Positions 1-64,000 of a stretch of 64,000 bases of DNA are shown piece by piece; position 1 is the stretch's first letter; each line of letters begins with the position of its first letter. The stretch covers positions 172,800-236,799 of the forward strand of contig JBDRZL010000001.1 in assembly GCA_039803925.1 (NCBI GenBank). The letters run 5' to 3'. Under the pieces are notes generated by a model. It ran no database searches. It had not been told where the DNA came from and saw only the letters and a list, made by a program, of their open reading frames with translations. Source of the stretch: a candidate division WOR-3 bacterium. Its GTDB lineage: Bacteria > Hydrothermota > Hydrothermia > Hydrothermales > JAJRUZ01. The position numbers and the translations under genes were made by a program.

Positions 1-148
1 GCAAATCCTTGAGCACATATCAAGAAGAGGTAAGCTAGTTTATGAAAGAACTGTTGATGTTCATATAAGGAATTTGAGAAAAAAGCTTGGTGAAGCAGGA
101 AAGTTTATAAAGAATATAAAAGGAATGGGTTATAAATTTGAAGAATGA
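1..148 (+). CDS. phoB: response regulator, OmpR/PhoB family, C-terminal winged-helix fragment (5' end lies outside the window)
   Basis: The frame beginning at nt 2 reads ...[29 protein letters not shown] and stops at TGA 146-148, overlapping the ATG of the downstream histidine kinase. The motif is typical of the OmpR/PhoB DNA-binding wing. It lies immediately upstream of phoR-pstCAB-phoU. Confidence 0.55.
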
Positions 149-1866
149 AAAAGATTTTTTATAAACTCTTTTTAAGTTATTTTTTAATTCTCTCTTTCTT
201 TTCCCTTCTTATTCTAATTTCAATTTTAGGAGTAGTTAGAAATAGATATATAGATGAACTTAAAAGTCACCTCGATGATCTTATTTTTTCTTTATCTGAT
301 AGGACAGAATACTTATTAATTAACAATGATATCAAAAGTTTAAGAATATTTATTAAGGAATTCAGTAATAAGAGAGGTTTAAAAATTAGCATTTATGATA
401 AATACGGAGAATTATTTTTAGACTCTGATATTGAGGAACAGATAAAAATAATGGAAAATAAAAAACCTGAAATAGATATAGCTTTCCATGGGGAAAAAGG
501 ATTTTCTATAAGAAAAAGTGAAATTTATAAGGATAATATGATTTTTTTAGCAGTTCCCCTTTATGAAAATGATAATATAATAGGGGTCTTAAGAATAGGT
601 TTAAAAGCTCAAAGGATAGATGATTTTATTACTAATTTATATAGAAGAATAGGACTTGTAATTTTAATTCTTATTTTATTTTCTTCCATAATTTCATTAA
701 TACTTTCAAGAAACTTTACTCTTCCGCTCAGGGATTTAACAAGGGCATTCAAAAGAATATCTTCTGGAGATACTGATATAAGAATTTTTTCTGAAAGAAA
801 GGATGAATTGGGTGAATTAACAAAGAATTTTAATTTAATGGCAGTTAACATAAAGAAATCACTTGATGAAATTGAAAAGGAAAAATCGATTATTGACTCA
901 CTCTCTAAGGCACTACCTGATTTAGTTTTATTGCTTGATAAAAGAGGAGAGGTTCTTTATTTTAATGAAAAAGCAAAGGAAAATTTTCAAAGTATTGAAA
1001 AAGGCAAATTTTATTATGAGTTTATAAAGGAACCGGAATTTTTATATAAATTTGAAAAAGCACTTGAAAAAGGAGAAGCAGAAGGTGAAATCAGTTTAGA
1101 TCATAAAATTTTTTATTTAAAAATAAAAAAAATACCTGAAACAGAGAATTTTGTTATAGTTTTGACTGATATAACTGAAATGAAAAAACTTGAAGAAGTT
1201 AAAAGAGATTTTACATTAAATCTTTCCCATGAACTTAAAACGCCATTAACTTTAATAAAAGGTTATATTGAGACGATTGAAGAAGAGGAAGAGATAAAAA
1301 ATAAAAGGTACATTTCAATAATTAAAAGACACATTGAAAGACTTATAGATATGACGGAAAAAATAATTTCTCTTTCTAAGATAGAAAGTGAGGAGAAAGC
1401 TCTTCAAATTGAAAAAATTAACCTGAGAGAGATAATTGACGGAGTTTTACCCATTTTTGAAAAGCGTTTAAAAGAAAAGGAAATAGAAGTAAAGGTTTAT
1501 ATACCTTCTGATTTACCTCTTATTGAAGGAGATAGATTTAAATTAGAACAGGTTTTTATAAATCTTTTTGATAATTCTATAAAATTTACATTTAAGGGTG
1601 AAATAAATATAAAGGCAAGAAAAAAGGATAATAGGGTTTTAATTGAATTCAATGATACAGGTGAAGGTATTGATGAGAGACATTTACCAAGGATTTTTGA
1701 AAGGTTTTATGTAGGTGTAAGGGGAAGGGAAAGAGAAAAATCAGGTGCAGGTCTTGGTTTAGCAATTGTGAAACAAATAATAAATTTACACAATGGAAAA
1801 ATTAGTGTTGAAAGTAAAAAAGGGGAAGGGACGAAATTTTTAATAGAACTTCCCTTAAGGTTTTAA
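145..1866 (+). CDS. phoR: sensor histidine kinase (TM-HAMP-PAS-HisKA-HATPase), PhoR-like
   Basis: It has an N-terminal TM segment, an H-box SHELKTPLT, an N-box FDNSIKFT, and G-boxes DTGEGID and GAGLGLAIV. The start overlaps the stop of the response regulator. It is followed by pstCAB-phoU. Confidence 0.75.
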
Positions 1867-1868
1867 AT

Positions 1869-1914
1869 TTAACAGAAATTTAACAGAAATTTAAGGATTT
1901 TTTAACAGTTAAAG
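1869..1914 (+). promoter_or_regulatory. Pho box candidate: tandem TTAACA hexamers with an 11-bp period upstream of pstC
   Basis: Hexamers sit at 1869 (TTAACA), 1880 (TTAACA), 1891 (TTAAGG), 1902 (TTAACA) and 1909 (TTAAAG), each separated by about 5 nt. This matches the Bacillus-type PhoP box TT(A/T/C)ACA direct repeats with 5+/-2 spacers. It lies 15-60 nt upstream of the pstC ATG. Confidence 0.55.
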
Positions 1915-1928
1915 TATAAAAATAAAAA

Positions 1929-2822
1929 ATGAACTTTAAAAGAAAAAAATTTGAAGAAAAATTAATAAAAAGAATATTTTTTTTATTTGCTTTTCTTTCA
2001 GTAATAACAACTTTTGGAATCATATTTATACTTATTTTTGAGACAATTTCTTTTTTCAAAGAAGTATCAATAATTAGATTTTTTACAGAAAGGGAATGGA
2101 CTCCACTTTTTGCTATTAAAAAATTTGGAATCTGGCCTTTGCTCTCAGGTACATTTTTAACCTCCTTTATAGCTCTTTTAATAGCTTTCCCTATGGGAAT
2201 TTTTATTTCAATACTTATAAGTGAATATTTACATCCTAAATTGAAAGGAATTATTAAGCCACTTCTTGAAATTCTTGCAGGAATCCCGACAGTTGTTTAT
2301 GGATACTTTGCTCTTTTATATGTTACCCCCCTTTTAAAAAAGATAATACCTCAAATTTCTGGTTTTAATTCCCTTTCACCAGGGATAGTTCTTGGTATAA
2401 TGATAATCCCAACTATTGCATCAATGAGTGAAGATGCTTTTTCCCTTGTTCCGATGAGTTTAAGAGAAGCTTCCTATGCTTTGGGTGCCTCTAAGCTGGA
2501 AACAAGTTTGAAGGTTATTTTACCTGCTGCATCTTCTGGAGTTATATCTTCAGTTATTCTTGGCTTTTCAAGGGCAATTGGTGAAACCATGATAGTAACA
2601 ATTGCGGCTGGACAGAGACCTATTTTAACACTCAATCCTCTTGTTCCAATTGAGACGATTACTGCTTATATTGTTCAAGTTTCACTTGGTGATACACCAG
2701 CAGGTTCATTGGAGTATAGAACAATCTTTGCTGTTGGTATGGTATTATTTGTAATCACATTAATATTTAATATTTTGAGTCATAATTTAAGAATGAAATT
2801 TATAAAATCTTTCAGAATATGA
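1929..2822 (+). CDS. pstC: phosphate ABC transporter permease PstC
   Basis: It is a multi-TM protein with the EILAGIPTVVYGYF motif characteristic of PstC. It is the first gene of pstCAB. Confidence 0.85.
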   Translation: MNFKRKKFEEKLIKRIFFLFAFLSVITTFGIIFILIFETISFFKEVSIIRFFTEREWTPLFAIKKFGIWPLLSGTFLTSFIALLIAFPMGIFISILISEYLHPKLKGIIKPLLEILAGIPTVVYGYFALLYVTPLLKKIIPQISGFNSLSPGIVLGIMIIPTIASMSEDAFSLVPMSLREASYALGASKLETSLKVILPAASSGVISSVILGFSRAIGETMIVTIAAGQRPILTLNPLVPIETITAYIVQVSLGDTPAGSLEYRTIFAVGMVLFVITLIFNILSHNLRMKFIKSFRI

Positions 2823-3688
2823 ATGATTTAAAAAAATTAATATTACAAAAAAAGTTTAATGAAAAAATCTTTATATTAATTTCTATTTTATTTTTATCCT
2901 TTGCACTTTTAACTCTCATTCTTTTACTTACAGATATTTTTATAGATGGTTTCCCGGTTTTAAGTCTTAAATTTCTTTTAAGTTATCCGTCAAGGAAACC
3001 TGAAGAAGCAGGTATTTTATCACCTCTTGTAGGTTCACTATATGTTATGGCAGTTATGATAATTTTTATTGTTCCTGTTGGAATAGGAGCAGCTATTTAT
3101 CTTGAAGAATTTGCTCCAAAAAACTTTTTAACAAATCTAATTGAAATTAATATAGCGAATCTTGCTGGTGTTCCATCAATTATCTATGGACTTCTTGGAC
3201 TTGAAATCTTTGTTAGATTTTTTAAACTTGGTAGGTCTATCTTAGCTGGTTCTTTAACCCTTTCTCTCCTTGTTTTACCGATAGTAATAATGGCTACAAG
3301 AGAATCAATAAGACTTGTGCCATCTTCTATAAGGGAAGCAAGTTTAGCTCTTGGTGCAACTAAATGGCAGACAATTAAAAATCAGGTTTTGCCTCTTGCA
3401 ATGCCTGGAATTTTAACAGGAATTATTCTTGCTGTTTCAAGAGCAATTGGTGAAACAGCACCTCTTATAACAATTGGAGCCTTAACATACATTGCCTTTT
3501 TGCCGTCAACTCCTCTTTCACCCTTTACAGTTTTACCCATTCAAATATTTAACTGGGTTTCAAGACCTCAGAAAGCCTTTCATCATAATGCAGCAGGTGC
3601 AATAATAGTTTTACTTTTTTTAACTTTTATGTTAAACTTAACGAGCATAATTTTAAGAAATTATTATAGAAAAAAATATAAGTTATAA
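2819..3688 (+). CDS. pstA: phosphate ABC transporter permease PstA
   Basis: It is a multi-TM protein with the [18 protein letters not shown] motif. Its start overlaps the pstC stop by 4 nt. Confidence 0.85.
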
Positions 3689-3689
3689 A

Positions 3690-4442
3690 ATGATAGTTTT
3701 AAAAACAGAAAATTTAACGGTTTCTTTTGGTGATAGAATTGTTCTAAAAAATATCAATCTTGAAATAAAGAAGAATAAAATAACAGCAATAATGGGTCCT
3801 TCAGGATGTGGAAAAACGACCCTTTTAAGGTGTTTTAATAGAATGAACGATTTAATTGATGGTTTTGTATTAAAAGGTAAAGTTTTGTTTAAGGGTTTAA
3901 ATATTTATGATAATGGGGTTGAACCTTCAGAAATAAGAACAAAAATTGGAATGGTCTTTCAAAAGCCGAATCCTTTTCCAAAATCAATTTATGAAAATGT
4001 TGCTTATGGCCCAAAAATTTTAGGAATAAGGGACAAATCGAAACTTGACTTTATTGTGGAAGAGTCATTGAAAAAAGCATATTTATGGGACGAAGTTAAG
4101 GATAAATTAAAGGAAAATGCTTTAAATCTCTCAGGTGGACAGCAGCAGAGATTATGTATTGCAAGGGCACTTGCTGTGAATCCTGAGGTTTTGCTTCTTG
4201 ATGAGCCGACTTCAGCTCTTGATCCTGTTGCTGCAAATAAAATAGAGGAATTACTTGAGGAGTTAAAAAAATTTTTAACAATTGTAATTGTGACTCATAA
4301 CCCATCTCAGGCTTCAAGAATTTCAGATTACACTGCTTTTCTTTATATTGGTGAATTAATAGAATTTAATGAAACAGATAAAATTTTCACAGTTCCAAAA
4401 CATCCAAAAACTCAGGAGTATTTAAGTGGAAAGTTTGGATAA
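3690..4442 (+). CDS. pstB: phosphate ABC transporter ATP-binding protein PstB
   Basis: It has Walker [10 protein letters not shown], signature LSGGQQQRL and Walker B LLLDEP. The C-terminal sequence is PstB-like. Confidence 0.9.
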
Positions 4443-4461
4443 AAGAAGGAGGTAATTTAAA

Positions 4462-5115
4462 ATGTTTGAACAGAAATTAGAAGAACTAAAAAAAGAAATA
4501 ATAAATTATGCTTTCCTTGTAGAAAAAATGATAGAAAAAAGTATAACAGGTTTGCTTGAAAAGAGGGAGGAACTTTTAAAAGAGGTAATAGAAAAGGATG
4601 AAATCTCTGCCAATGAACTTGAAATTAAAATAGATGAACTTGTTGTCACAATAATTGCAAAATATGAACCTAAGGGAAAAGATTTAAGAATGGTATTAAT
4701 GATTTTAAAAATAAATAATGATCTTGAAAGAATGGCTGACCATGCTGTTAATATATGTGAAAGTGCTCTTTTTCTTATAGAAAGACCTCAGGTAAAACCC
4801 TATATTGACTTACCTAAAATAGCAAAAGAATCCATAACTATGCTTAAAGATAGCGTAGATTCTTTTATTGAGGAAAATCCAAAAAAAGCTAAAAGTGTAT
4901 GTGAGAGGGATTATATAGTTGATGACCTTAATAAAAAAATTTTTGGAGAACTTATAGATTATATGACCAAAGACCCTTCCACAGTGGAAAGGGGAATCCA
5001 TATAATAAGAATTTCAAATAATATAGAAAGAATAGCAGACCTTTCAACAAATATAAGTGAAGATGTAATCTTTATGGTTGAAGGGAAAGTTATAAAACAC
5101 CATAAGGAAGAATAA
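4462..5115 (+). CDS. phoU: phosphate signalling complex protein PhoU
   Basis: It is 217 aa with the two-repeat PhoU architecture (DLERMADHA and IERIADLS motifs). An AGGAGG sits 8 nt upstream of the ATG. It lies downstream of pstB. Confidence 0.85.
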   Translation: MFEQKLEELKKEIINYAFLVEKMIEKSITGLLEKREELLKEVIEKDEISANELEIKIDELVVTIIAKYEPKGKDLRMVLMILKINNDLERMADHAVNICESALFLIERPQVKPYIDLPKIAKESITMLKDSVDSFIEENPKKAKSVCERDYIVDDLNKKIFGELIDYMTKDPSTVERGIHIIRISNNIERIADLSTNISEDVIFMVEGKVIKHHKEE

Positions 5116-5116
5116 G

Positions 5117-5145
5117 TTGAAAATTTTTAAAGGAAGTCTTATAAT
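5117..5145 (+). promoter_or_regulatory. consensus sigma70-type promoter (TTGAAA-N17-TATAAT) for the Lpp-like lipoprotein gene
   Basis: TTGAAA is at 5117-5122, the spacer 5123-5139 is exactly 17 nt, and TATAAT is at 5140-5145. Confidence 0.5.
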
Positions 5146-5171
5146 AAAAATATATAAATACAAATAATTGT

Positions 5172-5202
5172 GGGGTCCGAATCCCCTTTTAAAAATAAGG
5201 AG
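5172..5202 (+). promoter_or_regulatory. 5' leader mini-hairpin GGGGTCCGAATCCCC (T-loop-like) followed 10 nt later by SD AAGGAG
   Basis: A 4-bp GC stem with 7-nt loop TCCGAAT spans 5172-5186. The SD is at 5197-5202 and the ATG at 5210. The same arrangement recurs at 24728-24740 and 63148-63160. Confidence 0.45.
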
Positions 5203-5209
5203 TAATTTA

Positions 5210-5485
5210 ATGAAGAAGCTCTTATACATACTACCAATAGCAGGACTTTTATTTATATCCTGCCAGGTCCCTGAAAATATAAAGGCACTACCTGATAAGG
5301 TGAGTGCTCTGGAAACAAAAGTTCAGGAACTTGAGAGTAAAGTTTCTGATCTTGAATCAAGAGTTAATGAATTAAAGACAATGGTAGAAGAGTTAAAACA
5401 GGAAAAAGGGTCAAAAGAAACAAAACCTCAAACTGAGACAAAAGGTGAAGCTAAACCAAAGCTCCCACCAGTAAGGAAAAAATAA
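5210..5485 (+). CDS. Lpp-like coiled-coil lipoprotein (92 aa)
   Basis: It has a lipoprotein signal peptide MKKLLYILPIAGLLFISC. It then has heptad repeats (VSALETKVQELESKVSDLESRVNELKTMVEELK) reminiscent of Braun's lipoprotein. The ORF-track start at 5168 is an N-terminal over-extension, since the ATG at 5210 has a proper SD. Confidence 0.6.
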   Translation: MKKLLYILPIAGLLFISCQVPENIKALPDKVSALETKVQELESKVSDLESRVNELKTMVEELKQEKGSKETKPQTETKGEAKPKLPPVRKK

Positions 5486-5495
5486 GGAGGTAAAA

Positions 5496-6272
5496 ATGAA
5501 AAAGATTTTAATTCTTTCAGGGTTATTCATTGCCATAATATATTTTGCTGCCTGTAATGGAGAAGAGGAAATAGCCACTCCAAATGCAAGAATAACACAG
5601 ATTCTAAATCAGGGTGGAGGATTAAGATTTGAATGGGATCCTGTTGATGGTGCCGATGGATATAGAGTTTATGTAGATGGAACACAACAGTATCAGGGAA
5701 CAAATACATATTTTGAATGGACAAATCCTGCTAAAATAATAGAAATAGTTGCTTATGCTGGTGATAAAGAATCAAATCCAAAATCTTTTAATTTTACACC
5801 TGTTTCAAGAACAGGACAGGAACTCTGGGAAAGAAGTGCTTCAGGAAACAGTGCTTATGGATGGAATTCTGATGGTATAGGAACAAGTTATTCAATTCTT
5901 GACCAAAATAATTTTTCACAATTCGATTTTTATCTTGATGATTTAACAAGTGGTTCAACTGATCCTGCAAATATATACCTGGTTAGTCCCAATTACAACG
6001 CATTCGGTAACCCATTCAATAATACTGAAACAGCTTTTGCAGTGGGAACAGCTGATATAGCACCTGCACCGGGAAACTATTATACACCAACAACACAGAA
6101 CCCCATAGTCCAGGGTGAAACGTATTTTCTCTGGATAGACCATTCAGCTAACGGTTGGTCTGATGATGATAATTTTGTAAAAATTACAATAAATTCAATA
6201 GGAAGTGACGGAAGGGTGACTTTTGATTACTGGTTCCAGAAATACGGAGGACTTCGCTGGTTAAAGCCCTGA
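5496..6272 (+). CDS. lipoprotein with an FN3/Ig-like domain, hypothetical
   Basis: It has a lipobox signal ending ...IYFAAC. An AAGGAGG sits upstream. The motif WDPVDGADGYRVYVDG suggests an FN3-like fold. Confidence 0.55.
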   Translation: MKKILILSGLFIAIIYFAACNGEEEIATPNARITQILNQGGGLRFEWDPVDGADGYRVYVDGTQQYQGTNTYFEWTNPAKIIEIVAYAGDKESNPKSFNFTPVSRTGQELWERSASGNSAYGWNSDGIGTSYSILDQNNFSQFDFYLDDLTSGSTDPANIYLVSPNYNAFGNPFNNTETAFAVGTADIAPAPGNYYTPTTQNPIVQGETYFLWIDHSANGWSDDDNFVKITINSIGSDGRVTFDYWFQKYGGLRWLKP

Positions 6273-6303
6273 TAATATAGAAATTAAAGTCCACTTTTAA
6301 TAG

Positions 6304-6334
6304 CCCCCCTCGTAATGAGGGGGGTTTTTATTTT
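6304..6334 (+). terminator. rho-independent terminator
   Basis: A perfect 8-bp GC stem CCCCCCTC/GAGGGGGG with loop GTAAT is followed by TTTTTATTTT. It lies 32 nt after the stop of the 5496-6272 gene. Confidence 0.8.
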
Positions 6335-6376
6335 AAATAAGTGAAAAAATATTTTTGTCTTTCTTAATATTAAATT

Positions 6377-7393
6377 ATGAAAAAATTATTTTTAATTGTT
6401 TTTTTCATTTTTTATGCCTGTATAAAATCACCCCATGAGGTGGGTTGGTTTCTAACTCTCAGAATACCTGGAAAATTAAAAAAAACTACTGTTTTGGATG
6501 AGGTTTCTAAAAGTGATAAATATAGAGTTATTGCCGATTCGGTTTTTAATATACAGAAAATTATTCACCCAAATCTTAACAATTATTCAGGTTTTTCAGA
6601 ATTAGCAAGAGACACTTTAAGAAGGTTTATCCCTAAGATTATAGATACAACACGGAGTGAATTTGGTTCGCTTTTATTTCTTATATACGGAGGAACAAAA
6701 TATAAAGGTAATGTTTTAAATTCACCCTGCACCTTGAAAACTAAAATTTTAGCTTTTAGTTGGAATGATATCTCAGATACTTTTGAACTTTTTAAAAAAG
6801 ACAGTGTAAAGCAAGAAGTATCAGGTAATTTCAATATAATTCACAGATTACCCTTTAATGATTTTCCAGCCGGTCCTCATCTTTTTGTTATCATTCCTCA
6901 GATTTTAACAGGAACAGCAAATTTTGATACAGTAGAAACTTTTAAAGAGGCTCTTTTTGGTGCAAGAATTCTTGGTGATAACATTTTAACATTTACCGAT
7001 ACAATTAAAAACGATAATAAAGATGTAAGAGATTTAGCAAAAGAGAACAGGATTCAAAAAATTTTTCTTCATGCAGATGTTACCCATTCTTTACCTGCAA
7101 GATTTTATTTATCCATTCAAGTTTTTACAGAAAATAGTGACACTTTTATGCCTGTTAATAATTTGCTTTTCAGGGCTTCTCCTAAAAATATAGATGGTGT
7201 ATCTATTGATAGCACAAAGTTTTCCTTTGAAATTGATATTCCAAAGGAAGTTATAGATCTTGCTAAGGATTCACTTATTTTTTACAAAGCATTTGCTATT
7301 GTGGACAGTCAGGGAAATGCCTATATAAAACCTCTTGACTTTTTAAAATTAAAAGGCTATCTTGGAATTACAGTATATACATTGGAGAGATAA
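6377..7393 (+). CDS. hypothetical secreted protein or lipoprotein
   Basis: It has an N-terminal signal peptide ending FYAC. I recognise no domain. Confidence 0.5.
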   Translation: MKKLFLIVFFIFYACIKSPHEVGWFLTLRIPGKLKKTTVLDEVSKSDKYRVIADSVFNIQKIIHPNLNNYSGFSELARDTLRRFIPKIIDTTRSEFGSLLFLIYGGTKYKGNVLNSPCTLKTKILAFSWNDISDTFELFKKDSVKQEVSGNFNIIHRLPFNDFPAGPHLFVIIPQILTGTANFDTVETFKEALFGARILGDNILTFTDTIKNDNKDVRDLAKENRIQKIFLHADVTHSLPARFYLSIQVFTENSDTFMPVNNLLFRASPKNIDGVSIDSTKFSFEIDIPKEVIDLAKDSLIFYKAFAIVDSQGNAYIKPLDFLKLKGYLGITVYTLER

Positions 7394-7395
7394 TC

Positions 7396-9738
7396 ATGAT
7401 TAAATTATTACTGATTTTTTATCCTCTCTATAATACCTTAGGGGAGAATATCCCTGTGAGTTACCCATTTGGAAGTCAGAGCATCTTTTTCAACCCTGCC
7501 ATAATTGGTTCAGAATTTAACCCTTCCTATACTATTTCACTTCTTGGAACAAACCTTGCCCTTACTAATAACGCATTATCAATATCCCTTTATAATGATA
7601 TAATGTCTGCTAATGGTGATTCACTTAATAGGGAATTAAAAGATAAAATTTTAAAATACTCAGGTAATGCATGGAAATTGAACCATCTTTCTTATTTTTC
7701 TCCTTTTTCATTTTCAATAGGAAGGTTTGCTATGGGGTTTAGATTAATTCAAGGGTCTTTTATGATGATTCCAGAACCCTGGTTAAGGCTATTATTATAT
7801 GGAAATGAACTTGATAAAGTTTACGAAGCTAATAAGAATAACACAGCACTTCAGGTTCTTAATCTTTTTGAAATAAAAACGGGTTTTGGAAACGGTATTT
7901 TCCTTGATCCAAATGAAAAATTCAGATTACTTTATGGACTTTCTTTTTCTTTCTATATTTCAGGACCCTATCTTGAATTAAGTGATATTAATGTTAAATT
8001 AAATTCCTCAAGTGATGCAATAACAGGAAATGATTTTTTAAGTATAAGAGCAGATACAAACTTTTTTAACTTTGGATATTCAATGGATTTTGGTTTTGGT
8101 TTTGAATATAAAAAACTTTTTAATTTTTCTTTTGGATTTTCCAATATAATATCAAATCTAAACTTTTCAAAAGGAGTAATTTTTAGTCACAGGGGAAATC
8201 TTGATTCCCTTTATATAGGTGAAGGAATAGATTACGACACAATTGCAACCGATGATGTGGACACAATACCCGGAGCTTTCAGTGTAAAATTACCCTTGAT
8301 TTTCAAATTTTCAAGTTTTTACAGGCATCCAGAGGATAAATACAGATTGTTTTTTGCCTATGAACAGGGTTTTAAAAACACAGCCTTTTCTACAAAAACA
8401 CCGAGAATTTCCTTGGGTAGTGAGTATTTTGTCCATCCAAGAATCCCTTTAAGAGCAGGGTTTACTTTTGGAGGTTACGAAGGTTTTGCCTTTTCTCTTG
8501 GATTTGGTATAATAAGTAGGGATATTTCATCCATAAATATAGGAATATCACAGCATAGAGGAATTTTTACAGGAAGTAGAGGAATTTCTTTATCCTTTTT
8601 AACTGAATTTCATTCACCTTTTAAGGGTAAATTTAAGTTTAGAATTATAGATTCACTTACCAATAAACCTATAGCAAATGCTGTTTTAAGGTTAATTGAT
8701 ACAAAAGATAAAAAGGTTTTTGAAGGTTTAAGCGATGTTAATGGTGAAATAAAGGGTGAAATAAAAGGAGGTAAGTATAAATTTGATGTTGAGGCAGATG
8801 ATTATTATTCAAAATCAGGTCCTTTTGTAATAAAATCCGGAGAAAAAAGAGAAGAAAAGGTTCCTTTAAAAACAAAATTTGGAATCTTAACACTTTATGT
8901 TAAGAATAAAGATAATGAAGAGCCTTTAAGTGATGTGGATGTTACTATTCAATATAAAGAAAAAACTACAAAGGTAAAAACAGATAGAACAGGAACTCTA
9001 AAATTTAAACTGGAAAAAGGAGAATATACATTCAGGTTTGAACACCCTGATTATGTTCTCAAAACTGAAAGAATTTCCATAGAACCGGGAACAGTTAAAG
9101 AGGTAGATGTTTTCCTTTCAACAAAATGGGGAATTGTGAAAGGTAAGGTTTTTAATGCTCAAACAATGGAAACTCTTTCAGGTGATATAGAAATTTACCC
9201 TGAAAATAAAGATAGTTTAATTCAAAAAATTGTATCTCCTTCTGAGGGAACTTATGAGGTAAAACTCCTTGAAGGTATTTATCTATTTAAAGTAAAAGTT
9301 CCCAATTATATACCACAGGCAGCTTATGTTCAGGTTAAAGGTGGAGCTGTTTTAATAAAAGATTTTCCTATGTTAAAGGAAAAAATGGTATTTACCTTTA
9401 GAAATATATATTTTGATTTTAACAAAGCAACAATTAGACCTGAATCTTATCCTATACTTGATTCAATTTCTATAATGCTAAAGGATAATCCTACAATAAT
9501 TGTTGAAATAGGTGGTCATACTGATGAAAGGGGTTCAAATGCATACAATAAAAAATTGAGCCAGGGAAGAGCTGATGCTGTCAGGATTTATTTTATTGAT
9601 AAACATGGAATAGATCCATCAAGATTAATAGCAATTGGTTACGGAGAAGATAGACCTGTTATAAGAAATGCAAAAACTGAAGATGAACACCAGATGAATA
9701 GAAGGGTTGAATTTAAAATACTGGGAGAAAAGAAATAA
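7396..9738 (+). CDS. OmpA-family outer-membrane protein with three CarbopepD_reg-like beta-sandwich repeats
   Basis: The C-terminal OmpA_C-like domain reads NIYFDFNKATIRPES...GHTDERGSNAYNKKLSQGRADAV...NRRVEFKIL. Three internal repeats have the pattern FKFRIIDSLTNKPI...VLRLID, VDVTIQYKEKTT and GKVFNAQT. The start abuts the upstream gene stop. Confidence 0.7.
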   Translation: MIKLLLIFYPLYNTLGENIPVSYPFGSQSIFFNPAIIGSEFNPSYTISLLGTNLALTNNALSISLYNDIMSANGDSLNRELKDKILKYSGNAWKLNHLSYFSPFSFSIGRFAMGFRLIQGSFMMIPEPWLRLLLYGNELDKVYEANKNNTALQVLNLFEIKTGFGNGIFLDPNEKFRLLYGLSFSFYISGPYLELSDINVKLNSSSDAITGNDFLSIRADTNFFNFGYSMDFGFGFEYKKLFNFSFGFSNIISNLNFSKGVIFSHRGNLDSLYIGEGIDYDTIATDDVDTIPGAFSVKLPLIFKFSSFYRHPEDKYRLFFAYEQGFKNTAFSTKTPRISLGSEYFVHPRIPLRAGFTFGGYEGFAFSLGFGIISRDISSINIGISQHRGIFTGSRGISLSFLTEFHSPFKGKFKFRIIDSLTNKPIANAVLRLIDTKDKKVFEGLSDVNGEIKGEIKGGKYKFDVEADDYYSKSGPFVIKSGEKREEKVPLKTKFGILTLYVKNKDNEEPLSDVDVTIQYKEKTTKVKTDRTGTLKFKLEKGEYTFRFEHPDYVLKTERISIEPGTVKEVDVFLSTKWGIVKGKVFNAQTMETLSGDIEIYPENKDSLIQKIVSPSEGTYEVKLLEGIYLFKVKVPNYIPQAAYVQVKGGAVLIKDFPMLKEKMVFTFRNIYFDFNKATIRPESYPILDSISIMLKDNPTIIVEIGGHTDERGSNAYNKKLSQGRADAVRIYFIDKHGIDPSRLIAIGYGEDRPVIRNAKTEDEHQMNRRVEFKILGEKK

Positions 9739-9744
9739 TTTAAG

Positions 9745-12714
9745 TTAATCTTTTAAAATTTTTTCCGGGTTAAAGAAGGGATTTTCTTCAAATCCAGTCC
9801 GATAAATATCACTTTTTATTCTATTTTTCAAGTCTTCAAATATATATATATAATTTTTAAGAAGAAACTTCACCGCATCGTATCTTTCAATTTTTTTACA
9901 TATCTTTAAAAGTTCTCTTAATATGATAATATGTAAGATAGGTATAGGGTATTTAAAAATTTCTTCAAATAGAAGTTTCAAATCCTCACTTAATCTTGTG
10001 CTTTCCTTAATTTTCTTAATTGCTTTAATGTAAAACTTCTGGTAAAAGGGGAAATTTGGATTTTCTTCTATTTCTCCTATATCTATTTTTTTAAAAAACT
10101 CTTCATTTGTATTAAGAAAAATCGTAAAAAATATATAAGGATCCCTTAGGAATGAAAGATTTAAATCTAAAGTAGTTGCTTCGTTTCCTTCAAGAAGAGA
10201 TTTAATATTCTTAAAATAAAAAATATATGGAAGGTTTTCAAATTTTTGAGAAAAAGATAGTCCTATTTTAAAAGCAGAATTGAATAAATTCTCATTTTTC
10301 AAAAATATACCCAGGAAAGCTTTTATTTTAAGAACATCAATTAAATTTTCAAAGTTCATTTCCATATAAGAAGATTTTTCTGCATCAAGAATAGTGTTTA
10401 AGGAATCTTCAAGATTTCCTGTCCAGAATAAAAGGTCAGAAAGTTTCAATTTAAATTCAGAAAGAAAAACTCCCTTCTTTTTAAGTTCATTACTTGCTCT
10501 TCTCATAAAAATAAGCGAATCAAAGAATAGACCTTCTTTCTGGTAAAGAAAAGACCATGTTATATTAACTTTAGCTGAGGTAATTTCATCTTTAATTTTT
10601 ATATCCCTCAAAAATTTTTTTGCAGATTCAAGACTTCCCCTTTCAATATAAGACTTTGAGAGATAAAGATTAATTTCATTCCATTTTTCATCTTTTTCCT
10701 CTGTCAGAAGTAGTGCTTTGTGAAAATGTTGAATAGATTTTTCAAAATCTTTGGCAAGAAAAGAATATACTCCTTTCAGGAAAAAGTAATCACCCATATC
10801 AAGGGGTTTTACTTTATAGTTTTTTATAACTTCATCATCTATTTTTTCAAAAATAAAATTCGGTATAAAACCCGTCCCTTCTCTTAAAAGTTTTTTTAAA
10901 CTCTTTATACCGTATTTCCATGCTTTATCATATTCTCTCGCCTTTAAAGAGTTTATAAAAACAAAATAAGGGTTCTCTTCAGCCCAGGGACTATCTAAAA
11001 CAGCATCAACAATTTCTTTATGAATCCTTTCTTTAATTAAATCGGGTAATGATTCATAGATTACTTCTCTAACAAGTGGATTAACAAATAAAATTCTATT
11101 GTTTTCAATTCTTAAAATATCATTTAAAATAAGTTTGTCTAAATTTTTTTCTATTTTGTGAGAGAAGTATTCTGAAAGAGGAGAATCAAGGTCAAGTTCA
11201 GTAACAGCACTTAATATTTCCAATAAATCTCTCTCTCCTTCAGTAAGTTCCTGAATCGGTGATAGAACAATACTTATTAAAGAAAGTGGAAGTTCAGGTT
11301 TTTCTTTGATATCTTTTTTCCTTACTTTTAAACTTTTTAAATACTGAGTTATAAATAGAGGGATACCCCCGGTTTTTGGGTGAATTTCAAGAATTATCTC
11401 TGGACTTACATCAGGGAAGTATTTTAATATTAATTCTTTTGTTTCATCATAATCAAAAGCTCTCAAATTGATTCTATAAACATTTTTAGGATCTAAAGAT
11501 ATTGGTAAGACTCTCCCTGTTAAAATAATCAGGGTTTTTTCAATTTTTGATTTTAAAAAGTTTATAAATTCAATTGTAAAAGGGTCAGTTCTATCTATAT
11601 CATCAAAAAATATAATAAGGTTACCTTTTTTATTGCATATAACTCTTAAAAGATCAAATAAAAGATATTTAAGTTTTTCTCTATTAGGTTTTTCTTCTAT
11701 TCTCTCAAAAAAATAAGAAAAGCTTTTTAAAAAAGTTTCAAGATATCTTTTTATAAATTTAAATTCCTCTTTATTTAAGGAATTCTCAATAAATAACCTG
11801 AAAGGGTAGAGCGGTTCGTTAGAATATATATCACTTCCTTTAAGTTTTATAATAAAACCTTTATCTTTTAATTTTTTTAAATAATTTTCTGTAAGAAATG
11901 TTTTTCCAATCCCTGCTTCACCTGTTATTATTACACTTTTAGTTTCTCCCTTTTCCCATTCACCTATAATTGCTTCTAATCTTCCCTTAACATCACTTCT
12001 TTCTATATAGGGAACTTGGAATTCCTCATAAATAATTTCCTTCCTTTCAGAAATCAAAGTATAAACATCAATTCTATCAAATTTTCCTTTTAACTTGATT
12101 TTTCCCATATGTTCAAATTCATAAAAATTCATAGCAGTTTCGTATATATCAACACAAACATATTTTCTGTTATTAAAGAGAGTAGAAAGTCTTGCAGAGG
12201 TATTCACACAATCACCAAGAGCTGTTATAGACATGCTATTTCCTGATTCAATTTCTCCAAAGAATGCCCATCCAGAACATATTCCTATACCATATTCACA
12301 TAAATCTGAAAAATTTTTTTTAATTAACTCTTCAACTTTAAAAGAAAAATCAATAACTTTAAAAATAAGGTCTCTTTCAAATTCATTATAACCAAATATA
12401 AAAAGTCCGCCTTCAAAATGATTGAATTTCTCAAAAAAACCATCATAATTAACACATAATTCATCAATTTTTTTTAAAAAATAGTGGAACTTAGAAATTA
12501 AAAGAGCATTTATTTTTGTTTTCCATTTTAGACTCAGAAAGAAAGAAATAACATATTTTTTTCTAAGATAAATTGCAATTTTTTCTTTATCAGGAACAAT
12601 AACTTTTACATCTTTTAGTTTTAAACCACAATATGTACAAAAGTTATAGATATCTCTAACATAAGATTTACATCTCTTACATTGAATTCTATTTTCAGTT
12701 TCTATCACTTTCAA
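9745..12714 (-). CDS. zinc-ribbon / class III nucleotidyl cyclase-homology domain / STAND (AAA_16) ATPase / TPR-repeat protein
   Basis: An N-terminal CxxC...CxxC ribbon precedes a CHD with GIGICSGWAFFGEIESG and ITALGDCVNTSARL (Asn/Arg motif retained, metal-binding Asp positions replaced). Walker A IITGEAGIGKTFL follows. The C-terminal ~450 aa are TPR-like. Its start overlaps the stop of the upstream HEAT-repeat gene. Confidence 0.65.
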   Translation of the reverse strand: MKVIETENRIQCKRCKSYVRDIYNFCTYCGLKLKDVKVIVPDKEKIAIYLRKKYVISFFLSLKWKTKINALLISKFHYFLKKIDELCVNYDGFFEKFNHFEGGLFIFGYNEFERDLIFKVIDFSFKVEELIKKNFSDLCEYGIGICSGWAFFGEIESGNSMSITALGDCVNTSARLSTLFNNRKYVCVDIYETAMNFYEFEHMGKIKLKGKFDRIDVYTLISERKEIIYEEFQVPYIERSDVKGRLEAIIGEWEKGETKSVIITGEAGIGKTFLTENYLKKLKDKGFIIKLKGSDIYSNEPLYPFRLFIENSLNKEEFKFIKRYLETFLKSFSYFFERIEEKPNREKLKYLLFDLLRVICNKKGNLIIFFDDIDRTDPFTIEFINFLKSKIEKTLIILTGRVLPISLDPKNVYRINLRAFDYDETKELILKYFPDVSPEIILEIHPKTGGIPLFITQYLKSLKVRKKDIKEKPELPLSLISIVLSPIQELTEGERDLLEILSAVTELDLDSPLSEYFSHKIEKNLDKLILNDILRIENNRILFVNPLVREVIYESLPDLIKERIHKEIVDAVLDSPWAEENPYFVFINSLKAREYDKAWKYGIKSLKKLLREGTGFIPNFIFEKIDDEVIKNYKVKPLDMGDYFFLKGVYSFLAKDFEKSIQHFHKALLLTEEKDEKWNEINLYLSKSYIERGSLESAKKFLRDIKIKDEITSAKVNITWSFLYQKEGLFFDSLIFMRRASNELKKKGVFLSEFKLKLSDLLFWTGNLEDSLNTILDAEKSSYMEMNFENLIDVLKIKAFLGIFLKNENLFNSAFKIGLSFSQKFENLPYIFYFKNIKSLLEGNEATTLDLNLSFLRDPYIFFTIFLNTNEEFFKKIDIGEIEENPNFPFYQKFYIKAIKKIKESTRLSEDLKLLFEEIFKYPIPILHIIILRELLKICKKIERYDAVKFLLKNYIYIFEDLKNRIKSDIYRTGFEENPFFNPEKILKD

Positions 12715-15334
12715 ATCTCCTTAATCCCATAGTTGCTGCCAGTTTTACAGAAGAATCAGAATCCTTAATAAGTTCCTCTAAATAACTTTTGATTTTTTCT
12801 GTTTTATATTTTGATAAAACTCTTACTAATTCTGTTCTTATTCCAGAAGGATATTTAGGTTTCTTTAAAAATGTTTTTTCAAATAAAATCTTTTCTATAA
12901 AAGGGTACACCTTTTCAGGTGAATGTTTCATTACAAAATTAAAAGCAGGAATTACAAGTTCGTTAAAATCTTCTTTTTCAATTGTTTCTTTAATAAACTT
13001 AGAGATTACATCCACACTTTTTTCAGTCCCTATTTTTAAAAGTGTTCTTATACATTCTATCTTGACTTCCTTTCCAGGATATTCAATGTAAACCTCAATA
13101 ATATCATCTTCAACTTTTGGATTATTAATTTTTGATAAAGCTCTGAGTACCTCTAATCTTACTATATCCTGACCGGTTTTTAAAAATTTTACTAAAAGAG
13201 GTAAACCTTCTTCATCTTTACTTTCCCCAAGTATAAACACTATATCTCTTTGTGTTTTCCAGTTTTCTTCTTCAAGAGCTTCATAAAATTCCTTCCTATA
13301 ATCTGGTGGAAAAGCTGCAAGAATTTTAGCTATTCTTCTTCTGATAGCAATATTTTCAATTTCTGGAAATATCTCTTTAAGCGCATTAAATCCTTCCTTA
13401 CCTGAAGAAAGAAGTGCCTCTTTCACTTCTATTTCTGTATCTTCATCCCATAGAGCTGTTAGAAGCATCCTTAAGGCAAATTGAGTACCTACTTTTCCAA
13501 GTGCTCTTATTGCCATTTTTTTCTTTGATTCTGAATCAAGTAAATCTCTAAAAGTTTTCTGTATATCTTCAACAATAAAATCTTTCCCCTTTATCTTTGC
13601 AATTTCTACAATTTTTTCAAGACCATCAATATATGAAAAGATAACAGCTGGATGTTCCTCTTCTTGTATTTTTGATTTTATAAGATTTATTAATTTTTCA
13701 AGTGGTCCAAGTTTATCTGACTTTATAAAGGACACTGCTAAAGCAGCAATAGCACTAACAGCTGAACTTCTTTCATTTTCGTCTCCTTTGTTCAGTTTTT
13801 CTAAGAGTGGTTCAAGGACAAGATCCATTTCAGAGGCACCAATTCCCTCTTCAAGTTCCTTTTCCATAAATTTCAATTTCTTTTCACCTGTTATAACAAG
13901 TCTTTTTTCTCTTGTAACTCTTTCAAGCATTTCCAACTCTTTATCCTGATAGGAAATCTCACTCTTAGTGTATACTTTCCTTTTTTCAAGAATATCCTTA
14001 ATTGTATCAGGTACAGTTGTATCTCCTTCTTTTATACCAGATAAAAGAGAAATAAGTTCTTCATCCTTCATTTCCTCAAGAACTTTCCTTATTGATTGGG
14101 CAATTTCCCTGTGTTTTTCTGATTCTTGAAGGAACCTTCTTTTTAAAGAGGGAGATAAAATTTTAAGGATTTGTGAAACAATAAGTGAAAGGCCTGAAAA
14201 TCCTTCTTCTCCATATTTTTCAAGTAAATAATAGGCAACTATTTTTAAAGCAGAAACAATACTTAAAATTTTGGAACTATCGAAATCCTCTTTAAGATCA
14301 ATTCCAACCATTTTTAAAAAGATATCCCTTATTTCCTTTTCTTTTTCTTCATCCTTTAATTCCTCAATTTTATTAAAAATTTTATCAATTTTTTCTTCAA
14401 TTTCAGAACCAGCCCGAACTTCTTCATAAATATTAGGTGAAACAATTCCTTCATAATCTTTTTCTTCTTTAAAAGCACTTACACCTTCTGTTTCAAAGGG
14501 AATTAAAAAACTCGGAATTTTATTCAAAATTTCTTTCCTTTTATCTTCAGGGACAAATGATAAAATATCACTTCTTTTTTCCCTTGGTATTTCAGAAAGA
14601 ATAAGTAAAAAATCACTTTCATCCATAGAAACCATTATCTCTCTGATTTTATTTTTGATTTCTTCATCTTTCAAAAATTCAGACAGGAGATTTTCGCCTC
14701 CTTCCATCATTATTGAAGAAAAGATTTTTGATAACTGAAGAGGATTAATTTTTTTAGCATTTTTGAAAAGATTTTTAGTCTTAGTAAGCATATCTTCTCC
14801 TGGTATTGATTTTATAAGATTTAAAGGATTATCAGTGTTTTCTATTTCTTTCAAAACTGACTCAAGGTCAAACTTTATTTCTTTATCAGTGGTAGATGAG
14901 CTCAAGGTAAACTTCACTTCATTGAATCTGATTTTTTCTATATTTTTTTGAAGCAGAAATTCTGTTGGATCCTGTGTTTCTAAAAATTTTTTTGCCGGAA
15001 GAGTAAAAACCTCAAAAAATCCTTTTATATCTTCTTGGGTAACATCTCTGTCAATTGATACACTCTCAATTTTATATCTTGATAGCTGTTTTGATAAAGA
15101 TAGAATTGCAGGAATTTTACTTATATCCATTCTTGTTTCCTCAAATAGAATTATATTTTCAAAGAAATAAATTGATAATGTTTTGTATTTAGTTGGAAAT
15201 TTTTTTATAACCTCTAAAAACTGTTCTGCTAATCTCGTAAAAGCAGGGTGTCCGGGTGGATACATTTTTGAATAATTTAAACCAACCCCCATTTGTTTTA
15301 AAAGTTCTACTAATAAATTTTCAATTTGCTCCAT
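12695..15334 (-). CDS. HEAT/PBS-lyase-like repeat protein, hypothetical
   Basis: At 879 aa it is alpha-helical and the C-terminal half has repeated HEAT-like units (e.g. NNPKVEDDIIEVYIEYPG..., SSVKLAATMGLRRF). It is translationally coupled to both flanking cyclase-domain genes. Confidence 0.5.
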   Translation of the reverse strand: MEQIENLLVELLKQMGVGLNYSKMYPPGHPAFTRLAEQFLEVIKKFPTKYKTLSIYFFENIILFEETRMDISKIPAILSLSKQLSRYKIESVSIDRDVTQEDIKGFFEVFTLPAKKFLETQDPTEFLLQKNIEKIRFNEVKFTLSSSTTDKEIKFDLESVLKEIENTDNPLNLIKSIPGEDMLTKTKNLFKNAKKINPLQLSKIFSSIMMEGGENLLSEFLKDEEIKNKIREIMVSMDESDFLLILSEIPREKRSDILSFVPEDKRKEILNKIPSFLIPFETEGVSAFKEEKDYEGIVSPNIYEEVRAGSEIEEKIDKIFNKIEELKDEEKEKEIRDIFLKMVGIDLKEDFDSSKILSIVSALKIVAYYLLEKYGEEGFSGLSLIVSQILKILSPSLKRRFLQESEKHREIAQSIRKVLEEMKDEELISLLSGIKEGDTTVPDTIKDILEKRKVYTKSEISYQDKELEMLERVTREKRLVITGEKKLKFMEKELEEGIGASEMDLVLEPLLEKLNKGDENERSSAVSAIAALAVSFIKSDKLGPLEKLINLIKSKIQEEEHPAVIFSYIDGLEKIVEIAKIKGKDFIVEDIQKTFRDLLDSESKKKMAIRALGKVGTQFALRMLLTALWDEDTEIEVKEALLSSGKEGFNALKEIFPEIENIAIRRRIAKILAAFPPDYRKEFYEALEEENWKTQRDIVFILGESKDEEGLPLLVKFLKTGQDIVRLEVLRALSKINNPKVEDDIIEVYIEYPGKEVKIECIRTLLKIGTEKSVDVISKFIKETIEKEDFNELVIPAFNFVMKHSPEKVYPFIEKILFEKTFLKKPKYPSGIRTELVRVLSKYKTEKIKSYLEELIKDSDSSVKLAATMGLRRFESDRN

Positions 15335-15941
15335 GTAAGACTACCTCCCTTAAAATGTAAAAATTAAAATTATCAAAGCTTCTTTTTTCAAGCATATCTC
15401 CTTCAAAAATTTTCTCTGGTTCTCCTATTAAACCGATTTCTCCTTCTTTTACAATTGTTTTTAAATCATTAATTTTATTAATAAAATCAGAAATAAGTAT
15501 TAAATATGCCTTTTCTCCTGTTTTAACCGGAAAAACTATTGTGTTACCATATCCACCAAACATATGCATTCTGAAATTTACTTTCAAAAGTTTTGAGTTA
15601 AAAAAATCCTTTATATCTTTTAAAAAGCTAAAAAATTCAGCTTTTTCAAATTTTTTTACAAGTCCCCATAAAATTTCAATCTCGTCACCTATATATTGGT
15701 TAACATATCCTCCATTTTTTTCTGCTATATTTCTTAAATTGGAAAATAAAAGAGAAAGATTTATTTTTAAGTCAAAAAGTTCTATTTTTTCTGTTAGATG
15801 AGTAAATCCTATTATATCCATTCTAAAAACCAGAAGTTCCTTTTCCGTAAAATCTTTACTAATGAAAAAACCACAATTCTGGCAGAAAAAACCTTTTCTA
15901 TCAATTTCCGAACCGCATCTTAAGCATACCTCATAATACAT
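15321..15941 (-). CDS. zinc-ribbon plus small class III nucleotidyl cyclase-homology domain protein
   Basis: A CLRCGSEIDRKGFFCQNCG ribbon is followed by LLVFRMDIIGFTHL and GGYVNQYIGDEIEILWG. These match the CHD metal-binding Asp motifs, while the distal Asn/Arg motif is degenerate (ISDFINKINDL). It is the first gene of a three-gene minus-strand operon. Confidence 0.55.
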   Translation of the reverse strand: MYYEVCLRCGSEIDRKGFFCQNCGFFISKDFTEKELLVFRMDIIGFTHLTEKIELFDLKINLSLLFSNLRNIAEKNGGYVNQYIGDEIEILWGLVKKFEKAEFFSFLKDIKDFFNSKLLKVNFRMHMFGGYGNTIVFPVKTGEKAYLILISDFINKINDLKTIVKEGEIGLIGEPEKIFEGDMLEKRSFDNFNFYILREVVLHGAN

Positions 15942-16084
15942 TAATTAAAATTTTAAAGTTTTTTATAAAAAAAATCAACTATAAAATTTTTATCTTCTTC
16001 TAATTTATCTTCTTCTAAAAAAGGGCTCAAAAACAAAATAAAAAATTATAAAAATAAAAAATACAACATAAAAAATTTTTATCA

Positions 16085-17968
16085 TTATTTTTTCCTTTTT
16101 GTTATAATTACAAAAACACCACCTATGAATAATAAAAATGTTCCAAACCAAACGAGCTGTATAAGAGGATTATAAAAAACTTGAATATAGACAGTTTTAT
16201 CTTCTTCCCATCCCTGAATAACTGCATAAATATCTCCATTTAAAAGGGGCAATACATCCATTTCAGCTGATGGTTGTTCCCAGTTATGATAAAACCTTAA
16301 AGCAGGTGAAAGTTTTCCTTTTATTCTTCCTGAGTTTTTAACTAAAAAATCTCCTCTAACTTCATCATAATTCTGTCCTGAAGCCATGGATAATTCAATA
16401 TACTCAATTTCAAAATTTTTAAAATTAACACTTTCTCCTTTTTTAACTACAAATTCTTTTTCTTCTTTAAATCCATAAGAAGAAATAATACCAATTGCTG
16501 AAAGAACAATACCAAAATGAATAAGAAAAGAACCAGTTTTCCTTACAAAATATTCATTTAATTTTAATTCTCCAATTTTAATATCATGTATATAACGATA
16601 AATATTTGAAACAAAGGCAAAGGCTGAAACTCCGTATCCAAGAAAGGCTCCTGGATGTTTTGATATTTTTATAAACACAAAAAATGAAACTAAAAGGAAA
16701 GCTAAAAAGGAAATTAAAAAGAAAAATTTTGAAGAATTTTTGTATGTAAAGGGATAAATAGCTAAAAGTATAAGAATTATAATGAAAAATGGACCTGTAG
16801 CCCTTACAAAAAATAGAGGAGTAACTTCAATCTTTTGACCGAGAATTAAGCCTGTAATAATTGGGTAAAAGGTTCCAATAAGGGTTACTATGGTTATAGC
16901 AATAAGGGAAAAAAGTAAAATTAAAATCAAACCTTCGAGCCCAAAAATGCTGAATTTTTCTCCTTCATCTTTTAATTTTCCTCTATATTTAAATAAAGCA
17001 AAAAATAGAAAGAATAAATTCAAAAGAACAAAAGAACCAAAATATGGTCCAAGTTCACTTTCTGCAAAAGCATGAACTGATGAAAGAGCCCCACTTCTTG
17101 TAATATAGGTTCCTGTAACAACAAGTATAAAGGTAATTATTATTAAAGAAAGGTTCCATAATTTTAACATTTTTTTTGTTTCCTGAATAAAAAGGGTATG
17201 GACAAAGGCAGTTGCAGTTAACCATGGAAGAAAAGAAGCGTTTTCAACCGGATCCCACGCCCAGTATCCACCCCATCCAAGCTCAACATATGCCCATCTT
17301 CCTCCAAGAACAATACCTATGGATAAAAATAGCCAAGATATAAGGGTCCATTTTCTTATTTCCAAAGAAAAGTCTTTTCTTTCACCTTTGAGAAAAACTG
17401 CTATTGCATAACTTAAAGGAATGGTAAAACCAACAAATCCAAAATATATGGCAACAGGATGAATAAGCATCCATATATTCTGGAGCAGAGGATTTAAACC
17501 TCTTCCATCTGGAGGAGTAAAAGGAAGTGTCCTAAATGGATTTGTTAAAAAGAAAGTTATAAATGTGAAAAAGAGAATAACAATTGAAATAACAGTGTAA
17601 GAAATTAATCTATGTAAGTTTTCTGATTTTGCTGAAAAGATATAAATCAAAAAATAAATTGAAAGTATTAAAATCCAGAAAAGCATTGAACCATCCATTC
17701 CAGCCCAGAAAGCAGAAAATTTGTAGATAAAGGGAAGAGTTTTTGAGGTGTAGTTTGCAACATATGTTACCCTGAAATCTGAAGTTAAAAGAAGATACCA
17801 TAGACAAAGGGAAGATAAAATTATAAAGGAAGAACCTAAAAAAATAGCCCTTTTACCGGATTCAAAAAAAAGTAAATCCTTTCTTTTAAATCCAATAATA
17901 AATAAAATAGCTGCTAAAAGAAAGGATAAAAAAGATCCAAATAAAGAAGAATATCCAAGTTCAATCAT
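16085..17968 (-). CDS. ccmF: cytochrome c-type biogenesis protein CcmF (system I heme lyase family)
   Basis: It is a 627-aa polytopic membrane protein. It carries the Trp-rich WWD motif WGGYWAWDPVENASFLPWL. Confidence 0.75.
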   Translation of the reverse strand: MIELGYSSLFGSFLSFLLAAILFIIGFKRKDLLFFESGKRAIFLGSSFIILSSLCLWYLLLTSDFRVTYVANYTSKTLPFIYKFSAFWAGMDGSMLFWILILSIYFLIYIFSAKSENLHRLISYTVISIVILFFTFITFFLTNPFRTLPFTPPDGRGLNPLLQNIWMLIHPVAIYFGFVGFTIPLSYAIAVFLKGERKDFSLEIRKWTLISWLFLSIGIVLGGRWAYVELGWGGYWAWDPVENASFLPWLTATAFVHTLFIQETKKMLKLWNLSLIIITFILVVTGTYITRSGALSSVHAFAESELGPYFGSFVLLNLFFLFFALFKYRGKLKDEGEKFSIFGLEGLILILLFSLIAITIVTLIGTFYPIITGLILGQKIEVTPLFFVRATGPFFIIILILLAIYPFTYKNSSKFFFLISFLAFLLVSFFVFIKISKHPGAFLGYGVSAFAFVSNIYRYIHDIKIGELKLNEYFVRKTGSFLIHFGIVLSAIGIISSYGFKEEKEFVVKKGESVNFKNFEIEYIELSMASGQNYDEVRGDFLVKNSGRIKGKLSPALRFYHNWEQPSAEMDVLPLLNGDIYAVIQGWEEDKTVYIQVFYNPLIQLVWFGTFLLFIGGVFVIITKRKK

Positions 17969-18009
17969 AGAAAATTATAATATATTTTAAATTAAAATTC
18001 AATTTAAAA

Positions 18010-18975
18010 TTAGAAATTTTCATTTATATAAGTTTCAGCCATCATTGCTGCAATTGCTCCATCTGAAGCTGCTGTAATTGCTTGTCTCAGAGTCGTATTC
18101 CTTACATCTCCAGCTGCATAAATTCCTGGAATAGAAGTTTCCATTTTCTCATTTGTAATCACAGCTTTTCTTTCATCAAGAGGTGTTAAGCCTTCAAGAA
18201 TTTCAGAATTTGGCATAAGTCCAATGAATATAAAAACAGCAGAAACAGGCATTTCCCATACTTCTTCGGTTATTACATTCTTTAAAACAATACCTTCAAC
18301 TTTTTTTTCACCTTTTATTTCTTCAACAACAGTATTAAGAATGAACTCAATTTTAGGATTATTTTTAGCCCTTTCAATATAAATCTTCTGGGCTCTGAAT
18401 TTATCTCTTCTATGAACAATATAAACTTTTTTTGCAAATCTTGTTAAATAGATACCTTCTGTTACAGCAGAATCTCCTCCCCCAACCACAACAATCTCCT
18501 TATCTTTAAAAAATGGACCATCACATACAGCACAATTTGAAACACCTCTTCCCATAAGTTCTAATTCACCTTTTATACCAAGTCTTTTATGATGTGCTCC
18601 TGTTGCAACGATTATGGCTTTTGTTATCCATTCGCCTCTATCAGTGATGACTTTTTTATAACCTTTATCAAGTAATTCAATTTTATTAGCCTTTTCCATA
18701 AGTATTTTTGCTCCGAAATTTTCAGCATGTTTTCTCATTAAATTTATAAGTTCGCTTGCTTTAATTCCATCTGGAAAACCTGGATAATCTTCTATCCATT
18801 CAGTAAGGGAAAGCTGCCCTCCGATTGTTTCCTTTTCAAGAATTATTGTTTTTAAATTTGCTCTTGCTGCATATAAGCCAGCTGAAAGCCCTGCAGGACC
18901 TGCTCCGAGAATAATTATATCAGCCCTTCTATCTTTTATTTGCTCAGAAACTCCACCAAATTTTATTTCAAGCAT
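18010..18975 (-). CDS. trxB: thioredoxin-disulfide reductase
   Basis: The FAD site is IIILGAGPAGLSAGLYA. The redox-active motif is CAVCDG, and an NADPH GGGDSA motif is present. The length (321 aa) fits. Confidence 0.85.
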   Translation of the reverse strand: MLEIKFGGVSEQIKDRRADIIILGAGPAGLSAGLYAARANLKTIILEKETIGGQLSLTEWIEDYPGFPDGIKASELINLMRKHAENFGAKILMEKANKIELLDKGYKKVITDRGEWITKAIIVATGAHHKRLGIKGELELMGRGVSNCAVCDGPFFKDKEIVVVGGGDSAVTEGIYLTRFAKKVYIVHRRDKFRAQKIYIERAKNNPKIEFILNTVVEEIKGEKKVEGIVLKNVITEEVWEMPVSAVFIFIGLMPNSEILEGLTPLDERKAVITNEKMETSIPGIYAAGDVRNTTLRQAITAASDGAIAAMMAETYINENF

Positions 18976-18977
18976 TT

Positions 18978-19973
18978 TTACCCTCCTTTTGTTTGAAAAG
19001 GATATTTTGTATAAACATCGTAAAATTCTAAAATATTTTTTTTATTTTTATGAAGGTAATAACTTCTTATACCAACCATAACAGCATTATCTCCGCAGTA
19101 TTCTAATGGAGGAAATAAAACCTTATCAAAGTTTTCATAAAATATTTCTCTTAGTCTATCATTTGCTGCTACACCCCCTACAACTGAAATTGTTAAATTT
19201 TTTAAATTAAGAACATGTATAGCTTCTTTAACTTTTTCCAGTATATGTTGAAAAACAGTTTCCTGGAAAGAGGCTGCAATATTGGATTTTAAATTTTCAA
19301 ATTCCTCTGGATTTATCTTCTCAATATACCTTATTAATGCAGTTTTTAAACCACTGAAGCTGAAAGTAAAGGGTTTAGTTTGTGGAAGGGGAAATTTGAT
19401 AAAATTTTTATCACCTTTTTTAGCAAGTTCAGAAAGCCTCTTTGCTCCTGGATATTTAAAACCAAAAAGTCTTGCAGCCTTATCAAGACATTCACCTCCT
19501 GCATCATCAAGTGTTCCACCAAGATATTTTATTTCATTTATGTCTTGAAGTAGAAACAGCTCTGTATGCCCTCCTGAAACAAGAAGGGAAAGTAAAGGAA
19601 ATTCTGGTTCTCTATCTATAAAAACAGAAAAAAGATGTGCTTCAAGGTGATCTATTCCGTAAAAGGGAACTTGTAAAGAAGAAGCGAGTGATTTACCAAA
19701 GATATAACCTACAAGGAGAGAGCCTATAAGACCTGGTCCCTGGGTTGCTGCAACTAAATTTATATCTTTTGTATCAATCTTAGCAATTTCAAGGGCAAGT
19801 TTAAGTGATGGGACAATTATTTCCATGTGGGTTCGTGAGGAAAATTCAGGCATTACACCCCCAAACTCAATTCCTGAAATATGAGAGGATAAAATGTGGG
19901 ATTTTACTTTTTTATTTTGTAAAATAGCAACCGAAGTTTCATCACAGGAGGTTTCAAAGGAAAGAATAAACAT
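18978..19973 (-). CDS. tsaD: tRNA N6-adenosine threonylcarbamoyltransferase TsaD
   Basis: The N-terminus is FILSFETSCDETSVAIL. His motifs GIDHLEAH are present. The length is 331 aa. Confidence 0.85.
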   Translation of the reverse strand: MFILSFETSCDETSVAILQNKKVKSHILSSHISGIEFGGVMPEFSSRTHMEIIVPSLKLALEIAKIDTKDINLVAATQGPGLIGSLLVGYIFGKSLASSLQVPFYGIDHLEAHLFSVFIDREPEFPLLSLLVSGGHTELFLLQDINEIKYLGGTLDDAGGECLDKAARLFGFKYPGAKRLSELAKKGDKNFIKFPLPQTKPFTFSFSGLKTALIRYIEKINPEEFENLKSNIAASFQETVFQHILEKVKEAIHVLNLKNLTISVVGGVAANDRLREIFYENFDKVLFPPLEYCGDNAVMVGIRSYYLHKNKKNILEFYDVYTKYPFQTKGG

Positions 19974-20067
19974 TTTTATATATAAAAGTAAAAATTTTAA
20001 AAATCAATATTTAAAATTCCACTGAATTTGAAAATCAATATTTTTTGGCTTATAATTTTTAAAATGC

Positions 20068-21027
20068 ATGTTAATAAATTATCTATTTTTGCAAAATTTC
20101 AGAAAATTTGAAAAGAAAGAATTTTTCTTTAAAGAAGGAGTAAATCTTATTACAGGACCAAATGGAGCAGGGAAAACAACAATTCTTGAAGCAATACACC
20201 TTCTCAGCTATCCGAGAAACTTGAAAGGAGCAAGTAATTCTGAAATTATTAAAAAAGGTAAAGAATTTTCCCTAATCCTCTGTAAGGGAAATTCAAAAAA
20301 TGGAAAATACGAAATAAAACTTGAAATAGAAAAAGATAAAAAAAATCTTTACTTAAATAATAAAAAAGTTCCATCCTATTCCTATGTCTTTAAAAAATTA
20401 CCCACAATTTTTTTTCATTCAAAAAAAGAAATAATATTCTGGAGTAAAAGTGAACTCCTCAGAGAAATAAATTACCTTATCTCCCTTTTGGATAATGAAT
20501 ATTTTAAAATCTTACTTAATTACAACAGGATTCTTGAACAAAGAAATAAATATCTTAAAAATATTAAAGAAAATATAGACCCTTTTAAGAAATTGCTTCA
20601 AGATAATGGAAAAATATTACAGAGTAAACGTATAATATATATTAAAAAAATAGAGGAAGTTATGAAAAACTATTTAAATGTTTTTATTAATTATGAACCT
20701 TCAGTTTTGGATTATGATTTTGAAAAGGAGAAAGAAAAAGGTTTTACTCTTTTTGGTATTTCGAGGGATAAAATTACTTTTTTAAAAGATGGTTTTGAGT
20801 TAAAGACGCAGTGTTCGGAGGGTGAAAAAAGGATTTTTTTGTTTTATTTTTATATTGCTATTGCTGAAATGATGAAAGAAAGTGGAAATTTACCCTTACT
20901 TTTATTAGATGACCCTTTTTCAATTCTTGATTTTAATCTTGTGAAAGATTTTATTGGAAAATGGGAAGGTCAGATTATTATTACATCCCTGAAGGATCTT
21001 GATATAAAAAATAAAATAGTTTTGTAA
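20068..21027 (+). CDS. recF: DNA replication and repair protein RecF
   Basis: The N-terminus is LFLQNFRKFE and Walker A is GPNGAGKTT. A Walker B-like LLLLDDPFSILD is present. It is followed by DUF721 and gyrB. Confidence 0.75.
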   Translation: MLINYLFLQNFRKFEKKEFFFKEGVNLITGPNGAGKTTILEAIHLLSYPRNLKGASNSEIIKKGKEFSLILCKGNSKNGKYEIKLEIEKDKKNLYLNNKKVPSYSYVFKKLPTIFFHSKKEIIFWSKSELLREINYLISLLDNEYFKILLNYNRILEQRNKYLKNIKENIDPFKKLLQDNGKILQSKRIIYIKKIEEVMKNYLNVFINYEPSVLDYDFEKEKEKGFTLFGISRDKITFLKDGFELKTQCSEGEKRIFLFYFYIAIAEMMKESGNLPLLLLDDPFSILDFNLVKDFIGKWEGQIIITSLKDLDIKNKIVL

Positions 21028-21028
21028 A

Positions 21029-23219
<2,191 letters not shown>

Positions 23220-23265
23220 TTACCATTTAATTATTGAAATTTTTACTTTTTCTTTTTATAATTTT

Positions 23266-23943
23266 ATGATGAAAAATATTCTATCTGAAGAGGAGATAAT
23301 TAGGATAATTGAGGAAAAGTTGCCTGAAATCATAGAAAAATATCCCTCTGTAAGATTAAAAATTGAAGAATTGATTGAAAAAAAAGCTGCCACAAAAGAG
23401 GAAATAAAAGAAATACTCCTTGAACTGAAAGCACAAAGAGAAGAAAATAGTAAAAGATTTGAAGAAATTAATAAAAAATTTGAAGTTCTTACATTAAAAA
23501 TGGAGAATGGATTTAAGGTTTTAAGAGACACAATCTCAGCTATTGGTTCAAGGTGGGGAGTAGGAGCTGAGGAAGCTTTTAGAAAAGGATTTGAAGAAGT
23601 TCTTTCAAAACTTGATTATAAAGTTATAAAATGGAGAAGATTTGACAAAAATTCTGAATTTTTTATATATCCAAGGACAGCTGAGATAGATATATTAATA
23701 AAAAACAAAAAGAAAATAGCAATAGAGGTAAAATCATCTTTAACCCTTGGAGATATTGAAAGTTTTGAAAGGTCAGTGAGATTTTATGAAAAGGAAGAAG
23801 GGGAAAAAATTGATGAAAAGATAATTGTTGCAATTTTTCCTTATCCAGAAACAGAAGAATATGCAAGAAATTTAAATATAAAGTTAATTAAAGGAATTGA
23901 AAAAGGAAGAGAATACTTTGAAAACCTTTACTCTTTCATTTAG
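23266..23943 (+). CDS. hypothetical protein with an N-terminal coiled coil and a C-terminal PD-(D/E)XK-like nuclease fold
   Basis: The coiled-coil N-terminus is K/E-rich. The C-terminus has the pattern AEIDILIKNKKKIAIEVKS (D...E.K), consistent with a restriction-endonuclease-like core. Confidence 0.4.
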   Translation: MMKNILSEEEIIRIIEEKLPEIIEKYPSVRLKIEELIEKKAATKEEIKEILLELKAQREENSKRFEEINKKFEVLTLKMENGFKVLRDTISAIGSRWGVGAEEAFRKGFEEVLSKLDYKVIKWRRFDKNSEFFIYPRTAEIDILIKNKKKIAIEVKSSLTLGDIESFERSVRFYEKEEGEKIDEKIIVAIFPYPETEEYARNLNIKLIKGIEKGREYFENLYSFI

Positions 23944-23974
23944 ATAAGGAGAAAAAGTGAACCTTGAAGCACCC

Positions 23975-23994
23975 ATCCCCTTAAATAAGGGGAT
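23975..23994. other. GC-rich perfect hairpin ATCCCCTT-AAAT-AAGGGGAT in a convergent intergenic region
   Basis: It is an 8-bp perfect stem read directly from the sequence. It lies 32 nt after the stop of the 23266-23943 gene and has no flanking T-run. Confidence 0.4.
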
Positions 23995-24076
23995 AACACA
24001 TTAATTTCTATCTACCCTCCTTTAGGTGAAAAAACCTATTTAAAGCCTAAAAGTATAATCACACAAAAAAAATAAA

Positions 24077-24104
24077 GGGGGGATTGTTACCCCCCCCTTA
24101 TTTA
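24077..24104. terminator. bidirectional rho-independent terminator between convergent genes
   Basis: A GGGGGG-ATTGTTA-CCCCCCC(C) stem-loop is flanked by A-run AAAAAAAATAAA on one side and TTATTT on the other. It lies 20 nt downstream of the pilin stop on the minus strand. Confidence 0.75.
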
Positions 24105-24124
24105 AATTTATACCTTTTTATATT

Positions 24125-24703
24125 TTATTGACCGGATGTAAGCACAAGACCTATATTTGCTTTGGAACCAAACCCACCAATAGCATAAGCCTGAGCTGCA
24201 TGGGTCGCAGTTGTTGGAGTCCATCCACCACCGGGAAGGAGATCATAAGAACCATACTGAATCATTCCTGCACTACTTATATCCCAGGTACCGTCAAAAA
24301 TACCGTCTCTACCATCATCAACACCACCAGGACCACTTTCAAATGCATTAGTCGCAGCCCTTACAGGGTTATGGAAGTCCACAGGTAATAAAATTGGACC
24401 CCCACTATTATCAGGTTTTGTAGCAGCGGCAATTCCAGCCACACTTGTATTATCGTTACCACGAGGTAAACCAACTTCTTGTCTTGCATTTGCCACAGTT
24501 GAGGAAAAATTTACCGGATAGTATCCTTCTGTATATGTAGAAAAAGCTTCAACAGCAGTCTGGGCTGTTTTCATATTACTTTGAACTGCTGCATCTTTTG
24601 CCTTTGACACCATCGCTATGAAGTTTGGTATGGCTATAGCAGCCAGTATACCTATGATCACCACCACGATGAGTAGCTCTATCAGGGTAAAACCTTTTTT
24701 CAT
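24125..24703 (-). CDS. type IV pilin / pseudopilin-like protein (major pilin candidate)
   Basis: The N-terminus MKKGFTLIELLIVVVIIGILAAIAIPNF is the prepilin cleavage/methylation motif. The protein is 192 aa, Gly/Ala/Thr-rich and has no Cys. The true start is at 24703 with SD AGGAGG; the ORF-track start at 24742 is an over-extension. GC content and third-position codon usage are much higher than in neighbouring genes. Confidence 0.8.
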   Translation of the reverse strand: MKKGFTLIELLIVVVIIGILAAIAIPNFIAMVSKAKDAAVQSNMKTAQTAVEAFSTYTEGYYPVNFSSTVANARQEVGLPRGNDNTSVAGIAAATKPDNSGGPILLPVDFHNPVRAATNAFESGPGGVDDGRDGIFDGTWDISSAGMIQYGSYDLLPGGGWTPTTATHAAQAYAIGGFGSKANIGLVLTSGQ

Positions 24704-24727
24704 TTTTTTACCTCCTTTTATTTCACA

Positions 24728-24740
24728 GGGATTCGAACCC
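24728..24740 (-). promoter_or_regulatory. 5' leader mini-hairpin (minus strand GGGTTCGAATCCC) 10 nt upstream of SD AAGGAGG of the pilin gene
   Basis: This is the same T-loop-like motif and the same spacing to the SD as at 5172-5186 and 63148-63160. Confidence 0.45.
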
Positions 24741-24770
24741 AAACAAACTCAATTTTCAATTTAAAAATAA

Positions 24771-24786
24771 TGCAAAATTCATTCCA
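24771..24786 (-). promoter_or_regulatory. sigma54 (-24/-12) promoter candidate for the pilin gene
   Basis: The minus strand reads TGGAATGAATTTTGCA. GG and GC are spaced as in the consensus TGGCAC-N5-TTGCA, with the -12 element TTTGCA. It lies about 70 nt upstream of the pilin ATG. Confidence 0.5.
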
Positions 24787-24828
24787 GTATCAAATCTTTT
24801 ATTTTTCCTATAATTTTCATTGATTTTT

Positions 24829-24867
24829 TTTGCATTTTGCAAATGATTTTTGCAATTTGCAAATCAT
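24829..24867. promoter_or_regulatory. repeated or palindromic TTGCAA(A)T motifs, candidate enhancer (bEBP/PilR-like) binding region
   Basis: The minus strand reads ATGATTTGCAAATTGCAAAAATCATTTGCAAAATGCA. It is an imperfect 25-bp inverted repeat (ATGATTT...AAATCAT) containing three TTGCAA cores. It lies 45-95 bp upstream of the sigma54 candidate and overlaps the stop of the upstream gene. Confidence 0.4.
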
Positions 24868-25685
24868 CTTTTAGGAATAATGGACTCTACTGTATCCCCC
24901 CTTATTATGTAATAACCATCGTAAGGGTGTTTGGGTATTTCTTTTATATATCCCTTTTCTAAAAGTTCTCTAAGAGATAAGGGTGAGTATCCCTCTTTTT
25001 CTTTGAATTTTTTTATTAAAATATTTAAGTCTCTCATATGTATTTTCATTATTGTTCTTTTTATGTAATCCTTTGCAATTTCTTTTTCTACTTCACTTTT
25101 TACACTGTTATACATATACTCCCATAATTTAAGAGCTATTTCAAGATTTTTTAATTTTTTATAATAGGTAAAAGCATAAAATCTATAACAAACAGGTGGA
25201 GCATCTTTTTTAAATGTTGATAGTTTAAAAAATATTCCAGCAGTTTTATAATCCTTAAAAAAAACATAATTTAAAAAACCCATCCAGAAAGGGTATTCCC
25301 ACTTTTCAGGATTCTTATACATAGCTTTCATAAGCAGTTTTTTAACACTTAATTTATCTTTTAAATGATGAGCAATATTAACAGAACCAAATGTATAGGC
25401 ATGAAGAAATTTTTCATCAAGGTCTGTTATAATATCTGTAATAGGATATAAATAGGGGAATTGGAGGTCTGTTTGAAGATGATGTCCATAATATTGAATA
25501 AAAAGCAACCAGAAATAATCTGATAAAGTATTCCTGTGGTCAAGGGCTATATATTTTAAAATTTCACCCTTTGGAAGATAAAGAATTTCCTCTACTTTTT
25601 CTTTTACACCTCTTATTTCATCAAGTCTATAAGAAAGGTTTATAACAATTAAAAATAAAAGAAAAACATAAAAAAATTTTTTCAT
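24864..25685 (-). CDS. hypothetical secreted protein
   Basis: It has an N-terminal signal peptide MKKFFYVFLLFLIVINLS. I recognise no domain. It is the last gene of the pilin2-ABC cluster. Confidence 0.5.
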   Translation of the reverse strand: MKKFFYVFLLFLIVINLSYRLDEIRGVKEKVEEILYLPKGEILKYIALDHRNTLSDYFWLLFIQYYGHHLQTDLQFPYLYPITDIITDLDEKFLHAYTFGSVNIAHHLKDKLSVKKLLMKAMYKNPEKWEYPFWMGFLNYVFFKDYKTAGIFFKLSTFKKDAPPVCYRFYAFTYYKKLKNLEIALKLWEYMYNSVKSEVEKEIAKDYIKRTIMKIHMRDLNILIKKFKEKEGYSPLSLRELLEKGYIKEIPKHPYDGYYIIRGDTVESIIPKR

Positions 25686-26449
25686 TTAAACTCTTTTTTT
25701 TCAAAAATTAGAGATGAAATATAAAGTAAAAGAATTATATAAATAAGTCCATAGGAAGTGGAAAAAAGGAAATATTCTTTTTTAGGAATTTCACCATAAA
25801 CGATATTATTTTTTATATTAAAATGCTCAAGATTGGGTAAAAAGTAATATAGAAAATAACTTATAATTTTCAAAAAAAGCGATTTAGAAATCTCTGAAAA
25901 AAGCTTTAAGGACTCAATTAGGTGTCCTATAACATAAAAAATAAAACCCATAAAAGCAGAAAAAATAACCCCTGTAAAAGTTGAAAAGAAAATAAGTATT
26001 GAGATTATTATAGAAATTTCAAAAATAAAAGGATAAAGAGCTATAAAAATCTTTAAATCAAATTTCCCATCAGTTAAAAATATTAATATTTGATGAAAAA
26101 TTGACATACCAATTATATTTATCAATATAAGAACTAAAAAACCAAAAAATTTTCCTATGATTATCTCCCTTCTTTCCACAGGTGTTGTAACAATAAGATA
26201 AATCGTTCTTTTATCAAATTCCTTATGTAATAGAGAACCACCTACAATTATAACAAGTATAGTATTAAAAAATGTGATTGCAGAAAGCCCAAAATCCCTT
26301 ATTATTTTTGATTGTTCACCAACAGATAAGGGATAAAGGAAAAAAGAAATAAAAAGCAATGAAAAACCAAAAATAACAATTATAAAAAATATTTTCTGCC
26401 TTACAAGCTCCTTAAAAGTATTTTTTGCAATTGCAATTATTCCCTTCAT
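25682..26449 (-). CDS. ABC-2 family transporter permease
   Basis: It is a 6-TM hydrophobic protein whose start overlaps the stop of the ABC ATPase. The topology is ABC-2 type. Confidence 0.6.
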   Translation of the reverse strand: MKGIIAIAKNTFKELVRQKIFFIIVIFGFSLLFISFFLYPLSVGEQSKIIRDFGLSAITFFNTILVIIVGGSLLHKEFDKRTIYLIVTTPVERREIIIGKFFGFLVLILINIIGMSIFHQILIFLTDGKFDLKIFIALYPFIFEISIIISILIFFSTFTGVIFSAFMGFIFYVIGHLIESLKLFSEISKSLFLKIISYFLYYFLPNLEHFNIKNNIVYGEIPKKEYFLFSTSYGLIYIILLLYISSLIFEKKEFK

Positions 26450-27351
26450 TTCCCTTTCACCATTTCAACAAACCACTCTTCAAGGGTATATAGTTCAGGA
26501 GTAATTCTTATAATTTTTAAATTTTTTTCCTTTTCAAAAAGTTCTCTTAAAACTTTCTCTATATTCTCATCCAGAAGTTTCAAAACAATTTCATCACCCT
26601 TTTTTTCAAAATTTTTGCCCTTTAAATTTTCTTCATTAACATTTTTCAAAACTATCTCATAACTTTTAACTCTCTCCCTTAATATTTCACTTAAAGGACC
26701 CTCTTTTATTATTTCACCACTGAAAATTAAAATTACCCTGTCACATATTTCCTCAGCATCTGAAAGAATATGGGAGGAAAAAAATATAGTTTTACCTTTT
26801 GTTTTTTGCTCATAAATAAGCTCTTTTATTTCTTTTCTACCAATTGGATCAAGCCCTGTTAAAGGCTCATCAAGAATTAAAAATTCAGGGTCTCTTATGA
26901 GACTGCTTGCTATTCCTACTCTCTGAAGCATTCCCCTTGAATAAGTCCTTATCCTTTTATGTCCATCTCCTTTTAAACCAACTATTTCAAGGAGTTCATT
27001 TATTTTTTCTTTTAATACTTTCTTATTAATTCCGTAAAGCTCACCAATTAATTCAAGAAATTCATAACCTGAAAGATGGTCATAAAAATAAGGCTGTTCT
27101 GGCAAAAAACCTATTTTCTTCCTTACATTTTTGTCCCCTGGTTTTAAATCAAAAATTTTTACTTCCCCTTCATCATATTTCAAAAGTCCTGTTAAAATTT
27201 TTATTGTAGTTGTTTTTCCAGCACCATTTGGTCCCAAAAAACCAACAATTTCCCCTTTTTCTATATTAAAGGATATAGAATTCAAAACTTTTCTTTTTTT
27301 AAACCCGATAAGGAAATGTTTTGTTAAATTTTTTACCTCAACAATATTCAT
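26446..27351 (-). CDS. ABC transporter ATP-binding protein (ABC-2 exporter type)
   Basis: Walker A is GPNGAGKTT and the signature is YSRGMLQRVGIA. Walker B is ILDEP and an H-loop is present. Confidence 0.8.
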   Translation of the reverse strand: MNIVEVKNLTKHFLIGFKKRKVLNSISFNIEKGEIVGFLGPNGAGKTTTIKILTGLLKYDEGEVKIFDLKPGDKNVRKKIGFLPEQPYFYDHLSGYEFLELIGELYGINKKVLKEKINELLEIVGLKGDGHKRIRTYSRGMLQRVGIASSLIRDPEFLILDEPLTGLDPIGRKEIKELIYEQKTKGKTIFFSSHILSDAEEICDRVILIFSGEIIKEGPLSEILRERVKSYEIVLKNVNEENLKGKNFEKKGDEIVLKLLDENIEKVLRELFEKEKNLKIIRITPELYTLEEWFVEMVKGK

Positions 27352-27367
27352 TTTAAATTATTATATT

Positions 27368-27886
27368 TTAAGGAAGAATTAAATCAAGGGGACCTTTTAA
27401 TCCATAGGCAGTTATCACATATTTAGAAGCAACTTCTCCTTCAGTTGCAATATTTCCATCTTCCTTAAATCCTGTATAATAAACACACCCTATTGGCGGA
27501 ACAGGAGGTGGACCTGAAAAAAGATTGTCTAAAGCATTTTCATCGGGAAAAAAAGGATTTTTAAAACTCTCATGGGGGAGAAGAAGAGCATTCTGAGAAA
27601 AAGGCGGCTTTCTTCTTCCATCAGCAATGGATTTTTCTCCATCTGGATGACTTACTAAAGAAGGATTAACATCCTTAACCTTTGTATCAATACCACCTGG
27701 ATATTGACCAAGCGATGTAACAGAAAAAATTTCAACAACAGTATGAAGTATATGCATATTATTTTTTAAAGAGGCTTCCCTTGCGTTATTAACAAGTCTT
27801 ATATAATTTACTATTCCTATACTTGAAAGTATTCCAATTATAACAACCACAATCAAAAGTTCAACAAGGGTAAATCCCTTTTTCAT
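27368..27886 (-). CDS. type IV pilin / pseudopilin-like protein, paralog of 24125-24703
   Basis: The N-terminus is MKKGFTLVELLIVVVIIGILSSIG. Its C-terminal region resembles pilin 1 (SGPPPV..VYYTGF..ITAYGLKG versus ESGPGGV..YAIGGFGSK). Unlike pilin 1 it uses the AT-rich codon set. Confidence 0.75.
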   Translation of the reverse strand: MKKGFTLVELLIVVVIIGILSSIGIVNYIRLVNNAREASLKNNMHILHTVVEIFSVTSLGQYPGGIDTKVKDVNPSLVSHPDGEKSIADGRRKPPFSQNALLLPHESFKNPFFPDENALDNLFSGPPPVPPIGCVYYTGFKEDGNIATEGEVASKYVITAYGLKGPLDLILP

Positions 27887-27919
27887 CCTTTAAATTCTAT
27901 GAATATTAATAAAAAAAAT

Positions 27920-29212
27920 TCAATCAGAAACATTTACAAAAATTTTGATGGAATAAAAGGGAAAAGGAGAATAATTTTGAGGATAAAAGAAATTTCCCCC
28001 CATAGGTTGATTATAAGAAAAAGAAAGCATAAAATAGGAATAAAAATTACCTTCAAGACTTAAATTAAATAAATAATTTTTATCAAAAGAATTAAAACTG
28101 CCTTTTAAATAGATTAAATAATTTTTTTCAAGATTCTTTAAAAAAAATAATTTTAAAGAAAAACTGTAAAGCTTATGATTAAAAGAACTTGATTTTAAAT
28201 TTTTATATTTTAAAAAAATTCTTATTTTATCAAATAATTCTATTGAATCACAGGTAAATATTGATAGAAAGTTACCAGAGTAGAGGAGAGGTTTTATAGT
28301 AAAGGGTAAAGTGATAAAAAGGTCCTTTGTATTGAAGTATTCAAGTTCTAAATTTAAACCTGTTATTTTGTTTTTGTAATTTAGGGAGATTTTAAAGCCT
28401 CTTTTTCTAACAGGACTTTTATAATTTAATGTTTCTCTTAAACTATCAAAAGGTAAGGGAAATATTAGTTTTTGAATAAAGTAAGAGAATTTTAGAAATT
28501 TTATATTTAAACCTGTATCAACAATATATCTTTCTCCTTCTTTTGATTCTTTACCTTGTTCAATATTTGTGAAAGCAAAAGGCAGAGATAAATTAACTTT
28601 AAAATTTTTAAAGTTCCTTTTGTTTTCTAAATAAAAATTATAATTAGAAAATTCAAAGGTGTAATATAGATTTTTAAAGAGATTATAGAATTTTATACTG
28701 TATTTATTTTTTTTGATAAATCCTTTTTCTTCAGAAAATAAGATATAAAAGAAAAGTAATTTAAGGGAGATAGAGTAATTTTTTAAAGAATATTCTTTTT
28801 GAAATGGGTTTGCATCAAAATTGGAAAGTTTAAAGTATAAGGGGATTGATTTTGATTTTAAAAGAAAATAATAGTTATGTTTAGAAAAATTATAATTTTC
28901 TCTATTTTTAAGAAGGGAAAAATATAAAAGAGATTTAATTTTTCCATTAAAAAAGGGTAAAAAACTTGAAATACTGTTTTGTTCAGTATTCAAAATGGTT
29001 CTGTAAAGTAAAAATCTTGTCATAATTCCTTCAGAATCAGGTTCAATAAATTCATAATTAAAATTTTTATAAGAAAAATTAGGTGAAAAGTCATTTATAG
29101 AATCTATATAAATATAAGGCAAAAAAAGTGGGTTGAAAAGGGATAGGGGACAACCTGAAAAAAAATCTACCTCGTGAACAGAAAGATAAAAGGAAAATAG
29201 AAAAATTAACAT
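27920..29212 (-). CDS. hypothetical outer-membrane (beta-barrel-like) protein
   Basis: It is 430 aa, extremely rich in N/Y/F/K/S. Hydrophobic and polar residues alternate in a way typical of beta-strand barrels. It is the first gene of the pilin2-ABC cluster. Confidence 0.4.
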   Translation of the reverse strand: MLIFLFSFYLSVHEVDFFSGCPLSLFNPLFLPYIYIDSINDFSPNFSYKNFNYEFIEPDSEGIMTRFLLYRTILNTEQNSISSFLPFFNGKIKSLLYFSLLKNRENYNFSKHNYYFLLKSKSIPLYFKLSNFDANPFQKEYSLKNYSISLKLLFFYILFSEEKGFIKKNKYSIKFYNLFKNLYYTFEFSNYNFYLENKRNFKNFKVNLSLPFAFTNIEQGKESKEGERYIVDTGLNIKFLKFSYFIQKLIFPLPFDSLRETLNYKSPVRKRGFKISLNYKNKITGLNLELEYFNTKDLFITLPFTIKPLLYSGNFLSIFTCDSIELFDKIRIFLKYKNLKSSSFNHKLYSFSLKLFFLKNLEKNYLIYLKGSFNSFDKNYLFNLSLEGNFYSYFMLSFSYNQPMGGNFFYPQNYSPFPFYSIKIFVNVSD

Positions 29213-29390
29213 TTTTTATTTTAAGAAAAATAAAAACCTTTTTGATAATAATAAAACTACTTTATAAGGCTACTTTTCCTCATTAAAAAGAAAATTAGAA
29301 AAGGAAAACAAAAAGAATCCCTGATAGAGAAGAAAATAAATAAGATTCTAAGAATTTTATCAAGTTAACATAAGATACATTATCTTTACT

Positions 29391-29924
29391 TTAAGATTTC
29401 TTTCTCAAAATTATTGAATCCTCACCATCAATCTCTTTAACTCTTACATCCACTATCTCATCCCTTGAAGTTGGTATTTTTCTGCCAAAATAATCAGGAT
29501 GAATTGGTAATTCACGATGACCTCTATCCACCATCACTAAAAGCTCTATCTTTTTCGGTCTTCCATAATCAAGTAAAACATCTATAGCACACCTTATTGT
29601 TCTTCCTGTAAATATAACATCATCTACAAGTATAATCTTTCTGTCTTCAACAGAAAATGGAATGTTTGTTTCCTTAACCTCCGGCTGCTCATATAACTTC
29701 ATTAAATCATCCCTGTAAAAGGTTATATCCACAGTCCCCATATTTATTTCCTTATTTAACCTTTCTTCAAGCAAAACTTTAATCCTTTTTGCAATATAAA
29801 CACCTCTTGTTTGTATACCAACAAGATCAATATCACCTTCAGAATGCCTCTCAAGAATTTCAAAACATAACCTCTCAATTATCCTTGAAAATTCATTAGA
29901 ATCAACAAGTTTTTTTTCTGTCAT
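29391..29924 (-). CDS. pyrR: bifunctional pyrimidine operon regulator / uracil phosphoribosyltransferase PyrR
   Basis: It is 177 aa. The PRPP-binding motif is IILVDDVIFTGRTIRCAIDVL. The length and end motifs are typical of PyrR. Confidence 0.8.
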   Translation of the reverse strand: MTEKKLVDSNEFSRIIERLCFEILERHSEGDIDLVGIQTRGVYIAKRIKVLLEERLNKEINMGTVDITFYRDDLMKLYEQPEVKETNIPFSVEDRKIILVDDVIFTGRTIRCAIDVLLDYGRPKKIELLVMVDRGHRELPIHPDYFGRKIPTSRDEIVDVRVKEIDGEDSIILRKKS

Positions 29925-31630
29925 TTGTTTTTAACCTCCTTTATTTCAATACCAAGTTCCTTGAGCTGCTCTTTATAAACAGATGATGGACAACCCTCAA
30001 GAAGACCTATACCCTGTGCTGTCTTCGGAAAAGCTATAACATCCCTTATACTCTTTTCTTTACCCAAAATCATTATTATTCTATCAAAACCAAGAGCAAT
30101 ACCTCCATGGGGAGGTGCTCCAAAAGATAAAGCCTTTAAAAGAAACCCAAATCTTTCCTCTATCTCCTCATCAGTGTATCCAAGAAACCTAAAAATCTCT
30201 CTTTGCAACTCAGGGCTACTTATCCTTATACTTCCGGAACCAATCTCAAAACCATTCAAAACAAGATCATAAGCCCTTGATTTTGCCTTTAAAGGCTCAA
30301 ATTTCCAGTTTTCATCCTTAGGCATAGTAAAAGGATGATGCGCAGGAACTATAACACCTTCTTCATTTTTTTCAAAAAGAGGAAAATCAATTACCCACAA
30401 AAATTTAAACTCATCTTTTAAATCAATATTTTTTAACTCTTCAATAACTTTTTCTCTCAATAAAGAACACCACTTAAAAATCTTATCCTCATCTCCAGCA
30501 ATCACAAACCTTACTCCCTCAAAAGAAAAATCAGACTTTTTAAAAAATTTCTTAAATGGACCTTTTAATTCTCCTCCTTCCAAAACAACCCAACCTAATC
30601 CAGGAAGACCTTCTTTTTTAAGCTCTTCCTCTAAACCATCAATAAATTTTCTTGAAAATTTGTAAGGAAAAAATATACTTTTAACATATTTATAATTTTT
30701 GAAAATTTCTAATTGCCCCAGAAGATTTTTGTAATCTTCAAATTTATAATCATACCTCAAATCTGGCTTATCAGATGCATATAACTCAATTACTTTTTCG
30801 TAAGTCATTCTCTCAAAAGGTATTTTTAATTCTTTTTTAAAAATTTTTTTAAAAACTTCATAAAATATTATTTCAACACAGTAAAAAATATCTTCTTCAG
30901 TTATAAAACTCATTTCTATATCGAGTTGTGTGAATTCTGGTTGTCTATCTTTTCTGAAGTCTTCGTCTCTAAAGCATCTTGCAAACTGGAAATATCTATC
31001 AAACTGAGATACCATTAAAATCTGTTTATACATCTGTGGTGATTGGGTAAGGGCGTAAAATTTTCCTTTATGGAGTCTTGATGGAACCAAAAAATCCCTT
31101 GCACCTTCTGGTGTGCTTTTTGAGAGGTATGGAGTTTCAACCTCAATGAATCCCATTTCGATTAAAGTTTTAGTCATTATAAATTTAACCTGGCTTCTCA
31201 GTTTAAAAACTTCTTTCTTCTTCTTGCTTCTTAAGTCAAGAAATCTGTATGATAGCTTTGTTTCCTCAAAAACTTCTTTCTCCTCATCAGGTAAAAAAGG
31301 AAGTATATTAGATTTTGAAAAAATTTCAATTTCTTGAGCAAGAACTTCAACATCACCTGTTTTCATATCAGGATTTTTATCCTTATCTGGTCTTTCTCTT
31401 ACTATACCTTTTACTTTTAATGTTGAATAAAGGGGTAAATTTTTAATTTTATTTTTTATTTCTTCATTTTCAACTACAATCTGAACCTCTCCTTCTCTAT
31501 CCTCAAGAACAAAAAATGAAATCTTACCTATTTCTCTCTTTCTTTTTAACCATCCACATAAAGTGATATCTTTTCCTATATATTTACTATCAACTTCACC
31601 GCAGTAGCAAACTCTCATTTCAGTTTTCAT
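29921..31630 (-). CDS. aspS: aspartate--tRNA ligase
   Basis: It has an N-terminal OB fold. The class II motifs FRDEDFRKDRQPEFTQLDIE and GGIALGFDRIIMIL are present. The length is 569 aa. Confidence 0.9.
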   Translation of the reverse strand: MKTEMRVCYCGEVDSKYIGKDITLCGWLKRKREIGKISFFVLEDREGEVQIVVENEEIKNKIKNLPLYSTLKVKGIVRERPDKDKNPDMKTGDVEVLAQEIEIFSKSNILPFLPDEEKEVFEETKLSYRFLDLRSKKKKEVFKLRSQVKFIMTKTLIEMGFIEVETPYLSKSTPEGARDFLVPSRLHKGKFYALTQSPQMYKQILMVSQFDRYFQFARCFRDEDFRKDRQPEFTQLDIEMSFITEEDIFYCVEIIFYEVFKKIFKKELKIPFERMTYEKVIELYASDKPDLRYDYKFEDYKNLLGQLEIFKNYKYVKSIFFPYKFSRKFIDGLEEELKKEGLPGLGWVVLEGGELKGPFKKFFKKSDFSFEGVRFVIAGDEDKIFKWCSLLREKVIEELKNIDLKDEFKFLWVIDFPLFEKNEEGVIVPAHHPFTMPKDENWKFEPLKAKSRAYDLVLNGFEIGSGSIRISSPELQREIFRFLGYTDEEIEERFGFLLKALSFGAPPHGGIALGFDRIIMILGKEKSIRDVIAFPKTAQGIGLLEGCPSSVYKEQLKELGIEIKEVKNK

Positions 31631-32720
31631 CTTTTTTCCTCCATATTATATAAACATCTGACTTAAAAATCTTTATATCCTTTATCTCAAAATTTTTCAT
31701 AAATTTTTTAAGACCCAACCCTGTCAATGGTGAAATTCCGTCACCTGCTATTTTCCCGGAATAGGATGCATGAATCTCATCAAAAAGTCCTGCTTTTAAA
31801 AAGGCTGATAAAACAGTACTACCTCCTTCAACAAGTAATGAAGTTATATTCATTTTATAAACTTTTTTAATAAAATTTCTTAAATTAACTCTTCCTTTTC
31901 CTTTAATTTTAATTAAAAAATCATAATTATTCCCCTTATAATCCTCTGAAACAACTATAAACCCCTTTTCATCCTTAAAGAAATTCTGATTTTTAAATTC
32001 AAAATTTTCTTTTCCCCATAAGATAAATCTGTAAGGTTTCCTGAAGGAAAAAACTTCTCTTGGAGTTAAAAGAGGGTTATCTTTTAAAAAAGTTCCTTTA
32101 CCTACAACTATAGCATCATAATTTCCTCTTAAATAATGAACAAATTCTCTTTCCTCTTCGCTTGAAATCCATTTAGATGTTCCATCATTCAAGGCAATTT
32201 TGCCATCTAATGTCATTGCAAATTTTAAAGTTATGTATGGTCTCTTTTTAGTCTTATAAGTAAAGTAAAACCTGTTAAGCTCCTTACATTCCTTTTCCAG
32301 AATTCCTGTTATTACTTTTATATTATTTTTCTTTAAATATTCTATCCCTTTTCCATTCACCCTTTCATCAGGATCAATATTTCCTATAATAACCTCCTTA
32401 ATTTTCTTTTCAACAATATATGGAGCACAAGGGGGTGTTCTACCATAATGAACACAGGGTTCAAGGTTTATATAAAGAGTTGCACCTTCTATATCTGAAG
32501 GTAAATAATCAAGAGCTATTCTCTCTGCATGTTTTGTTCCAGGACCCATGTGATAGCCAGTTGATATAACTCTTCCCTTTTTTACCACAAGGGCACCTAC
32601 CAAAGGATTCGGAGATACTCTACCCTCACCTAATCTTGCTATTTCTAAAACTTTTTTCATATAAAATTCATCAGGAGAAAAATTTTCATCTTTTCTTTCT
32701 ATAAAATCAAAAATATTCAC
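31620..32720 (-). CDS. ribD: bifunctional riboflavin biosynthesis protein RibD (deaminase/reductase)
   Basis: The CMP/dCMP-type deaminase motifs HAERIAL and PCVHYGRTPPC are present. A C-terminal RibG-type reductase domain follows. Confidence 0.85.
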   Translation of the reverse strand: MNIFDFIERKDENFSPDEFYMKKVLEIARLGEGRVSPNPLVGALVVKKGRVISTGYHMGPGTKHAERIALDYLPSDIEGATLYINLEPCVHYGRTPPCAPYIVEKKIKEVIIGNIDPDERVNGKGIEYLKKNNIKVITGILEKECKELNRFYFTYKTKKRPYITLKFAMTLDGKIALNDGTSKWISSEEEREFVHYLRGNYDAIVVGKGTFLKDNPLLTPREVFSFRKPYRFILWGKENFEFKNQNFFKDEKGFIVVSEDYKGNNYDFLIKIKGKGRVNLRNFIKKVYKMNITSLLVEGGSTVLSAFLKAGLFDEIHASYSGKIAGDGISPLTGLGLKKFMKNFEIKDIKIFKSDVYIIWRKKDEN

Positions 32721-32735
32721 AATTTAATTTTTAGT

Positions 32736-34841
32736 TTAGAATCTTATTGTGAGAGGAACCCATACAGCTATAGGATTTCCGTTCTGGTCTTTTGCAGGTT
32801 CAAATATGTAACCCTTTGCAGCTTCAACAGCAGAATTATCAAGAAAATCATAACCACTACTCCTTGTAACCTTTACATCTTTTACTCTTCCGGCTTCATC
32901 AACAAGTACCCTTAAATACACAACTCCCCTTGCACCCAGCTTCTTTGCAATATCTGGATAACTGGGCTTTACCTCCTGTTTTACCACAGGCATAATAGTT
33001 GGAATAAGAGTTTGAGGCGGTGGGGTCTCTTCTATTTTTTCTTCTTTTGGTGCTTCACTTACTTCTTCTTTTTTCTCCTCAACTGGAGGAGCCTCTACTT
33101 TTTTTGCAGCTTCCTCTGCTATTCTTTTTTGTAAAAGTTCTTCAGCTGTTATCTCAGGTTGAGTAACTTTCACTGGTTTTGGCTCTTCAGGTATAGCTTT
33201 TAATTCTTCTTTTTCTATTTTTCTCTCAGAAATAGCCTCAGTTTCAGGCTTTGGCATTTCCCTTTTTATTTCAAAACTCACCCTTTCAGTTCTACTTGCT
33301 GAAGGAATCCATACAAGGTCAAGGTTAGAAATAAGAATACCGGAAGCATAGTTCTCTATATTCTTAATCCTGTTAGAAAATGCAAAGATTTCCTGAGGAA
33401 CTATAAGGGGGGTGATAGGTAACTCTTTCTGAAGTATCATTTGCAGAGAGGATAGCATCTTTTTTGCATTTTTTCTATTTAAAGTCATCCTTGAAAGGTT
33501 TAAAAGAGAATCCACCTTTTTATTGCTATAACCCATAAAATTAAAAATTCCACCACTCTCCAATAAAGGACTTAGATCTACTTTTTCATTGAGAGGATAG
33601 GAAAGTATAAAAGCATCAAAATCTGAAGATATAAGTTTTGATACAAATTCAATAGGTGGAAGTGCAAGGAGATTAATTTTGACAAAGCCTGTGTTTTCCA
33701 GGTCACTTTTTATATTTTCAGCTAATTTCATATATAATTCCTGTGTGTTATCATACAAAATGTTAATCTGAAAAGGTTTTCTTTTTGTATATCCATATCT
33801 TGATAAAATAGAAACTACTTCATTAGAGTTTGATTTTTCTAAGTCTTTTAAGGTGCTATCATAAGCCCAGATTGAAGGAGGGATAATTGATTTTGCTTTA
33901 ACAGCGTATCCTTTAAAAACACTATCAATTATATTATCAACATTTAATATACCTGATACAACTTTTCTGAATTCAAGGCTATTAAAAGGCTCTTTTTTTA
34001 AATTCCATCCTATAAAAATAACCCTGTTTGATTCATAATTCTTTATCTTTCCTTTATCAAAATCCTTTAACCCGTGTAGTATAACTTCAGGAATTAAAGA
34101 AAAACCAATATCAATTAGATCCATCTTCAATGCTTCGGCTACATCTTCTGGAGTATCATATATTTTAAAAACTATTCTATCTACAAAACCTGTTTTTTCA
34201 AAAAATTCATTAAACTTCTCAAGAACAAGTCTATCACCTTTTATGTAATCAACAACTTTATAAGGACCATTACCAATAGGTTTAATTGAAAATTCAGAAT
34301 TTCTTACATCCGGAACATCCCTTAATATATGTTCAGGTAAAGGATATATTTCACAGTCAATTAATTGGGAAGAATAAGTATGAGTGAATTCAATTTTGAG
34401 TACATAATCAGAAATCTTTTCTATGTTCTTTACAAATCTGAAATTACCTTTTAATAAAGAATTTGAATTTGGAGAAGTTATCAGTTTATAGGCAAATATA
34501 AAATCTGAAGCAGTCACAGGTTTTCCATCATGCCATTTTGCATCCTTCCTTAGATAAAAAGTAATCGTTTTAAGATCTTCTGAAAATTCCCATTCTGAAG
34601 CTATACCGGGATATACTTTATTTTTCTCAACTCTTATAAGGGGATAGTAAATTAAATCAAAAATTGAATTATCCTGTCTTGTTGAAGGAAATGCGGGAAT
34701 AAGTGATTCAAAATCCTGTGTAATACCAATCGCAAGAACACCGCCTTTTTCAGGGTTTTGGGGTAATTCTCTCCCTATCCTGATGCAGGAATACATTAAT
34801 GTTGAAAAAACTAAAATTATCACACCTATTAAATTCCTCAT
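32736..34841 (-). CDS. ABC transporter substrate-binding protein (family 5, Opp/Dpp/Nik-like) fused to a Pro/Glu-rich linker and a TonB C-terminal-like domain
   Basis: It has a lipoprotein-like signal (…LMYSC) and an SBP_bac_5-type N-terminal 520 aa (GIASEWEFSEDLKTITFYLRKDAKWHDGKPVT). A PEEPKPVKV.../EEKKEE linker follows. The terminal ~85 aa (SYPDIAKKLGARGVVYLRVLVDEAGRVKDVKVTRSSGYDFLDNSAVEAAKGYIFEP...) match the TonB_C fold signature. Confidence 0.6.
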   Translation of the reverse strand: MRNLIGVIILVFSTLMYSCIRIGRELPQNPEKGGVLAIGITQDFESLIPAFPSTRQDNSIFDLIYYPLIRVEKNKVYPGIASEWEFSEDLKTITFYLRKDAKWHDGKPVTASDFIFAYKLITSPNSNSLLKGNFRFVKNIEKISDYVLKIEFTHTYSSQLIDCEIYPLPEHILRDVPDVRNSEFSIKPIGNGPYKVVDYIKGDRLVLEKFNEFFEKTGFVDRIVFKIYDTPEDVAEALKMDLIDIGFSLIPEVILHGLKDFDKGKIKNYESNRVIFIGWNLKKEPFNSLEFRKVVSGILNVDNIIDSVFKGYAVKAKSIIPPSIWAYDSTLKDLEKSNSNEVVSILSRYGYTKRKPFQINILYDNTQELYMKLAENIKSDLENTGFVKINLLALPPIEFVSKLISSDFDAFILSYPLNEKVDLSPLLESGGIFNFMGYSNKKVDSLLNLSRMTLNRKNAKKMLSSLQMILQKELPITPLIVPQEIFAFSNRIKNIENYASGILISNLDLVWIPSASRTERVSFEIKREMPKPETEAISERKIEKEELKAIPEEPKPVKVTQPEITAEELLQKRIAEEAAKKVEAPPVEEKKEEVSEAPKEEKIEETPPPQTLIPTIMPVVKQEVKPSYPDIAKKLGARGVVYLRVLVDEAGRVKDVKVTRSSGYDFLDNSAVEAAKGYIFEPAKDQNGNPIAVWVPLTIRF

Positions 34842-34852
34842 TTTACACCTCC

Positions 34853-35662
34853 TTATTTACTCCTATATTTTAAAGCAAATATATTATAATTTGTAAAATT
34901 TAATGGATTAACAGGAAAACCTTCACTCCATATCTCAAAATGTAAATGTGGTCCTGTACTTTTACCTGTATTCCCGACCCTCCCTATTATTTCACCTTTT
35001 CTTACCCATTCTCCCTTTTTAACTTTTATCTCCATTAAGTGTCCATAAAAAGTCTTTATACCTCCACTGTGTTCTATCCACAGATAAAGTCCATAATTTT
35101 CATCAATTCCTTTTTCCTTAACTATTCCATCAAAAGGTGCTCTAACAGGTGTTCCAGATGAAGAAACTATATCAATACCAGGATGAAGAGGTGAATAAAA
35201 ATTACTTATAATACCCTTCACAGGTAAATCAAAAGATAGGGCACTCCTTTTTGGTTCCTTATCTTTATTTTCAGATATTTCAGATTGCACAAAATCTAAG
35301 TTTTCCTTAATATTTTTTAATTCAGTTTTTAAAACTTCTTCAGGTTTTAAAAGATTTTCAAGCTTCTTTGAAAAAAGTATAAATTTTTCAAGTTTTGATT
35401 CAAGTTCTTTTATTTTTTTTTCTTGAATTTTTACTTTATTTGCTTCATATTCAAGCATTTTCATCTTTACAAAATTTCCAAGCATCCATAAAGAAAAAAA
35501 TGTTATTGAACTTAAAACAACTAAAATAAATATTGATAAAACTTTTAAAAATTTTATTAAAGAGGGAGATAAATAAAAGTCTTTAACTTGAGAAGCACCG
35601 TCAGGTATTATTTTTAAAAAAACCCCTTTTTCTTTTTTATTCAAGTGAAGGAGGCTCCTCAA
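34853..35662 (-). CDS. M23 family metallopeptidase (EnvC/LytM-like) with an N-terminal coiled coil
   Basis: It has a TM/signal segment followed by a coiled coil. The M23 motifs are HPGIDI, GLYLWIEHSGGIKTFYGHL and HLHFEIW. Confidence 0.8.
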   Translation of the reverse strand: MRSLLHLNKKEKGVFLKIIPDGASQVKDFYLSPSLIKFLKVLSIFILVVLSSITFFSLWMLGNFVKMKMLEYEANKVKIQEKKIKELESKLEKFILFSKKLENLLKPEEVLKTELKNIKENLDFVQSEISENKDKEPKRSALSFDLPVKGIISNFYSPLHPGIDIVSSSGTPVRAPFDGIVKEKGIDENYGLYLWIEHSGGIKTFYGHLMEIKVKKGEWVRKGEIIGRVGNTGKSTGPHLHFEIWSEGFPVNPLNFTNYNIFALKYRSK

Positions 35663-36629
35663 TTATAGCTTTTAAAAGAGCATATGTTTCTTTTAAATCT
35701 TTCAACAAAATTAAAGAAGAAGGGGAATGTGTGTATCTTATTGGAATTGTTATTGCTATTGATGGAATCCCACCTCTTGCAGTTTGAATTGAGAAAGCAT
35801 CTGTCACTCCCCAGCTCCCAGCATCCCTTTGAACCTTAATACCTCTTTTTTCAGCAAGTTTTTCAAGATAATTTACAAGTTTTAACGGAAAAACAGTTCT
35901 TAAATCCATAACCCTTATGCCTGCTCCTCCACCAAGTCTGAATGACCTTTCAGGTTCAGTATAAGTATCACCTGTAGTTGAAACATCGATAGTAAATACA
36001 AAATCAGCATTTAAGTAATCAGCAAAAACTCTTGCACCCCTCAAACCAAGTTCTTCTTGAACATTAAATACAAAATATATGTCCTGTTCTAAATTTTTTA
36101 TATCCTTTATTAATTTTATTAATAAACTTACACCGGCTCTATTATCTAAATTCCTTGCTATCACTTTATCATCCTGCACTATAAAGTTAGAAGAAATAAC
36201 AGCAGGTTCACCAACAGGAACAAGGTTTAAAGCTTCTTCTCTTGAAGAACAACCTATATCTATGATTATTTCCTCAAATCCTTTTATTTCCTCTTTTTTC
36301 CAGTTTTTACCACTAAAAATTCCTATCACACCATTTCTAAAAATTACTCTGTGGCCTGTGTAAAGATGCGGATAAACCCTTCCTAAGGGGGAACATTTTA
36401 TAAATCCTCTTTTATCAGCATCCACACAGGCAATACCTATCTCATCAATATGAGCACTAAAAGCAAGAGAGGGTTTCCTTCCTTCATGATGAAAAATAAG
36501 GTTACCAAATCTATCTTCAATTAACTTTAAATTTTCATCTTTAATTAGTTCCTTTATTTTTTCCCTTACTTTTTCCTCAAATCCAGATGGACCAAAAGTT
36601 TCACACAATTCCTTTAAAATTTTCTCCAT
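35637..36629 (-). CDS. M42 family aminopeptidase (FrvX/TET-like)
   Basis: Motifs HIDEIG and DNRAGV are present. Co-catalytic metal ligands are conserved. It is 330 aa. Confidence 0.75.
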   Translation of the reverse strand: MEKILKELCETFGPSGFEEKVREKIKELIKDENLKLIEDRFGNLIFHHEGRKPSLAFSAHIDEIGIACVDADKRGFIKCSPLGRVYPHLYTGHRVIFRNGVIGIFSGKNWKKEEIKGFEEIIIDIGCSSREEALNLVPVGEPAVISSNFIVQDDKVIARNLDNRAGVSLLIKLIKDIKNLEQDIYFVFNVQEELGLRGARVFADYLNADFVFTIDVSTTGDTYTEPERSFRLGGGAGIRVMDLRTVFPLKLVNYLEKLAEKRGIKVQRDAGSWGVTDAFSIQTARGGIPSIAITIPIRYTHSPSSLILLKDLKETYALLKAIIEEPPSLE

Positions 36630-37626
36630 ACATTTCCTCCAAAGTTTTTAAAAGAAGCTTTTTTGTATTGATTAAATCCTCTTCATATAAAAGTGAGGCT
36701 TTTGAATGAATATATCTGCATGGAACAGCTATTACACAAGATTTTACTCCTTTATTTGTCAAAGAAATAACTCCTGCATCCGTTGCTCCAGTTAAAGGTA
36801 TTTTCCACTGAAATTTAATATTATTTTTAAAAGCTGCCTTTTCTATATATTTAATTAAAACTTCATCAACTATAAGAGATCTATCCATTTTTGTTATAAC
36901 AGGTCCCCCTCCCATCTTCGGGTAATACTCCTCCTCTGGGTGATATGGTTCAAAAGCAAAAGTTCCTTCAAGAATAAAGGCAAGATCAATATTTTTTCTT
37001 TTTGAAGCAATCCTTGCACCCATAAGACCTGTTTCCTCCTGAGTTGTAAATATTAAAACAGAATCACAGGGTAAAGTATCATCAAGGATTAAAGAAAGAA
37101 GAATAGAACTACCTGCTCTATCATCAAAAGCTTTTCCCTTATAAACTCCTTTTCCAATTTCTTCAAATTTAGTCAAAAAAACACCTTCTTCACCTATATC
37201 TACTTTTCCTTTTGCTTCCTCTTTTGAGTAAACACCTATATCTATTACAAGTTTTTCATAGGTATATTCTATGCTGTTTTTTTTGTGTGGTGGAAGGCTC
37301 GAAATCACACCTTTAACACCATTTAAAAGTTCAACCTCAGTTCCTGGTAATATTTCAGCTTCAAGTCCTCCAAGAGGTTTAAATTTTAAAAAACCATCCT
37401 GGGTATAACCTGTAATTATAAAACCAACCTCATCAATATGAGCCAGAATCGCAATGTTTAAATCTGTTTTATTTTCTCCCTTTTTGTATACATAAATATT
37501 ACCAAAAAAATCCTCTTCATAATTAATCCCTTTTTCCTCCAGTCTTTTTTTAATAAAATTTCTAACTTCTTCCTCTCTTCCAGGAGGCCCTTTTAATTCT
37601 GATAATTCTTTTAAATACTCAATCAT
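36601..37626 (-). CDS. M42 family aminopeptidase (second, tandem paralog)
   Basis: Motifs HIDEVGF and DDRAGS are present. It is 341 aa. It overlaps the downstream M42 paralog by 29 nt. Confidence 0.75.
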   Translation of the reverse strand: MIEYLKELSELKGPPGREEEVRNFIKKRLEEKGINYEEDFFGNIYVYKKGENKTDLNIAILAHIDEVGFIITGYTQDGFLKFKPLGGLEAEILPGTEVELLNGVKGVISSLPPHKKNSIEYTYEKLVIDIGVYSKEEAKGKVDIGEEGVFLTKFEEIGKGVYKGKAFDDRAGSSILLSLILDDTLPCDSVLIFTTQEETGLMGARIASKRKNIDLAFILEGTFAFEPYHPEEEYYPKMGGGPVITKMDRSLIVDEVLIKYIEKAAFKNNIKFQWKIPLTGATDAGVISLTNKGVKSCVIAVPCRYIHSKASLLYEEDLINTKKLLLKTLEEMYGENFKGIV

Positions 37627-40505
37627 CTATTTTTTAAAGTTTTTTTTAAAGAATCTATCTTATTTTTAAAGGGCTCAGGTAGATTACGCATCCTCTCGGT
37701 AAGTTTTATAATCTCTCTCAATTTTTGTGTATCACCTTTCAGATTATATAGGGTCAAAAAGTCCATTATTAAGAAGGGATCAGCAAATCTAAAACTCAAA
37801 GCTTTATTAAAATTCTCCTCTGCTTTATTTAAATCTTTAAGTCCCAAATAACTTTCACCAATCACCCTATAAATCTCAGGAGCCTGAGCTTCTTTTAAAA
37901 TATCCTGAGCCTTCAATAAACCTTTTTCATATTCACCTTTCCTATTATAAAGATCAGCAAGAGTGAGTTTCACTGCAATCCAAGCTCTTTCCTCCTCAGG
38001 TTCACCTGATTTAACATCACCCTGGAAAAGTTCAGAAAATTCAAACTCTTTAATAGCCTTTTCAATTTCTCCAATACTCTGATAATAAAGACCAAGAACT
38101 ATTGCAAGAGAACGATACTGACCAAGTAATCTATCATGAGTTAAATCCTTAAAAACACTTTCATCTTTTTTACCATCTTTCAATATCCCTCTGTATCTAA
38201 ACCTATTATGTAAAAAGTCCTCTGTTTTACTAACATCCATACCTGTTCCAAATGGTGATGTAATTTCCTGTTTGAAAGGTGTAACTCTATAAACCATACC
38301 TTCAAGTAAAAGATAATCTTGAAAATCCCTGTAAGATTTTCTTTCACAGGTCATAGAAAAAAATAAAGGTGGTTTAGGCAATTTGTTTTTACCTTTTTCA
38401 ATTACTTCCTTCATAAATTCTCTTCCATCCCATAAGAAAATTTCAGGTATTGAAACCCCTGTGGGTAATGTTCTTGTTTTCGTATTTTCATTAAATTCAT
38501 AGCCAAATACACCAGCAATAATATCCCTTATCATTATATCTCTCACAAGAACAATATCTTTTTCTGTTCTGAAAGGAATAAGTTTTTTTATTTCATCCTC
38601 TGTAAAATGAATAGGAACTCCCCATCTCTTGAGCTGAATGTTATACCAGTCAGTATTTAAAAGAGAAAGGTTAGCAACAATAACACTCTTCTTATAACCA
38701 AATAAAATCTGTAAAGCCCATAGGGGAAATGTATCATTATCACCGTTTGTAAATACTATTCCACCATCATCAACACAGGAAAGTAAATTATAAGAGTAAT
38801 CTTCAGCAATATAATTTTTACTTCTATCAACTTTATGATAGAAAGCACTTATCTGCCAGATTGGAATAAAAATTGAAAAGATAATAAAGATATATTTTAA
38901 ATAAACACTGAATTTTTCTTTTAAATTTTCAAAAGAAAGTCTTATTATTTCAAAAAGTCCAAATCCAGCATAGAGACCAAAGAAAAAGTATCCAGGAATA
39001 AAAAAGTAATCCCTATCTCTAACCTCTGTAGGAATTGAGTTTAAAAGTTGTAAGAAACTTGGGTTATTTAAATCAAATATTGATAAAACTTCTCTTATTC
39101 TTTGAGAATATAAAAATTTGGGAAACTGCTTTATGAAATTTAGAAAATCTATTAGAGTTGAAGGGTAATTTAAATTTAATTGAACTATTAAACCAAGAGT
39201 TCCTATTATAAAAGCTCCACCAAAAAGAACAAAACTTTTCCAGTCAGAATATATATGCGAAATTATACCTATTATTCCAAGTATTACAATTAAGGGGATA
39301 AACTGCCAGGAAAAATAATAAAAAAATCCCCATATTTGATCTATAAAAGACCAGAATTGATTATAAACAGGAGTTGAAAAAAACTCACCTTGTCTTACAT
39401 TACTTGTCCTTCTTGGATAAATATTCATAGGTTCGTATTGTTTCCTTGATAAAACATCCCAGAAAGATTGCCATGTTTTTGGTTCAACCTGATTTATTGG
39501 AGTATCAAATCTTGACCTTATCAAAAGATAAAATTCAGGTGTAACTCCAATAATTATAAAAATTAAAGCAAAACCCCTTGCATCAAGAAAGAGTTTTGTA
39601 TATATGAAAGTTATAAGTAATAAAAAGATTGTGGAAACAAAAATTAAAATTTTCCACTGCTGAAATATTGAAACCAAGGACAAAATAAATAGAATAAAAT
39701 AAATTATTTCAAAAGAATTAAAAAGAAATTTTTTATTATGCTTTTTCCATATGGAAGTATAAGAAAATAAAGAACCTGTAATTATAAAAAGAAGAAGAGC
39801 CTTCAAACTGAAAGGCTCATATGTTGCCCTTAAAGCTCCTGCAAGAAGCAAAAAAATCCCTATACTGGATAAAAATTCTATATTAAAAATTTCTTCTTTT
39901 TTGATAACTGCAATGAAAATAAGCAAAACAGGAATTATAATAAGAGAAAGTAAATGAATTCCAGAACTTAAAGATAATAAGTAAAAAGCTGTTATAATAT
40001 ACCTAAGGGAATCATTTTTATCTTTTTTCTCCCACCAGAGAAAAAGTAAATACACTGAAAGAGTAATAAATAAGGTTGAAGGAACATAAGTCTCAGCTTC
40101 TATTCCACTCCACCAGGTTGTAAAGGTAAAGGGTGCACATAAAGAACCCATAAAAGCTGAGAAATGCTTTAAAATATCAGGTAGCTTTTTAGAAACCCTG
40201 TTAAAGATTTTATATAAAAGTAAATAGCCAATTCCTGCTGAAAATGCTCCTGAAAGAATAGCAGCAAGAGTAATTTTCTGGACTACATTTAAAAAGGGTA
40301 TAGGGAGCAGAGAAAAGAATCTCCCTACAATAACATAAAAAGGTGTTCCTGGAGGATGAGGTATTCCAAGAATCCAGGAAGTTGCCAAAAATTCACCCAC
40401 ATCCCAGAAAACAATTGTTGGAGCCGTTGTTTTAAGATAAATAACAAAAGTTATTATAAAAGATAAAGAGAAAAAAATTTTTTTTGTTAAATTTTTATTT
40501 TCCAT
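37623..40505 (-). CDS. large polytopic membrane protein with C-terminal TPR repeats (GT-C / DUF2723-like glycosyltransferase candidate)
   Basis: At 960 aa it has more than 12 predicted TM helices. The N-terminal loop reads WDVGEF...GIPHPPGTPFY. The C-terminal ~150 aa are TPR-like. Confidence 0.45.
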   Translation of the reverse strand: MENKNLTKKIFFSLSFIITFVIYLKTTAPTIVFWDVGEFLATSWILGIPHPPGTPFYVIVGRFFSLLPIPFLNVVQKITLAAILSGAFSAGIGYLLLYKIFNRVSKKLPDILKHFSAFMGSLCAPFTFTTWWSGIEAETYVPSTLFITLSVYLLFLWWEKKDKNDSLRYIITAFYLLSLSSGIHLLSLIIIPVLLIFIAVIKKEEIFNIEFLSSIGIFLLLAGALRATYEPFSLKALLLFIITGSLFSYTSIWKKHNKKFLFNSFEIIYFILFILSLVSIFQQWKILIFVSTIFLLLITFIYTKLFLDARGFALIFIIIGVTPEFYLLIRSRFDTPINQVEPKTWQSFWDVLSRKQYEPMNIYPRRTSNVRQGEFFSTPVYNQFWSFIDQIWGFFYYFSWQFIPLIVILGIIGIISHIYSDWKSFVLFGGAFIIGTLGLIVQLNLNYPSTLIDFLNFIKQFPKFLYSQRIREVLSIFDLNNPSFLQLLNSIPTEVRDRDYFFIPGYFFFGLYAGFGLFEIIRLSFENLKEKFSVYLKYIFIIFSIFIPIWQISAFYHKVDRSKNYIAEDYSYNLLSCVDDGGIVFTNGDNDTFPLWALQILFGYKKSVIVANLSLLNTDWYNIQLKRWGVPIHFTEDEIKKLIPFRTEKDIVLVRDIMIRDIIAGVFGYEFNENTKTRTLPTGVSIPEIFLWDGREFMKEVIEKGKNKLPKPPLFFSMTCERKSYRDFQDYLLLEGMVYRVTPFKQEITSPFGTGMDVSKTEDFLHNRFRYRGILKDGKKDESVFKDLTHDRLLGQYRSLAIVLGLYYQSIGEIEKAIKEFEFSELFQGDVKSGEPEEERAWIAVKLTLADLYNRKGEYEKGLLKAQDILKEAQAPEIYRVIGESYLGLKDLNKAEENFNKALSFRFADPFLIMDFLTLYNLKGDTQKLREIIKLTERMRNLPEPFKNKIDSLKKTLKNR

Positions 40506-43155
40506 AATGTTCCTCTACAAGGTTTTTATCTTCTTCTTCAATTACAGCATGTGCTGCTGATAATCTTGCAATAGGAACCCTAAAAGGTGAACAGGAAACA
40601 TAAGTGAGACCTATTCTATGACAGAACTTCACTGACTCAGGGTCCCCTCCGTGTTCTCCGCAAATTCCTATTTTTAAATTTGGATTTGCTTTTTTACCTT
40701 TTTCAACTCCAATTTTCATAAACTCACCAACACCTTCTTGATCAAGAGTTTTAAAGGGATCATCTTTTAAAATTTTTTTATCAATATAATAGGGCAAAAA
40801 CTTTCCTATATCATCTCTTGAAAAACCAAAAACTGTTTGTGTCAGATCATTGGTTCCAAAGGAGAAAAATTCAGCAACCTGTGCTATTTCATCTGCTGTT
40901 ATACATGCTCTCGGTATTTCAATCATTGTTCCAACTTTGTAATCAATCTTGATACCTTCCTTTTCCATAACTTCCTTTGCAACCCTATCCACAGTTTCCT
41001 TCTGTAAAACTAACTCTTCTTTTATACCTACAAGTGGAATCATAACTTCAGGTATTGCTTTTATTCCTTCCTTTATTGCCTTAGCTGCTGCTTCAAAAAT
41101 TGCCCTTGCTTGCATTTCAGTAATTTCTGGATAGGTTATACCAAGTCTACAACCCCTGTGACCAAGCATTGGGTTCATTTCCTTTAAACTTTCTGCAATC
41201 TTCTTTATTTCCTTAGCAGTTTTTCCAGTTCTTTTTGCTAATTTTCTTATTGACGCTTCATCTTTTGGTAAGAATTCATGTAAAGGAGGATCAAGCGTTC
41301 TAATAGTTACAGGATAACCGTCCATTTCCTTGAAAATTAAATAAAAATCCTCTCTCTGAAGAGGTAAAAGCTTTTCCAAAGCTCTTTTTCTCTCTTCTTC
41401 ATTTTCAGCAAGGATCATTTCCTGCATTGTGTATATTCTTTCTCCTTCAAAAAACATATGCTCTGTTCTGCATAAACCTATACCCTCTGCTCCAAATTCC
41501 CTTGCCTTCCTTGCATCACGAGGAGTATCTGCATTTGCTCTTACTCCTAATCTTCTTATTTTATCTGCAAATTTTAAAAGCTCTTCAAGTTCAGGAAAAA
41601 TTTCAGGTTCAATAAGATCAGCCTTTCCTTCATAGACTTTTCCAGTATTTCCATCAATGCTTATATAATCACCCTCTCTCAAAATTTTTCCATTAACTTC
41701 CATAAATTTACCTTTTTCATCAACATGAAGGGCTTCACAACCAACAACACATGGTTTTCCCATTCCCCTTGCTACAACTGCTGCATGTGAAGTCATACCT
41801 CCCCTTGCTGTCAAAATACCTTTTGCCCTAACCATCCCATGTATATCATCAGGAGAAGTTTCAACTCTTACAAGTATAACAGGTTCTCCTTTTTCAGCCA
41901 TTTCCATTGCATCGTCGGCTGTAAAATAAATTTTTCCTACTGCTGCTCCCGGAGATGCGGGAAGTCCAACTGCAATTGCTGAATTTTTCTTTTCAAATTC
42001 AGGTGAAATTTGCGGATGTAAAAGCTTTTCAAGGTCTTCTGGTGAAACCCTTTTAAGAGCTGTTTTTTCATCAATTATTCCTTCTTTAACCATACTTACA
42101 GCAATCTTAACTTGAGCTCGTGGTGTTCTTTTTCCCACTCTTGTTTGAAGAAAGTAAACCTTACCTTTTTCAACTGTAAATTCCATATCCTGCATATCCT
42201 TATAATGTCTTTCAAGTTTTTCAAAAATTTCCACTAATTGATTATAAATTTCAGGTTTTCTATGTTTTAATTCTGAAAGTGGAAGAGGAGTCCTTATTCC
42301 TGCTACAACATCTTCACCCTGAGCATTAAACAAAAACTCACCAAAAACTTCCTTTTCTCCTGTTGAAGGGTTCCTTGAAAAAGCAACTCCTGTTCCTGAA
42401 TCTTCACCCATATTTCCAAAAACCATTGCTTGAACATTACATGCAGTTCCCCAGTCATCGGGTATTTTGTATATTCTCCTGTATTCAATTGCTCTTTTAT
42501 TATTCCATGACTCAAAAACTGCAATAATTGCTTTCCATAACTGATCATATGGATCCTGTGGAAAATCTATTTTTTTCTCCTCTTTTACAAGTTTTTTAAA
42601 GCTTTCTACAACTTCTTTCCAGTCCTCAGCTTTTAATTCATTATCATATTTAACATTTTTTTCTCTTTTTTTCTCCTCTATTATTTCCTCAAATTTTTTC
42701 CTGTCTATGCCTAAAACAATATCTGAAAACATCATAATAAACCTTCTATAGGAATCATAGGCAAACCTTTCATCTTTTGTTTTTTCTGCAAGTCCCTTTA
42801 CCGTTTCATCGTTAAGACCAAGATTTAAAACTGTATCCATCATTCCTGGCATTGAAGCCCTTGCACCTGACCTCACAGAAACAAGAAGAGGATTCTCAGG
42901 GTCTCCAAATTTTTTTCCTGTTCTTTTTTCAAGAAGCCTTAAAGCATTCTCTACTTCTTCTTTTAAACCTTCAGGGAGTTTACCCTCTTTAAAGTAATAT
43001 ACACAGGCTTCAGTTGATATTGTAAATCCGGGCGGAACACTTATTCCTATTCTTGTCATTTCATGAAGATTTGCACCTTTTCCCCCCAAAAGGTCTTTCA
43101 TCTGAGCATTTCCTTCTGCTTGATTATCTCCAAAAGAATAAACAAACTTTTTCAT
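40495..43155 (-). CDS. ppdK: pyruvate, phosphate dikinase
   Basis: It is 886 aa. The N-terminus is FGDNQAEGNAQMKDLLGGKGANLHEM. The phosphohistidine domain reads GGMTSHAAVVARGMGKPCVVG. A C-terminal PEP-utilising domain follows. Confidence 0.9.
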   Translation of the reverse strand: MKKFVYSFGDNQAEGNAQMKDLLGGKGANLHEMTRIGISVPPGFTISTEACVYYFKEGKLPEGLKEEVENALRLLEKRTGKKFGDPENPLLVSVRSGARASMPGMMDTVLNLGLNDETVKGLAEKTKDERFAYDSYRRFIMMFSDIVLGIDRKKFEEIIEEKKREKNVKYDNELKAEDWKEVVESFKKLVKEEKKIDFPQDPYDQLWKAIIAVFESWNNKRAIEYRRIYKIPDDWGTACNVQAMVFGNMGEDSGTGVAFSRNPSTGEKEVFGEFLFNAQGEDVVAGIRTPLPLSELKHRKPEIYNQLVEIFEKLERHYKDMQDMEFTVEKGKVYFLQTRVGKRTPRAQVKIAVSMVKEGIIDEKTALKRVSPEDLEKLLHPQISPEFEKKNSAIAVGLPASPGAAVGKIYFTADDAMEMAEKGEPVILVRVETSPDDIHGMVRAKGILTARGGMTSHAAVVARGMGKPCVVGCEALHVDEKGKFMEVNGKILREGDYISIDGNTGKVYEGKADLIEPEIFPELEELLKFADKIRRLGVRANADTPRDARKAREFGAEGIGLCRTEHMFFEGERIYTMQEMILAENEEERKRALEKLLPLQREDFYLIFKEMDGYPVTIRTLDPPLHEFLPKDEASIRKLAKRTGKTAKEIKKIAESLKEMNPMLGHRGCRLGITYPEITEMQARAIFEAAAKAIKEGIKAIPEVMIPLVGIKEELVLQKETVDRVAKEVMEKEGIKIDYKVGTMIEIPRACITADEIAQVAEFFSFGTNDLTQTVFGFSRDDIGKFLPYYIDKKILKDDPFKTLDQEGVGEFMKIGVEKGKKANPNLKIGICGEHGGDPESVKFCHRIGLTYVSCSPFRVPIARLSAAHAVIEEEDKNLVEEHYGK

Positions 43156-43174
43156 AAGTTAAATTAAATAATCC

Positions 43175-43191
43175 TTCGGAGTTGAACCGAA
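43175..43191 (-). promoter_or_regulatory. leader hairpin variant (minus strand TTCGG-TTCAACT-CCGAA) abutting SD AAGGA of ppdK
   Basis: It is a 5-bp stem with a 7-nt T-loop-like loop. It lies 20 nt upstream of the ppdK ATG and is related to the GGTTCGAATCC motif. Confidence 0.3.
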
Positions 43192-43222
43192 TTTAATTTT
43201 TAAGAATTAATTTTAAAACGGT

Positions 43223-44089
43223 TTACTCTTTAAATTCAAATCTATTTTTTCCCTTATTCTTTGCTAAATAAAGTGCTTTATCTGCTCTTTTTATACATTC
43301 TTCAATATTCTCCTTTTCTTTACAGGAACTTATCCCTATTGATACAGTGACCCTCTCCCCTATTTCCTCTTGTGAACTTTCTCTTGTTTTATTCAATATA
43401 TCCTCAGCAATTTTAATAACTTCATCTTTTTTAAAATCTGGTAAAATAATTAAAAATTCTTCTCCTCCCCATCTTATAACAAATCCCCTATCTTCTAACT
43501 CTCTTAATATCCTTGAAATAAAAACCAAAAGGCTGTCTCCTGTATCATGACCATAAATATCATTGAATCTTTTAAAGTTATCAATATCAATAAAAAGAAT
43601 AAAAATTTCTTCTGCTTTTAAAAGAACTTCCTTTATCTTCTGATAGAAAGCTCTTCTTGTAAAAAGTCCAGTTAACTCATCCCTTAAAGCCATTTCTTCA
43701 AGTCTTAAAATTTTTTCTCTCTCCTCTTTTGCTATATAGTAAAGTCTTTTGCTTACATTTAAAATCTGTTTTGTGCTTTCATCAAGTGTTATTTCTTGAG
43801 TGGTAAAAATCAAGTTATAAATTCCAACTCCAATTTCGTCTCCAATTTTTAATCTTTCCCTTTTTATTCTCTGACCATTTAAAAATGTTCCATTTGTGCT
43901 ACCAAGATCCTCTATAAAAATAGAATCTTCTTTTAAAAAAATTTTACAATGTTTTCTTGAAACAAGGGAATCATCAAGAACAAGGTCATTCTCTGGATTT
44001 CTGCCTATTAAAATCTCATTTTTTTTTATCGGAAAAATTTTTAAAATTTCTTCTCCTTTTTTAATAATCAGATTAAAGGACTTTCCCAT
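43223..44089 (-). CDS. FHA domain-containing diguanylate cyclase (GGDEF family)
   Basis: The FHA domain reads ILIGRNPENDLVLDDSLVSRKHCKI...GSTNGTFLNG. The GGDEF domain has DELTGLFTRRAF and the active-site variant RWGGEEF. Confidence 0.75.
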   Translation of the reverse strand: MGKSFNLIIKKGEEILKIFPIKKNEILIGRNPENDLVLDDSLVSRKHCKIFLKEDSIFIEDLGSTNGTFLNGQRIKRERLKIGDEIGVGIYNLIFTTQEITLDESTKQILNVSKRLYYIAKEEREKILRLEEMALRDELTGLFTRRAFYQKIKEVLLKAEEIFILFIDIDNFKRFNDIYGHDTGDSLLVFISRILRELEDRGFVIRWGGEEFLIILPDFKKDEVIKIAEDILNKTRESSQEEIGERVTVSIGISSCKEKENIEECIKRADKALYLAKNKGKNRFEFKE

Positions 44090-44109
44090 TATATTGTTTT
44101 AAATAATTT

Positions 44110-45567
44110 CTACCCCTTTACAACTCCAAAAGGTTTTAATCTTGCAACCTTTTTTGAAATTCCTGCTCTATCAACAACATCCACCACAATATCAAGGTCT
44201 TTGTAAGCATCAGGAATTTCCTCTTCCATTGTATCTCTTGATGCTGCTCTTATTTTAACTCCAATTTTTAAAAGTTCAGCCTCTATATTCCTCCCTTTTG
44301 AAGCTCTTACTGCTGCTGCTCTTGAAAGAACTCTTCCTGCACCATGACAAGTTGAACCAAAGGATTTTTCCATCGCAGTTTTTGTTCCAACAAGTATATA
44401 TGAACCCGTCCCCATACTTCCTGGAATTAAAACCGGTTGACCTATCTCTTTATAAACTTCTGGTATTTCAGGATGATGAGGAGGAAAAGCTCTTGTGGCT
44501 CCTTTTCTGTGTACCCAAACCCATCTTTCTTTTCCGTTTATAACATGTTTTTCTCTTTTTGCTATGTTATGGGCAACATCATAAACCATATGTATTCCAA
44601 GTTCTTCGGAACTTTTTCCAAAAACTTTCTCAAAACTTTCTCTTACCCAGTGTGCAATCATCTGTCTGTTACACCAAGCAAAATTTGCAGCAGCGGTCAT
44701 CGCCTTAATATAATCCTTTGCTTCCTTCGAATTAATTGGAGCACAGGCAAGCTGTTTATCAGGAAGGTCAATATTATATTTCCTCATGGCATTTAACATT
44801 ATTTTTATAAAATCATCAGCTATTTGATGACCGAACCCTCTTGAACCACAGTGAATCATTAAACATACCTGCCCTAAAAAAAGACCCATCTTTTTAGCAG
44901 ACTCTTCATCAAAAATTTTTTCTACAACCTGAAGCTCAAGAAAGTGATTCCCTGAGCCAAGAGTTCCAAGTTGTGGCATACCCCTTTCTCTTGCTTTCTT
45001 TGAAACTGGCAAAGGATCCGCTCCAGGCATTGCTCCATATGATTCAGTTCTTTTTAAGTCTTCCTCTGTTCCAAATCCCTTTTTAACAGCCCATTTTGCT
45101 CCTAAAACCATTACATCCTCCAAATCTTTTTCACTTACTCTTAATTTACCCTTTGCTCCAACTCCTGAAGGTATATTGACGAAAAGAGCATCAAGTAATT
45201 TATCAAGATACGGTTCTACTTCTTCTTTTTTTAAATTTGTTCTTAATACTCTTACTCCGCAATTTATATCATAACCAACACCACCTGGTGAAATTACTCC
45301 TTCATTTTCGTCCATTGCAGCAACACCCCCTATTGGGAATCCATATCCCCAGTGAATATCAGGCATTGCAAGAGAAGCCTTTAAAATTCCGGGTAAGTGG
45401 GCTACATTTGCAACCTGTTCAGGAGCTTTATCCTGAACTATACTTTCCATTAGTTTTTTTGTAGCAAAAATAATTCCAGGAACCCTCATTCCAGGTTTGT
45501 AATTTTTGGGAATTTCAAATGTAACATCATCAATTTGATTTAAAGGTCCTTTCCAGACTTCTGACAT
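44110..45567 (-). CDS. rtcB: RNA-splicing ligase RtcB
   Basis: It is 485 aa. Motifs GSGNHF, HCGSRGFGHQIADD and HRKGATRA are present. Confidence 0.85.
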   Translation of the reverse strand: MSEVWKGPLNQIDDVTFEIPKNYKPGMRVPGIIFATKKLMESIVQDKAPEQVANVAHLPGILKASLAMPDIHWGYGFPIGGVAAMDENEGVISPGGVGYDINCGVRVLRTNLKKEEVEPYLDKLLDALFVNIPSGVGAKGKLRVSEKDLEDVMVLGAKWAVKKGFGTEEDLKRTESYGAMPGADPLPVSKKARERGMPQLGTLGSGNHFLELQVVEKIFDEESAKKMGLFLGQVCLMIHCGSRGFGHQIADDFIKIMLNAMRKYNIDLPDKQLACAPINSKEAKDYIKAMTAAANFAWCNRQMIAHWVRESFEKVFGKSSEELGIHMVYDVAHNIAKREKHVINGKERWVWVHRKGATRAFPPHHPEIPEVYKEIGQPVLIPGSMGTGSYILVGTKTAMEKSFGSTCHGAGRVLSRAAAVRASKGRNIEAELLKIGVKIRAASRDTMEEEIPDAYKDLDIVVDVVDRAGISKKVARLKPFGVVKG

Positions 45568-45607
45568 TTTTTACCTCCTTTTTAATTATGGGATTAATTA
45601 TAAAGCA

Positions 45608-46438
45608 CTAACTTGAAATTTTTAAAAGAAAATCAATAAATTCTCTCTCTAAATTTTTATAATCTTTAAAAACTTTAATTTCAACTCCATTAATAACTTC
45701 CACAGGTTTTAGTTCTGTTGTTGTTCCTGTAAGAAAAACACCATCAGCATCAAATAAATCCCATAAATAAACTCTATTTTCAATAACTTTAAAACCTTTA
45801 TTTTTTAAAAATTCAATAAACCTTTTTCTTGTCACACCTGGTAATATACCATTAAGCTTGGGAGTGAAAAATACTTGATTTTTAAAATAAAAAATGTTGG
45901 TTGATGAACCTTCTTTTATAGAGCCGTCCTCTTCAAAAAATAAGGCCTCATCATATCCCCTTTTCTTTGCCTGGAACTTTGCCATAACATTTGGTAATAA
46001 ATTTATCGTTTTAATATCAGCCCTTTTCCATCTTATTTCAGGATAAAATATTATCTTAAATTTTTCAGGAATTTCAGGAATTTTTTGAGCAAAAATTAAA
46101 TAATTGGGCTCTGGTTTTGCTTTAACAAAATGCTCTCTTTCTGTTGAACCACCTGTTACCTGAATATAAATTGAGCATTCATCACTTTTGAATTTTTTAG
46201 CAACCTTTAGACATATTTTTTTCCATTCATCCCTGTTTAATGGATTTTTAATCATAATCTCATTCAATCCTTTTTCCATTCTTTCCATATGGTCATCAAA
46301 ACAAATTAAAACTTTTTTACTGTATTTTATAACCTCATAAACAGATTCACCGAAATTAAAACCTCTATCTTTTAAAAAATTATAATAATTTTTACTTTTT
46401 ACAAATTTCCCATTATAAAAAATCAGCTCAGAACCCAT
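45608..46438 (-). CDS. class IV (fold type IV) aminotransferase (BCAT / D-amino-acid aminotransferase / ADC lyase-like)
   Basis: It is 276 aa. C-terminal motifs LPGVTRKRFIEF and GVFLTGTTTELKPV are typical of fold-type IV PLP enzymes. Confidence 0.55.
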   Translation of the reverse strand: MGSELIFYNGKFVKSKNYYNFLKDRGFNFGESVYEVIKYSKKVLICFDDHMERMEKGLNEIMIKNPLNRDEWKKICLKVAKKFKSDECSIYIQVTGGSTEREHFVKAKPEPNYLIFAQKIPEIPEKFKIIFYPEIRWKRADIKTINLLPNVMAKFQAKKRGYDEALFFEEDGSIKEGSSTNIFYFKNQVFFTPKLNGILPGVTRKRFIEFLKNKGFKVIENRVYLWDLFDADGVFLTGTTTELKPVEVINGVEIKVFKDYKNLEREFIDFLLKISS

Positions 46439-47217
46439 ATATGATTTACAGGAATTGAGCCTTTGCCTATTTCAAAAGAATATTTTATTGCTCCTTCAAT
46501 AAATTTTTTGGCTCTTGAAATAGAATCAAAAGGTGAGAAACCAAGAGCAAGATTCGCTGCAATACTTGCAGAAAAAGTGCACCCGGCTCCATGAAATTTT
46601 TTTCCCTTTATAATTTTTTTCCCTTCAAGAAGCTCAAAATTTTTTCCGTCATATACAACATCAATAGCCTTATCACCAAAATGTCCCCCTTTTATAACCA
46701 CATATTTTGGCCCCATACTTTTTAAGATTTCAGAAGCTTTTTTTGCATTTTCTATACTTTCTATTTTTATTCCTGTAAAATTTTCAGCTTCCCATCTGTT
46801 TGGTGTTAAAATAAGAGAAAGTGGAAAAAGCTTTTCAATTAAAGCATTTTTTGCATCTTCAAGAAGTAATCTATCTCCTGAACCTGCAAAAACAACAGGA
46901 TCAAGTACATAATTTTTTAAATTAAAAAATTTTATTCTATCTGCAACAACTTCTATTATTTCCTTTGAATAAAGCATACCTGATTTAAAGGCTTTAATTT
47001 GAAAATCCCTTGCAACCATATCTATCTGATCTTTTACAATCTCAGGGTCAATACCCTGAATAGATTTAACCCCCTCTGTATTCTGTGAAGTTATAGCAGT
47101 GATAACTGAGAGTCCAAAAGTTTTATGAACAGCAAAGGTTTTTAAATCTGCCTGAATTCCTGCTCCACCACCACTATCACTACCTGCTATGGTAAGAACG
47201 ACAGGATATTTATTCAA
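46423..47217 (-). CDS. thiD: hydroxymethylpyrimidine/phosphomethylpyrimidine kinase
   Basis: The N-terminus VLTIAGSDSGGGAGIQADLKTF and the ribokinase-like fold indicate ThiD. It is 264 aa. Confidence 0.8.
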   Translation of the reverse strand: MNKYPVVLTIAGSDSGGGAGIQADLKTFAVHKTFGLSVITAITSQNTEGVKSIQGIDPEIVKDQIDMVARDFQIKAFKSGMLYSKEIIEVVADRIKFFNLKNYVLDPVVFAGSGDRLLLEDAKNALIEKLFPLSLILTPNRWEAENFTGIKIESIENAKKASEILKSMGPKYVVIKGGHFGDKAIDVVYDGKNFELLEGKKIIKGKKFHGAGCTFSASIAANLALGFSPFDSISRAKKFIEGAIKYSFEIGKGSIPVNHIWVLS

Positions 47218-47812
47218 AACTTATTTCCTTTTCCTCTGTTATTATACCCTTATATAAAAAAGAAACCTGTCTTAATGCAGCATAAAAATCAAATTCATTT
47301 ATTGCTGATATGGCATCCATAGGAACAATTACTTTATAACCATGTAAAGCAGCAGAACCAGCAGTATGTAAAACACAGATATTTGCAACAGTTCCTGTTA
47401 CTATAACATTTTTTACATTATTTATCCTTAAAAGATGGTCAAGGGAGGTTCCAAAAAAGGCATCGTATCTAAGTTTCCTAATAACATAATCTCCTTTTTC
47501 AGGTTTTAACTCATCAATTATTTCAGAACCCCATGTTTCCTTAACAGCATGTTTTCCCCATATAGGGAATTCAATATCCTCTTCCTCATGATAATCCTGT
47601 GTATAAAAAATCTTAACTCTTTTATTTCTTGCTTTTTTTATTAAATTCTTTATAACAGGAATAGTTTTTTTTGCATCAGGAACAAAAAGAGCTCCTTTTT
47701 CATCCACAAAATCATTTTGCATATCAACAATAATTAAAGAAGTTTCATCAGACTTTAATAAAATACTCCTTTTTACCTCAATCTCAGGAACTAAAACTTC
47801 TTTAGTTCTCAT
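47210..47812 (-). CDS. isochorismatase-family cysteine hydrolase (nicotinamidase PncA-like)
   Basis: The motif LIIVDMQNDF and a catalytic Cys in VANICV are present. It is 200 aa. Confidence 0.7.
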   Translation of the reverse strand: MRTKEVLVPEIEVKRSILLKSDETSLIIVDMQNDFVDEKGALFVPDAKKTIPVIKNLIKKARNKRVKIFYTQDYHEEEDIEFPIWGKHAVKETWGSEIIDELKPEKGDYVIRKLRYDAFFGTSLDHLLRINNVKNVIVTGTVANICVLHTAGSAALHGYKVIVPMDAISAINEFDFYAALRQVSFLYKGIITEEKEISFE

Positions 47813-47847
47813 ATTTAAAATAAAATAGAGATAAAATATATAAGATA

Positions 47848-47874
47848 GGGATTTGAACCCTTTGATAAATCAAA
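47848..47874 (-). promoter_or_regulatory. leader motif variant GGGTTCAAATCCC (minus strand) adjacent to the perfect palindrome TTTGATAAATCAAA
   Basis: GGGATTTGAACCC occupies 47848-47860 on the plus strand, 36 nt upstream of the isochorismatase-family gene ATG. The palindrome at 47861-47874 overlaps the stop of the upstream small ORF. Confidence 0.3.
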
Positions 47875-48073
47875 CAGATTTCAACTTATCCTTTATTGGC
47901 TTTAAAAATTCCTCCGCATTCTTTAAATAGGGATTAACTTTTAATGCTTTTTCTATAATTTTTTTTCTTTCCTCCTCTGTTTGAGCCTTTAAATATTTTT
48001 CTCTCAATTTTTTTATTTTCCATTTTCTGTGTTTTTTTCGATTTAATTCAGTTTCTTTTATTCTTCCTTTCAT
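47870..48073 (-). CDS. small highly basic hypothetical protein (67 aa)
   Basis: It is a K/R/E-rich ORF occupying the gap between PBP1A and the isochorismatase-family gene. I see no recognisable family, and it may not be expressed. Confidence 0.3.
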   Translation of the reverse strand: MKGRIKETELNRKKHRKWKIKKLREKYLKAQTEEERKKIIEKALKVNPYLKNAEEFLKPIKDKLKSV

Positions 48074-48116
48074 AGTATAAATTATAAAAAATTTTTTTCA
48101 AAAATTCAATATTTTT

Positions 48117-50159
48117 TTACAATTTTCCCCTTTTGAGAGGAGACCTTTCTTTTAAATGTTTTGAGCATAAAACTTTTGGTTCTTTTCCTTCAATATAAAT
48201 TTCAACCCTTTTCTTTGGGCAAAACTCTGTAGCAAGTTCTCCTGTTTCAGTGCAAACTGTGGCATAAATAATTCCTCCAGGTTTTTTAAAATCAACAGTA
48301 TCAGGAATTCCAAGAATTTCGTTTGATCTCTTCATAAAAAGAGACCATATAGGTAAAGCAAGAACAGCTCCTGTAGCTCTATCAAAAATTGTCATAACTG
48401 AATCAAAACCTACCCATACTCCACATAAAATTTTAGGTGTAAAACCGATAAACCAGGTATCTGTATATTTATCAGTTGTTCCAGTCTTCCCAGCAGCAAT
48501 TCCTTTAAAACCGTAATCTTTTGCATAATAAGCTGTTCCATACTGGAAAGTGGATTTCATCATATCTACTAAAATATAGACTTCCCTTTCATCAAAAACT
48601 TTTTCTGGTTCATATGTAAATTTTTCAATTATATTACCATTAGAAAGTTCTATTTCATTTATCAAATGCATCTTTTTCCTTTTTCCTAAATTGGCAATAG
48701 TAAGATAACTTTCACACATCTCCCACAAAGAAAGACTGGGGGAACCAAGAGCTATTGAAAGAACAGGAGGTATATAACCTTTTATACCCAGTCTGTTGGC
48801 AAACTCAATTACTGATTCTGGCCCAATCTTTTCAAGAATATGAACTGTAGCCAGGTTTCTTGAATGAGCAAGGGCATCCCTAACTGTAATAAGACCCATA
48901 AACTGGTCATCAAAATTCCTTGGTTTCCATGGTTTCCCTGAACCATCATCTTCTATAACATAAGGTAAATCCTCAACCGGATCACCAGGAAAAATCCCTG
49001 AATTAATTGCTGTAAGATATATAAAGGGTTTAAAAGCTGAACCTACCTGTCTTTTAGCCTGAATTGCCCTGTTAAACTGCGACTTTAAAAAGTTTCTTCC
49101 ACCTATAAGAGCAAGAACATCACCTGTCTCTACATCAACTGCAATCATAGCGACTTCCAGTTTTAAAGAATCAGATTTTTTATATCTTCCTTTATAGTAG
49201 GTTCTTACTCTTTTATCATAAATAGGTAAAATAGAATCAACAATTTTCTCTGCTATTTTCTGCAATCTTAAATCCATTGAAAGTTTTACTTTAACTCCTT
49301 CCTTGTAAAGAAAATCTTCTCCGTAAAGAGAATTAATATATTTACGAACCTCCTCAAAATAATATCTTCCTATACTTTTAACAGATTCCTTATCCTTATC
49401 TTGTTTCTGAGGTAAAGGCTCCTTTAAAGCTTTTTCATAAGTTTTTTTATCTATAACTTTATTTTCATAAAGAACTTTAAGGACAAAGTCTCTTCTTTTT
49501 TTAGAAAGTTCCGGATTTTTAAAAGGAGAATAAATGTTTGCATTTTTGGGAATAGCAGCAAGTAAAGCAGCTTCAGCCCATGTTACATTTTTCGGAGATT
49601 TACCAAAAAAATGTTTACATGCTGTTTTTATACCGTATATACCTTCTCCAAAGTAAATCTGATTTAAATATCTTTCAAGAATCTCATTTTTTGTAAAGGT
49701 TTTCTCTATTATTAAAGCTAAAACAATCTCTTTTATTTTTCTTTCAAGTGTTTTCTCAAAAGTAAGAAACATATTTCTTGCTAATTGCTGTGTGATTGTT
49801 GATGCACCCTGTGTGTACTTACCTTCTTTTATATTTACAAAGAATGCTTTAATTAATCGTAAAAAATCTATACCAAAATGCTTGTAAAATCTTTTATCCT
49901 CAAGTGTTATAAAAGCTTTCTGTATTAAAGGAGAAATTGAATCAAGGGGCACAGGTTCTCTTTTTTCTGTAAAAAATTCATAAACTATCTTCCCCTCCCT
50001 GTCATATACATAGGTGACCTTATCCGGTTTATAAAAATATATCATCTCAAGAGGAGGTAAATCCCTTGATAAATAAAAATAGAAACCAAGGAAAATTCCA
50101 GTTGTTAAAATTATAAAAATAATTAAAAAACTAATCCAATTCTTTGAAAACAATTTCAT
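48117..50159 (-). CDS. mrcA: penicillin-binding protein 1A (bifunctional glycosyltransferase/transpeptidase)
   Basis: The GT51 motifs are FITLEDKRFYKHFGIDF and GASTITQQLARN. The transpeptidase motifs are SAFKP (SxxK) and KTGTT. Confidence 0.85.
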   Translation of the reverse strand: MKLFSKNWISFLIIFIILTTGIFLGFYFYLSRDLPPLEMIYFYKPDKVTYVYDREGKIVYEFFTEKREPVPLDSISPLIQKAFITLEDKRFYKHFGIDFLRLIKAFFVNIKEGKYTQGASTITQQLARNMFLTFEKTLERKIKEIVLALIIEKTFTKNEILERYLNQIYFGEGIYGIKTACKHFFGKSPKNVTWAEAALLAAIPKNANIYSPFKNPELSKKRRDFVLKVLYENKVIDKKTYEKALKEPLPQKQDKDKESVKSIGRYYFEEVRKYINSLYGEDFLYKEGVKVKLSMDLRLQKIAEKIVDSILPIYDKRVRTYYKGRYKKSDSLKLEVAMIAVDVETGDVLALIGGRNFLKSQFNRAIQAKRQVGSAFKPFIYLTAINSGIFPGDPVEDLPYVIEDDGSGKPWKPRNFDDQFMGLITVRDALAHSRNLATVHILEKIGPESVIEFANRLGIKGYIPPVLSIALGSPSLSLWEMCESYLTIANLGKRKKMHLINEIELSNGNIIEKFTYEPEKVFDEREVYILVDMMKSTFQYGTAYYAKDYGFKGIAAGKTGTTDKYTDTWFIGFTPKILCGVWVGFDSVMTIFDRATGAVLALPIWSLFMKRSNEILGIPDTVDFKKPGGIIYATVCTETGELATEFCPKKRVEIYIEGKEPKVLCSKHLKERSPLKRGKL

Positions 50160-51423
50160 ATATATACCTTCCCCTTTTTATACCCCATTTTTTTTCCCTT
50201 TTTACATATTCTGAAAGAATCTTCTCTAAATCCTTTATACTATTTACCTCTTTTCCCTCAATATGAATTATATTATCTTTCTCCCTGAGACCAATTCTTG
50301 CTGCATAACTTCCACTTTTTATATTTTTTAAAATAAGAGAACCCCTGTGCTCTTCAATTGTTGCACCAAGCATTTTAATAACACCTTCATATCGTGATAT
50401 AGGTGCAAGATTGATTACCTCTTTATTTTTTCTTCTCTCTACTGTTATAACTACATTTTCATCACTTCTTAAAAGGTCTACTATTTTTTTATAATCAGAA
50501 TAATTTTTTATAACATTTCTTCCAATTTTTACAATTACATCTCCTTTCTCTATCCCTGATTTTTGAGCAGGACTCCCTTCCAGAACAGATATAACTTTTA
50601 TACCTTTTTCATCAGGTTTCACTTCAATACCAAGAAATCCCCTTGGGTAATAAGAATACTTTTTTAAGTAAAAAAGAACATTTTTTAAAATATTTGAAGG
50701 AATAGCAAAACCTATACCTTCAAAACCACCAGATTTTGATACTATAAAAGTATTCATCCCTATTACTTCACCCTTTGAATTGAGTAAAGGACCACCTGAA
50801 TTTCCTGGATTTATTGCAGCATCTGTTTGTATCATTCCTCTGTAAATTCTTTCACCTTCTCCTTTAAAAGTTCTGTTAAGCGCACTTATAACACCCACTG
50901 TAACTGTTGGCTCAACATCTTCCCATAGGTAACCAAAGGGATTACCCATTGCTATTGCCCACTCTCCCCTTTCCAGTTTATCAGAATCAGCAAATAAAAG
51001 ATAGGGTAAATTCTTTTCATTAATTTTTAAAAGAGCAATGTCGAGCGAATAATCAGAACCAATAACTTTTGCAACAAAATTTCTTCCATCAGGTAATGTA
51101 ACAATTATACTATCAGAATTACTGATAACATGTTCATTTGTAAGAATTAAACCATCTTCTGAAATTATAAAACCCGAGCCCTGTGAAGAAATTTTCTCTT
51201 TATACTCTGGAAAATCAAAAAATTCAAAAAAATCTCTGAAAAAAGGGTCATTTATTATTGAGGGTGCAAGAGAAACATACCTTGTTTTAAAGCATGTAAT
51301 TGAAACAACAGAATTTTGAGCCTTTTTAACAGCATTGATTATGGCATTTTCTCTTGATTCACTTATCTCCTTTTGAAATATTAAAAATAAAATTAAAAGA
51401 AAAGAATTTAAAAAAAAACTCAT
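50131..51423 (-). CDS. htrA: Do/HtrA family serine protease with PDZ domains
   Basis: It has a signal peptide. The catalytic triad context is TNEHVI, DIALLKI and GNSGGPLLN. Two PDZ-like regions lie in the C-terminus. Confidence 0.85.
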   Translation of the reverse strand: MSFFLNSFLLILFLIFQKEISESRENAIINAVKKAQNSVVSITCFKTRYVSLAPSIINDPFFRDFFEFFDFPEYKEKISSQGSGFIISEDGLILTNEHVISNSDSIIVTLPDGRNFVAKVIGSDYSLDIALLKINEKNLPYLLFADSDKLERGEWAIAMGNPFGYLWEDVEPTVTVGVISALNRTFKGEGERIYRGMIQTDAAINPGNSGGPLLNSKGEVIGMNTFIVSKSGGFEGIGFAIPSNILKNVLFYLKKYSYYPRGFLGIEVKPDEKGIKVISVLEGSPAQKSGIEKGDVIVKIGRNVIKNYSDYKKIVDLLRSDENVVITVERRKNKEVINLAPISRYEGVIKMLGATIEEHRGSLILKNIKSGSYAARIGLREKDNIIHIEGKEVNSIKDLEKILSEYVKREKKWGIKRGRYIYEIVFKELD

Positions 51424-52115
51424 TTACTTATAAGTGATTCCCAGTCTTCAAGAAATCTTTTAAGCCCTATATCTGTTAAAGGATGTTTTAACATTTTATC
51501 AAGAACTTCTGGGGGAACAGTTACAATATCAGCTCCAGTAAGTGAAGCTTCTATCACATGAATTGGATGCCTTACACTTGCTACAAGGAGTTCAGCATCA
51601 AAATCATAGATTGAAAAAACTTGTGAAAGAACTCTCACAACTTCCATTCCTTCGTTTGAAATATCATCAAGCCTTCCTATGAAAGGTGATATATACCTTG
51701 CACCAGCTTTTACTGAAAGTAAACCCTGTGAAGGTGAAAAAATAAGGGTCATATTAACATTAATTCCCTCTGAAGAAAGCTTTTTTGTTGCCTTTAAACC
51801 TTCTTCTCCAAAAGGTACTTTTACAACAATATGTTTATGAACCTTTGACAATTCCTTTCCTTCTTTAACCATTCCATCAGAATCAGTGGCAATTACTTCT
51901 GCTGAAACAGGTCCATCCACTATTTCACATATTTCTTTTAATATTTCCTTACCCTTTTCAAAAAGCTCTCTTTTATCCTTAGCTTTAAAATCTGGATAAA
52001 GTCTTTTAATTTCCTTTGAAAGAAGACTTGGATTTGTGGTTGCTCCATCAATTATTCCAAGTAATTTAAATTTTTTAAGTTCTTCAAGATTTGAACTATC
52101 AAGAAAAATTTTCAT
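51420..52115 (-). CDS. tal: transaldolase / fructose-6-phosphate aldolase (short form)
   Basis: Motifs IDGATTNPSLL and VVKVPFGEEGLKA (Schiff-base Lys) are present. It is 231 aa. Confidence 0.8.
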   Translation of the reverse strand: MKIFLDSSNLEELKKFKLLGIIDGATTNPSLLSKEIKRLYPDFKAKDKRELFEKGKEILKEICEIVDGPVSAEVIATDSDGMVKEGKELSKVHKHIVVKVPFGEEGLKATKKLSSEGINVNMTLIFSPSQGLLSVKAGARYISPFIGRLDDISNEGMEVVRVLSQVFSIYDFDAELLVASVRHPIHVIEASLTGADIVTVPPEVLDKMLKHPLTDIGLKRFLEDWESLISK

Positions 52116-53427
52116 TTCTTATTTCTCCTTCCTTAAAAGGATTGGAACCTTTTTTAGTAAAAATTTTAATTGAAAAATATATAAAAATTAAAGCAGAAAT
52201 AAAACTTAATATGTTAATTAAAAACAGTAAAAAAATTATTTCATTGTTTGATTTAATTATAACATAAGGAATTGTCAAAATCAAAAGCCACATAAGTAAT
52301 ATATTAAAAACAAAATTTTCTCTCTGAATTGCAAAAAATATCCTTGAAAAAAATCTTGTTAAAAGATGAAGTAAAAGAGAAAGGGAGAGCAATAAAAATT
52401 CTGATGTGTAAAAAGTAAATTTATTTTTTGGGAAAAACAAATAAAGAAAGGTTTTCCCTCCGAATATTACAAGAATTGTAAAAGCTAAAACTGATGTAAA
52501 AATTAAAATAAGTGAATAAAAAATTGTTTTGAAAAATTTTTTTCTTTTACCTTCATAATAAGAACTTGCCACATGGGGATAAACTGGAACAAAATAGGAA
52601 TTGAAAAATAACCTTACTGACTGAAAAATTGAAATTTCGGCGGTTAAATTACCAATTAAAGTATCAGAGATATTCTTAATTTTCATAAGTATTATGGGAT
52701 AATTGTAAAAACCTTGGAAAACTGTATTGGAAAAACTCATTGAAAAAATGCCTTCTTTTAAAAAATTGAAATTTGCTTTAAATCTAAAACCTTTTTTTAA
52801 GTAAATAAAATATAAAACAAAGAAAAGAAAATTTGAAAATTCAGAAATAATGTATGGGATTATGAAAATGGGGATTTTATCAATTCCCTTTAAAAAGAAT
52901 AAAAAACCAAAAATTAAAAATATTAAGCCTCTAATAAAAGTAAGTAAACTGAAAAGGTAAAAAAGTTTTTTTCCGAGAAGAATACCCCTACCTATTAATG
53001 AGATGGTTGAAAAAAAATGAGCTAAAAAGGCACATAGAAAAAGGAAAAAACTGTTATTAAACAATTTTTTTAAAAGCAAATCTTTAAAAACAAAGAAAAA
53101 AATAAAAGAAAAAATAAAGGTCAAAAAAACATAAGTAAAAGTTTCATCAAGTAAATCACTGAGCTTTTTATATTCATTTTTAGCTTTCAATTCAGTTATT
53201 TTTCTTGTTAAATAGTCCCTAAATCCTGAACCAAGAAAAAAGGAAGAAAAGGTATAGAAAGAATAAAAAATACCAAGTACTCCTACTCCTTCAGCGCTCA
53301 CAATTTTGCCTACAAAGGATAAATAAAGAAAATAAAATACAGAATTTGAAAAAAGTCCAAAGGTTGACCATACTGTTCCACCAATTAGTCCTTTTGTGAA
53401 TAAAATTTTTTGTAAGATTTCCTTCAA
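52099..53427 (-). CDS. polysaccharide/oligosaccharide flippase-like membrane protein (MOP superfamily, Wzx/MurJ-like)
   Basis: It is 442 aa with about 12 to 14 TM helices. No catalytic motifs are evident, so this is a topology-based call. Confidence 0.4.
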   Translation of the reverse strand: MKEILQKILFTKGLIGGTVWSTFGLFSNSVFYFLYLSFVGKIVSAEGVGVLGIFYSFYTFSSFFLGSGFRDYLTRKITELKAKNEYKKLSDLLDETFTYVFLTFIFSFIFFFVFKDLLLKKLFNNSFFLFLCAFLAHFFSTISLIGRGILLGKKLFYLFSLLTFIRGLIFLIFGFLFFLKGIDKIPIFIIPYIISEFSNFLFFVLYFIYLKKGFRFKANFNFLKEGIFSMSFSNTVFQGFYNYPIILMKIKNISDTLIGNLTAEISIFQSVRLFFNSYFVPVYPHVASSYYEGKRKKFFKTIFYSLILIFTSVLAFTILVIFGGKTFLYLFFPKNKFTFYTSEFLLLSLSLLLHLLTRFFSRIFFAIQRENFVFNILLMWLLILTIPYVIIKSNNEIIFLLFLINILSFISALIFIYFSIKIFTKKGSNPFKEGEIRNENFS

Positions 53428-54017
53428 TCTTCCTTATAATAACCCATTGATAAACCAAAGGAAAAATTAATACCCTTTAAAGGATTTGAAATTATAAAGT
53501 CTGAAAAATCTGGCCTATCAAGAAAATATCCTGAAGAATAAATTCCTTCCATTCTTAAATATAAGGTAAAAATTCCTGGCATTTCTCTTGTTAAATTTAT
53601 GTTAAACTCAACACCACCCTTTATCACTGGATAAACATAATTTCTATAACTTTTACCTTTAAGTATAAGTTCCTGAAAACTTGTTCCTATTCCGACAATT
53701 GGATAAATACCAAGAATATCTGACTTAAGTAAGTTTGCTCCTCCATCAAGTATTCCTGTCTGAATGTAAAATCTGTTTAACTTATTATCTGAAACAAATT
53801 TATTTTGATGAAAAAGTAAACGCAAAAAAACTTTACCTGGGTTATAAAAACCACCACCAAATCCGTAGCCAAGGGAATAGTTTTTAACCTCCTCAGAATT
53901 CAAAAGTTTAATCTCATTGTTTATACCTTTCAAATCAAGATACTCTGAACCTGATTCAAGGTAAAGGGAAATACAGGAAACTAAAAATAAATTTAAAACA
54001 ATTATTAATTTTTTCAT
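53424..54017 (-). CDS. outer-membrane lipoprotein / small beta-barrel, hypothetical
   Basis: The likely start is M17, MKKLIIVLNLFLVSCIS (lipobox), immediately after the upstream stop. It has Y/G/F-rich beta-strand-like repeats and a C-terminal aromatic. Confidence 0.45.
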   Translation of the reverse strand: MKKLIIVLNLFLVSCISLYLESGSEYLDLKGINNEIKLLNSEEVKNYSLGYGFGGGFYNPGKVFLRLLFHQNKFVSDNKLNRFYIQTGILDGGANLLKSDILGIYPIVGIGTSFQELILKGKSYRNYVYPVIKGGVEFNINLTREMPGIFTLYLRMEGIYSSGYFLDRPDFSDFIISNPLKGINFSFGLSMGYYKED

Positions 54018-54661
54018 TCTATGCCTCCTAAAATTATAAGTGCTCCACCAAGCAAAATTGCCCATATGCCTTCAGGTGGAAAAAAACCAGAGTAACCCAT
54101 CGTTAAATACGGCCCTTGAAGCCATCTTTCAAAGGAAAATTGATAACCCAAGGAAAAATTTAAACAGGGAGAAAATTTACTTTTTTCTCTTTTAAGAATT
54201 TCCTTTGAAAATGTAAACGAAATTTGAAATCCACCCCTTAAATAGGGATAAAAAATAGTTGTAAAATCATTTTTGTAAACCCCATAGGCTTCAGAACTAA
54301 ATATTCCAAGACCTATACCAGCATAGGGATAAATATAAGGTCTCATTCTGTAAAAGGGTAAAACACCAAAATTTATAGAACCCTGTAAATAAGTAAATTT
54401 TGTTTCAACAGCTTTGTATGTATCAGGAGGCGCATATAGCTCTGCCCCACCTTTCCATGTATAACCACCTTGAAAGGAAGCAAAAATTATTGCATTTTGA
54501 TCCCTTGATATAGCATCAAAGGAAAGACCTATCATAGGATCTTCAGGATAGGGGGCCTTTATACTCTTTATATCATCTTTTATAAAAGGTATATCTCCCC
54601 TGTAAAGGGATATAGAACATCCCATTAAGTTTAAAAAAATTAAAAAATTTAATTTTTTCAT
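54014..54661 (-). CDS. outer-membrane small beta-barrel, hypothetical (paralogous to 53424-54017)
   Basis: The start at 54661, MKKLNFLIFLNLMGCSISL, is preceded by a GGAGG SD. Its G/Y-rich alternating pattern is similar to the downstream paralog. Confidence 0.45.
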   Translation of the reverse strand: MKKLNFLIFLNLMGCSISLYRGDIPFIKDDIKSIKAPYPEDPMIGLSFDAISRDQNAIIFASFQGGYTWKGGAELYAPPDTYKAVETKFTYLQGSINFGVLPFYRMRPYIYPYAGIGLGIFSSEAYGVYKNDFTTIFYPYLRGGFQISFTFSKEILKREKSKFSPCLNFSLGYQFSFERWLQGPYLTMGYSGFFPPEGIWAILLGGALIILGGIE

Positions 54662-54751
54662 TTTATCACCTCCCAAATAATTAAATAGCAAATATTATTC
54701 CATTTTAATTTTAAAAAAATTGCACAATTTTAATTCAAATAGTTATAAAAA

Positions 54752-56173
54752 CTATTCTATTTTTATTACAACAATTTTTTCTTCTAAAAAATCCCTTATA
54801 GCATATTTGGGTCCTTCCCTTCCAAGACCTGAACCCTTCATTCCACCATAGGGCATATGATCAACTCTGAAAGATGGAATATCATTTATAATAACTCCTC
54901 CAACTTCAATCTCCTTTGCAAGTTTTAATGCTCTCGTTAAATCATTAGTTAAAATACCGCATTGAAGACCATATTCAGAATTATTTACCCTTAAAACAAG
55001 TTCTTCTTCTGTTTCAAATTCATTACAAACAGCAAGTGGAGCAAAAGCTTCTTTTGCACAAACCTCACTATCTTCAGGAGCATCTACTATAAGTATCGGA
55101 TAAAAAAATGAACCTTCTCTTTTTAATTCTGGTAAAACCTTAGCACCTCTTCGAATTGCCCTTTTAACCCATTCTTCTGCTCTTTTTGCAGCTTCCTCTG
55201 AAATCATAGGTCCTACATCTGTATCTTCTTTTAATTGATCCCCAACTTTCAAATTTTTGATTGCATTCAGAAAGTCATTAATAAATTCATCCTTAATTTT
55301 CTTTTCTACATAAACTCTTTGAATTGATATACAAACCTGACCTGCAAGAGAATATGCACCTTTTATTATTCTTTCGAGGATTTTTCTGTAATCAAAATCT
55401 GAGAAAATACAGAGGGCTGAATTTGAACCGAGTTCAAAGGTCTTCTTTTTTAAACCCGCTATAAGAGATATTCTTTCGCCTACTTCTTTTGAACCAGTAA
55501 AAGTTATATGTCTTATTCTTTCATCCTTACACAAAGTTTCACCTACACTACTTCCACCACCTGTCAAAAAAGCAAAACCTTCTGCTGGAAAACCTGCTTC
55601 AAGAATTATTTCTGTTAGAATTTTCCCTGTTTTAGGGGTATAGCTTGATGGTTTAAAGATTATACTACATCCTGCTGCAATTGCTGGAGCAATTTTATGT
55701 AGAGCAAGGTTAAGAGGAAAATTAAAAGGAGTAATAGCAAGAACAATGGGATCAGGTTCCATTATTGTAAAAGCTATTCTTCCTTTTCCAAATTCAGAGG
55801 CATCCATTGGTATAAATTCTCCATAAATTCTTTTTGCTTCTTCAGCTGAAAAATTAATTGTTTCAAGTGCTCTTTTGGTTTCTATTCTAGCCTCATTAAT
55901 TGTTTTTCCAGATTCTATTGAGATTGTTTTTGCAAGCTCTTCAAACTTTTTTTCAATTAATTCTTTAACTTTCATAAGAATTTTATATCTTTCAAAAGAA
56001 GTAAGTTTTTTAATTTTTTCTCTATTTTTATGGACAAAATCAATTGCCCTTTCTATCTGTATATGAGTGGCTTCAGGAAATTCATATACAATTTCCTTTG
56101 TCCCTTTTTTATAAACAGGAAAATATTTTTCACCTTCCTGCCATTTTCCTTCAAAAAAAATTTTTTCTTTCAT
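54752..56173 (-). CDS. NAD(P)-dependent aldehyde dehydrogenase family protein
   Basis: Motifs FTGSKEVGERI and ELGSNSA are present. The catalytic Cys context is AGQVCISIQRVYV. The likely start at 56173 (MKEKIFFEGKWQ) has an AAGGAGG SD, so the ORF-track start at 56227 is an over-extension. Confidence 0.8.
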   Translation of the reverse strand: MKEKIFFEGKWQEGEKYFPVYKKGTKEIVYEFPEATHIQIERAIDFVHKNREKIKKLTSFERYKILMKVKELIEKKFEELAKTISIESGKTINEARIETKRALETINFSAEEAKRIYGEFIPMDASEFGKGRIAFTIMEPDPIVLAITPFNFPLNLALHKIAPAIAAGCSIIFKPSSYTPKTGKILTEIILEAGFPAEGFAFLTGGGSSVGETLCKDERIRHITFTGSKEVGERISLIAGLKKKTFELGSNSALCIFSDFDYRKILERIIKGAYSLAGQVCISIQRVYVEKKIKDEFINDFLNAIKNLKVGDQLKEDTDVGPMISEEAAKRAEEWVKRAIRRGAKVLPELKREGSFFYPILIVDAPEDSEVCAKEAFAPLAVCNEFETEEELVLRVNNSEYGLQCGILTNDLTRALKLAKEIEVGGVIINDIPSFRVDHMPYGGMKGSGLGREGPKYAIRDFLEEKIVVIKIE

Positions 56174-56219
56174 TTTTGCCTCCTTGATTGAAAAAAAATT
56201 ATAATTAAAGATTAAATAA

Positions 56220-57380
56220 ATGGGCAATCTAAAAATTATAAAAGTTGAAAGTAAAAAGGATTTAGAGATTTTTATAGATACTCAAAAAGAAATCTATAAA
56301 GGACTTCCTCTTGTTGGTTATATTGAACCTTTAAAGATTCTGGAAAAAGAGCATTTAAACAAGAAAGGAAAAAATCCCTTATTTAAAAAAGCAAAAGTTG
56401 AATACTTTGTTGCCCTTAGAAATGATAAACCTGTTGGAAGAATAAGTGCATATAAGGCAAATCATAAAGTTTTTGGTGTTGATGAAAAAATAACCGGTTT
56501 TTTTGGACATTTTGAATCAATTCCTGACCAAGAAGTAGCAGATGCACTTCTTGAAGAGGCTGAAAAATTTTTAAAAAAAGAGGGTTCTAAATTAATTATT
56601 GGACCAGCAAGTTTTGCCTATGATGGAGTATATGGGGTTCAGATCAAAGGTTTCGAATACCTTCCCATGGTAATGACACCATGGAACCCGGAATATTATG
56701 CAGACCTTATAGAGGAAAAAGGTTATAAAAAAATTATTGATTTTTTTGCCTGGTTCATACCTTTGTATATTATACATCCAAGGTTATCAAAAATAGTGAA
56801 TGCTGAGGAAAGGTTATATAAGGAAAATGGTATTAAAATTAGGAGAGCCAATTTAAAAGATTTTAAAAATGAACTTCAGAGAGTGAGAGAAGTTTATAAT
56901 AAAGCATGGGAAAATAACTGGGGAACTGTTCCTCTTGATGAGGAAGATATGGAATATATAGCAGAAGAACTAAAACCTGTTATACTTCCAGATGCAGCAC
57001 TTATAGCAGAAGTAAAAGATGAGCCAGTTGGCGTTGCAATAGGAATTCCAAATTTTCTTGAAGCCATAAGAGATTTTAGAGGAAGTTTAAATCCCATGAA
57101 TGTTTTAAAATTAATATGGAGATTAAACAAAATTCCTTTTTCATCAAAAATTCCAAGATTAAAATCAGGAAGGTTACTTATACTTGGAGTAAAAAAGGAA
57201 TATCAGGAAGGAGCTGGTGTTCTAATGGCAGCAAAAATCCTCTTAAAGGGTTATAAACTGGGTTATAGGTATGGAGAAGGCTCACTTACTCTTGAGAATA
57301 ATTTAGAAATAAATAATTTAATTAAAAGATTGGGTGGATTGCCCTATAAGGTTTTTAGAGTTTTTTATAAAGAAATATGA
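56220..57380 (+). CDS. hypothetical protein (GNAT/FemAB-like fold suspected)
   Basis: It is a 386-aa soluble protein. I recognise no firm motifs. It lies divergent from the ALDH gene. Confidence 0.4.
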   Translation: MGNLKIIKVESKKDLEIFIDTQKEIYKGLPLVGYIEPLKILEKEHLNKKGKNPLFKKAKVEYFVALRNDKPVGRISAYKANHKVFGVDEKITGFFGHFESIPDQEVADALLEEAEKFLKKEGSKLIIGPASFAYDGVYGVQIKGFEYLPMVMTPWNPEYYADLIEEKGYKKIIDFFAWFIPLYIIHPRLSKIVNAEERLYKENGIKIRRANLKDFKNELQRVREVYNKAWENNWGTVPLDEEDMEYIAEELKPVILPDAALIAEVKDEPVGVAIGIPNFLEAIRDFRGSLNPMNVLKLIWRLNKIPFSSKIPRLKSGRLLILGVKKEYQEGAGVLMAAKILLKGYKLGYRYGEGSLTLENNLEINNLIKRLGGLPYKVFRVFYKEI

Positions 57381-57631
57381 TGGAAATTTTTGAATGTAAA
57401 AGTTGTGGTTCTTTAATTGGTATTCAGGGAGAAAAAGAGCCTTTATTCTGTCCCTTATGTAGGGGTAAAATGATAAAAATTGAACTTGATGTTGACTTGA
57501 AAGTAAAAATCAAATGTCCTGAATGCGAAAATATATTCTTTGTAAAGGAAAACTTTTCTCCCTATAAATGTGCTTTTTGCAATTTCACCTTCATTTCTTC
57601 CCCTTTCCGTAAATTTGAAGAAAGACTCTAA
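57377..57631 (+). CDS. small zinc-ribbon protein
   Basis: Its 84 aa carry four CxxC pairs (CKSCG, CPLCRG, CPECEN, CAFCN). Its start overlaps the upstream stop. Confidence 0.45.
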   Translation: MMEIFECKSCGSLIGIQGEKEPLFCPLCRGKMIKIELDVDLKVKIKCPECENIFFVKENFSPYKCAFCNFTFISSPFRKFEERL

Positions 57632-58599
57632 TAAAGAATACTAAATATCTGTATTCTTGAATTCATCTGTTCTACCACATAAACTTTTTTATTTCTTATA
57701 AAAATTCCCGCTGGTAACCTGAATTCACCTGGATTCCACCCTATTCCCTCTATACCAAGATATACGTTTCCGTACTTATCAAAAATTTGAATTCTGTGTA
57801 AGAAGGAATCTGTTACATAAATATACCCTTTTTCATCTACTGCTATACCTTTTGGCCTTACAAAAAAACCTGGTGCATTACCAGATTTACCGAAAACATT
57901 AATAACCTCTCCTTTTGGGTTTAAAATCTGAACTCTAAAATTCCCCCATTCACATACATAAATATTTCCTTCTGAATCAAGATTTATTCCAGTTGGATAA
58001 AGAAATTCTCCTGGTTTATTTCCTTTTCTTCCGATTGTATAAAGAAATTGACCCTCAAAGCTAAAAACCTGAATTGCCATGAGACTGTCATCAAGCACAT
58101 ATATCTTTTTTCTGTAATCGTCGACAGTAAGATTAACCGGTTTATAAAGCCCCTTTTTAATAACTAAATTTCCCTCAAATTCAGGTATTTTTATTCCATA
58201 AACTGCTTTTGCACCTGGATCAGCAACAAAAAGCATATTAAGTGCCTCGGAAAAGGCAACTCCTGTGGGTCTTGTGAATCTAAAACTTCTTGTTCCCTGA
58301 TACCATTTAACTATTTTGTTTTTTTGATCTATAAAAACTATAGCAGCAAAACCAGGGTCAGCCACATAAATTCTTTCTTTACTATCAACAAAAATTCCGA
58401 AAGGATATTTTAAAAGTCTTGTTTTTTTTATTCCGAGAATTTTATCTACTGTTCTTTTTATTATATTTCCCTCTCCTACAATATCCTCTTTAGTAAATAA
58501 GATTCCCTCATATTTTATTTTTGCTTCTTCAGGAGGGGGTGGCCATACAAACTCTTTTTTTTCCTGAGAAATTAAAATTAAAAATACTAAAAAATTCAT
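57628..58599 (-). CDS. NHL-repeat beta-propeller protein, secreted
   Basis: It has a signal peptide. About six NHL-like repeats are present (YVADPG, LFVADPG, IYVLDD, IYVCEWGNFRVQIL, IYVTDSFLHRIQIF, VYVVEQMNSRIQIF). It is the last gene of the multiheme cytochrome cluster. Confidence 0.75.
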   Translation of the reverse strand: MNFLVFLILISQEKKEFVWPPPPEEAKIKYEGILFTKEDIVGEGNIIKRTVDKILGIKKTRLLKYPFGIFVDSKERIYVADPGFAAIVFIDQKNKIVKWYQGTRSFRFTRPTGVAFSEALNMLFVADPGAKAVYGIKIPEFEGNLVIKKGLYKPVNLTVDDYRKKIYVLDDSLMAIQVFSFEGQFLYTIGRKGNKPGEFLYPTGINLDSEGNIYVCEWGNFRVQILNPKGEVINVFGKSGNAPGFFVRPKGIAVDEKGYIYVTDSFLHRIQIFDKYGNVYLGIEGIGWNPGEFRLPAGIFIRNKKVYVVEQMNSRIQIFSILY

Positions 58600-59222
58600 C
58601 TTTTAACCTCCGGTTTATGGGGATTATGGCATTTAATACAATCATCACCTTCAAAATGAAAATCAATTTTATGACAGTTATTACATAAATCCAAATTTTT
58701 TAAAAGCTTAGATTTACCTCTATGAAGTTTATGACAATCTATACAGGCTAAACTCAAATGTTTCCCTGAAAAAAGTTCAATCTCTAAATGACATTTTTCA
58801 CAAAAAATAGGATCAATACTTCTTAAAAGGTATTTATAATTCCTTTCATGAGGATCATGGCAGGTTGTGCACTTAATTTCTCTCTCTTTTTCATCAATAG
58901 CATATTTTCTAATGGGGTGATTGTCTTCTTTATAGTTAATTCCTAAAAAAATAGAAGAAGTATCAGGAATTTCATAAAATTTTGCTATATTGCTATATAA
59001 AGTTATAAGATAATTTTTATCAGTATGACAGTTCATACAGGTAAGGGAAACATAGTCAAAATCTTTAAAGTTTTCTTTTAATTCATCATCTGGTATTATT
59101 TTAATAAGAAAAGGACCTTTTGAGTTATGGGATGAATGACAAAATTTACATATCCTCTCTCCTTCTCTATTTCTAAAATCATGAGGAAAATTGACTAAAA
59201 TTAAAAAGAAAAAGAGTTTCAT
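58596..59222 (-). CDS. multiheme c-type cytochrome (7 CxxCH)
   Basis: The heme motifs are CKFCH, CMNCH, CTTCH, CEKCH, CIDCH, CNNCH and CIKCH. It has an N-terminal signal peptide. Confidence 0.85.
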   Translation of the reverse strand: MKLFFFLILVNFPHDFRNREGERICKFCHSSHNSKGPFLIKIIPDDELKENFKDFDYVSLTCMNCHTDKNYLITLYSNIAKFYEIPDTSSIFLGINYKEDNHPIRKYAIDEKEREIKCTTCHDPHERNYKYLLRSIDPIFCEKCHLEIELFSGKHLSLACIDCHKLHRGKSKLLKNLDLCNNCHKIDFHFEGDDCIKCHNPHKPEVKR

Positions 59223-60049
59223 TTCTTATGGCATACAGAACATACAGGTTTATTTGGCCATTTTAAATGAAATCCAAATTTTGTGCCATGAGAGTTGTGA
59301 CAGCTATTACAAAAGATACCTTTTTTATCACCAGGGTGATTTGCAACAGGATGATGGATACCGTATAGTTCCTTTTCATGACAAATTATGCAGAGAGAAT
59401 TGATTTTAGTTTTTAAAAATTTATCCTCCATAGAAGAATGCGGATCATGACATATAACACAATCACCTCTTGCATAGGGACTGTGAAGATAAAAACCTTC
59501 TTCAATTTCATGGCATTCTTTACAAACTTTTTCTGAATTTGGTCTATCAAAAATACTTTTATGACAGTTATCGCAAGCTAATTCCTCAAAGGGTGGATGA
59601 AATCTTAGACCTTTATCAAATTTTTCCTTATGACAGGTAAAACAGTCAAGTTCTTCACTTTTTGAAACTTTTTTATATGTTATTGAATGGCAATTTTTAC
59701 AAAATTTTTCCACTTCTGATTTATGAAAATTATATAATTTTGCATCAACTTTGAAGTTTTCAGAAGGAAGTGAATAAATAATAAGAGTCTGTGATTCAGT
59801 TTTATTATTTTTTTCATAATAAAGAGTTATTTCATTTTTACCATTTTTAAGTTCTACTATAAAATGTTTTATATTTTCAGCTCTAAAAGTATCGTAAATA
59901 ATTTCTGGTTTTAAAAGCCATGCTTTATCAGCTTCAAGGATTATTCTTATAAATCTATCCTTAACAAAGATAGCTGATGGGGGTGTTAAAACTGCAAAAA
60001 AAAGTAAATAAATCAATATTCCGCCTTTCCGTGACATGCAGGTCCGCAT
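59219..60049 (-). CDS. multiheme c-type cytochrome (8 CxxCH) with an N-terminal heme-free domain
   Basis: The heme motifs are CKNCH, CFTCH, CDNCH, CKECH, CVICH, CIICH, CNSCH and CSVCH. The start is probably M5 (MSRKGG, at 60037) rather than 60049. Confidence 0.85.
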   Translation of the reverse strand: MRTCMSRKGGILIYLLFFAVLTPPSAIFVKDRFIRIILEADKAWLLKPEIIYDTFRAENIKHFIVELKNGKNEITLYYEKNNKTESQTLIIYSLPSENFKVDAKLYNFHKSEVEKFCKNCHSITYKKVSKSEELDCFTCHKEKFDKGLRFHPPFEELACDNCHKSIFDRPNSEKVCKECHEIEEGFYLHSPYARGDCVICHDPHSSMEDKFLKTKINSLCIICHEKELYGIHHPVANHPGDKKGIFCNSCHNSHGTKFGFHLKWPNKPVCSVCHKK

Positions 60050-60897
60050 ATTCCTCCTTTTTTATTTTTTTCAAATTTAAAAGTCAATATATAATCATTG
60101 GGACCAAACTTTTTTCCACCTTCAACAAAAAATGGATTATCCGAATAATGGGGATTATGACACAAAGAACAGGTTATTCCCTTATCCTTTTTGACGTGAA
60201 ATTCATGTAAATTTAATCCATTTTTTTTAAAATTAGTTTTTTCTGAAAAAATAGATTCTGGATCATGACAGTTAAAACAGAGTTCATATTGAAGGTATGT
60301 AAAGGTAGTGTAAAGTTTATTTGGATACATTGAATTAAGAAGAAGAGGAAATTGAGAAGAGTGGGGATTATGACAGTTTATACAATTTTCTAAAGGAGGA
60401 TGTTTATATTTTTTTATCTTATAAAAATTTTCCATTTCTGTATGGCATTTAAAACAGAGAGTATTTACCTGATTTAATAAATAAGATTTAGAATTATTAC
60501 CGTGAACATCATGACAATCCTTACAATTACCCTCAATAAAGGGATTATGGATACTTATCAAATTTTTTAAAATTTCTTTATGACAGTTTGAGCAAAGATA
60601 AGGAAGTTTTTCCTTAAGAAGATGATTGATAGGGGAAGAGTGAGGATTATGGCAGATAGAACAGTCCTCATTCACAGGTGGATGTTTCGATGAAGATTTA
60701 TCAGAATGGCAGGATAAACATAGTTCAGTAACATTTTCAATCTTTTTAAATGGGTGTTTTCCGACAAGTTCATGACACGAAGAACAATCTTCTTTTGCAG
60801 GTGGATGGAGAACTTTTTCCTCAATTAATAAATCATGACAACCCTTTTTAATACAATTTTCCTGCTGAAAAATTAAAAATAATAAAATAATTTTCAT
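60013..60897 (-). CDS. multiheme c-type cytochrome (9 CxxCH plus CX3CH and CX4CH candidates)
   Basis: The canonical motifs are CSSCH, CLSCH, CSICH, CSNCH, CKDCH, CFKCH, CINCH, CFNCH and CSLCH. There is also an N-terminal CIKKGCH (CX4CH) and a C-terminal CGPACH (CX3CH). Confidence 0.85.
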   Translation of the reverse strand: MKIILLFLIFQQENCIKKGCHDLLIEEKVLHPPAKEDCSSCHELVGKHPFKKIENVTELCLSCHSDKSSSKHPPVNEDCSICHNPHSSPINHLLKEKLPYLCSNCHKEILKNLISIHNPFIEGNCKDCHDVHGNNSKSYLLNQVNTLCFKCHTEMENFYKIKKYKHPPLENCINCHNPHSSQFPLLLNSMYPNKLYTTFTYLQYELCFNCHDPESIFSEKTNFKKNGLNLHEFHVKKDKGITCSLCHNPHYSDNPFFVEGGKKFGPNDYILTFKFEKNKKGGICGPACHGKAEY

Positions 60898-62471
60898 TTT
60901 AATTTTATATTTCTTTTAACTAAAAAGTGGAAAATTATATTACTTTCACTTTCAGGATATATTAAATAAATATAAGTAAAACCTAAACTTAAAATCAAAT
61001 CCCCATAATTTCTTTCAAAAGCTATTTTTAAATCATTTTCAAATTTCTCACTGAAATAAAATTTTTCCTCCAGAGTGAACATATTGAATAATCTTAAAGG
61101 AGCACTGAAAGAAATTCTTATAAATTCCTTTCTTGTTAAGGAATACTCTGTTTTAATGTATTCATTTACATAACTGAAATTAAAGGGAATTTCTTTTGTG
61201 TTAAATTCTACTCTTGTATGATACTTTATCCAAGTGTTTATATTATTATTTATTCTGGTGATATCTCTGAAATAATAAAAATTTAAGGATAAAAGGTATC
61301 TTTTTGAATTATAACTTAAATTGATTCCTGAATAATAACCGTATTTTTTTTCATTTTTTAAAATCCATGTGTCATTAAAGGTTTTATAATATAAATCAAC
61401 AAAAAATCTCAAATTTTCAAAAATTAAAAAATTTTTTTGTTCATATAAATTACCTTCTTTTAATAGATAGCCCCATCCATTTCCTTCAGGGTTCTGTGAA
61501 AAAAATACTGAAAATCCTGGTGAAATTGTAAGTGTTCTTGGTAAATTTAAAAATTTTAAATAGAAAGTCTGAGAAAAATCCTCATAAAAATTTTTTCCTT
61601 CTTTCAGGGAATTTGTTTGAAAACCTAATGTGGTATTAGAAATAAATCTTTCTGAAAAGAATTTTTTAAATGAGGTATTTAAAAAGTTAGTGGTTGTAAA
61701 TTTTGATCTATTGAAAGAATAGTACATATCAAAAAAGTAATTTCTATTTTTAAAAATATGATATACAAAACTTGAGTTTATGTATGTAAATGAGTTCCTG
61801 AAAAAGTATTTCGTATCCCACTTAAAATTAATATCACCTTTTTTATAGTTATAATTAAAATTAAAATTTTCTATATTCTGGTATAGGCTTTTAAATTCTC
61901 TATTGTAATATAAAGAAAAAGTATTTTCTTTAAAGGAATAATTTGAGGTGAATGCTAAACTTTTTTTATTAAAACTATTTTCTTTTCCCCAGGAATATGA
62001 GAAATTTAAATTAGGAAAATTTCTAATTAATAGTCCCTGCGAGATTATATAAGTTAAAGTTTTTCTTTCAAAAATTATTTTGTCCTCTTTTTTAAAATCT
62101 TCTTTTTTTACAGTAAATTTAAAAGGAAACTTAGATTTTTCTAATAAATTAAGATTAAATAAAAAAGGAGCTTTTAAAAAATTTTTTTCTTCTATACCAT
62201 AAAGATTTTTATTCCAGCTCTGCCATAAAAGGTATGTTTTAAGATTGTAATTTAATAATTCTCTCTTATAAATAAAACCATTAATAAATAAATTTATTGA
62301 ATTTTCATAATCTTTATAAAATGGTTTTGTAAGAGTGTTTTTAAAATTCCCATTTACATAATACCTTTCTGAAAGAAAATATAGATTAAATTTTGTAATT
62401 CCTGCATTCAAAAATGATATTAAAAATAAAGAGGGGAGGATTTTTATCCCCCCCTCTTTAAAGACTATCAC
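60894..62471 (-). CDS. porin-like outer-membrane beta-barrel candidate of a porin-cytochrome complex
   Basis: It is 525 aa with a signal-peptide-like N-terminus (KILPSLFLISFLNAG). It is extremely N/Y/F/K/S-rich with an alternating beta-strand pattern. It sits between the tetraheme and deca-heme cytochrome genes. Its 5' coding end overlaps the terminator hairpin at 62428-62460. Confidence 0.5.
   Translation of the reverse strand: MIVFKEGGIKILPSLFLISFLNAGITKFNLYFLSERYYVNGNFKNTLTKPFYKDYENSINLFINGFIYKRELLNYNLKTYLLWQSWNKNLYGIEEKNFLKAPFLFNLNLLEKSKFPFKFTVKKEDFKKEDKIIFERKTLTYIISQGLLIRNFPNLNFSYSWGKENSFNKKSLAFTSNYSFKENTFSLYYNREFKSLYQNIENFNFNYNYKKGDINFKWDTKYFFRNSFTYINSSFVYHIFKNRNYFFDMYYSFNRSKFTTTNFLNTSFKKFFSERFISNTTLGFQTNSLKEGKNFYEDFSQTFYLKFLNLPRTLTISPGFSVFFSQNPEGNGWGYLLKEGNLYEQKNFLIFENLRFFVDLYYKTFNDTWILKNEKKYGYYSGINLSYNSKRYLLSLNFYYFRDITRINNNINTWIKYHTRVEFNTKEIPFNFSYVNEYIKTEYSLTRKEFIRISFSAPLRLFNMFTLEEKFYFSEKFENDLKIAFERNYGDLILSLGFTYIYLIYPESESNIIFHFLVKRNIKLK
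62428..62460 (-). terminator. intrinsic terminator/attenuator downstream of the tetraheme cytochrome gene
   Basis: The minus strand reads AAGAGGGGGGGGAT-AAAAA-TCCTCCCCTCTTTATTTTTAAT. It is a 9 to 10-bp GC stem followed by a T-rich tract. It lies 34 nt after the cytochrome stop, inside codons 4-15 of the annotated porin-like ORF. Confidence 0.6.
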
Positions 62472-62493
62472 TTTATTCTATTAAACTATATTA

Positions 62494-63126
62494 TTACTTT
62501 CTGTGACAATCAAGACAAATCTGGCTATTGGTTGTATCACCTCTCAGGAATCTATATGCAGGTAAGAAAACATTTGTATTGTGTGGGTCATGACATGTGG
62601 CACAGGTCATAACTGAATCAGCACCTGCCTGCTGGGCTGAAAAATTATAAAGAGGATAAGGCCAACCACTTGGAGGGTTAAACTCTGTACTCGGAAGAAT
62701 TCCTGGTGCAACATCCATATCTACGGGGTGAGAGTAAATAAGAGAATCATTAGTTCCGCTTGTTACATCAGGTGGATTCTGAACAGCAGTTCCCACAGGT
62801 CTGGGACCATATGAATAGAGTGTTCCCATATCAGCTGCAGTCTGAGTTCCATCATGACAGGATAAACAGGCGTAGGTTATCCAGGATGCTCTTGTCATGG
62901 GGTCAGTATATGTTCCGTTATAAAGGGCAGTTATTGTTGGAACATATGCTCTGTTCCAGAGATAATAAAAGTTCTGATTGGGATTAGCATTGTGAGGGGT
63001 ATGACAGTAAATGCATACCTGTCCTACATTGGGTCTATTGAAGTCATGTCTACTTCCCACTACTGTTGCATGGAGCCAAATAAAAAAGGCTCCAAGACTT
63101 ATTATTGCTATTATATATTTTTGCAT
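62494..63126 (-). CDS. tetraheme c-type cytochrome, secreted (210 aa)
   Basis: It has a signal peptide. The heme motifs are CIYCH, CLSCH, CATCH and CLDCH. AAGGAGGG sits 2 nt from the ATG. GC and C-ending codon usage are markedly higher than in flanking genes. Confidence 0.85.
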   Translation of the reverse strand: MQKYIIAIISLGAFFIWLHATVVGSRHDFNRPNVGQVCIYCHTPHNANPNQNFYYLWNRAYVPTITALYNGTYTDPMTRASWITYACLSCHDGTQTAADMGTLYSYGPRPVGTAVQNPPDVTSGTNDSLIYSHPVDMDVAPGILPSTEFNPPSGWPYPLYNFSAQQAGADSVMTCATCHDPHNTNVFLPAYRFLRGDTTNSQICLDCHRK

Positions 63127-63147
63127 ATGTCCCTCCTTTTTTATTAA

Positions 63148-63160
63148 GGATTCGAACCTA
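63148..63160 (-). promoter_or_regulatory. 5' leader mini-hairpin (minus strand AGGTTCGAATCCT) 8 nt upstream of SD AAGGAGGG of the tetraheme cytochrome gene
   Basis: This is the same motif and spacing as at 5172-5186 and 24728-24740. Confidence 0.45.
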
Positions 63161-63194
63161 AAATTATAATTAATAATTTTTAGGTCTATTAATT

Positions 63195-63223
63195 ATATTA
63201 AACAATCTTTTAAAAAATTTCAA
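63195..63223 (-). promoter_or_regulatory. sigma70-type promoter candidate (TTGAAA-N17-TAATAT) for the tetraheme cytochrome gene
   Basis: On the minus strand, TTGAAA is at 63223-63218, the spacer is 17 nt, and TAATAT is at 63200-63195. Confidence 0.4.
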
Positions 63224-63270
63224 TAATTCAACATCTTGAAAAAAGTATCAAAAAATAGTATAATTCTATA

Positions 63271-63516
63271 ATGAATTTAAATCTTAAAATATTTTTGATT
63301 TCTCTTTTTATATTTTTATTGAATATACCTTTTGGTATCTGGAGAAGTAAAACTAAAAAATTTTCTCTAAGCTGGTTTCTTTCTATACACCTTACAATTC
63401 CAATTATTTTTTTAATGAGGATGAAATCTGGAATCGGGTTTATACCTTTGAGTATTCCTATTTTCATTTTTGCTTTCTTCTTTGGTCAATTTGTGGGGTC
63501 AAAAATTTTAAGATGA
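63271..63516 (+). CDS. small hydrophobic membrane protein, hypothetical
   Basis: It is 81 aa with two predicted TM helices. Its stop overlaps the ATG of the downstream DCC-family gene (ATGA), which suggests coupling. The competing minus-strand ORF 63228-63467 has no SD. Confidence 0.4.
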   Translation: MNLNLKIFLISLFIFLLNIPFGIWRSKTKKFSLSWFLSIHLTIPIIFLMRMKSGIGFIPLSIPIFIFAFFFGQFVGSKILR

Positions 63517-63851
63517 CTCTTATATATGATGGAACTTGTAATTTCTGTAAAAAAACAGTTTCTGTGATTAAAAAATTCGGTTTTAGAAAAAGAATCAATT
63601 TTATAAGTTCAAAAGATAAGAAAGAACTTAAAAAAATTCATTTTACTCAAGATTCTATCTTAAAAGATTTTGTAGTTATAACTGATGGGAAAAGAATTTT
63701 AAAAGGCTTTTATGTTTTCAGATCTCTAATCGATATTATTCCTTTTTTTATCTTTTTTCAATTTCTTTTTCATTTACCTTTATTAAATTTAATTGGCGAA
63801 AAAATTTATTTAATTATATCAAAGAACAGAAAATGTATAATTAAGTCTTAA
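63513..63851 (+). CDS. thiol-disulfide oxidoreductase, DCC family (DUF393)
   Basis: The N-terminal IYDGTCNFCKK matches the YDGxCxxC signature of DCC proteins. It is 112 aa. Confidence 0.6.
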   Translation: MTLIYDGTCNFCKKTVSVIKKFGFRKRINFISSKDKKELKKIHFTQDSILKDFVVITDGKRILKGFYVFRSLIDIIPFFIFFQFLFHLPLLNLIGEKIYLIISKNRKCIIKS

Positions 63852-63999
63852 AAAATACTTTTATTATTGTTGCTATTACCGCATAAATAAACCACATTGA
63901 AAAAGAAACTAAAATCCCTTTTTTCCTTTCAATCTCGCCTATATGATGAAGGGCAAGTCCATATAGGAAAACTGACCATAGAGTAAAAAAACCAGCCTG
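63816..63999 (-). CDS. C-terminal fragment of a hydrophobic (membrane) protein whose start lies beyond the window end
   Basis: The frame is open from the window end to TGA (plus 63816-63818). It encodes ...QAGFFTLWSVFLYGLALHHIGEIERKKGILVSFSMWFIYAVIATIIKVFF.... It overlaps the convergent DCC-family gene by about 36 nt. Confidence 0.25.
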
Positions 64000-64000
64000 T

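Follow-up and report, generated by a model that had tools for sequence, protein, structure and literature searches.

Several described RNA elements resemble parts of the one reported here. In the E. coli thrS operator, a mimic of the tRNA anticodon arm is bound by ThrRS, which autoregulates its own gene. Short leader hairpins such as E. coli ompA hp1, the Bacillus 5' stem-loops and Stab-SD act through their extreme 5' position or their stability and place no requirement on the loop. Plant mitochondrial t-elements join an acceptor stem to a T-arm. RNase P or RNase Z cuts them, and the model substrates of these two enzymes need an acceptor-plus-T helix of about 12 bp. The T-loop motif, which occurs in tRNA, RNase P, T-box stem I, riboswitches and rRNA, is known as a module of large folded RNAs that docks a partner base or elbow; its fold combines a reverse-Hoogsteen U1-A5 pair with a U-turn and a gap for intercalation between bases 4 and 5. 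As to position, a site about 30 nt upstream of the start codon is where structured leaders dock on the 30S platform, and it is also the position of the thrS operator.

Enzymes of the tRNA T-arm also act on mRNA. TruB modifies GUUC sites in bacterial mRNAs (PMC13062092, PMC13236023). TruB-type enzymes tolerate short stems, and the E. coli enzyme modifies a GUUCNANNC hairpin with a 3-bp stem and a 7-nt loop at about 0.3 times the tRNA rate, while its binding to isolated stem-loops is weak, with a KD above 1 uM (PMC13492117). The literature on T-loop or T-arm mimics in bacterial leaders yielded only eukaryotic m1A and pseudouridine sites, viral tRNA-like structures and general TruB mRNA mapping. 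We found no description in it of what the present sequences appear to contain, namely a mimic of the T-arm that is conserved in a fixed position in the leaders of bacterial mRNAs.

The window analysed here is the whole 64,000-nt stretch of DNA from a candidate division WOR-3 bacterium, which is very compact and has a G+C content of 29.9%. A preliminary description of it had listed three T-loop-like hairpins, in front of the genes for an Lpp-like lipoprotein, a type IV pilin and a tetrahaem cytochrome c, each followed by 8-10 nt, a strong Shine-Dalgarno sequence (SD) and an ATG. All three hairpins are present (the third is read here at 63147-63159), and the arrangement behind them can be read directly at each site. 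By scanning for G-C-closed 7-nt loops of the T-loop type, three further sites were found, upstream of the genes for transaldolase, an isochorismatase-family enzyme and pyruvate phosphate dikinase (PPDK). The set in the window thereby grows to six, all on the sense strand. These features are as follows, with bit scores from a covariance model.

5172-5186, + strand: hairpin ggggTCCGAATcccc (also given as ggggUCCGAAUcccc) in the leader of the Lpp-like gene; read directly, 19.8 bits
5197..5485, + strand: SD and coding sequence of the Lpp-like lipoprotein (91 aa, lipobox FISC); SD AAGGAG at 5197-5202, 10 nt after the hairpin, and ATG at 5210
24728-24740, - strand: leader hairpin gggTTCGAATccc (also given as gggUUCGAAUccc) of the type IV pilin gene; read directly, 23.9 bits
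24717-24711, - strand: SD AAGGAGG of the pilin leader, 10 nt after the hairpin; ATG at 24703
43175-43191, - strand: hairpin uucggUUCAACUccgaa (also given as ttcggTTCAACTccgaa) upstream of the PPDK gene, ATG at 43155; 21.8 bits
47847-47861, - strand: hairpin agggUUCAAAUcccu (also given as agggTTCAAATccct) upstream of the isochorismatase-family gene, ATG at 47812, with no recognisable SD; 27.2 bits
52135-52153, - strand: hairpin aaaaggUUCCAAUccuuuu (also given as aaaaggTTCCAATcctttt) upstream of the transaldolase gene, ATG at 52115; 24.7 bits
63147-63159, - strand: leader hairpin aggTTCGAATcct (also given as aggUUCGAAUccu) of the tetrahaem cytochrome c gene; read directly, 23.7 bits
63138-63132, - strand: SD AAGGAGG of the cytochrome leader, 8 nt after the hairpin; ATG at 63126

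The covariance model, which was built from all sites, recovered exactly these six in the window at 19.8-27.2 bits, with the next match at 14.6 bits. The stem of the cytochrome hairpin is AGG/CCT, and it matches the pattern given earlier, GGKTYCGAATCCC, only with one mismatch. About 17 intergenic gaps in the window precede a gene, and five of them contain the hairpin. The transaldolase hairpin sits within the last codons of the upstream open reading frame (52099-53427), and the PPDK hairpin lies between a GGDEF gene and the PPDK gene.

The genes downstream of the hairpins are diverse. The Lpp-like gene encodes a coiled-coil protein of 91 aa that has a lipobox and whose match to the Pfam LPP family falls below the family cut-off; the pilin carries an N_methyl motif and the cytochrome four CXXCH motifs. 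The hairpin had been thought to mark envelope and extracellular genes, a restriction that does not hold, as the genes for transaldolase, PPDK and the isochorismatase-family enzyme in the window and for a ribonucleotide reductase in a relative carry it too. In total, at least eight unrelated gene families have the hairpin, and they share no obvious common theme. That the carrier genes are highly expressed is an assumption only.

We then compared the window with related genomes. Identical proteins occur in the metagenome-assembled genomes GCA_039803845.1, GCA_039803985.1 and GCA_039803965.1, and close homologues bear the name candidate division WOR-3 or Candidatus Hydrothermales, a lineage reported mainly from hot environments, whose sole isolate, strain sy37, is thermophilic (PMC12285271, PMC12542636). 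Homologues of three proteins led to syntenic loci in five related genomes; these proteins were the cytochrome, the transaldolase and a HEAT-repeat protein whose gene lies between the Lpp and pilin genes in the window. The loci came from GCA_039630575.1 (L086, L105), GCA_024277525.1 (L088), JGI 3300002481 (L089), ERZ650669 (L093), JGI Ga0209426_1000201 (L095, L101, L104) and ERZ27245891 (L106); three loci of more distant relatives (L091, L097 and L099; 62 kb in all) were compared as well. A metagenome search with an alignment of the 525-aa neighbour of the cytochrome returned only three loci, two of which were already in the set. The clade census covers about 0.3 Mb, and its evidence is purely comparative. 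The hairpins found in the relatives are listed below.

Cytochrome, L086: gggTTCAAGTccc
Cytochrome, L088: gggTTCAATCcct
Cytochrome, L089: agggTCCAAATccct
Cytochrome, L101: tgggTTCGACTccca
Pilin, L105: gggTTCAAATccc
Pilin, L106: ggggTTCAAATccct
Lpp-like, L104: gggTTCAAATccc
Lpp-like, L105: gggTTCAATTccc
Lpp-like, L106: gggTTCAAATccc
Transaldolase, L093: gggTTCAATTcct
Transaldolase, L095: gggTTCAATTccc
Isochorismatase, L093: aggTTCAATTccc
Isochorismatase, L095: aaggTTCAATCcctt
PPDK, L093: the locus is truncated and ends with CGGTTCAAAT at the matching place, a partial conservation
Intein-containing ribonucleotide reductase, L088, 19463-19483: additional family, seen in relatives only
57-aa DUF5362 gene, L104, 19219-19231: additional family, seen in relatives only

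Conservation at orthologous places is established: every close relative examined has the hairpin there, and when the upstream regions are aligned, pairwise identity is 74-95% in the 13-nt core and 37-49% elsewhere. The hairpin is missing at the orthologous sites of the distant relatives (cytochrome in L091, transaldolase in L097 and L099), and the motif is absent from their 62 kb altogether, where the best model match (17.9 bits) is antisense within an open reading frame. The element is thus confined to a sub-clade. The proposal of a lineage-specific leader element is borne out by this conservation amid diverged flanks, by the sense orientation and by the absence in distant relatives.

Next, we asked how far the hairpin exceeds expectation. 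In the window, GGKTYCGAATCC with at most one mismatch has 5 matches against 0.46 expected, a number reached in none of 100 shuffles. Base composition predicts one GGTYCNANYCC in about 448 kb of strand; 15 non-tRNA copies were counted in the first 224 kb from the clade, 14 of them in sense orientation upstream of a start codon. In a hairpin census of about 250 kb on both strands, 20 of 21 non-tRNA matches were sense-oriented and upstream of a start codon. T-loop-type loops numbered 21 among 688 G-N7-C hairpins with at least 3 bp, compared with 3.2 expected. Orthologous copies are not independent, so that the independent count is eight gene families, all sense. Searches of the window, the clade loci and the outgroup loci with the covariance model yielded no additional copy. 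The existence of the element, its enrichment and its sense-strand placement are established by these counts.

Unrelated DNA served for comparison. A PPDK search of genome contigs gave a best listed match of 62% identity (Clostridium and others), with no relative of the lineage among the matches listed, and those 80 loci are used as a negative control only. In 1.39 Mb of unrelated loci (39% G+C), GGTYCNANYCC matched eight tRNAs that ARAGORN recognises and a further, probable tRNA of archaeal type. The remaining 12 matches are chance occurrences within open reading frames, and none of them showed the hairpin-RBS-ATG arrangement.

The results also bear on the possibility that the hairpins are chance matches, decayed tRNA genes or copies of a dispersed repeat. 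The 11-mer GGTTCGAATCC is indeed the commonest T-arm sequence, and the preliminary description had itself allowed that the motif might be the 3' halves of degraded tRNA genes scattered as repeats. Nevertheless, ARAGORN finds no tRNA in the window, and the sites have no tRNA body, no 5-bp T-stem and flanks that share nothing, as would not be expected of a tRNA gene or remnant. Copies of a REP- or MITE-like repeat would not all be sense and 23-38 nt from a start codon amid unrelated flanks. With orthologous conservation, and with enrichment and positional bias far above chance, we give this possibility a negligible probability and regard the chance, decayed-tRNA, repeat and terminator readings as excluded. 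As for intrinsic terminators, which have a G+C-rich stem of 5 bp or more with a U-tract behind it, no terminator-like site exists at the Lpp and cytochrome hairpins, and a terminator scan flags only the PPDK hairpin, on both strands and at a borderline level. A classical terminator is present elsewhere in the window, at 6304-6333. Rfam gave no match in the window at the gathering score and none at the sites up to E = 5. A TTCGAA restriction-site effect was rejected, as the relatives use TTCAAAT and the window contains 5 TTCGAA sites, and a leader peptide across the hairpin was rejected because no frame is conserved.

Twenty distinct sites could be aligned without gaps, and they define a conserved unit of 13 nt with a 3-bp stem and a 7-nt loop (G-G-N / U-Y-C-N-A-N-Y / N-C-C). 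The two closing G-C pairs and loop positions U1, C3 and A5 are invariant in the 20 sites; loop positions 2 and 7 are pyrimidines and nearly invariant, and position 4 is a purine in 18 of 20. This loop fits the tRNA T-loop consensus, U54-U55-C56-R57-A58-N59-Y60 on a G53-C61 pair, and it satisfies the sequence signature of the T-loop motif (U1, A5, a closing Watson-Crick pair and a 7-nt loop). The earlier assignment of a T-loop consensus free of any tRNA body therefore stands, with the loop fitting U-Y-C-N-A-N-Y and ARAGORN calling no tRNA. Selection on the loop is established by this pattern. Pairs 4 to 6 form at about half of the sites, which is roughly the chance level for A/T-rich flanks, so that the longer stems seen at some sites are not counted in the element.

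Compensatory changes in the stem are established too. The third pair is GC at 12 sites, AU at 4, GU at 2, CG at 1 and a mismatch at 1; it switches within the cytochrome, transaldolase and isochorismatase families, once via a G·U intermediate, and only 4 of 500 shuffles equalled or bettered its covariation score. These changes matter for the idea that the motif works in DNA, where it would serve as an operator or as an alternative promoter element, such as a -10-like TTCAAAT box with G/C on either side. Compensatory changes that include intermediates of the G·U type are what base pairing in RNA would give and do not suit the recognition of DNA by a protein, and the motif lacks the A at position 2 of the -10 hexamer. 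A fixed distance and orientation relative to the start codon would equally be expected of a promoter element with leaders of about 20 nt; against this, sigma-70-like or sigma-54-like promoters that are themselves conserved lie upstream of the motif at most sites. We consider a DNA-level role the least likely of the functional readings, and very unlikely in itself.

The promoters were read from the window and its relatives; promoter-like matches are near chance level in such A+T-rich DNA, and their positions are indicative only. Two of them are as follows.

5117..5145, + strand: sigma-70-type promoter-like site TTGAAA-17-TATAAT of the Lpp-like gene; consensus match only, 11/12
24772..24786, - strand: sigma-54-type promoter TGGAAT-N5-TTGC upstream of the pilin hairpin; read from the sequence

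From the end of the -10 box of the Lpp promoter to the hairpin, there are 26 nt in the window and 14 nt in L105, where a similar TTGAAA-N17-TATAAT lies upstream of the Lpp gene. The sigma-54-type box of the pilin gene is kept in L105 and L106 as TGGAAC-N5-TTGC, and the gap from its GC to the hairpin is 31 nt in the window, 27 nt in L105 and 36 nt in L106. The cytochrome region of the window has two weaker candidates, ending 3 nt (TATAAT) and 35 nt before the hairpin. Near-consensus sigma-70 promoters had been claimed 20-30 nt upstream of two of the hairpins; the Lpp promoter fits this (11/12, 26 nt), the cytochrome candidates are weaker and differently spaced (3 and 35 nt), and the pilin promoter is of sigma-54 and not sigma-70 type. 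With the usual -24/-12 geometry, the pilin hairpin would lie at about +16 to +25 of the transcript, with the start in the window about 20 nt before it, and the Lpp hairpin is predicted at about +20. In the L088 cytochrome leader and the L093 and L095 isochorismatase leaders, 5-7 nt separate the end of a good -10 box from the hairpin, which is predicted to be at about +1. The distance between the hairpin and the predicted transcription start is therefore variable, from about 0 to 28 nt.

On the contrary, the distance to the start codon is nearly constant. From the end of the loop to the start codon there are 23-32 nt in 20 of 21 sites and 38 nt in the other, with a median of 27, across eight gene families. 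Where a strong SD is present, it begins 11-19 nt past the loop, and the spacing to the start codon also holds at the SD-less sites (isochorismatase and PPDK in the window, isochorismatase in L095 and DUF5362 in L104). The spacing of the hairpin is tied to the start codon and not to the promoter. Sites without an SD or any downstream G also exist, and a tertiary contact between the T-loop and the SD was rejected on that ground as a general mechanism.

The predicted stability of the hairpin is low. By nearest-neighbour energies, it ranges from -0.5 to -5.5 kcal/mol at 37 C and is about zero or positive for most sites at 60-75 C. The z-scores of the leaders from RNAfold were not significant, as the element is too small for energy-based detection. 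These values argue against a plain thermodynamic 5' stem-loop that protects from 5'-end-dependent decay in the manner of ompA and whose loop sequence would be meaningless. Such a clamp could be imagined at the L088, L093 and L095 hairpins, which may be at the very 5' end, and at the window cytochrome with its TATAAT 3 nt upstream. However, only 3 bp are supported and the energy is marginal, so the stable stem of an ompA-type clamp is lacking; the loop sequence is under selection, for which a mere clamp has no need; and 15-24 unpaired nucleotides probably precede the pilin hairpin, as judged from its sigma-54 promoter, and about 20 the Lpp hairpin. The comparison with the 5'-terminal stabilising stem-loops of ompA and lpp, offered earlier, is accordingly disfavoured, with the pilin hairpin 16-25 nt into its likely transcript, and we rate a clamp as improbable.

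Gene borders raise another possibility, that the hairpin is a processing determinant directing an RNase P-, RNase Z- or RNase E/Y-type endonuclease in a t-element-like manner. Processed transcripts would have one of their ends at the hairpin, and the cistrons on either side of it would be uncoupled. The transaldolase and PPDK sites, being intercistronic or inside the end of an upstream open reading frame, suit this proposal, as does the variable distance from the hairpin to the predicted 5' end, since cleavage would make the hairpin 5'-terminal. Against it, a helix resembling an acceptor stem and a 3' NCCA are both absent from the sites, where just 3 base pairs are conserved, and at L088, L093 and L095 the close -10 box would make processing unneeded. 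We regard a processing signal as unlikely.

Taken together, the strand specificity, the G·U compensatory changes, the start-codon spacing and the location downstream of conserved promoters point to an RNA-level element near the ribosome-binding region. The hairpin is probably an undescribed RNA signal in gene expression of the WOR-3 / Hydrothermales lineage. Because the stem is too weak to act alone, we infer that it is recognised by a T-arm-binding factor or by the ribosome. Our leading reading, a clade-specific cis-acting RNA leader element that is recognised by a factor and has a positive role, is a joint claim drawn from sequence comparison, and its probability comes a little short of even. 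According to this reading, the element would sit in the mRNA leader with its centre about 30 nt before the start codon, where the stretch covered by the 30S subunit during initiation has its 5' edge. Its loop may adopt the T-loop fold, with a U1-A5 reverse-Hoogsteen pair on the closing G-C. The partner that holds or reads the loop could be TruB, TrmA/TrmFO, TrmI or the ribosomal platform. Once bound, the element would set ribosome access and leader stability for the downstream gene. A positive direction is our best guess, in which the RBS would be kept open and insulated and the leader protected.

The folding models of two leaders bear on this direction. In the cytochrome and transaldolase leaders, RNAfold pairs the 3' arm of the hairpin (UCCUU) preferentially with the SD, and formation of the hairpin would free the SD there, which fits a positive or switching role. 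From these models a negative or switching role is equally possible, and the alternative pairing is not general.

A negative role is at the centre of the next alternative, a translational operator on which a T-arm-binding protein competes with the 30S subunit, as ThrRS does on the thrS leader. The more of this protein is free, the less the regulon would be expressed, and its expression would in this way be linked to the load of tRNA maturation. Steric competition needs a site of just this kind, directly before the ribosome-binding region and with a constant spacing to the start codon; the selected loop positions are those that define a T-loop, and a weak stem implies a partner. On the other hand, the carrier genes, which have no relation to tRNA metabolism, are equipped with strong SDs and promoters; no candidate binding protein emerged from the analysis; and a factor that did not read free T-loops only would face vast competition from mature tRNAs. 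Moreover, the proteins encoded downstream of the hairpins are not tRNA-binding proteins, and classical autoregulation of the thrS type does not apply. We hold an operator to be rather unlikely. In our ranking, the factor-recognised positive element comes first, at somewhat under an even chance, the thrS-like operator second, at a clearly lower probability, and the processing signal third, at a still lower one.

A more specific form of the leading reading would make the hairpin an address label that is read by the T-arm machinery (TruB, TrmA/TrmFO, TrmI or another T-loop reader) or docked on the ribosome. A set of mRNAs, assumed to be abundant, would be modified or bound at a fixed place beside the RBS, and sites without an SD might gain help in recruiting the ribosome. 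The U54 and A58 equivalents are present at every site, while the U55 equivalent is C (UCC for UUC) at two, the Lpp hairpin in the window and the cytochrome hairpin in L089, so that pseudouridylation cannot be the conserved function. As a specific proposal derived from the loop, the address label seems to us a fairly doubtful one.

Short leader hairpins are common, and what sets this one apart is that selection has kept the positions defining a T-loop upstream of many genes that are unrelated to each other. Should the hairpin be read by a T-arm enzyme or by the ribosome, tRNA mimicry would serve as a general expression signal, and the hairpin would be a natural, conserved epitranscriptomic or RNA-protein site in bacterial mRNA leaders. 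The address label, if true, would be the first conserved, positionally fixed T-arm mimic used for regulon-wide translational control in bacteria, and would link the status of tRNA maturation to the expression of pili, a lipoprotein, a cytochrome and central metabolism. The hairpin would give the WOR-3 / Hydrothermales, a poorly known lineage, a first candidate for a cis-regulatory RNA motif, and the compact 13-nt module might serve as a leader part for expression in thermophiles.

Compared with the known systems, the hairpin has a partial likeness to each. With the TruB, TRUB1 and Pus4 sites (GUUCNANNC) and the m1A sites of TRMT6/61A in mRNAs it has in common the closing G-C pair and the 7-nt UUCNANN loop: 18 of the 20 sites fit the GUUCNANNC stem-loop consensus, with its 7-nt loop on a stem of 2-3 bp or more, and two have UCC (consensus and stem tolerance from PMC13492117). 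The known mRNA sites of T-loop enzymes are scattered, mostly in coding sequence and 3' UTRs, and have not been reported as a conserved element adjacent to the RBS. In t-elements and tRNA punctuation, as here, partial tRNA mimicry occurs in mRNAs at gene borders, but the hairpin consists of a 3-bp T-stem and loop only. Like ompA hp1, the Bacillus stem-loops and Stab-SD, it is a short leader hairpin before the strong RBS of envelope proteins assumed to be abundant; unlike them, it has a 3-bp stem, a conserved loop and a variable distance from the predicted 5' end. It shares U1, A5 and the closing Watson-Crick pair with the T-loops of large RNAs, whereas here the unit is an isolated mini-hairpin whose fold is predicted from its sequence. 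Finally, the thrS operator and the hairpin are both, here at the sequence level, mimics of a tRNA arm directly upstream of the RBS; in thrS it is the anticodon arm before one autoregulated gene, while here it is the T-arm before at least eight unrelated genes.

The minimum-energy folds of two leaders, those of the tetrahaem cytochrome (63121-63175, - strand) and transaldolase (52110-52165, - strand) genes, did not contain the T-loop hairpin, the 13-nt element resembling a tRNA T-arm; instead, the 3' arm of the hairpin (UCCUU) was paired with the Shine-Dalgarno (SD) sequence (AAGGA). Such pairing is a possible alternative conformation in which, as these folding predictions have it, the SD of both leaders would be masked. 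The hairpin was also found at two genes having no recognisable SD, lying 24 nt before the ATG of pyruvate phosphate dikinase (43155, - strand) and 38 nt before that of the isochorismatase-family gene (47812, - strand).

The surroundings of these and other hairpins include the following features:
40495-43155, - strand: pyruvate phosphate dikinase
47870-48073, - strand: 67-aa small ORF (DUF6800 in relatives)
57628-63126, - strand: operon downstream of the tetrahaem cytochrome
24772-24786, - strand: sigma-54-type -24/-12 promoter of the pilin gene (TGGAAT-N5-TTGC), as read from the sequence
24831-24863, - strand: four TTGCAAA/GCAAA repeats upstream of that promoter
19463-19483 and 19558-20642 (coordinates of L088, a related syntenic locus): hairpin ahead of a ribonucleotide reductase gene

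Among the matches listed from species-representative genomes, the best for pyruvate phosphate dikinase was just 62% identical; the best matches came from Clostridium, Roseiflexaceae and DPANN archaea, and the matches listed included none from the lineage's own genomes. The 67-aa ORF, which ends 8 nt ahead of the isochorismatase hairpin, is kept in two relatives (L093 and L095). The products of the cytochrome operon are a protein of 525 aa that belongs to no Pfam family, an NHL/SGL-repeat protein and three further multihaem cytochromes. This operon, a possible electron-transfer module of the lineage, is conserved in the window, three related loci (L086, L088 and L089) and a more distant relative (L091). 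The pilin promoter is kept in two relatives (L105 and L106), and the repeats upstream of it resemble an enhancer-binding-protein site.

Elsewhere in the window, a further gene pair was found, whose order is the same in all relatives examined (L104, L105 and L106):
9745-15334, - strand: large HEAT-repeat protein (879 aa) and AAA/ATPase_2-type protein (989 aa)

In L088, the hairpin has a 7-bp stem followed by TTTT, and the ribonucleotide reductase gene downstream of it is interrupted by an intein that carries a LAGLIDADG domain. A strong classical intrinsic terminator is present in the window, after a 258-aa gene that is itself downstream of the Lpp-like gene:
6304-6333, + strand: CCCCCCTC gtaat GAGGGGGG TTTTT
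In appearance, this real terminator of the same genome contrasts with the T-loop hairpins.

What the first reader, a model, noticed from the sequence alone, without database searches (positions are those of the whole stretch)
9745..15941. Three-gene operon: small cyclase-domain protein, HEAT-repeat protein, and cyclase-domain-STAND-TPR protein, with complementary degenerate catalytic motifs
Both flanking proteins start with a double-CxxC zinc ribbon fused directly to a class III nucleotidyl cyclase homology domain. The small protein keeps both metal-binding Asp positions (RMDIIGFT, YIGDEIEILWG) but has a degenerate Asn/Arg motif. The large protein has lost both Asp (ISFFLSLKW, IFGYNEF) but keeps GDCVNTSARL. 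This is the complementation pattern of asymmetric heterodimeric cyclases (mammalian C1/C2), here split across two genes that are translationally coupled through an 879-aa HEAT-repeat protein. The large protein continues into an AAA_16/STAND ATPase and TPR array. That architecture is known from mycobacterial LuxR-type cyclases, but it also resembles Avs-type STAND sensors with an N-terminal effector. It could be a ligand-gated cNMP signalling module or a defence-like sensor.
Basis: partly seen in the sequence, partly recalled or inferred. Interest (0 to 1): 0.55.

Follow-up and report, generated by a model that had tools for sequence, protein, structure and literature searches.

The report
Split two-gene cyclase with STAND and HEAT partners
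A conserved three-gene bacterial operon encodes two half-defective cyclase proteins whose surviving catalytic residues fit together like the two halves of the mammalian adenylyl cyclase, plus a HEAT-repeat partner; this probably makes cAMP only as a heterodimer, but no activity has been measured.

Summary
Three overlapping minus-strand genes encode a 206-aa Zn-ribbon + cyclase homology domain (CHD) protein, an 879-aa HEAT protein, and a 987/989-aa Zn-ribbon–CHD–STAND–helical protein. Both CHDs are genuine class III folds. In 19 small/large pairs from at least five deep clades, every small protein keeps both metal Asp, the F-T phosphate loop and a basic residue at the C1-Arg position, but has lost the catalytic Asn (17/19) and Arg (18/19). 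Every large protein lacks Asp at both metal positions but keeps Lys (18/19), Thr, Asn (19/19), Arg (18/19) and the KG lysine. This is the C1/C2 division of labour, here split across two genes. The three genes stay clustered in two gene orders. The two cyclase genes are lost together, apparently twice. The HEAT protein's unannotated N-domain is elsewhere fused to GGDEF–AAA_16 proteins. The locus is core and syntenic in WOR-3/Hydrothermae MAGs and is not a defence island. Best reading: an obligate heterodimeric, probably adenylyl, cyclase controlled by a STAND NTPase and a HEAT sensor or scaffold. Catalysis, product and protein contacts are inferred, not shown. New variant of a known kind.

The parts
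15321..15941 (-). Small subunit gene (206 aa): N-terminal 4-Cys zinc ribbon + C1-like cyclase homology domain
   Evidence: ORF. 100% identical to P0001 from a WOR-3 MAG. PDB hits to CyaB and bPAC over aa 33-93. AF2 + Foldseek give a class III cyclase fold.
15873..15926 (-). Zinc ribbon of the small subunit (C6, C9, C20, C23)
   Evidence: All four Cys are invariant in 6 paired lineages. Weak Pfam DZR hit.
15342..15845 (-). CHD of the small subunit (aa ~33-200): D42 and D86 (metal ligands), F46-T47 (phosphate loop), H125 (C1-Arg position); Asn/Arg motif degenerate
   Evidence: D42/D86 are invariant. Table of 19 sequences: D1 19/19, GD 19/19, F-T 19/19, basic residue at the C1-Arg position 19/19, Asn kept 2/19, Arg kept 1/19.
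12695..15334 (-). Middle gene (879 aa): unannotated conserved N-domain + variable helical middle + C-terminal PBS-type HEAT repeats
   Evidence: ORF. Pfam HEAT_2 2.5e-24. alphaRep-like PDB hits over aa 588-783. Family alignment A5.
14840..15334 (-). N-domain of the HEAT protein (aa 1-165; motifs LKQ..K.YPxGHP, YFxEN, SID): a putative sensor or regulatory module with no Pfam or PDB relative
   Evidence: No Pfam hit and no PDB sequence relative. Profile search finds 374 representative proteins at E<=1e-3. Found fused to GGDEF-AAA_16 and to PAS-HisKA-HATPase.
12695..13807 (-). HEAT-repeat array of the middle protein (aa ~510-879)
   Evidence: Pfam HEAT_2 (5 stretches) and HEAT_PBS. PDB alphaRep hits.
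9745..12714 (-). Large subunit gene (989 aa from TTG 12714; more likely 987 aa from GTG 12708): Zn ribbon + C2-like CHD + AAA_16/STAND NTPase + helical/TPR-like C-terminus
   Evidence: ORF. P0009 100% identical, 987 aa. SD spacing favours GTG 12708. Pfam AAA_16 2e-10.
12628..12681 (-). Zinc ribbon of the large subunit (C12, C15, C26, C29; 989-aa numbering)
   Evidence: Invariant Cys. Weak Pfam Zn_ribbon_3/DZR hits.
12040..12567 (-). CHD of the large subunit (aa ~50-225): K96, T164, N171, R175, K209 kept; metal-Asp positions are S61 and F100/E101
   Evidence: bPAC 3.8e-7. AF2 pLDDT 84.6. Foldseek CyaB 2.5e-13, TM 0.81. Residue table.
11413..12003 (-). AAA_16 / STAND NTPase core (aa 238-434): Walker A GEAGIGKT (265-272), Walker B IIFFDD, GGIPLF motif further downstream
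   Evidence: Pfam AAA_16, NB-ARC and NACHT hits. Motifs conserved in all clades.
9745..10914 (-). C-terminal helical / TPR-like region of the large subunit (aa ~600-989)
   Evidence: Weak TPR_2 hit over aa 643-672. Orthologues in L007/L009 carry weak or faint TPR_12/TPR_MalT hits. The distant canonical family is CHD-AAA_16-TPR.
15942..16084 (-). 143-bp AT-rich intergenic region upstream of the small gene (presumed promoter region)
   Evidence: Sequence. A sigma70-like match lies at 15978-15950, but the number of such matches in the region is not above chance.

Best explanation
The operon encodes a three-component cyclic-nucleotide signalling machine.

The two cyclase homology domains are complementary halves of one enzyme. 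The small protein is C1-like: it supplies the two metal-binding Asp (D42, D86), the F46-T47 phosphate loop and a basic residue at the C1-Arg position. The large protein is C2-like: it supplies the base-recognising Lys/Thr pair (K96, T164), the transition-state Asn/Arg (N171, R175) and the gamma-phosphate Lys (K209).

Only a small:large head-to-tail heterodimer would form a complete active site. It would form exactly one, next to a degenerate pseudo-site. Either homodimer should be inactive. The Lys/Thr pair predicts ATP as substrate and cAMP as product.

The large subunit's STAND NTPase and helical/TPR arm act as a nucleotide-dependent switch that decides when its CHD is available or correctly positioned. 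The HEAT protein, through its N-domain, acts as a sensor or scaffold subunit bound to the STAND part.

Shown here: the folds, the residue partition and its deep conservation, the gene linkage, the co-loss of the two cyclase genes, the domain fusions, and the core (non-mobile) context. Inferred: heterodimer formation, catalysis, the product, the STAND gating, the role and contacts of the HEAT protein, and the signal sensed.
For: Folds: both are full class III CHDs. Among the mammalian AC chains, the small model matches VC1 chains (1cjk_A, 1azs_A) and the large matches IIC2 chains (1cs4_B, 1cjt_B).

Residue partition in 19 pairs from at least five clades, down to ~22-30% identity. Small proteins: D1 19/19, GD 19/19, F-T 19/19, basic residue at the C1-Arg position 19/19, Asn 2/19, Arg 1/19. 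Large proteins: no Asp at either metal position (one sequence is 5'-truncated at D1), Lys 18/19, Thr 19/19, Asn 19/19, Arg 18/19, K/R of the KG motif 19/19.

Linkage: 14-nt overlaps with internal SDs. The module is kept in gene order small-HEAT-large and large-small-HEAT. 14 of 18 metagenome loci found through the HEAT N-domain carry all three genes.

Co-loss: L010 vs L032 (99% identical flanks) and L016 vs L015 lost both cyclase genes together.

Rosetta-stone fusion: GGDEF-AAA_16-N-domain-HEAT in one chain (P0081, P0083, P0189).

STAND motifs are intact in all clades.

Background: bacterial class III ACs form their active sites across the dimer interface (PMC9552081). That engineered Rv1625c point mutants complement each other (Guo et al. 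2001) is from my own knowledge.
Against: Pfam does not call a cyclase domain in either window protein at its gathering threshold.

The small-subunit model is only moderately confident (pLDDT 69).

The window clade has a conserved Glu (E101) at or next to the second metal position of the large CHD, so some residual metal binding cannot be excluded.

One divergent lineage (L020) departs from the pattern: its large protein has Lys->W/E and Arg->Lys, and its small protein keeps the Arg.

The HEAT gene persists without the cyclase genes in several lineages, so it is not dedicated solely to the cyclase.

No cNMP receptor was identified near the operon.
Confidence: 0.6

Rival explanations
1. Both CHDs are pseudo-cyclases. 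The degenerate domains no longer catalyse anything and serve as dimerisation or nucleotide-binding (regulatory) modules of a STAND/HEAT signalling complex whose output is something else, such as protein-protein signalling to a Che-like pathway.
For: Each protein alone lacks essential residues. Pfam scores are below threshold. No cNMP-binding gene is nearby. The HEAT protein works without the cyclases in some lineages and lies next to a Che cluster. Non-catalytic cyclase subunits have precedent (R. centenum gcyB/gcyC, PMC4681086).
Against: The residues that stay invariant over deep divergence are exactly the catalytic ones, and exactly one complete set is kept between the two proteins (D, D, F-T loop in the small; K, T, N, R, K in the large). 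A purely structural role would not hold all of these at 18-19/19 while the complementary positions drift freely.
Confidence: 0.22
2. It is an anti-phage defence system: an Avs-like STAND sensor with an N-terminal cyclase effector (Pycsar/CBASS-like signalling).
For: STAND NTPase with repeat sensor and an N-terminal enzymatic domain. Weak PADLOC PycC similarity (E=0.0038 small, 0.07 large) and a HEAT-ARM_XIII hit to the HEAT repeats.
Against: The core syntenic position is the same in all close relatives. GC content equals the flanks. There are no Avs or other PADLOC STAND hits, and the PycC hits are generic cyclase-fold similarity at 10-14 bits. No effector, mobile-element or other defence genes were noted among the annotated neighbours. 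Other contexts are housekeeping (purH/guaA). The nearest relatives are signalling CHD-AAA_16-TPR proteins.
Confidence: 0.04
3. The two CHD proteins work separately as homodimers with non-canonical chemistry, for example the large one using E101 and another acidic residue for metal binding. The clustering would then reflect co-regulation only.
For: E101 is conserved within the window clade. A D/E lies two residues after the first metal position in the Hydrothermus clade under one alignment.
Against: Neither acidic residue is conserved across clades: position 101 is E/K/N/R/Y and the first metal position is S/T/R/I/L/K/G/F/E. The small homodimer would lack Asn and Arg altogether. Joint loss of both genes and their persistent adjacency in two gene orders argue for joint function.
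Confidence: 0.06
4. A heterodimeric cyclase as in the best explanation, but with a product other than cAMP (cGMP, or a pyrimidine cNMP).
For: Specificity is predicted only from the Lys/Thr pair. One divergent lineage (L020) lacks Lys at that position (W or E depending on the alignment). Class III enzymes with atypical pairs can be promiscuous (own knowledge: Rv0386).
Against: Lys 18/19 and Thr 19/19 is the pair seen in the solved ATP-specific bacterial cyclases that are the best sequence and structure matches (CyaB, bPAC, CyaC).
Confidence: 0.08

Closest known systems
Mammalian membrane adenylyl cyclase C1/C2 pseudo-heterodimer (and soluble guanylyl cyclase alpha/beta)
   Same: The division of catalytic residues is the same. 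One CHD gives the two metal Asp, the phosphate loop and an Arg. The other gives Lys, Asp/Thr, Asn, Arg and the KG Lys. The result is one active site plus one degenerate pseudo-site. Foldseek pairs the small protein with VC1 chains and the large with IIC2 chains.
   Different: Here there are two separate soluble proteins from two genes rather than one membrane polypeptide. Each is preceded by a zinc ribbon. The C2-like half is fused to a STAND NTPase. The partition probably arose independently in bacteria.
CHD-AAA_16(STAND)-TPR cyclases, e.g. M. tuberculosis Rv0386-type and Zn-ribbon-CHD-AAA_16-TPR proteins (P0015, P0032)
   Same: The large subunit has the same domain order (Zn ribbon, CHD, AAA_16, helical/TPR). 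It is a distant homologue over about half its length (E 1e-14, 23% identity).
   Different: The canonical members keep both metal Asp in one chain, as seen in the six aligned (P0014, P0015, P0016, P0022, P0032, P0033), and are presumed homodimers. The large subunit here has lost both and has a 1-residue hairpin insertion. It has no LuxR HTH. It always comes with a small CHD partner and a HEAT protein.
Engineered complementing mutants of the homodimeric Rv1625c cyclase (own knowledge: Guo et al. 2001, a paper cited in PMC9552081)
   Same: A metal-Asp mutant and a transition-state-Arg mutant, each dead alone, regain activity as a heterodimer with one active site. This is the mechanism proposed here.
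   Different: That is a laboratory construct. This would be a naturally evolved and conserved version.
Chytrid rhodopsin-guanylyl-cyclase heterodimers (RGC/NeoR; PMC8815786, PMC12264004)
   Same: Obligate heterodimers of two separately encoded class III cyclase proteins in a microbe.
   Different: Those are eukaryotic, membrane-bound and light-gated. They have no STAND or HEAT partner.
Rhodospirillum centenum guanylyl cyclase with GcyB/GcyC subunits (PMC4681086)
   Same: A bacterial nucleotide cyclase reported to need additional, separately encoded subunits from an operon.
   Different: GcyB and GcyC are described as non-catalytic subunits. No complementary CHD pair, STAND or HEAT protein is described. 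Homology was not tested here.
GGDEF-AAA_16-N-domain-HEAT single-chain proteins (P0081, P0083, P0189; uncharacterised)
   Same: They contain a nucleotide-cyclase-type output domain, an AAA_16 STAND NTPase, and the same N-domain (with HEAT repeats in P0081 and P0083) as the middle protein.
   Different: The output there is a diguanylate-cyclase (GGDEF) domain, and everything is in one polypeptide. There is no small partner.

Membership tests
Class III nucleotidyl cyclase (cyclase homology domain, PF00211) | CHD fold (beta-alpha-beta-beta-alpha-beta palm) | tested here: met
   AF2 models. All top Foldseek PDB hits are class III cyclases: large E 2.5e-13, TM 0.81-0.84; small E 1.4e-9, TM 0.6-0.69. 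HHalign to canonical CHDs 99.6-99.8%.
Class III nucleotidyl cyclase (cyclase homology domain, PF00211) | Sequence match to the family model at the curated threshold | tested here: not met
   Small protein 12.4 bits against a cutoff of 21.9; large protein no hit. Large orthologues in L007/L009 do carry precomputed PF00211 hits.
Class III nucleotidyl cyclase (cyclase homology domain, PF00211) | Two metal-binding Asp in the same chain as the Asn/Arg transition-state pair (self-sufficient homodimer) | tested here: not met
   Small protein: Asp pair present, Asn/Arg lost. Large protein: Asp pair lost, Asn/Arg present.
Class III nucleotidyl cyclase (cyclase homology domain, PF00211) | Cyclase activity | not testable with these tools
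   Needs protein expression and an enzyme assay.
C1/C2-type asymmetric heterodimeric cyclase (works-like comparison) | Complementary partition of catalytic residues between two different CHDs, giving one complete site | tested here: met
   Table of 19 pairs. Invariant columns in the paired alignment.
C1/C2-type asymmetric heterodimeric cyclase (works-like comparison) | Physical head-to-tail heterodimer of the two CHDs | not testable with these tools
Indirect support comes from gene linkage and co-loss.
C1/C2-type asymmetric heterodimeric cyclase (works-like comparison) | Both CHDs in one membrane-anchored polypeptide (mammalian mAC) | tested here: not met
   Two separate genes. No membrane-anchor domain was detected by Pfam; transmembrane segments were not specifically predicted.
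CHD-AAA_16(STAND)-TPR signalling proteins (Rv0386-like) | CHD directly N-terminal to an AAA_16 NTPase with intact Walker A/B | tested here: met
   AAA_16 2e-10 over aa 238-389. GEAGIGKT, FFDD and GGIPLF motifs conserved. Homologues are CHD-AAA_16-TPR proteins.
CHD-AAA_16(STAND)-TPR signalling proteins (Rv0386-like) | C-terminal TPR array | tested here: inconclusive
   Only TPR_2 at E=0.004, below cutoff. Orthologues have weak or faint TPR_12/TPR_MalT hits.
CHD-AAA_16(STAND)-TPR signalling proteins (Rv0386-like) | C-terminal LuxR-type HTH (mycobacterial subgroup) | tested here: not met
   No HTH or GerE hit in Pfam or NCBIfam.
Avs-type antiviral STAND / Pycsar defence systems | Match to defence-system protein models | tested here: not met
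   PADLOC gives only PycC at 14 and 10 bits, SspF at 15-16 bits, and a HEAT-repeat hit. No Avs model matches.
Avs-type antiviral STAND / Pycsar defence systems | Variable, island-like genomic context with an effector gene | tested here: not met
   Conserved core synteny. Flanks are housekeeping genes. GC content equals that of the neighbours.
PBS-lyase-type HEAT repeat proteins | HEAT_2/HEAT_PBS repeats above threshold | tested here: met
   HEAT_2 85.8 bits (cutoff 27.7) and HEAT_PBS 28.2 bits (cutoff 20.9). alphaRep PDB hits at 1e-19.

The most novel reading that the evidence does not exclude
A previously undescribed, independently evolved prokaryotic counterpart of the eukaryotic C1/C2 cyclase. 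It would be an obligate two-gene heterodimeric adenylyl cyclase whose C2-like half is built into a STAND NTPase switch, controlled by a third subunit carrying a new, widespread sensor-type N-domain plus HEAT repeats. In some lineages this hub protein would also link to an adjacent receptor-less CheW-CheY-CheA-CheC/X pathway, so that a Che-type phosphorelay and cAMP synthesis share one input module.
Probability: 0.3. Interest if true: 0.78.

Novelty: new variant of a known kind. Interest (0 to 1): 0.62.

Why it matters
A review of the field states that bacterial class III cyclases homodimerise and that both monomers contribute equally to two active centres (PMC9552081). The asymmetric one-site C1/C2 design is treated there as arising by gene duplication and fusion in early eukaryotes.

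A naturally split, conserved C1-like/C2-like pair in deep-branching thermophilic bacteria would show that this asymmetry also evolved in prokaryotes. It would also give a simple soluble two-protein model for studying how an asymmetric cyclase dimer is assembled and regulated.

It would provide a first functional handle on the large, uncharacterised CHD/GGDEF-AAA_16 STAND signalling proteins. It would also define a new input domain (374 representative proteins) for which no function is known.

Tried and rejected
- **Defence reading.** The PADLOC scan, context and composition gave no support. Rejected.
- **Che cluster in the window.** tblastn with Che proteins from L007/L010 found none. The Che adjacency is lineage-specific, so it is kept only as a lead.
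- **N-terminal extensions of N-domain relatives.** I tested whether the ~230-aa extensions are hidden CHDs. A CHD HMM found nothing at E<=1e-2. Rejected.
- **HEAT N-domain against PDB.** The sequence profile found nothing meaningful.
- **Broad N-domain alignment (A7).** Too divergent for the metagenome scan. A narrower one (A8) worked.
- **The look-up of encoding contigs for P0001.** Not on record. P0068's contig was too short to show neighbours.
- **RNA features.** Rfam and tRNA scans of the window found nothing. Promoter-like matches are not above chance and no terminator-like site lies at the operon's 3' end.
- **Literature.** Searches for a natural bacterial split or complementary class III heterodimer, or for GGDEF-AAA_16-HEAT proteins, found no description. 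The library is incomplete, so absence is not proof. The text of PMC2447327 as held was truncated and unhelpful.

Full report
**What is there.** Window 9745-15941 holds three minus-strand ORFs:
- a 206-aa protein (15941..15321);
- an 879-aa protein (15334..12695);
- a 989-aa protein (12714..9745 from TTG).

The sequence shows AGGGAGG just upstream of the ATG of the middle gene, inside the 3' end of the small gene. It shows AAGGAG 8 nt upstream of a GTG at 12708. That GTG gives the 987-aa model that NCBI uses for the identical MAG protein P0009. Both junctions then overlap by 14 nt, an arrangement consistent with translational coupling. The source is a candidate division WOR-3 MAG (P0001, P0009 and P0042 are 100% identical). 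GC content (0.27-0.29) matches the rest of the window. Residue numbers for the large protein below use the 989-aa numbering.

**Are the cyclase domains real?** Pfam alone is unconvincing: the small protein scores E=0.12 for PF00211 and the large protein has no hit. Other evidence is consistent:
- phmmer against PDB sequences matches the small protein (aa 33-93) to CyaB (8.6e-5) and to bPAC, and the large protein (aa 100-239) to bPAC (3.8e-7).
- AlphaFold2 models have the CHD topology (small pLDDT 69.1; large aa 1-236 pLDDT 84.6).
- Every top Foldseek hit is a class III cyclase. For the large protein: CyaB 2.5e-13, target TM 0.81-0.84. For the small: CyaB 1.4e-9, TM 0.6-0.69.
- HHalign of the family profiles against canonical CHDs gives 99.6% (small) and 99.8% (large), and 98.7% between the two.

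Both proteins begin with a four-Cys zinc ribbon whose cysteines are invariant.

**The catalytic residues.** I aligned the CHDs of all small and large proteins I could recover with canonical CHDs from Zn-ribbon/CHD-AAA_16-TPR proteins that keep the full motif set. In 19 small/large pairs:

| Position | Small proteins | Large proteins |
|---|---|---|
| First metal Asp | D 19/19 | never D (S/T/R/I/L/F/K/G/E; one sequence 5'-truncated) |
| Second metal Asp | G-D 19/19 | never D (E/K/N/R/Y), always with a 1-residue hairpin insertion |
| F-T phosphate loop | 19/19 | not conserved |
| C1-Arg ('xRIGI') position | H/K/R 19/19 | G in the window clade; R or K in the other clades |
| Substrate Lys | Q/K/R | K 18/19 |
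| Thr seven residues before the Asn | variable | T 19/19 |
| Catalytic Asn | 2/19 | 19/19 |
| Catalytic Arg | 1/19 | 18/19 |
| 'KG' Lys | not conserved | K/R 19/19 |

In the window proteins these are D42, F46-T47, D86 and H125 (small), and K96, T164, N171, R175 and K209 (large), with S61 and F100/E101 at the lost metal positions. From established knowledge of class III cyclases (Tesmer/Sprang structures of VC1:IIC2, own knowledge), this is the residue set that C1 and C2 respectively contribute to the single mammalian active site. Consistent with this, among the mammalian AC chains the small model's Foldseek hits are VC1 chains and the large model's are IIC2 chains.

That position lies in 'KFNHFEGG'. 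The window clade has a conserved Glu there, but it is not conserved in other clades.

**Is the pairing more than coincidence?** Three lines of comparative evidence say yes.

1. *Linkage.* The same module sits in identical core synteny (gyrB-dciA-recF / tsaD-trxB-ccmF / module / OmpA-family gene) in all close relatives at 55-88% identity. In the Hydrothermus-type WOR-3 clade (HEAT protein 33-36% identical) the order is again small-HEAT-large. In other lineages, including MAG CSMAG_2763 and several metagenome contigs (one from a hydrothermal vent sample), the order is large-small-HEAT, again with overlapping genes and in a different housekeeping context (purH/guaA). Of 18 metagenome loci found with the HEAT N-domain alone, 14 carry all three genes. 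The rest are too short or have HEAT alone.

2. *Co-loss.* L010 and L032 are 99% identical in their flanks. L010 has cleanly lost the small and the large gene while keeping an in-frame HEAT gene. L016 compared with L015 (~85-88% identical) shows the same, apparently as a separate event.

3. *Fusion.* A profile of the HEAT protein's N-terminal 165 residues finds 374 representative proteins. Most are N-domain + HEAT proteins. Several ~1400-aa proteins are GGDEF-AAA_16-N-domain-HEAT in one chain (P0081, P0083; P0189 lacks detectable HEAT). One is N-domain-PAS-HisKA-HATPase. This fusion ties the N-domain/HEAT protein to cyclase-type STAND proteins and marks the N-domain as a signalling input or regulatory module. 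The N-domain has no Pfam or PDB relative.

**The STAND part.** The large protein has AAA_16 (2e-10), with weaker NB-ARC and NACHT matches. Walker A (GEAGIGKT), Walker B (IIFFDD) and the GxP-type motif (GGIPLF) are conserved in all clades. Its distant homologues (about 23% identity over half the length) are canonical PF00211-AAA_16-TPR proteins, some with double zinc ribbons (P0015, P0032). The C-terminal ~390 residues are helical, with only weak TPR signals. There is no LuxR HTH.

**Mechanism proposed (inference).**
- The small and large CHDs form a head-to-tail heterodimer with one complete active site and one degenerate pseudo-site.
- The Lys/Thr pair predicts ATP as substrate and cAMP as product.
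- Either homodimer should be dead, as with metal-Asp and Arg mutants of homodimeric Rv1625c, which complement each other (own knowledge; Guo et al. 2001).
- The STAND NTPase would gate availability or geometry of the C2-like CHD in response to a signal read by the helical arm and/or the HEAT protein.
- The zinc ribbons, which are also found in canonical family members, may help pair the N-termini.
- The small gene most likely arose by duplication of the Zn-ribbon-CHD part of an ancestral full enzyme followed by subfunctionalisation: both families are closer to canonical CHDs than to each other.

**What argues against, and what is unexplained.** L020 departs somewhat from the pattern. The HEAT gene exists alone in several lineages (L010, L016, L023, L040-L042). 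In the Hydrothermus-type clade it lies directly upstream of a cheW-cheY-cheA-cheC/X cluster with no receptor gene in view. The window itself has no Che genes. So the HEAT protein has a role beyond the cyclase, possibly as a shared input for a Che-type pathway; that is speculation. No cAMP receptor was identified.

**Defence hypothesis.** Rejected. The position is core and syntenic. No defence-model hits go beyond generic cyclase-fold similarity (PycC at 14 and 10 bits). No effector, mobile-element or other defence genes were noted among the annotated neighbours, and composition is native.

**Comparison with what is known.** It works like the mammalian C1/C2 (or sGC alpha/beta) asymmetric dimer, and like engineered complementing Rv1625c mutants. 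By descent it belongs to the CHD-AAA_16-TPR STAND cyclase family. A review states that bacterial class III cyclases homodimerise with both monomers contributing equally to two active centres (PMC9552081). Separately encoded heterodimeric cyclases are described for chytrid rhodopsin cyclases (PMC8815786, PMC12264004), and multi-subunit bacterial cyclases with non-catalytic subunits for R. centenum (PMC4681086). My searches found no description of a natural bacterial split complementary pair, of its HEAT partner, or of the N-domain. The library is incomplete, so this is not proof of novelty.

**Verdict.** This is a new variant of a known kind. Confidence in the mechanism is about 0.6, and interest is 0.62.

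Noticed in passing
window 14840-15334 (-); relatives P0058-P0205: The first ~165 residues of the HEAT protein are an unannotated, widespread domain (motifs K.YPxGHP, YFxEN, SID), with 374 representative proteins at E<=1e-3. It is usually followed by HEAT repeats, and is sometimes fused after GGDEF-AAA_16 or before PAS-HisKA-HATPase. It has no Pfam or PDB relative.
   Followed up: partly
L007 13815-18754; L009 9176-14112; L010 10489-17167; L014, L015, L016, L028, L031, L032: In the Hydrothermus-type WOR-3 clade the module, or the HEAT gene alone, is followed directly by cheW-cheY-cheA-cheC/X plus large TPR and PatA_N proteins. No MCP gene is visible in the stretch held. The window itself has no Che genes.
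   Followed up: partly
L010 vs L032 (and L016 vs L015): Near-identical populations (99% in the flanks) differ by clean deletion of both cyclase genes and a 314-nt internal piece of the HEAT gene. The N-domain-encoding 5' part of the HEAT gene is only 88% identical while the rest is 98-99% identical.
   Followed up: partly
L007 10741-13774: The large gene is interrupted here: a 789-aa ORF is followed by a separate 146-aa ORF that matches the C-terminus of the intact L009 large protein. This is either an assembly error or a pseudogene.
   Followed up: no
L013 149-2704: The HEAT gene is split into two ORFs of 407 and 408 aa in this WOR-3 MAG (frameshift or assembly error).
   Followed up: no
window 12708 vs 12714 (-): The mechanical ORF start (TTG 12714) is probably wrong. 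GTG 12708 has a well-spaced AAGGAG and matches the NCBI model of 987 aa.
   Followed up: yes
alignment A5, around aa 290-330 of the window HEAT protein: There is a variable Gly/Thr/Ser-rich low-complexity insert of up to ~80 residues in the HEAT proteins P0044, P0045 and P0050. It is absent in others, which suggests a flexible linker between the N-terminal part and the HEAT part.
   Followed up: no
P0092 (748 aa): An N-domain/HEAT protein whose first ~160 residues match a Mutator-family transposase. This is probably a chimeric gene call or an insertion.
   Followed up: no
window 7396-9738 (+): A 780-aa OmpA-family protein with CarboxypepD_reg-like repeats is convergent with the large gene. Only 6 bp separate the two stop codons, and no terminator-like site lies between them.
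   Followed up: no
window 1-64000: There are no tRNA genes and no Rfam family hits at gathering threshold in the whole 64-kb window.
   Followed up: yes
L020 9516-11054; L023 9958-11469: guaA (GMP synthase) immediately follows, and slightly overlaps, the HEAT gene in two otherwise different contexts, one with and one without the cyclase genes.
   Followed up: no

Follow-up and report, generated by a model that had tools for sequence, protein, structure and literature searches.

The question raised by this locus is what kind of pilin is encoded by a gene that stands out in base composition from its AT-rich surroundings, how it is expressed, and where its composition comes from. The gene, here called pilin1 (24125–24703, minus strand), lies in a 64-kb window, i.e., the whole stretch of 64,000 nucleotides that was analyzed. 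An earlier note had described it as a type IV pilin-like gene with a leader hairpin and a sigma-54-type promoter, GC-richer than its neighbours, either under strong translational selection or recently acquired by horizontal transfer. The results make it probable that pilin1 is the principal T4a-like type IV pilin of this WOR-3/Hydrothermales bacterium, that it has its own sigma-54 promoter, that its GC content derives from amino-acid composition plus local codon selection, and that it is an old, vertically inherited gene.

The open reading frame starts with an ATG located 7 nt past an AAGGAGG sequence, and its translation begins MKKGFTLIELLIVVVIIGIL. It encodes a 192-aa prepilin with a 4-aa leader (MKKG), a mature protein with Phe at position 1 and Glu at position 5, a long alpha-1 helix, a small beta-sheet head and no cysteines. 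The N-terminus, MKKG followed by FTLIELLIVVVIIGILAAIAIP, is a class III signal peptide, with a short basic leader, Gly(−1), Phe(+1), Glu(+5) and a hydrophobic stretch of about 20 residues. The prepilin motif scored above the curated cut-offs of PF07963 (33.6 bits vs 21.2) and TIGR02532 (36.8 vs 16.3). The AF2 model (pLDDT 91) displayed the lollipop fold, an N-terminal helix of about 50 residues (7–57) packed on an antiparallel beta-sheet, and a profile search of the PDB gave as matches Myxococcus xanthus PilA (2.8e-19) and Geobacter PilA-N (1e-18). The assignment to the type IV pilins, as made in the earlier note, is thus well founded. A disulphide-bonded C-terminal D-region is typical of many Gram-negative T4a pilins, although it is not universal; mature pilin1 contains zero cysteines, so it has no such region.

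Concerning the closest known systems, the best N-terminal matches of pilin1 were to M. xanthus PilA (NF041775, PDB 8tj2), but the NF041775 score was only 58.7 bits against a cut-off of 400 and the globular domain was unrelated in sequence, so pilin1 is not an ortholog of that protein. Thermus thermophilus PilA4 (PDB 6xxd), the major pilin of a wide type IV pilus, was also among the closest systems. Other N-terminal matches were to Pseudomonas aeruginosa PilA (1oqw and 8tum) and, through a similar N-terminal helix, to Geobacter PilA (9egp, 7tgg and 2m7g).

This last similarity bears on the proposal of the earlier note that pilin1 is a conductive pilin (e-pilin), or one devoted to extracellular electron transfer, working with multihaem cytochromes encoded next to it. 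A multihaem cytochrome cluster does occur inside the window, but at 58596–63126, i.e., 34 kb from pilin1 and with about 25 unrelated genes between them, so the claimed adjacency did not hold. The e-pilins of the Geobacter type are truncated pilins of about 60–90 aa with dense, evenly spaced aromatic residues. Mature pilin1 is not of this kind: it is a single protein of 188 aa with a full globular head, unlike the Geobacter pilin, which is split and truncated to about 60 residues (PilA-N, 61 aa). It has 16 Phe/Tyr/Trp residues (8.5%; 9.6% with His) and aromatic-free gaps of up to 43 residues. The resemblance to Geobacter PilA-N concerns only the helix common to all T4a pilins. A regulation of sigma-54/PilR-like type, as in Geobacter (PMC2725144), would fit a conductive role, but against the preceding evidence such a role is most improbable, and the tempting interpretation of pilin1 as a nanowire pilin is removed here as unsupported.

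Pilin1 is linked to an upstream operon on the same strand (24864–27886, minus strand), supported by Pfam, NCBIfam, tblastn and synteny. Its genes are, in the order of transcription, a second pilin named pilin2 (27368–27886; translation begins MKKGFTLVELLIVVVIIGIL), an ABC ATPase (26446–27351), an ABC-2 permease (25682–26449) and a gene for a 273-aa protein (24864–25685). The module of pilin, ABC ATPase, permease and 273-aa protein is kept in WOR-3, as seen by synteny and tblastn. It recalls the M. xanthus locus pilS-pilR-pilA-pilG-pilH-pilI, since here, too, a pilin goes together with ABC-transporter genes (the ATPase and the ABC-2 permease) and with a small uncharacterized protein. In M. xanthus, pilA is sigma-54- and PilR-dependent and the ABC-transporter-like pilGHI set comes after it, whereas here the ABC genes lie between a second pilin, ahead of them, and the sigma-54-driven pilin1, behind them. 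Pilin2, which is AT-rich, is taken here as an ancient and dispensable second pilin, part of the neighbouring ABC-transporter operon.

The retention of this module could also be read as a sign that pilin1 forms a short periplasmic pseudopilus, acting as a secretion piston with the neighbouring ABC transporter, rather than a long surface pilus. Such a role has been proposed for Geobacter PilA-N/C, and two other data point to it: the N-terminal matches of pilin1 included GspG (the major type II secretion pseudopilin, which has a prepilin N-terminus as well), and in NCBI the orthologs are called "type II secretion system protein". That name, however, is given generically to proteins with the prepilin motif, and the GspG model TIGR01710 reached 45.7 of the 88.85 bits set as its cut-off, and this over N-terminal residues 3–64 only. 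No gsp genes occur in the window, and the relatives are found in PilT-bearing pilus clusters. One of these, in a WOR-3 locus considered below (L009), is of the T4a pilus type, with the retraction ATPase PilT and with PilS/PilR. In addition, the first WOR-3 isolate brought into culture was seen to bear pili (PMC12285271). The pseudopilus role is thus improbable, and a true type IV pilus remains the preferred interpretation.

Regarding expression, pilin1 is a predicted monocistronic unit with two upstream dyads, a −24/−12 promoter, an AAGGAGG ribosome-binding sequence and a strong terminator, all on the minus strand. The promoter (24771–24786) is of sigma-54 type, TGGAAT-GAATT-TTGCA (TGGAATGAATTTTGCA), and reads in the direction 24786–24771 with the exact spacing of the pattern TGGCAC-N5-TTGCW, with its GG and GC 10 nt apart; the predicted transcription start is near 24760. 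A single match of this kind is insignificant by itself, as TGG-N8-TTGCW was found 8 times in the window vs 3.3 expected, and a weak sigma-70-like match (9/12) overlaps the region at 24793–24764. The −24/−12 element of pilin1 is nevertheless credible because it is kept in orthologs, its TGGAA and TTTGC being invariant across eight lineages.

Two dyads precede the promoter at the distance, about 70–150 bp upstream, where sites of activators are located. The proximal one, TTTGCAAAATGCAAA (24829–24843), is centred at about −76 and is a putative site for an enhancer-binding protein; the distal one, TTTGCAAATTGCAAA (24849–24863), is centred at about −96 and adjoins the stop codon of the 273-aa gene. 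Since their centres are 20 bp apart, they lie on the same face of the helix. Both fit the box TTTGCA-N3-TGCAAA, which was defined in the present analysis and not borrowed from Geobacter. The Shine-Dalgarno sequence AAGGAGG (24711–24717) has GGAGG invariant in the ortholog alignments. Downstream, an intrinsic terminator (24070–24103), with a stem of a G-run and a C-run and then a T-run, stands 22 nt past the stop codon; terminator-like calls in the region amounted to 9 vs 1.2 expected, and seven of the nine fell on this stem.

The comparison with orthologs gives weight to these elements. The dyads, the −24/−12 promoter, a leader motif and the ribosome-binding sequence were invariant in seven orthologous intergenic regions that had otherwise diverged. 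The same elements were retained in an eighth locus (L096), despite its having at the same site a pilin allele only 50% identical to pilin1. The dyads of L096 had changed without losing their symmetry: the proximal one is TTGCATAATGCAA, where both halves changed to give a perfect 6-1-6 dyad, and the distal one is TCGCAAATTGCGA, where symmetric T-to-C and A-to-G changes preserved the dyad. A further sigma-54-type (−24/−12) promoter, also conserved, was found elsewhere in the window (54702–54687), which suggests, from sequence conservation, that this lineage makes use of sigma-54.

A scan of genome contigs with pilin1 brought in two loci of other WOR-3 (L009 and L010); no Hydrothermales ortholog was among the matches listed, which were dominated by the common N-terminal pattern. 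L009 encodes together pilB, pilB, pilT, pilC, pilS (6TM_PilS) and pilR (Sigma54_activat). Past pilS-pilR and one glycosyltransferase gene on the opposite strand come the box TTTGCAAAATGCAAA and a promoter, TGGAATATTTTTTGC, followed by two pilins, an ABC ATPase, a permease and a homolog of the 273-aa protein. In L010, the pilin homolog is preceded by the box TTTGCAAATTGCGAA and a sigma-54-type promoter, TGGCATATAAATTGCA. The genes after the pilins of L009 and L010 were 33–42% identical to those of the operon studied here (tblastn). The sigma-54-type promoter claimed earlier is thereby corroborated, in the style of Geobacter and Myxococcus, as promoter and upstream box are kept across orthologs and present in L009.

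The arrangement resembles that of Geobacter sulfurreducens pilA (GSU1496), a pilin gene with an RpoN promoter of −24/−12 type, where the activating enhancer-binding response regulator is encoded alongside by pilR, just upstream (PMC2725144). The gene order pilB-pilT-pilC-pilS-pilR-pilin of Geobacter is found also in L009, but pilS and pilR do not adjoin pilin1. Within the 64-kb window there were no pilB/C/D/M–Q, pilS/R or rpoN genes and no protein with a Sigma54_activat or RpoN domain. A PilB search seeded from L009 gave no protein named Hydrothermales among the best 120 matches, and an amino-acid-composition filter for an AT-rich-genome origin of these matches did not discriminate. As to P. 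aeruginosa, its pilA is also sigma-54- and PilR-dependent, but the sequence of its PilR site is different, and pilin1 lacks the C-terminal disulphide loop and the flanking tRNA gene.

These data are consistent with the following model. A PilR-type enhancer-binding protein would bind as dimers to the two dyads shown around −96 and −76, and from there, across an A-tract-rich spacer, it would contact RNA polymerase–sigma-54 at TGGAAT-N5-TTGCA. The predicted product is a monocistronic RNA of about 700 nt, with a 57-nt leader containing a T-arm-like element and AAGGAGG, and with its end at the G/C hairpin and T-run. Judging from the family, the prepilin (MKKG, then FTLIELL...) would enter the membrane, a prepilin peptidase would cleave it after Gly4, and a machine of PilB/PilC type would assemble the subunits into a polymer. 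Pilin1 is probably the main pilus subunit, on the grounds of its composition and of its expression signals, namely a promoter of its own and a ribosome-binding site and terminator that are both strong. With this, the candidate phylum WOR-3, of which a single isolate, reported to have pili, has been cultured, gains a definite candidate for the principal subunit of its pili, together with a testable regulatory model, the box TTTGCA-N3-TGCAAA plus a sigma-54 promoter, which extends to a distant lineage the PilR-RpoN scheme of Geobacter, Myxococcus and Pseudomonas.

The base composition of pilin1 is exceptional, as had been noticed: its GC content of 0.434 was the highest of the 53 open reading frames of at least 100 aa in the window (mean 0.303, standard deviation 0.043). 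This could be taken as a sign that a second pilin allele, richer in GC, was acquired recently by horizontal transfer. The gene stands at the end of an operon and beside a convergent gene, and the L096 allele, 50% identical and accompanied by inserted accessory genes including a glycosyltransferase, implies that pilin loci in this group can be swapped. In this respect they are like the pilA locus of P. aeruginosa, with divergent alleles at a fixed site. The position of pilin1 between the 273-aa gene and gyrB is, however, the same in eight lineages, seven genomes with pilins 73–98% identical and the one at 50%. The phylogeny of the two pilins did not group pilin1 with a distant taxon: its close relatives are all WOR-3/Hydrothermales, and pilin1 and pilin2 fall into two deeply separated clades, both of which include orthologs. 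Moreover, promoter and upstream box are common to distant WOR-3, codon usage past codon 35 is native, and the GC excess at codon positions 1 and 2 reflects amino-acid content. A recent acquisition, one of the two explanations advanced earlier, has therefore hardly any likelihood. To judge by the sequences compared, pilin1 is an old gene passed on by vertical descent, and both paralogs are of ancient origin. It is an ordinary, well-preserved pilus-subunit gene of an uncultured WOR-3/Hydrothermales bacterium from a hot environment. Gene conversion between pilin1 and pilin2 was considered and rejected, as their N-termini have no long identical run and synonymous sites have diverged as much in the N-terminus as elsewhere in the gene.

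The high GC of pilin1 would have two causes. The excess is carried mostly by the first two codon positions (GC1 0.549, GC2 0.487), the whole-gene GC3 being only 0.264, so it derives from the amino-acid composition, rich in Ala (13.6%), Gly (12.6%) and Thr (7.9%) and poor in Lys (3.7%) and Glu (2.6%). The second would be codon selection confined to the N-terminal helix. In codons 2–35 (24602–24700, minus strand), which encode the invariant signal-anchor/alpha-1-N helix, 16/33 codons end in G or C vs 4.3 expected (P = 6e-7), and only 5 end in T vs 14.7 expected; none of 18,336 34-codon windows in the other open reading frames reached a GC-ending fraction of 0.5. In codons 36–192, the GC-ending codons were 29 vs 25.8 expected (P = 0.27) and C/(C+T) was 0.163 vs 0.153. 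The GC-shifted codon usage described in the earlier note is therefore real over codons 2–35 and disappears beyond them. Its contrast between the codon sets of the paralogs was correct for CTG/CTC/ATC/GTG vs CTT/ATT/GTT (the segment of pilin1 uses CTG/CTA/CTC/ATC/GTG/GCC/GCG, and pilin2 uses CTT/TTG/ATT/GTT), but not for Thr, encoded by ACC in both genes, with ACA unused. A GC island in an AT-rich genome can thus come from amino-acid content and a 34-codon local bias, without horizontal transfer.

The N-terminal bias was present in every lineage (C3 0.15–0.27 vs 0.07–0.12; T3 0.15–0.30 vs about 0.5). It occurs also in the pilin1-like genes of other WOR-3; it is absent from the pilin2-like genes and from pilin2 itself, which encodes the same helix. 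An excess of synonymous-site conservation in the N-terminus was rejected, since divergence there equals that of the rest of pilin1 (e.g., 0.44 vs 0.45). The leader and early coding region formed no stable RNA structure (z = −0.29) and the alignment fold displayed almost no covariation, which leads us to reject an RNA-structure reason for the G/C-ending codons.

The strong translational selection proposed earlier for an abundant filament subunit survives in a restricted form, as a codon-level effect over the invariant N-terminal helix. Gene-wide selection on a highly expressed gene would be in line with a whole-gene GC3 about 2.5 standard deviations over the mean and with the raised GC3 or C3 of other genes for probably abundant envelope proteins. 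The highest third-position C/(C+T) values in the window, over a background of 0.153, were those of a 4-haem cytochrome (0.30) and an Lpp-like lipoprotein (0.22), both likely abundant envelope proteins. But codons 36–192 of pilin1 are at background and its whole excess comes from 34 codons, which makes gene-wide selection quite improbable. Most likely, the selection is restricted to the invariant N-terminal helix, favours C-ending over T-ending codons and reflects accuracy or efficiency at residues intolerant of error in an abundantly made protein; the high C/(C+T) of the two envelope genes is in keeping with this. This argument of C over T leaves unaccounted the enrichment of G-ending codons in the N-terminus of pilin1 in the present lineage (9 vs 2.0 expected).

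Such an enrichment, covering G-ending as well as C-ending codons, would also fit a cluster of rare, slow codons instead of preferred ones, or the avoidance of U-rich RNA, of help in co-translational membrane targeting or mRNA survival. G/C-ending codons are indeed scarce in this 30% GC genome (background C3 0.08, G3 0.09), and the span of the bias is exactly the signal-anchor helix. The top four N-terminal GC3 z-scores in the window all belonged to exported proteins (pilin1 6.1, an OmpA-like protein 3.9, the Lpp-like lipoprotein 3.0 and a lipoprotein-type binding protein 2.05). Nevertheless, open reading frames with hydrophobic N-termini did not differ significantly from the others (P = 0.29; 0.41 without pilin1), and both the unbiased pilin2 and the lack of a stable RNA structure argue against this explanation, which we regard as possible but rather unlikely. 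Selection on codons for accuracy or efficiency is preferred, and a second, lesser novelty of this locus may be that, throughout WOR-3, a compositional constraint on codons is confined to the invariant helix of the major pilin.

The leader of pilin1 is the only part of the locus that could open something new. The hairpin announced in the earlier note was present, as a GGG-N7-CCC element, GGGTTCGAATCCC (24728–24740, minus strand, reading 24740–24728), at about +20 to +32 of the predicted transcript. It conforms to the tRNA T-arm consensus but with a stem of only 3 bp. All orthologs have the motif unchanged as GGGTTCRAATCCC, with variable flanks that add no pairs to the stem. Four more genes of the window (those of the 4-haem cytochrome, pyruvate phosphate dikinase, the Lpp-like lipoprotein and an isochorismatase-family hydrolase) have it in their 5′ leaders; in this set, pilin1 included, it is placed 21–36 nt 5′ of the start codons, with a stem of 3 bp and a loop TTCRANN. 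The search pattern matched 26/26 real tRNAs in control DNA.

A tRNA gene or remnant, or an integration site, was rejected: the motif comprises only a 7-nt T-loop and 3 stem pairs, its flanks are unpaired, and ARAGORN found no tRNA in the window or in the seven related loci checked. Rfam assigned the leader to no family, giving sub-threshold noise only. Tentatively, and with somewhat less than even confidence, we consider the hairpin as a member of an undescribed class of 5′-leader elements in Hydrothermales, a minimal mimic of the tRNA T-arm that could act at the RNA level; several of the genes carrying it are probably expressed in abundance. It could be the site for a T-arm-binding protein (a modifier or chaperone of TruB/TrmA/TrmI type), or else an mRNA stabiliser or translation enhancer. 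Just 5′ of the hairpins, partial matches to the Bacteroidetes-type promoter TAnnTTTG were seen by eye. A metagenome scan for the Lpp-like gene yielded one distant match.

The ORF at 24125..24703 (-), here pilin1, has 192 codons and an ATG located 7 nt past an AAGGAGG, and its product begins MKKGFTLIELLIVVVIIGILAAIAIPNF, while that of its paralog at 27368..27886 (-), pilin2, begins MKKGFTLVELLIVVVIIGIL. The description of both sequences in the earlier note was essentially right, with some points corrected. Both products pass the curated cut-offs of the prepilin N-terminal cleavage/methylation motif (PF07963 and TIGR02532), and a search at that level gave no full-length family match for either one besides this motif. 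In a profile search of PDB sequences, the matches to pilin1 were confined to its N-terminal 50-60 residues, the best being M. xanthus PilA (2.8e-19) and Geobacter PilA-N. The prepilin motif and the match to M. xanthus PilA bear out the identification of pilin1 as a type IV pilin. An AlphaFold2 model built with 54 homologs is confident (pLDDT 91, pTM 0.82) and predicts a helix at residues 7-57 plus a four-stranded sheet; Foldseek with this model against the PDB returned no match. The head domain is lineage-specific and contains no cysteine. The GspG model score was far under its cut-off; "type II secretion system protein", the name given by NCBI, is thus a generic label. Altogether, pilin1 is a genuine and well-built pilin gene whose control region is of PilR/sigma-54 type. 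Its ortholog in GCA_039804065.1 (L007:9911-10489) was deposited as 162 aa, with an internal Met start and without the prepilin motif. The intact 192-aa ORF, leader peptide included, is present there and differs from pilin1 in 4 residues; the annotation is a mis-called start.

Concerning base composition, pilin1 was indeed well above its neighbours, with 43.4% GC, the highest among the 53 ORFs that reach 100 aa (mean 30.3%, sd 4.3), in a window of 29.9% GC. GC1 (0.549) and GC2 (0.487), both 2-3 sd over the mean, are raised because of amino-acid composition, rich in Ala (13.6%), Gly (12.6%) and Thr (7.9%; background 4.3, 6.4 and 4.1) and poor in Lys (3.7%) and Glu (2.6%; background 10.0 and 8.3). 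Whole-gene GC3 was 0.264 versus a mean of 0.189, the excess being in codons 2-35 only. Expected counts were taken from the window's own usage for the same amino acids. In that segment 16/33 codons end in G or C versus 4.3 expected (P=6e-7), and 5 end in T versus 14.7 expected; none of 18,336 34-codon windows from other ORFs reached 50% G/C-ending. Codons 36-192 are at background (29 versus 25.8 expected), as is pilin2 over its whole length. So, the GC-shifted codon usage proposed for pilin1 holds for codons 2-35 and not for the remainder: the anomaly is real but local.

The pattern is kept in all the orthologs (N-terminal GC3 0.34-0.50 versus 0.16-0.22), with synonymous divergence in the N-terminal segment similar to that in the rest of the gene (e.g., 14/32 versus 47/105). 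That the bias is kept though synonymous sites diverge equally indicates a constraint on composition, not on particular nucleotides. With divergence equal, neither a conserved nucleic-acid element nor gene conversion nor simply retained ancestral codons can account for the pattern; RNA folding of the segment was no better than that of shuffled sequence. The component stable across lineages is an increase of C-ending and a decrease of T-ending codons, which in other WOR-3 genomes recurs in pilin1-like genes and in none of the pilin2-like ones. The top C/(C+T) values of the window belong to likely abundant envelope proteins. The preferred interpretation is that selection favours accuracy or efficiency of decoding where an abundant protein has its invariant helix residues; a rare-codon or U-avoidance account of the segment would be a less likely alternative.

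The other origin suggested in the earlier note was recent horizontal acquisition of a second pilin allele. The closest relatives of pilin1 (73-98% identity) are encoded in MAGs that bear the name candidate division WOR-3 or Candidatus Hydrothermales, and a second tier comes (40-50% identity) from WOR-3, TA06 and Cloacimonadota. Gene order was identical in 7/7 orthologous loci fetched: binding protein, ribD, aspS, pyrR, 430-aa gene, pilin2, ABC ATPase, ABC-2 permease, 273-aa gene, a gap of ~160 bp, pilin1 and convergent gyrB-dciA-recF. Neighbour-joining placed pilin1 and pilin2 in distinct deep clades, and each clade had orthologs of its own. Same-lineage relatives, shared order and distinct deep clades refute the recent acquisition.

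In a more distant lineage (L096) the pilin site is kept with a 50% identical pilin. In this locus (L096:10554-14251) and in its companion (L097:2764-6461), two inserted genes between pilin and gyrB encode an unknown protein of 666/696 aa (666 aa in L096) and a PMT_2-type glycosyltransferase. They are allele-linked accessory genes, possibly with a role in pilin glycosylation. Within the window, a protein O-mannosyltransferase of 960 aa, TMEM260-like and carrying TPR repeats (37623-40505, -; kept in L099 and L100), is a possible envelope-protein glycosylation enzyme. Pilin2 is missing in L005 and cut to 95 aa in L006 (L006:5526-5813), has Ala instead of Gly as the -1 cleavage residue in L003 (6830-7348) and L004 (6822-7340), and has no Pro22. 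This is the behaviour of an accessory, dispensable pilin that belongs to the ABC-transporter operon.

A conductive or EET-associated role, suggested from supposedly adjacent multiheme cytochromes, is not sustained. The CXXCH-rich genes (58596..63126) lie 34 kb, about 25 genes, from pilin1, whose mature product is full-length (188 aa) with an aromatic-free stretch of 43 residues, and whose likeness to Geobacter PilA-N is that of the helix common to all T4a pilins. The cytochrome cluster itself (57628-63126, -) encodes an NHL beta-propeller protein, cytochromes with 7, 8 and 9 haems, a protein of 525 aa that has no Pfam match and may be an outer-membrane porin, and a 4-haem cytochrome whose gene has 41% GC and the window's strongest C-ending codon preference. 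The cluster resembles an electron conduit of the porin-cytochrome type and has no connection with the pilin locus.

Directly past the 273-aa gene's stop codon, the control region of pilin1 (all on the minus strand) has a distal dyad TTTGCAAATTGCAAA (24863-24849) and a proximal one, TTTGCAAAATGCAAA (24843-24829), the two being 20 bp apart, then an A-tract-rich spacer, a sigma-54-type promoter TGGAATGAATTTTGCA (24786-24771), and the leader element GGGTTCGAATCCC (24740-24728) preceding AAGGAGG and ATG. A terminator (G-run/C-run hairpin, then T-run) lies 22 nt past the pilin1 stop codon. The window holds 8 matches to the -24/-12 pattern versus 3.3 expected, so that a single match is not significant alone. 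The promoter claimed earlier is upheld by its canonical GG-N10-GC spacing and by conservation: in seven aligned orthologous gaps the dyads, -24/-12, leader element and AAGGAGG are invariant and the remainder has diverged, and all of them persist in L096. There, both dyads are changed on both halves, the distal one by a symmetric T-to-C/A-to-G pair that keeps the dyad (TCGCAA-A-TTGCGA) and the proximal one to a perfect 6-1-6 dyad (TTGCAT-A-ATGCAA), behaviour expected of a dimer-bound site; the dyads are putative binding sites, centred near -96 and -76 from the predicted transcription start (~24760). A second sigma-54-type promoter, TGGAATAATATTTGCT (54702-54687, -), lies in front of a small lipoprotein gene, 15 nt upstream of its RBS and ATG (54661). 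Promoter and upstream TGTGCAATTTTT box are kept in L100 and L101 and absent from L099; this conservation in two other lineages argues that sigma-54 is in use in this lineage.

No rpoN, pilR or assembly-machine gene was found within the 64-kb window, and no protein of this lineage was among the matches listed in a PilB search. A genome scan located, in another WOR-3 MAG (L009), a pilin homolog preceded by TTTGCAAAATGCAAA ... TGGAATATTTTTTGC. Upstream there are two PilB-type ATPases, PilT, PilC, a PilS-type kinase (6TM_PilS) and a sigma-54 activator response regulator, separated from the pilin by one opposite-strand glycosyltransferase gene; downstream there are a second pilin, ABC ATPase, ABC-2 permease and a 273-aa protein homolog, with identities of 33-42% to the genes of the window. 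WOR-3 UBA2202 (L010) carries TTTGCAAATTGCGAA and TGGCATATAAATTGCA. Box, promoter and pilin-ABC module thus form a WOR-3-wide unit. Its layout parallels the Myxococcus cluster, ordered pilS-pilR-pilA-pilGHI. It also parallels Geobacter, where pilR is just upstream of the RpoN-dependent pilA (PMC2725144). Pili were observed in the sole cultured WOR-3 isolate (PMC12285271). In L009 (9900-10003) and L010 (50-170), the pilin -12 element is only ~12-15 nt before the start codon, without Shine-Dalgarno, which suggests near-leaderless mRNAs. Neither leader has the T-arm-like element; the ~45-nt leader with this motif and AAGGAGG is Hydrothermales-specific.

The recurrence of this element is the sole unexplained feature worth following. 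The leader hairpin reported earlier is present, at 24740-24728: GGGTTCRAATCCC, invariant across all orthologs, corresponds to the tRNA T-arm consensus (G53-T-T-C-R-A-N-N-C61), with loop TTCRANN and a stem of just 3 bp, to which the variable flanks add no pairs. The window has 5 copies of GGTTCRANNCC versus 0.31 expected; under a stricter hairpin definition the count is 4 versus 0.21 (0/300 shuffles reached 4). The four strict matches are all on the sense strand, 21-36 nt ahead of the start codons of pilin1 (24728-24740, -), the 4-haem cytochrome (63159-63147, -), pyruvate phosphate dikinase (PPDK; 43189-43177, -) and an isochorismatase-family gene (47860-47848, -). In ortholog leaders of the latter two, the element is kept in altered form, following the T-loop consensus except in L099 PPDK (T at R). 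Outside the window, it was seen shortly before position 10001 in L099, L100 and L101, and at L100:14685 and L101:2633. A control of 1.25 Mb from unrelated bacterial loci gave strict matches at 26/26 tRNAs and at only about five other sites, none of them in a leader; neither a tRNA gene nor an Rfam family was found behind the leader elements. Since T-loops are recognised by TruB-type enzymes (PMC13492117), a T-arm-binding protein would be one candidate reader.

A variant of the element, GGGGTCCGAATCCCC (5172-5186, +), precedes the gene of a 91-aa coiled-coil lipoprotein resembling Braun's lipoprotein (5210-5485, +), which brings to five the genes with the element in sense orientation 21-36 nt ahead of the start codon. 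Its real start is the ATG at 5210, the listed TTG at 5168 being spurious, and a perfect sigma-70-type promoter (TTGAAA, 17 nt, TATAAT) lies ahead of it at 5118-5146 (+).
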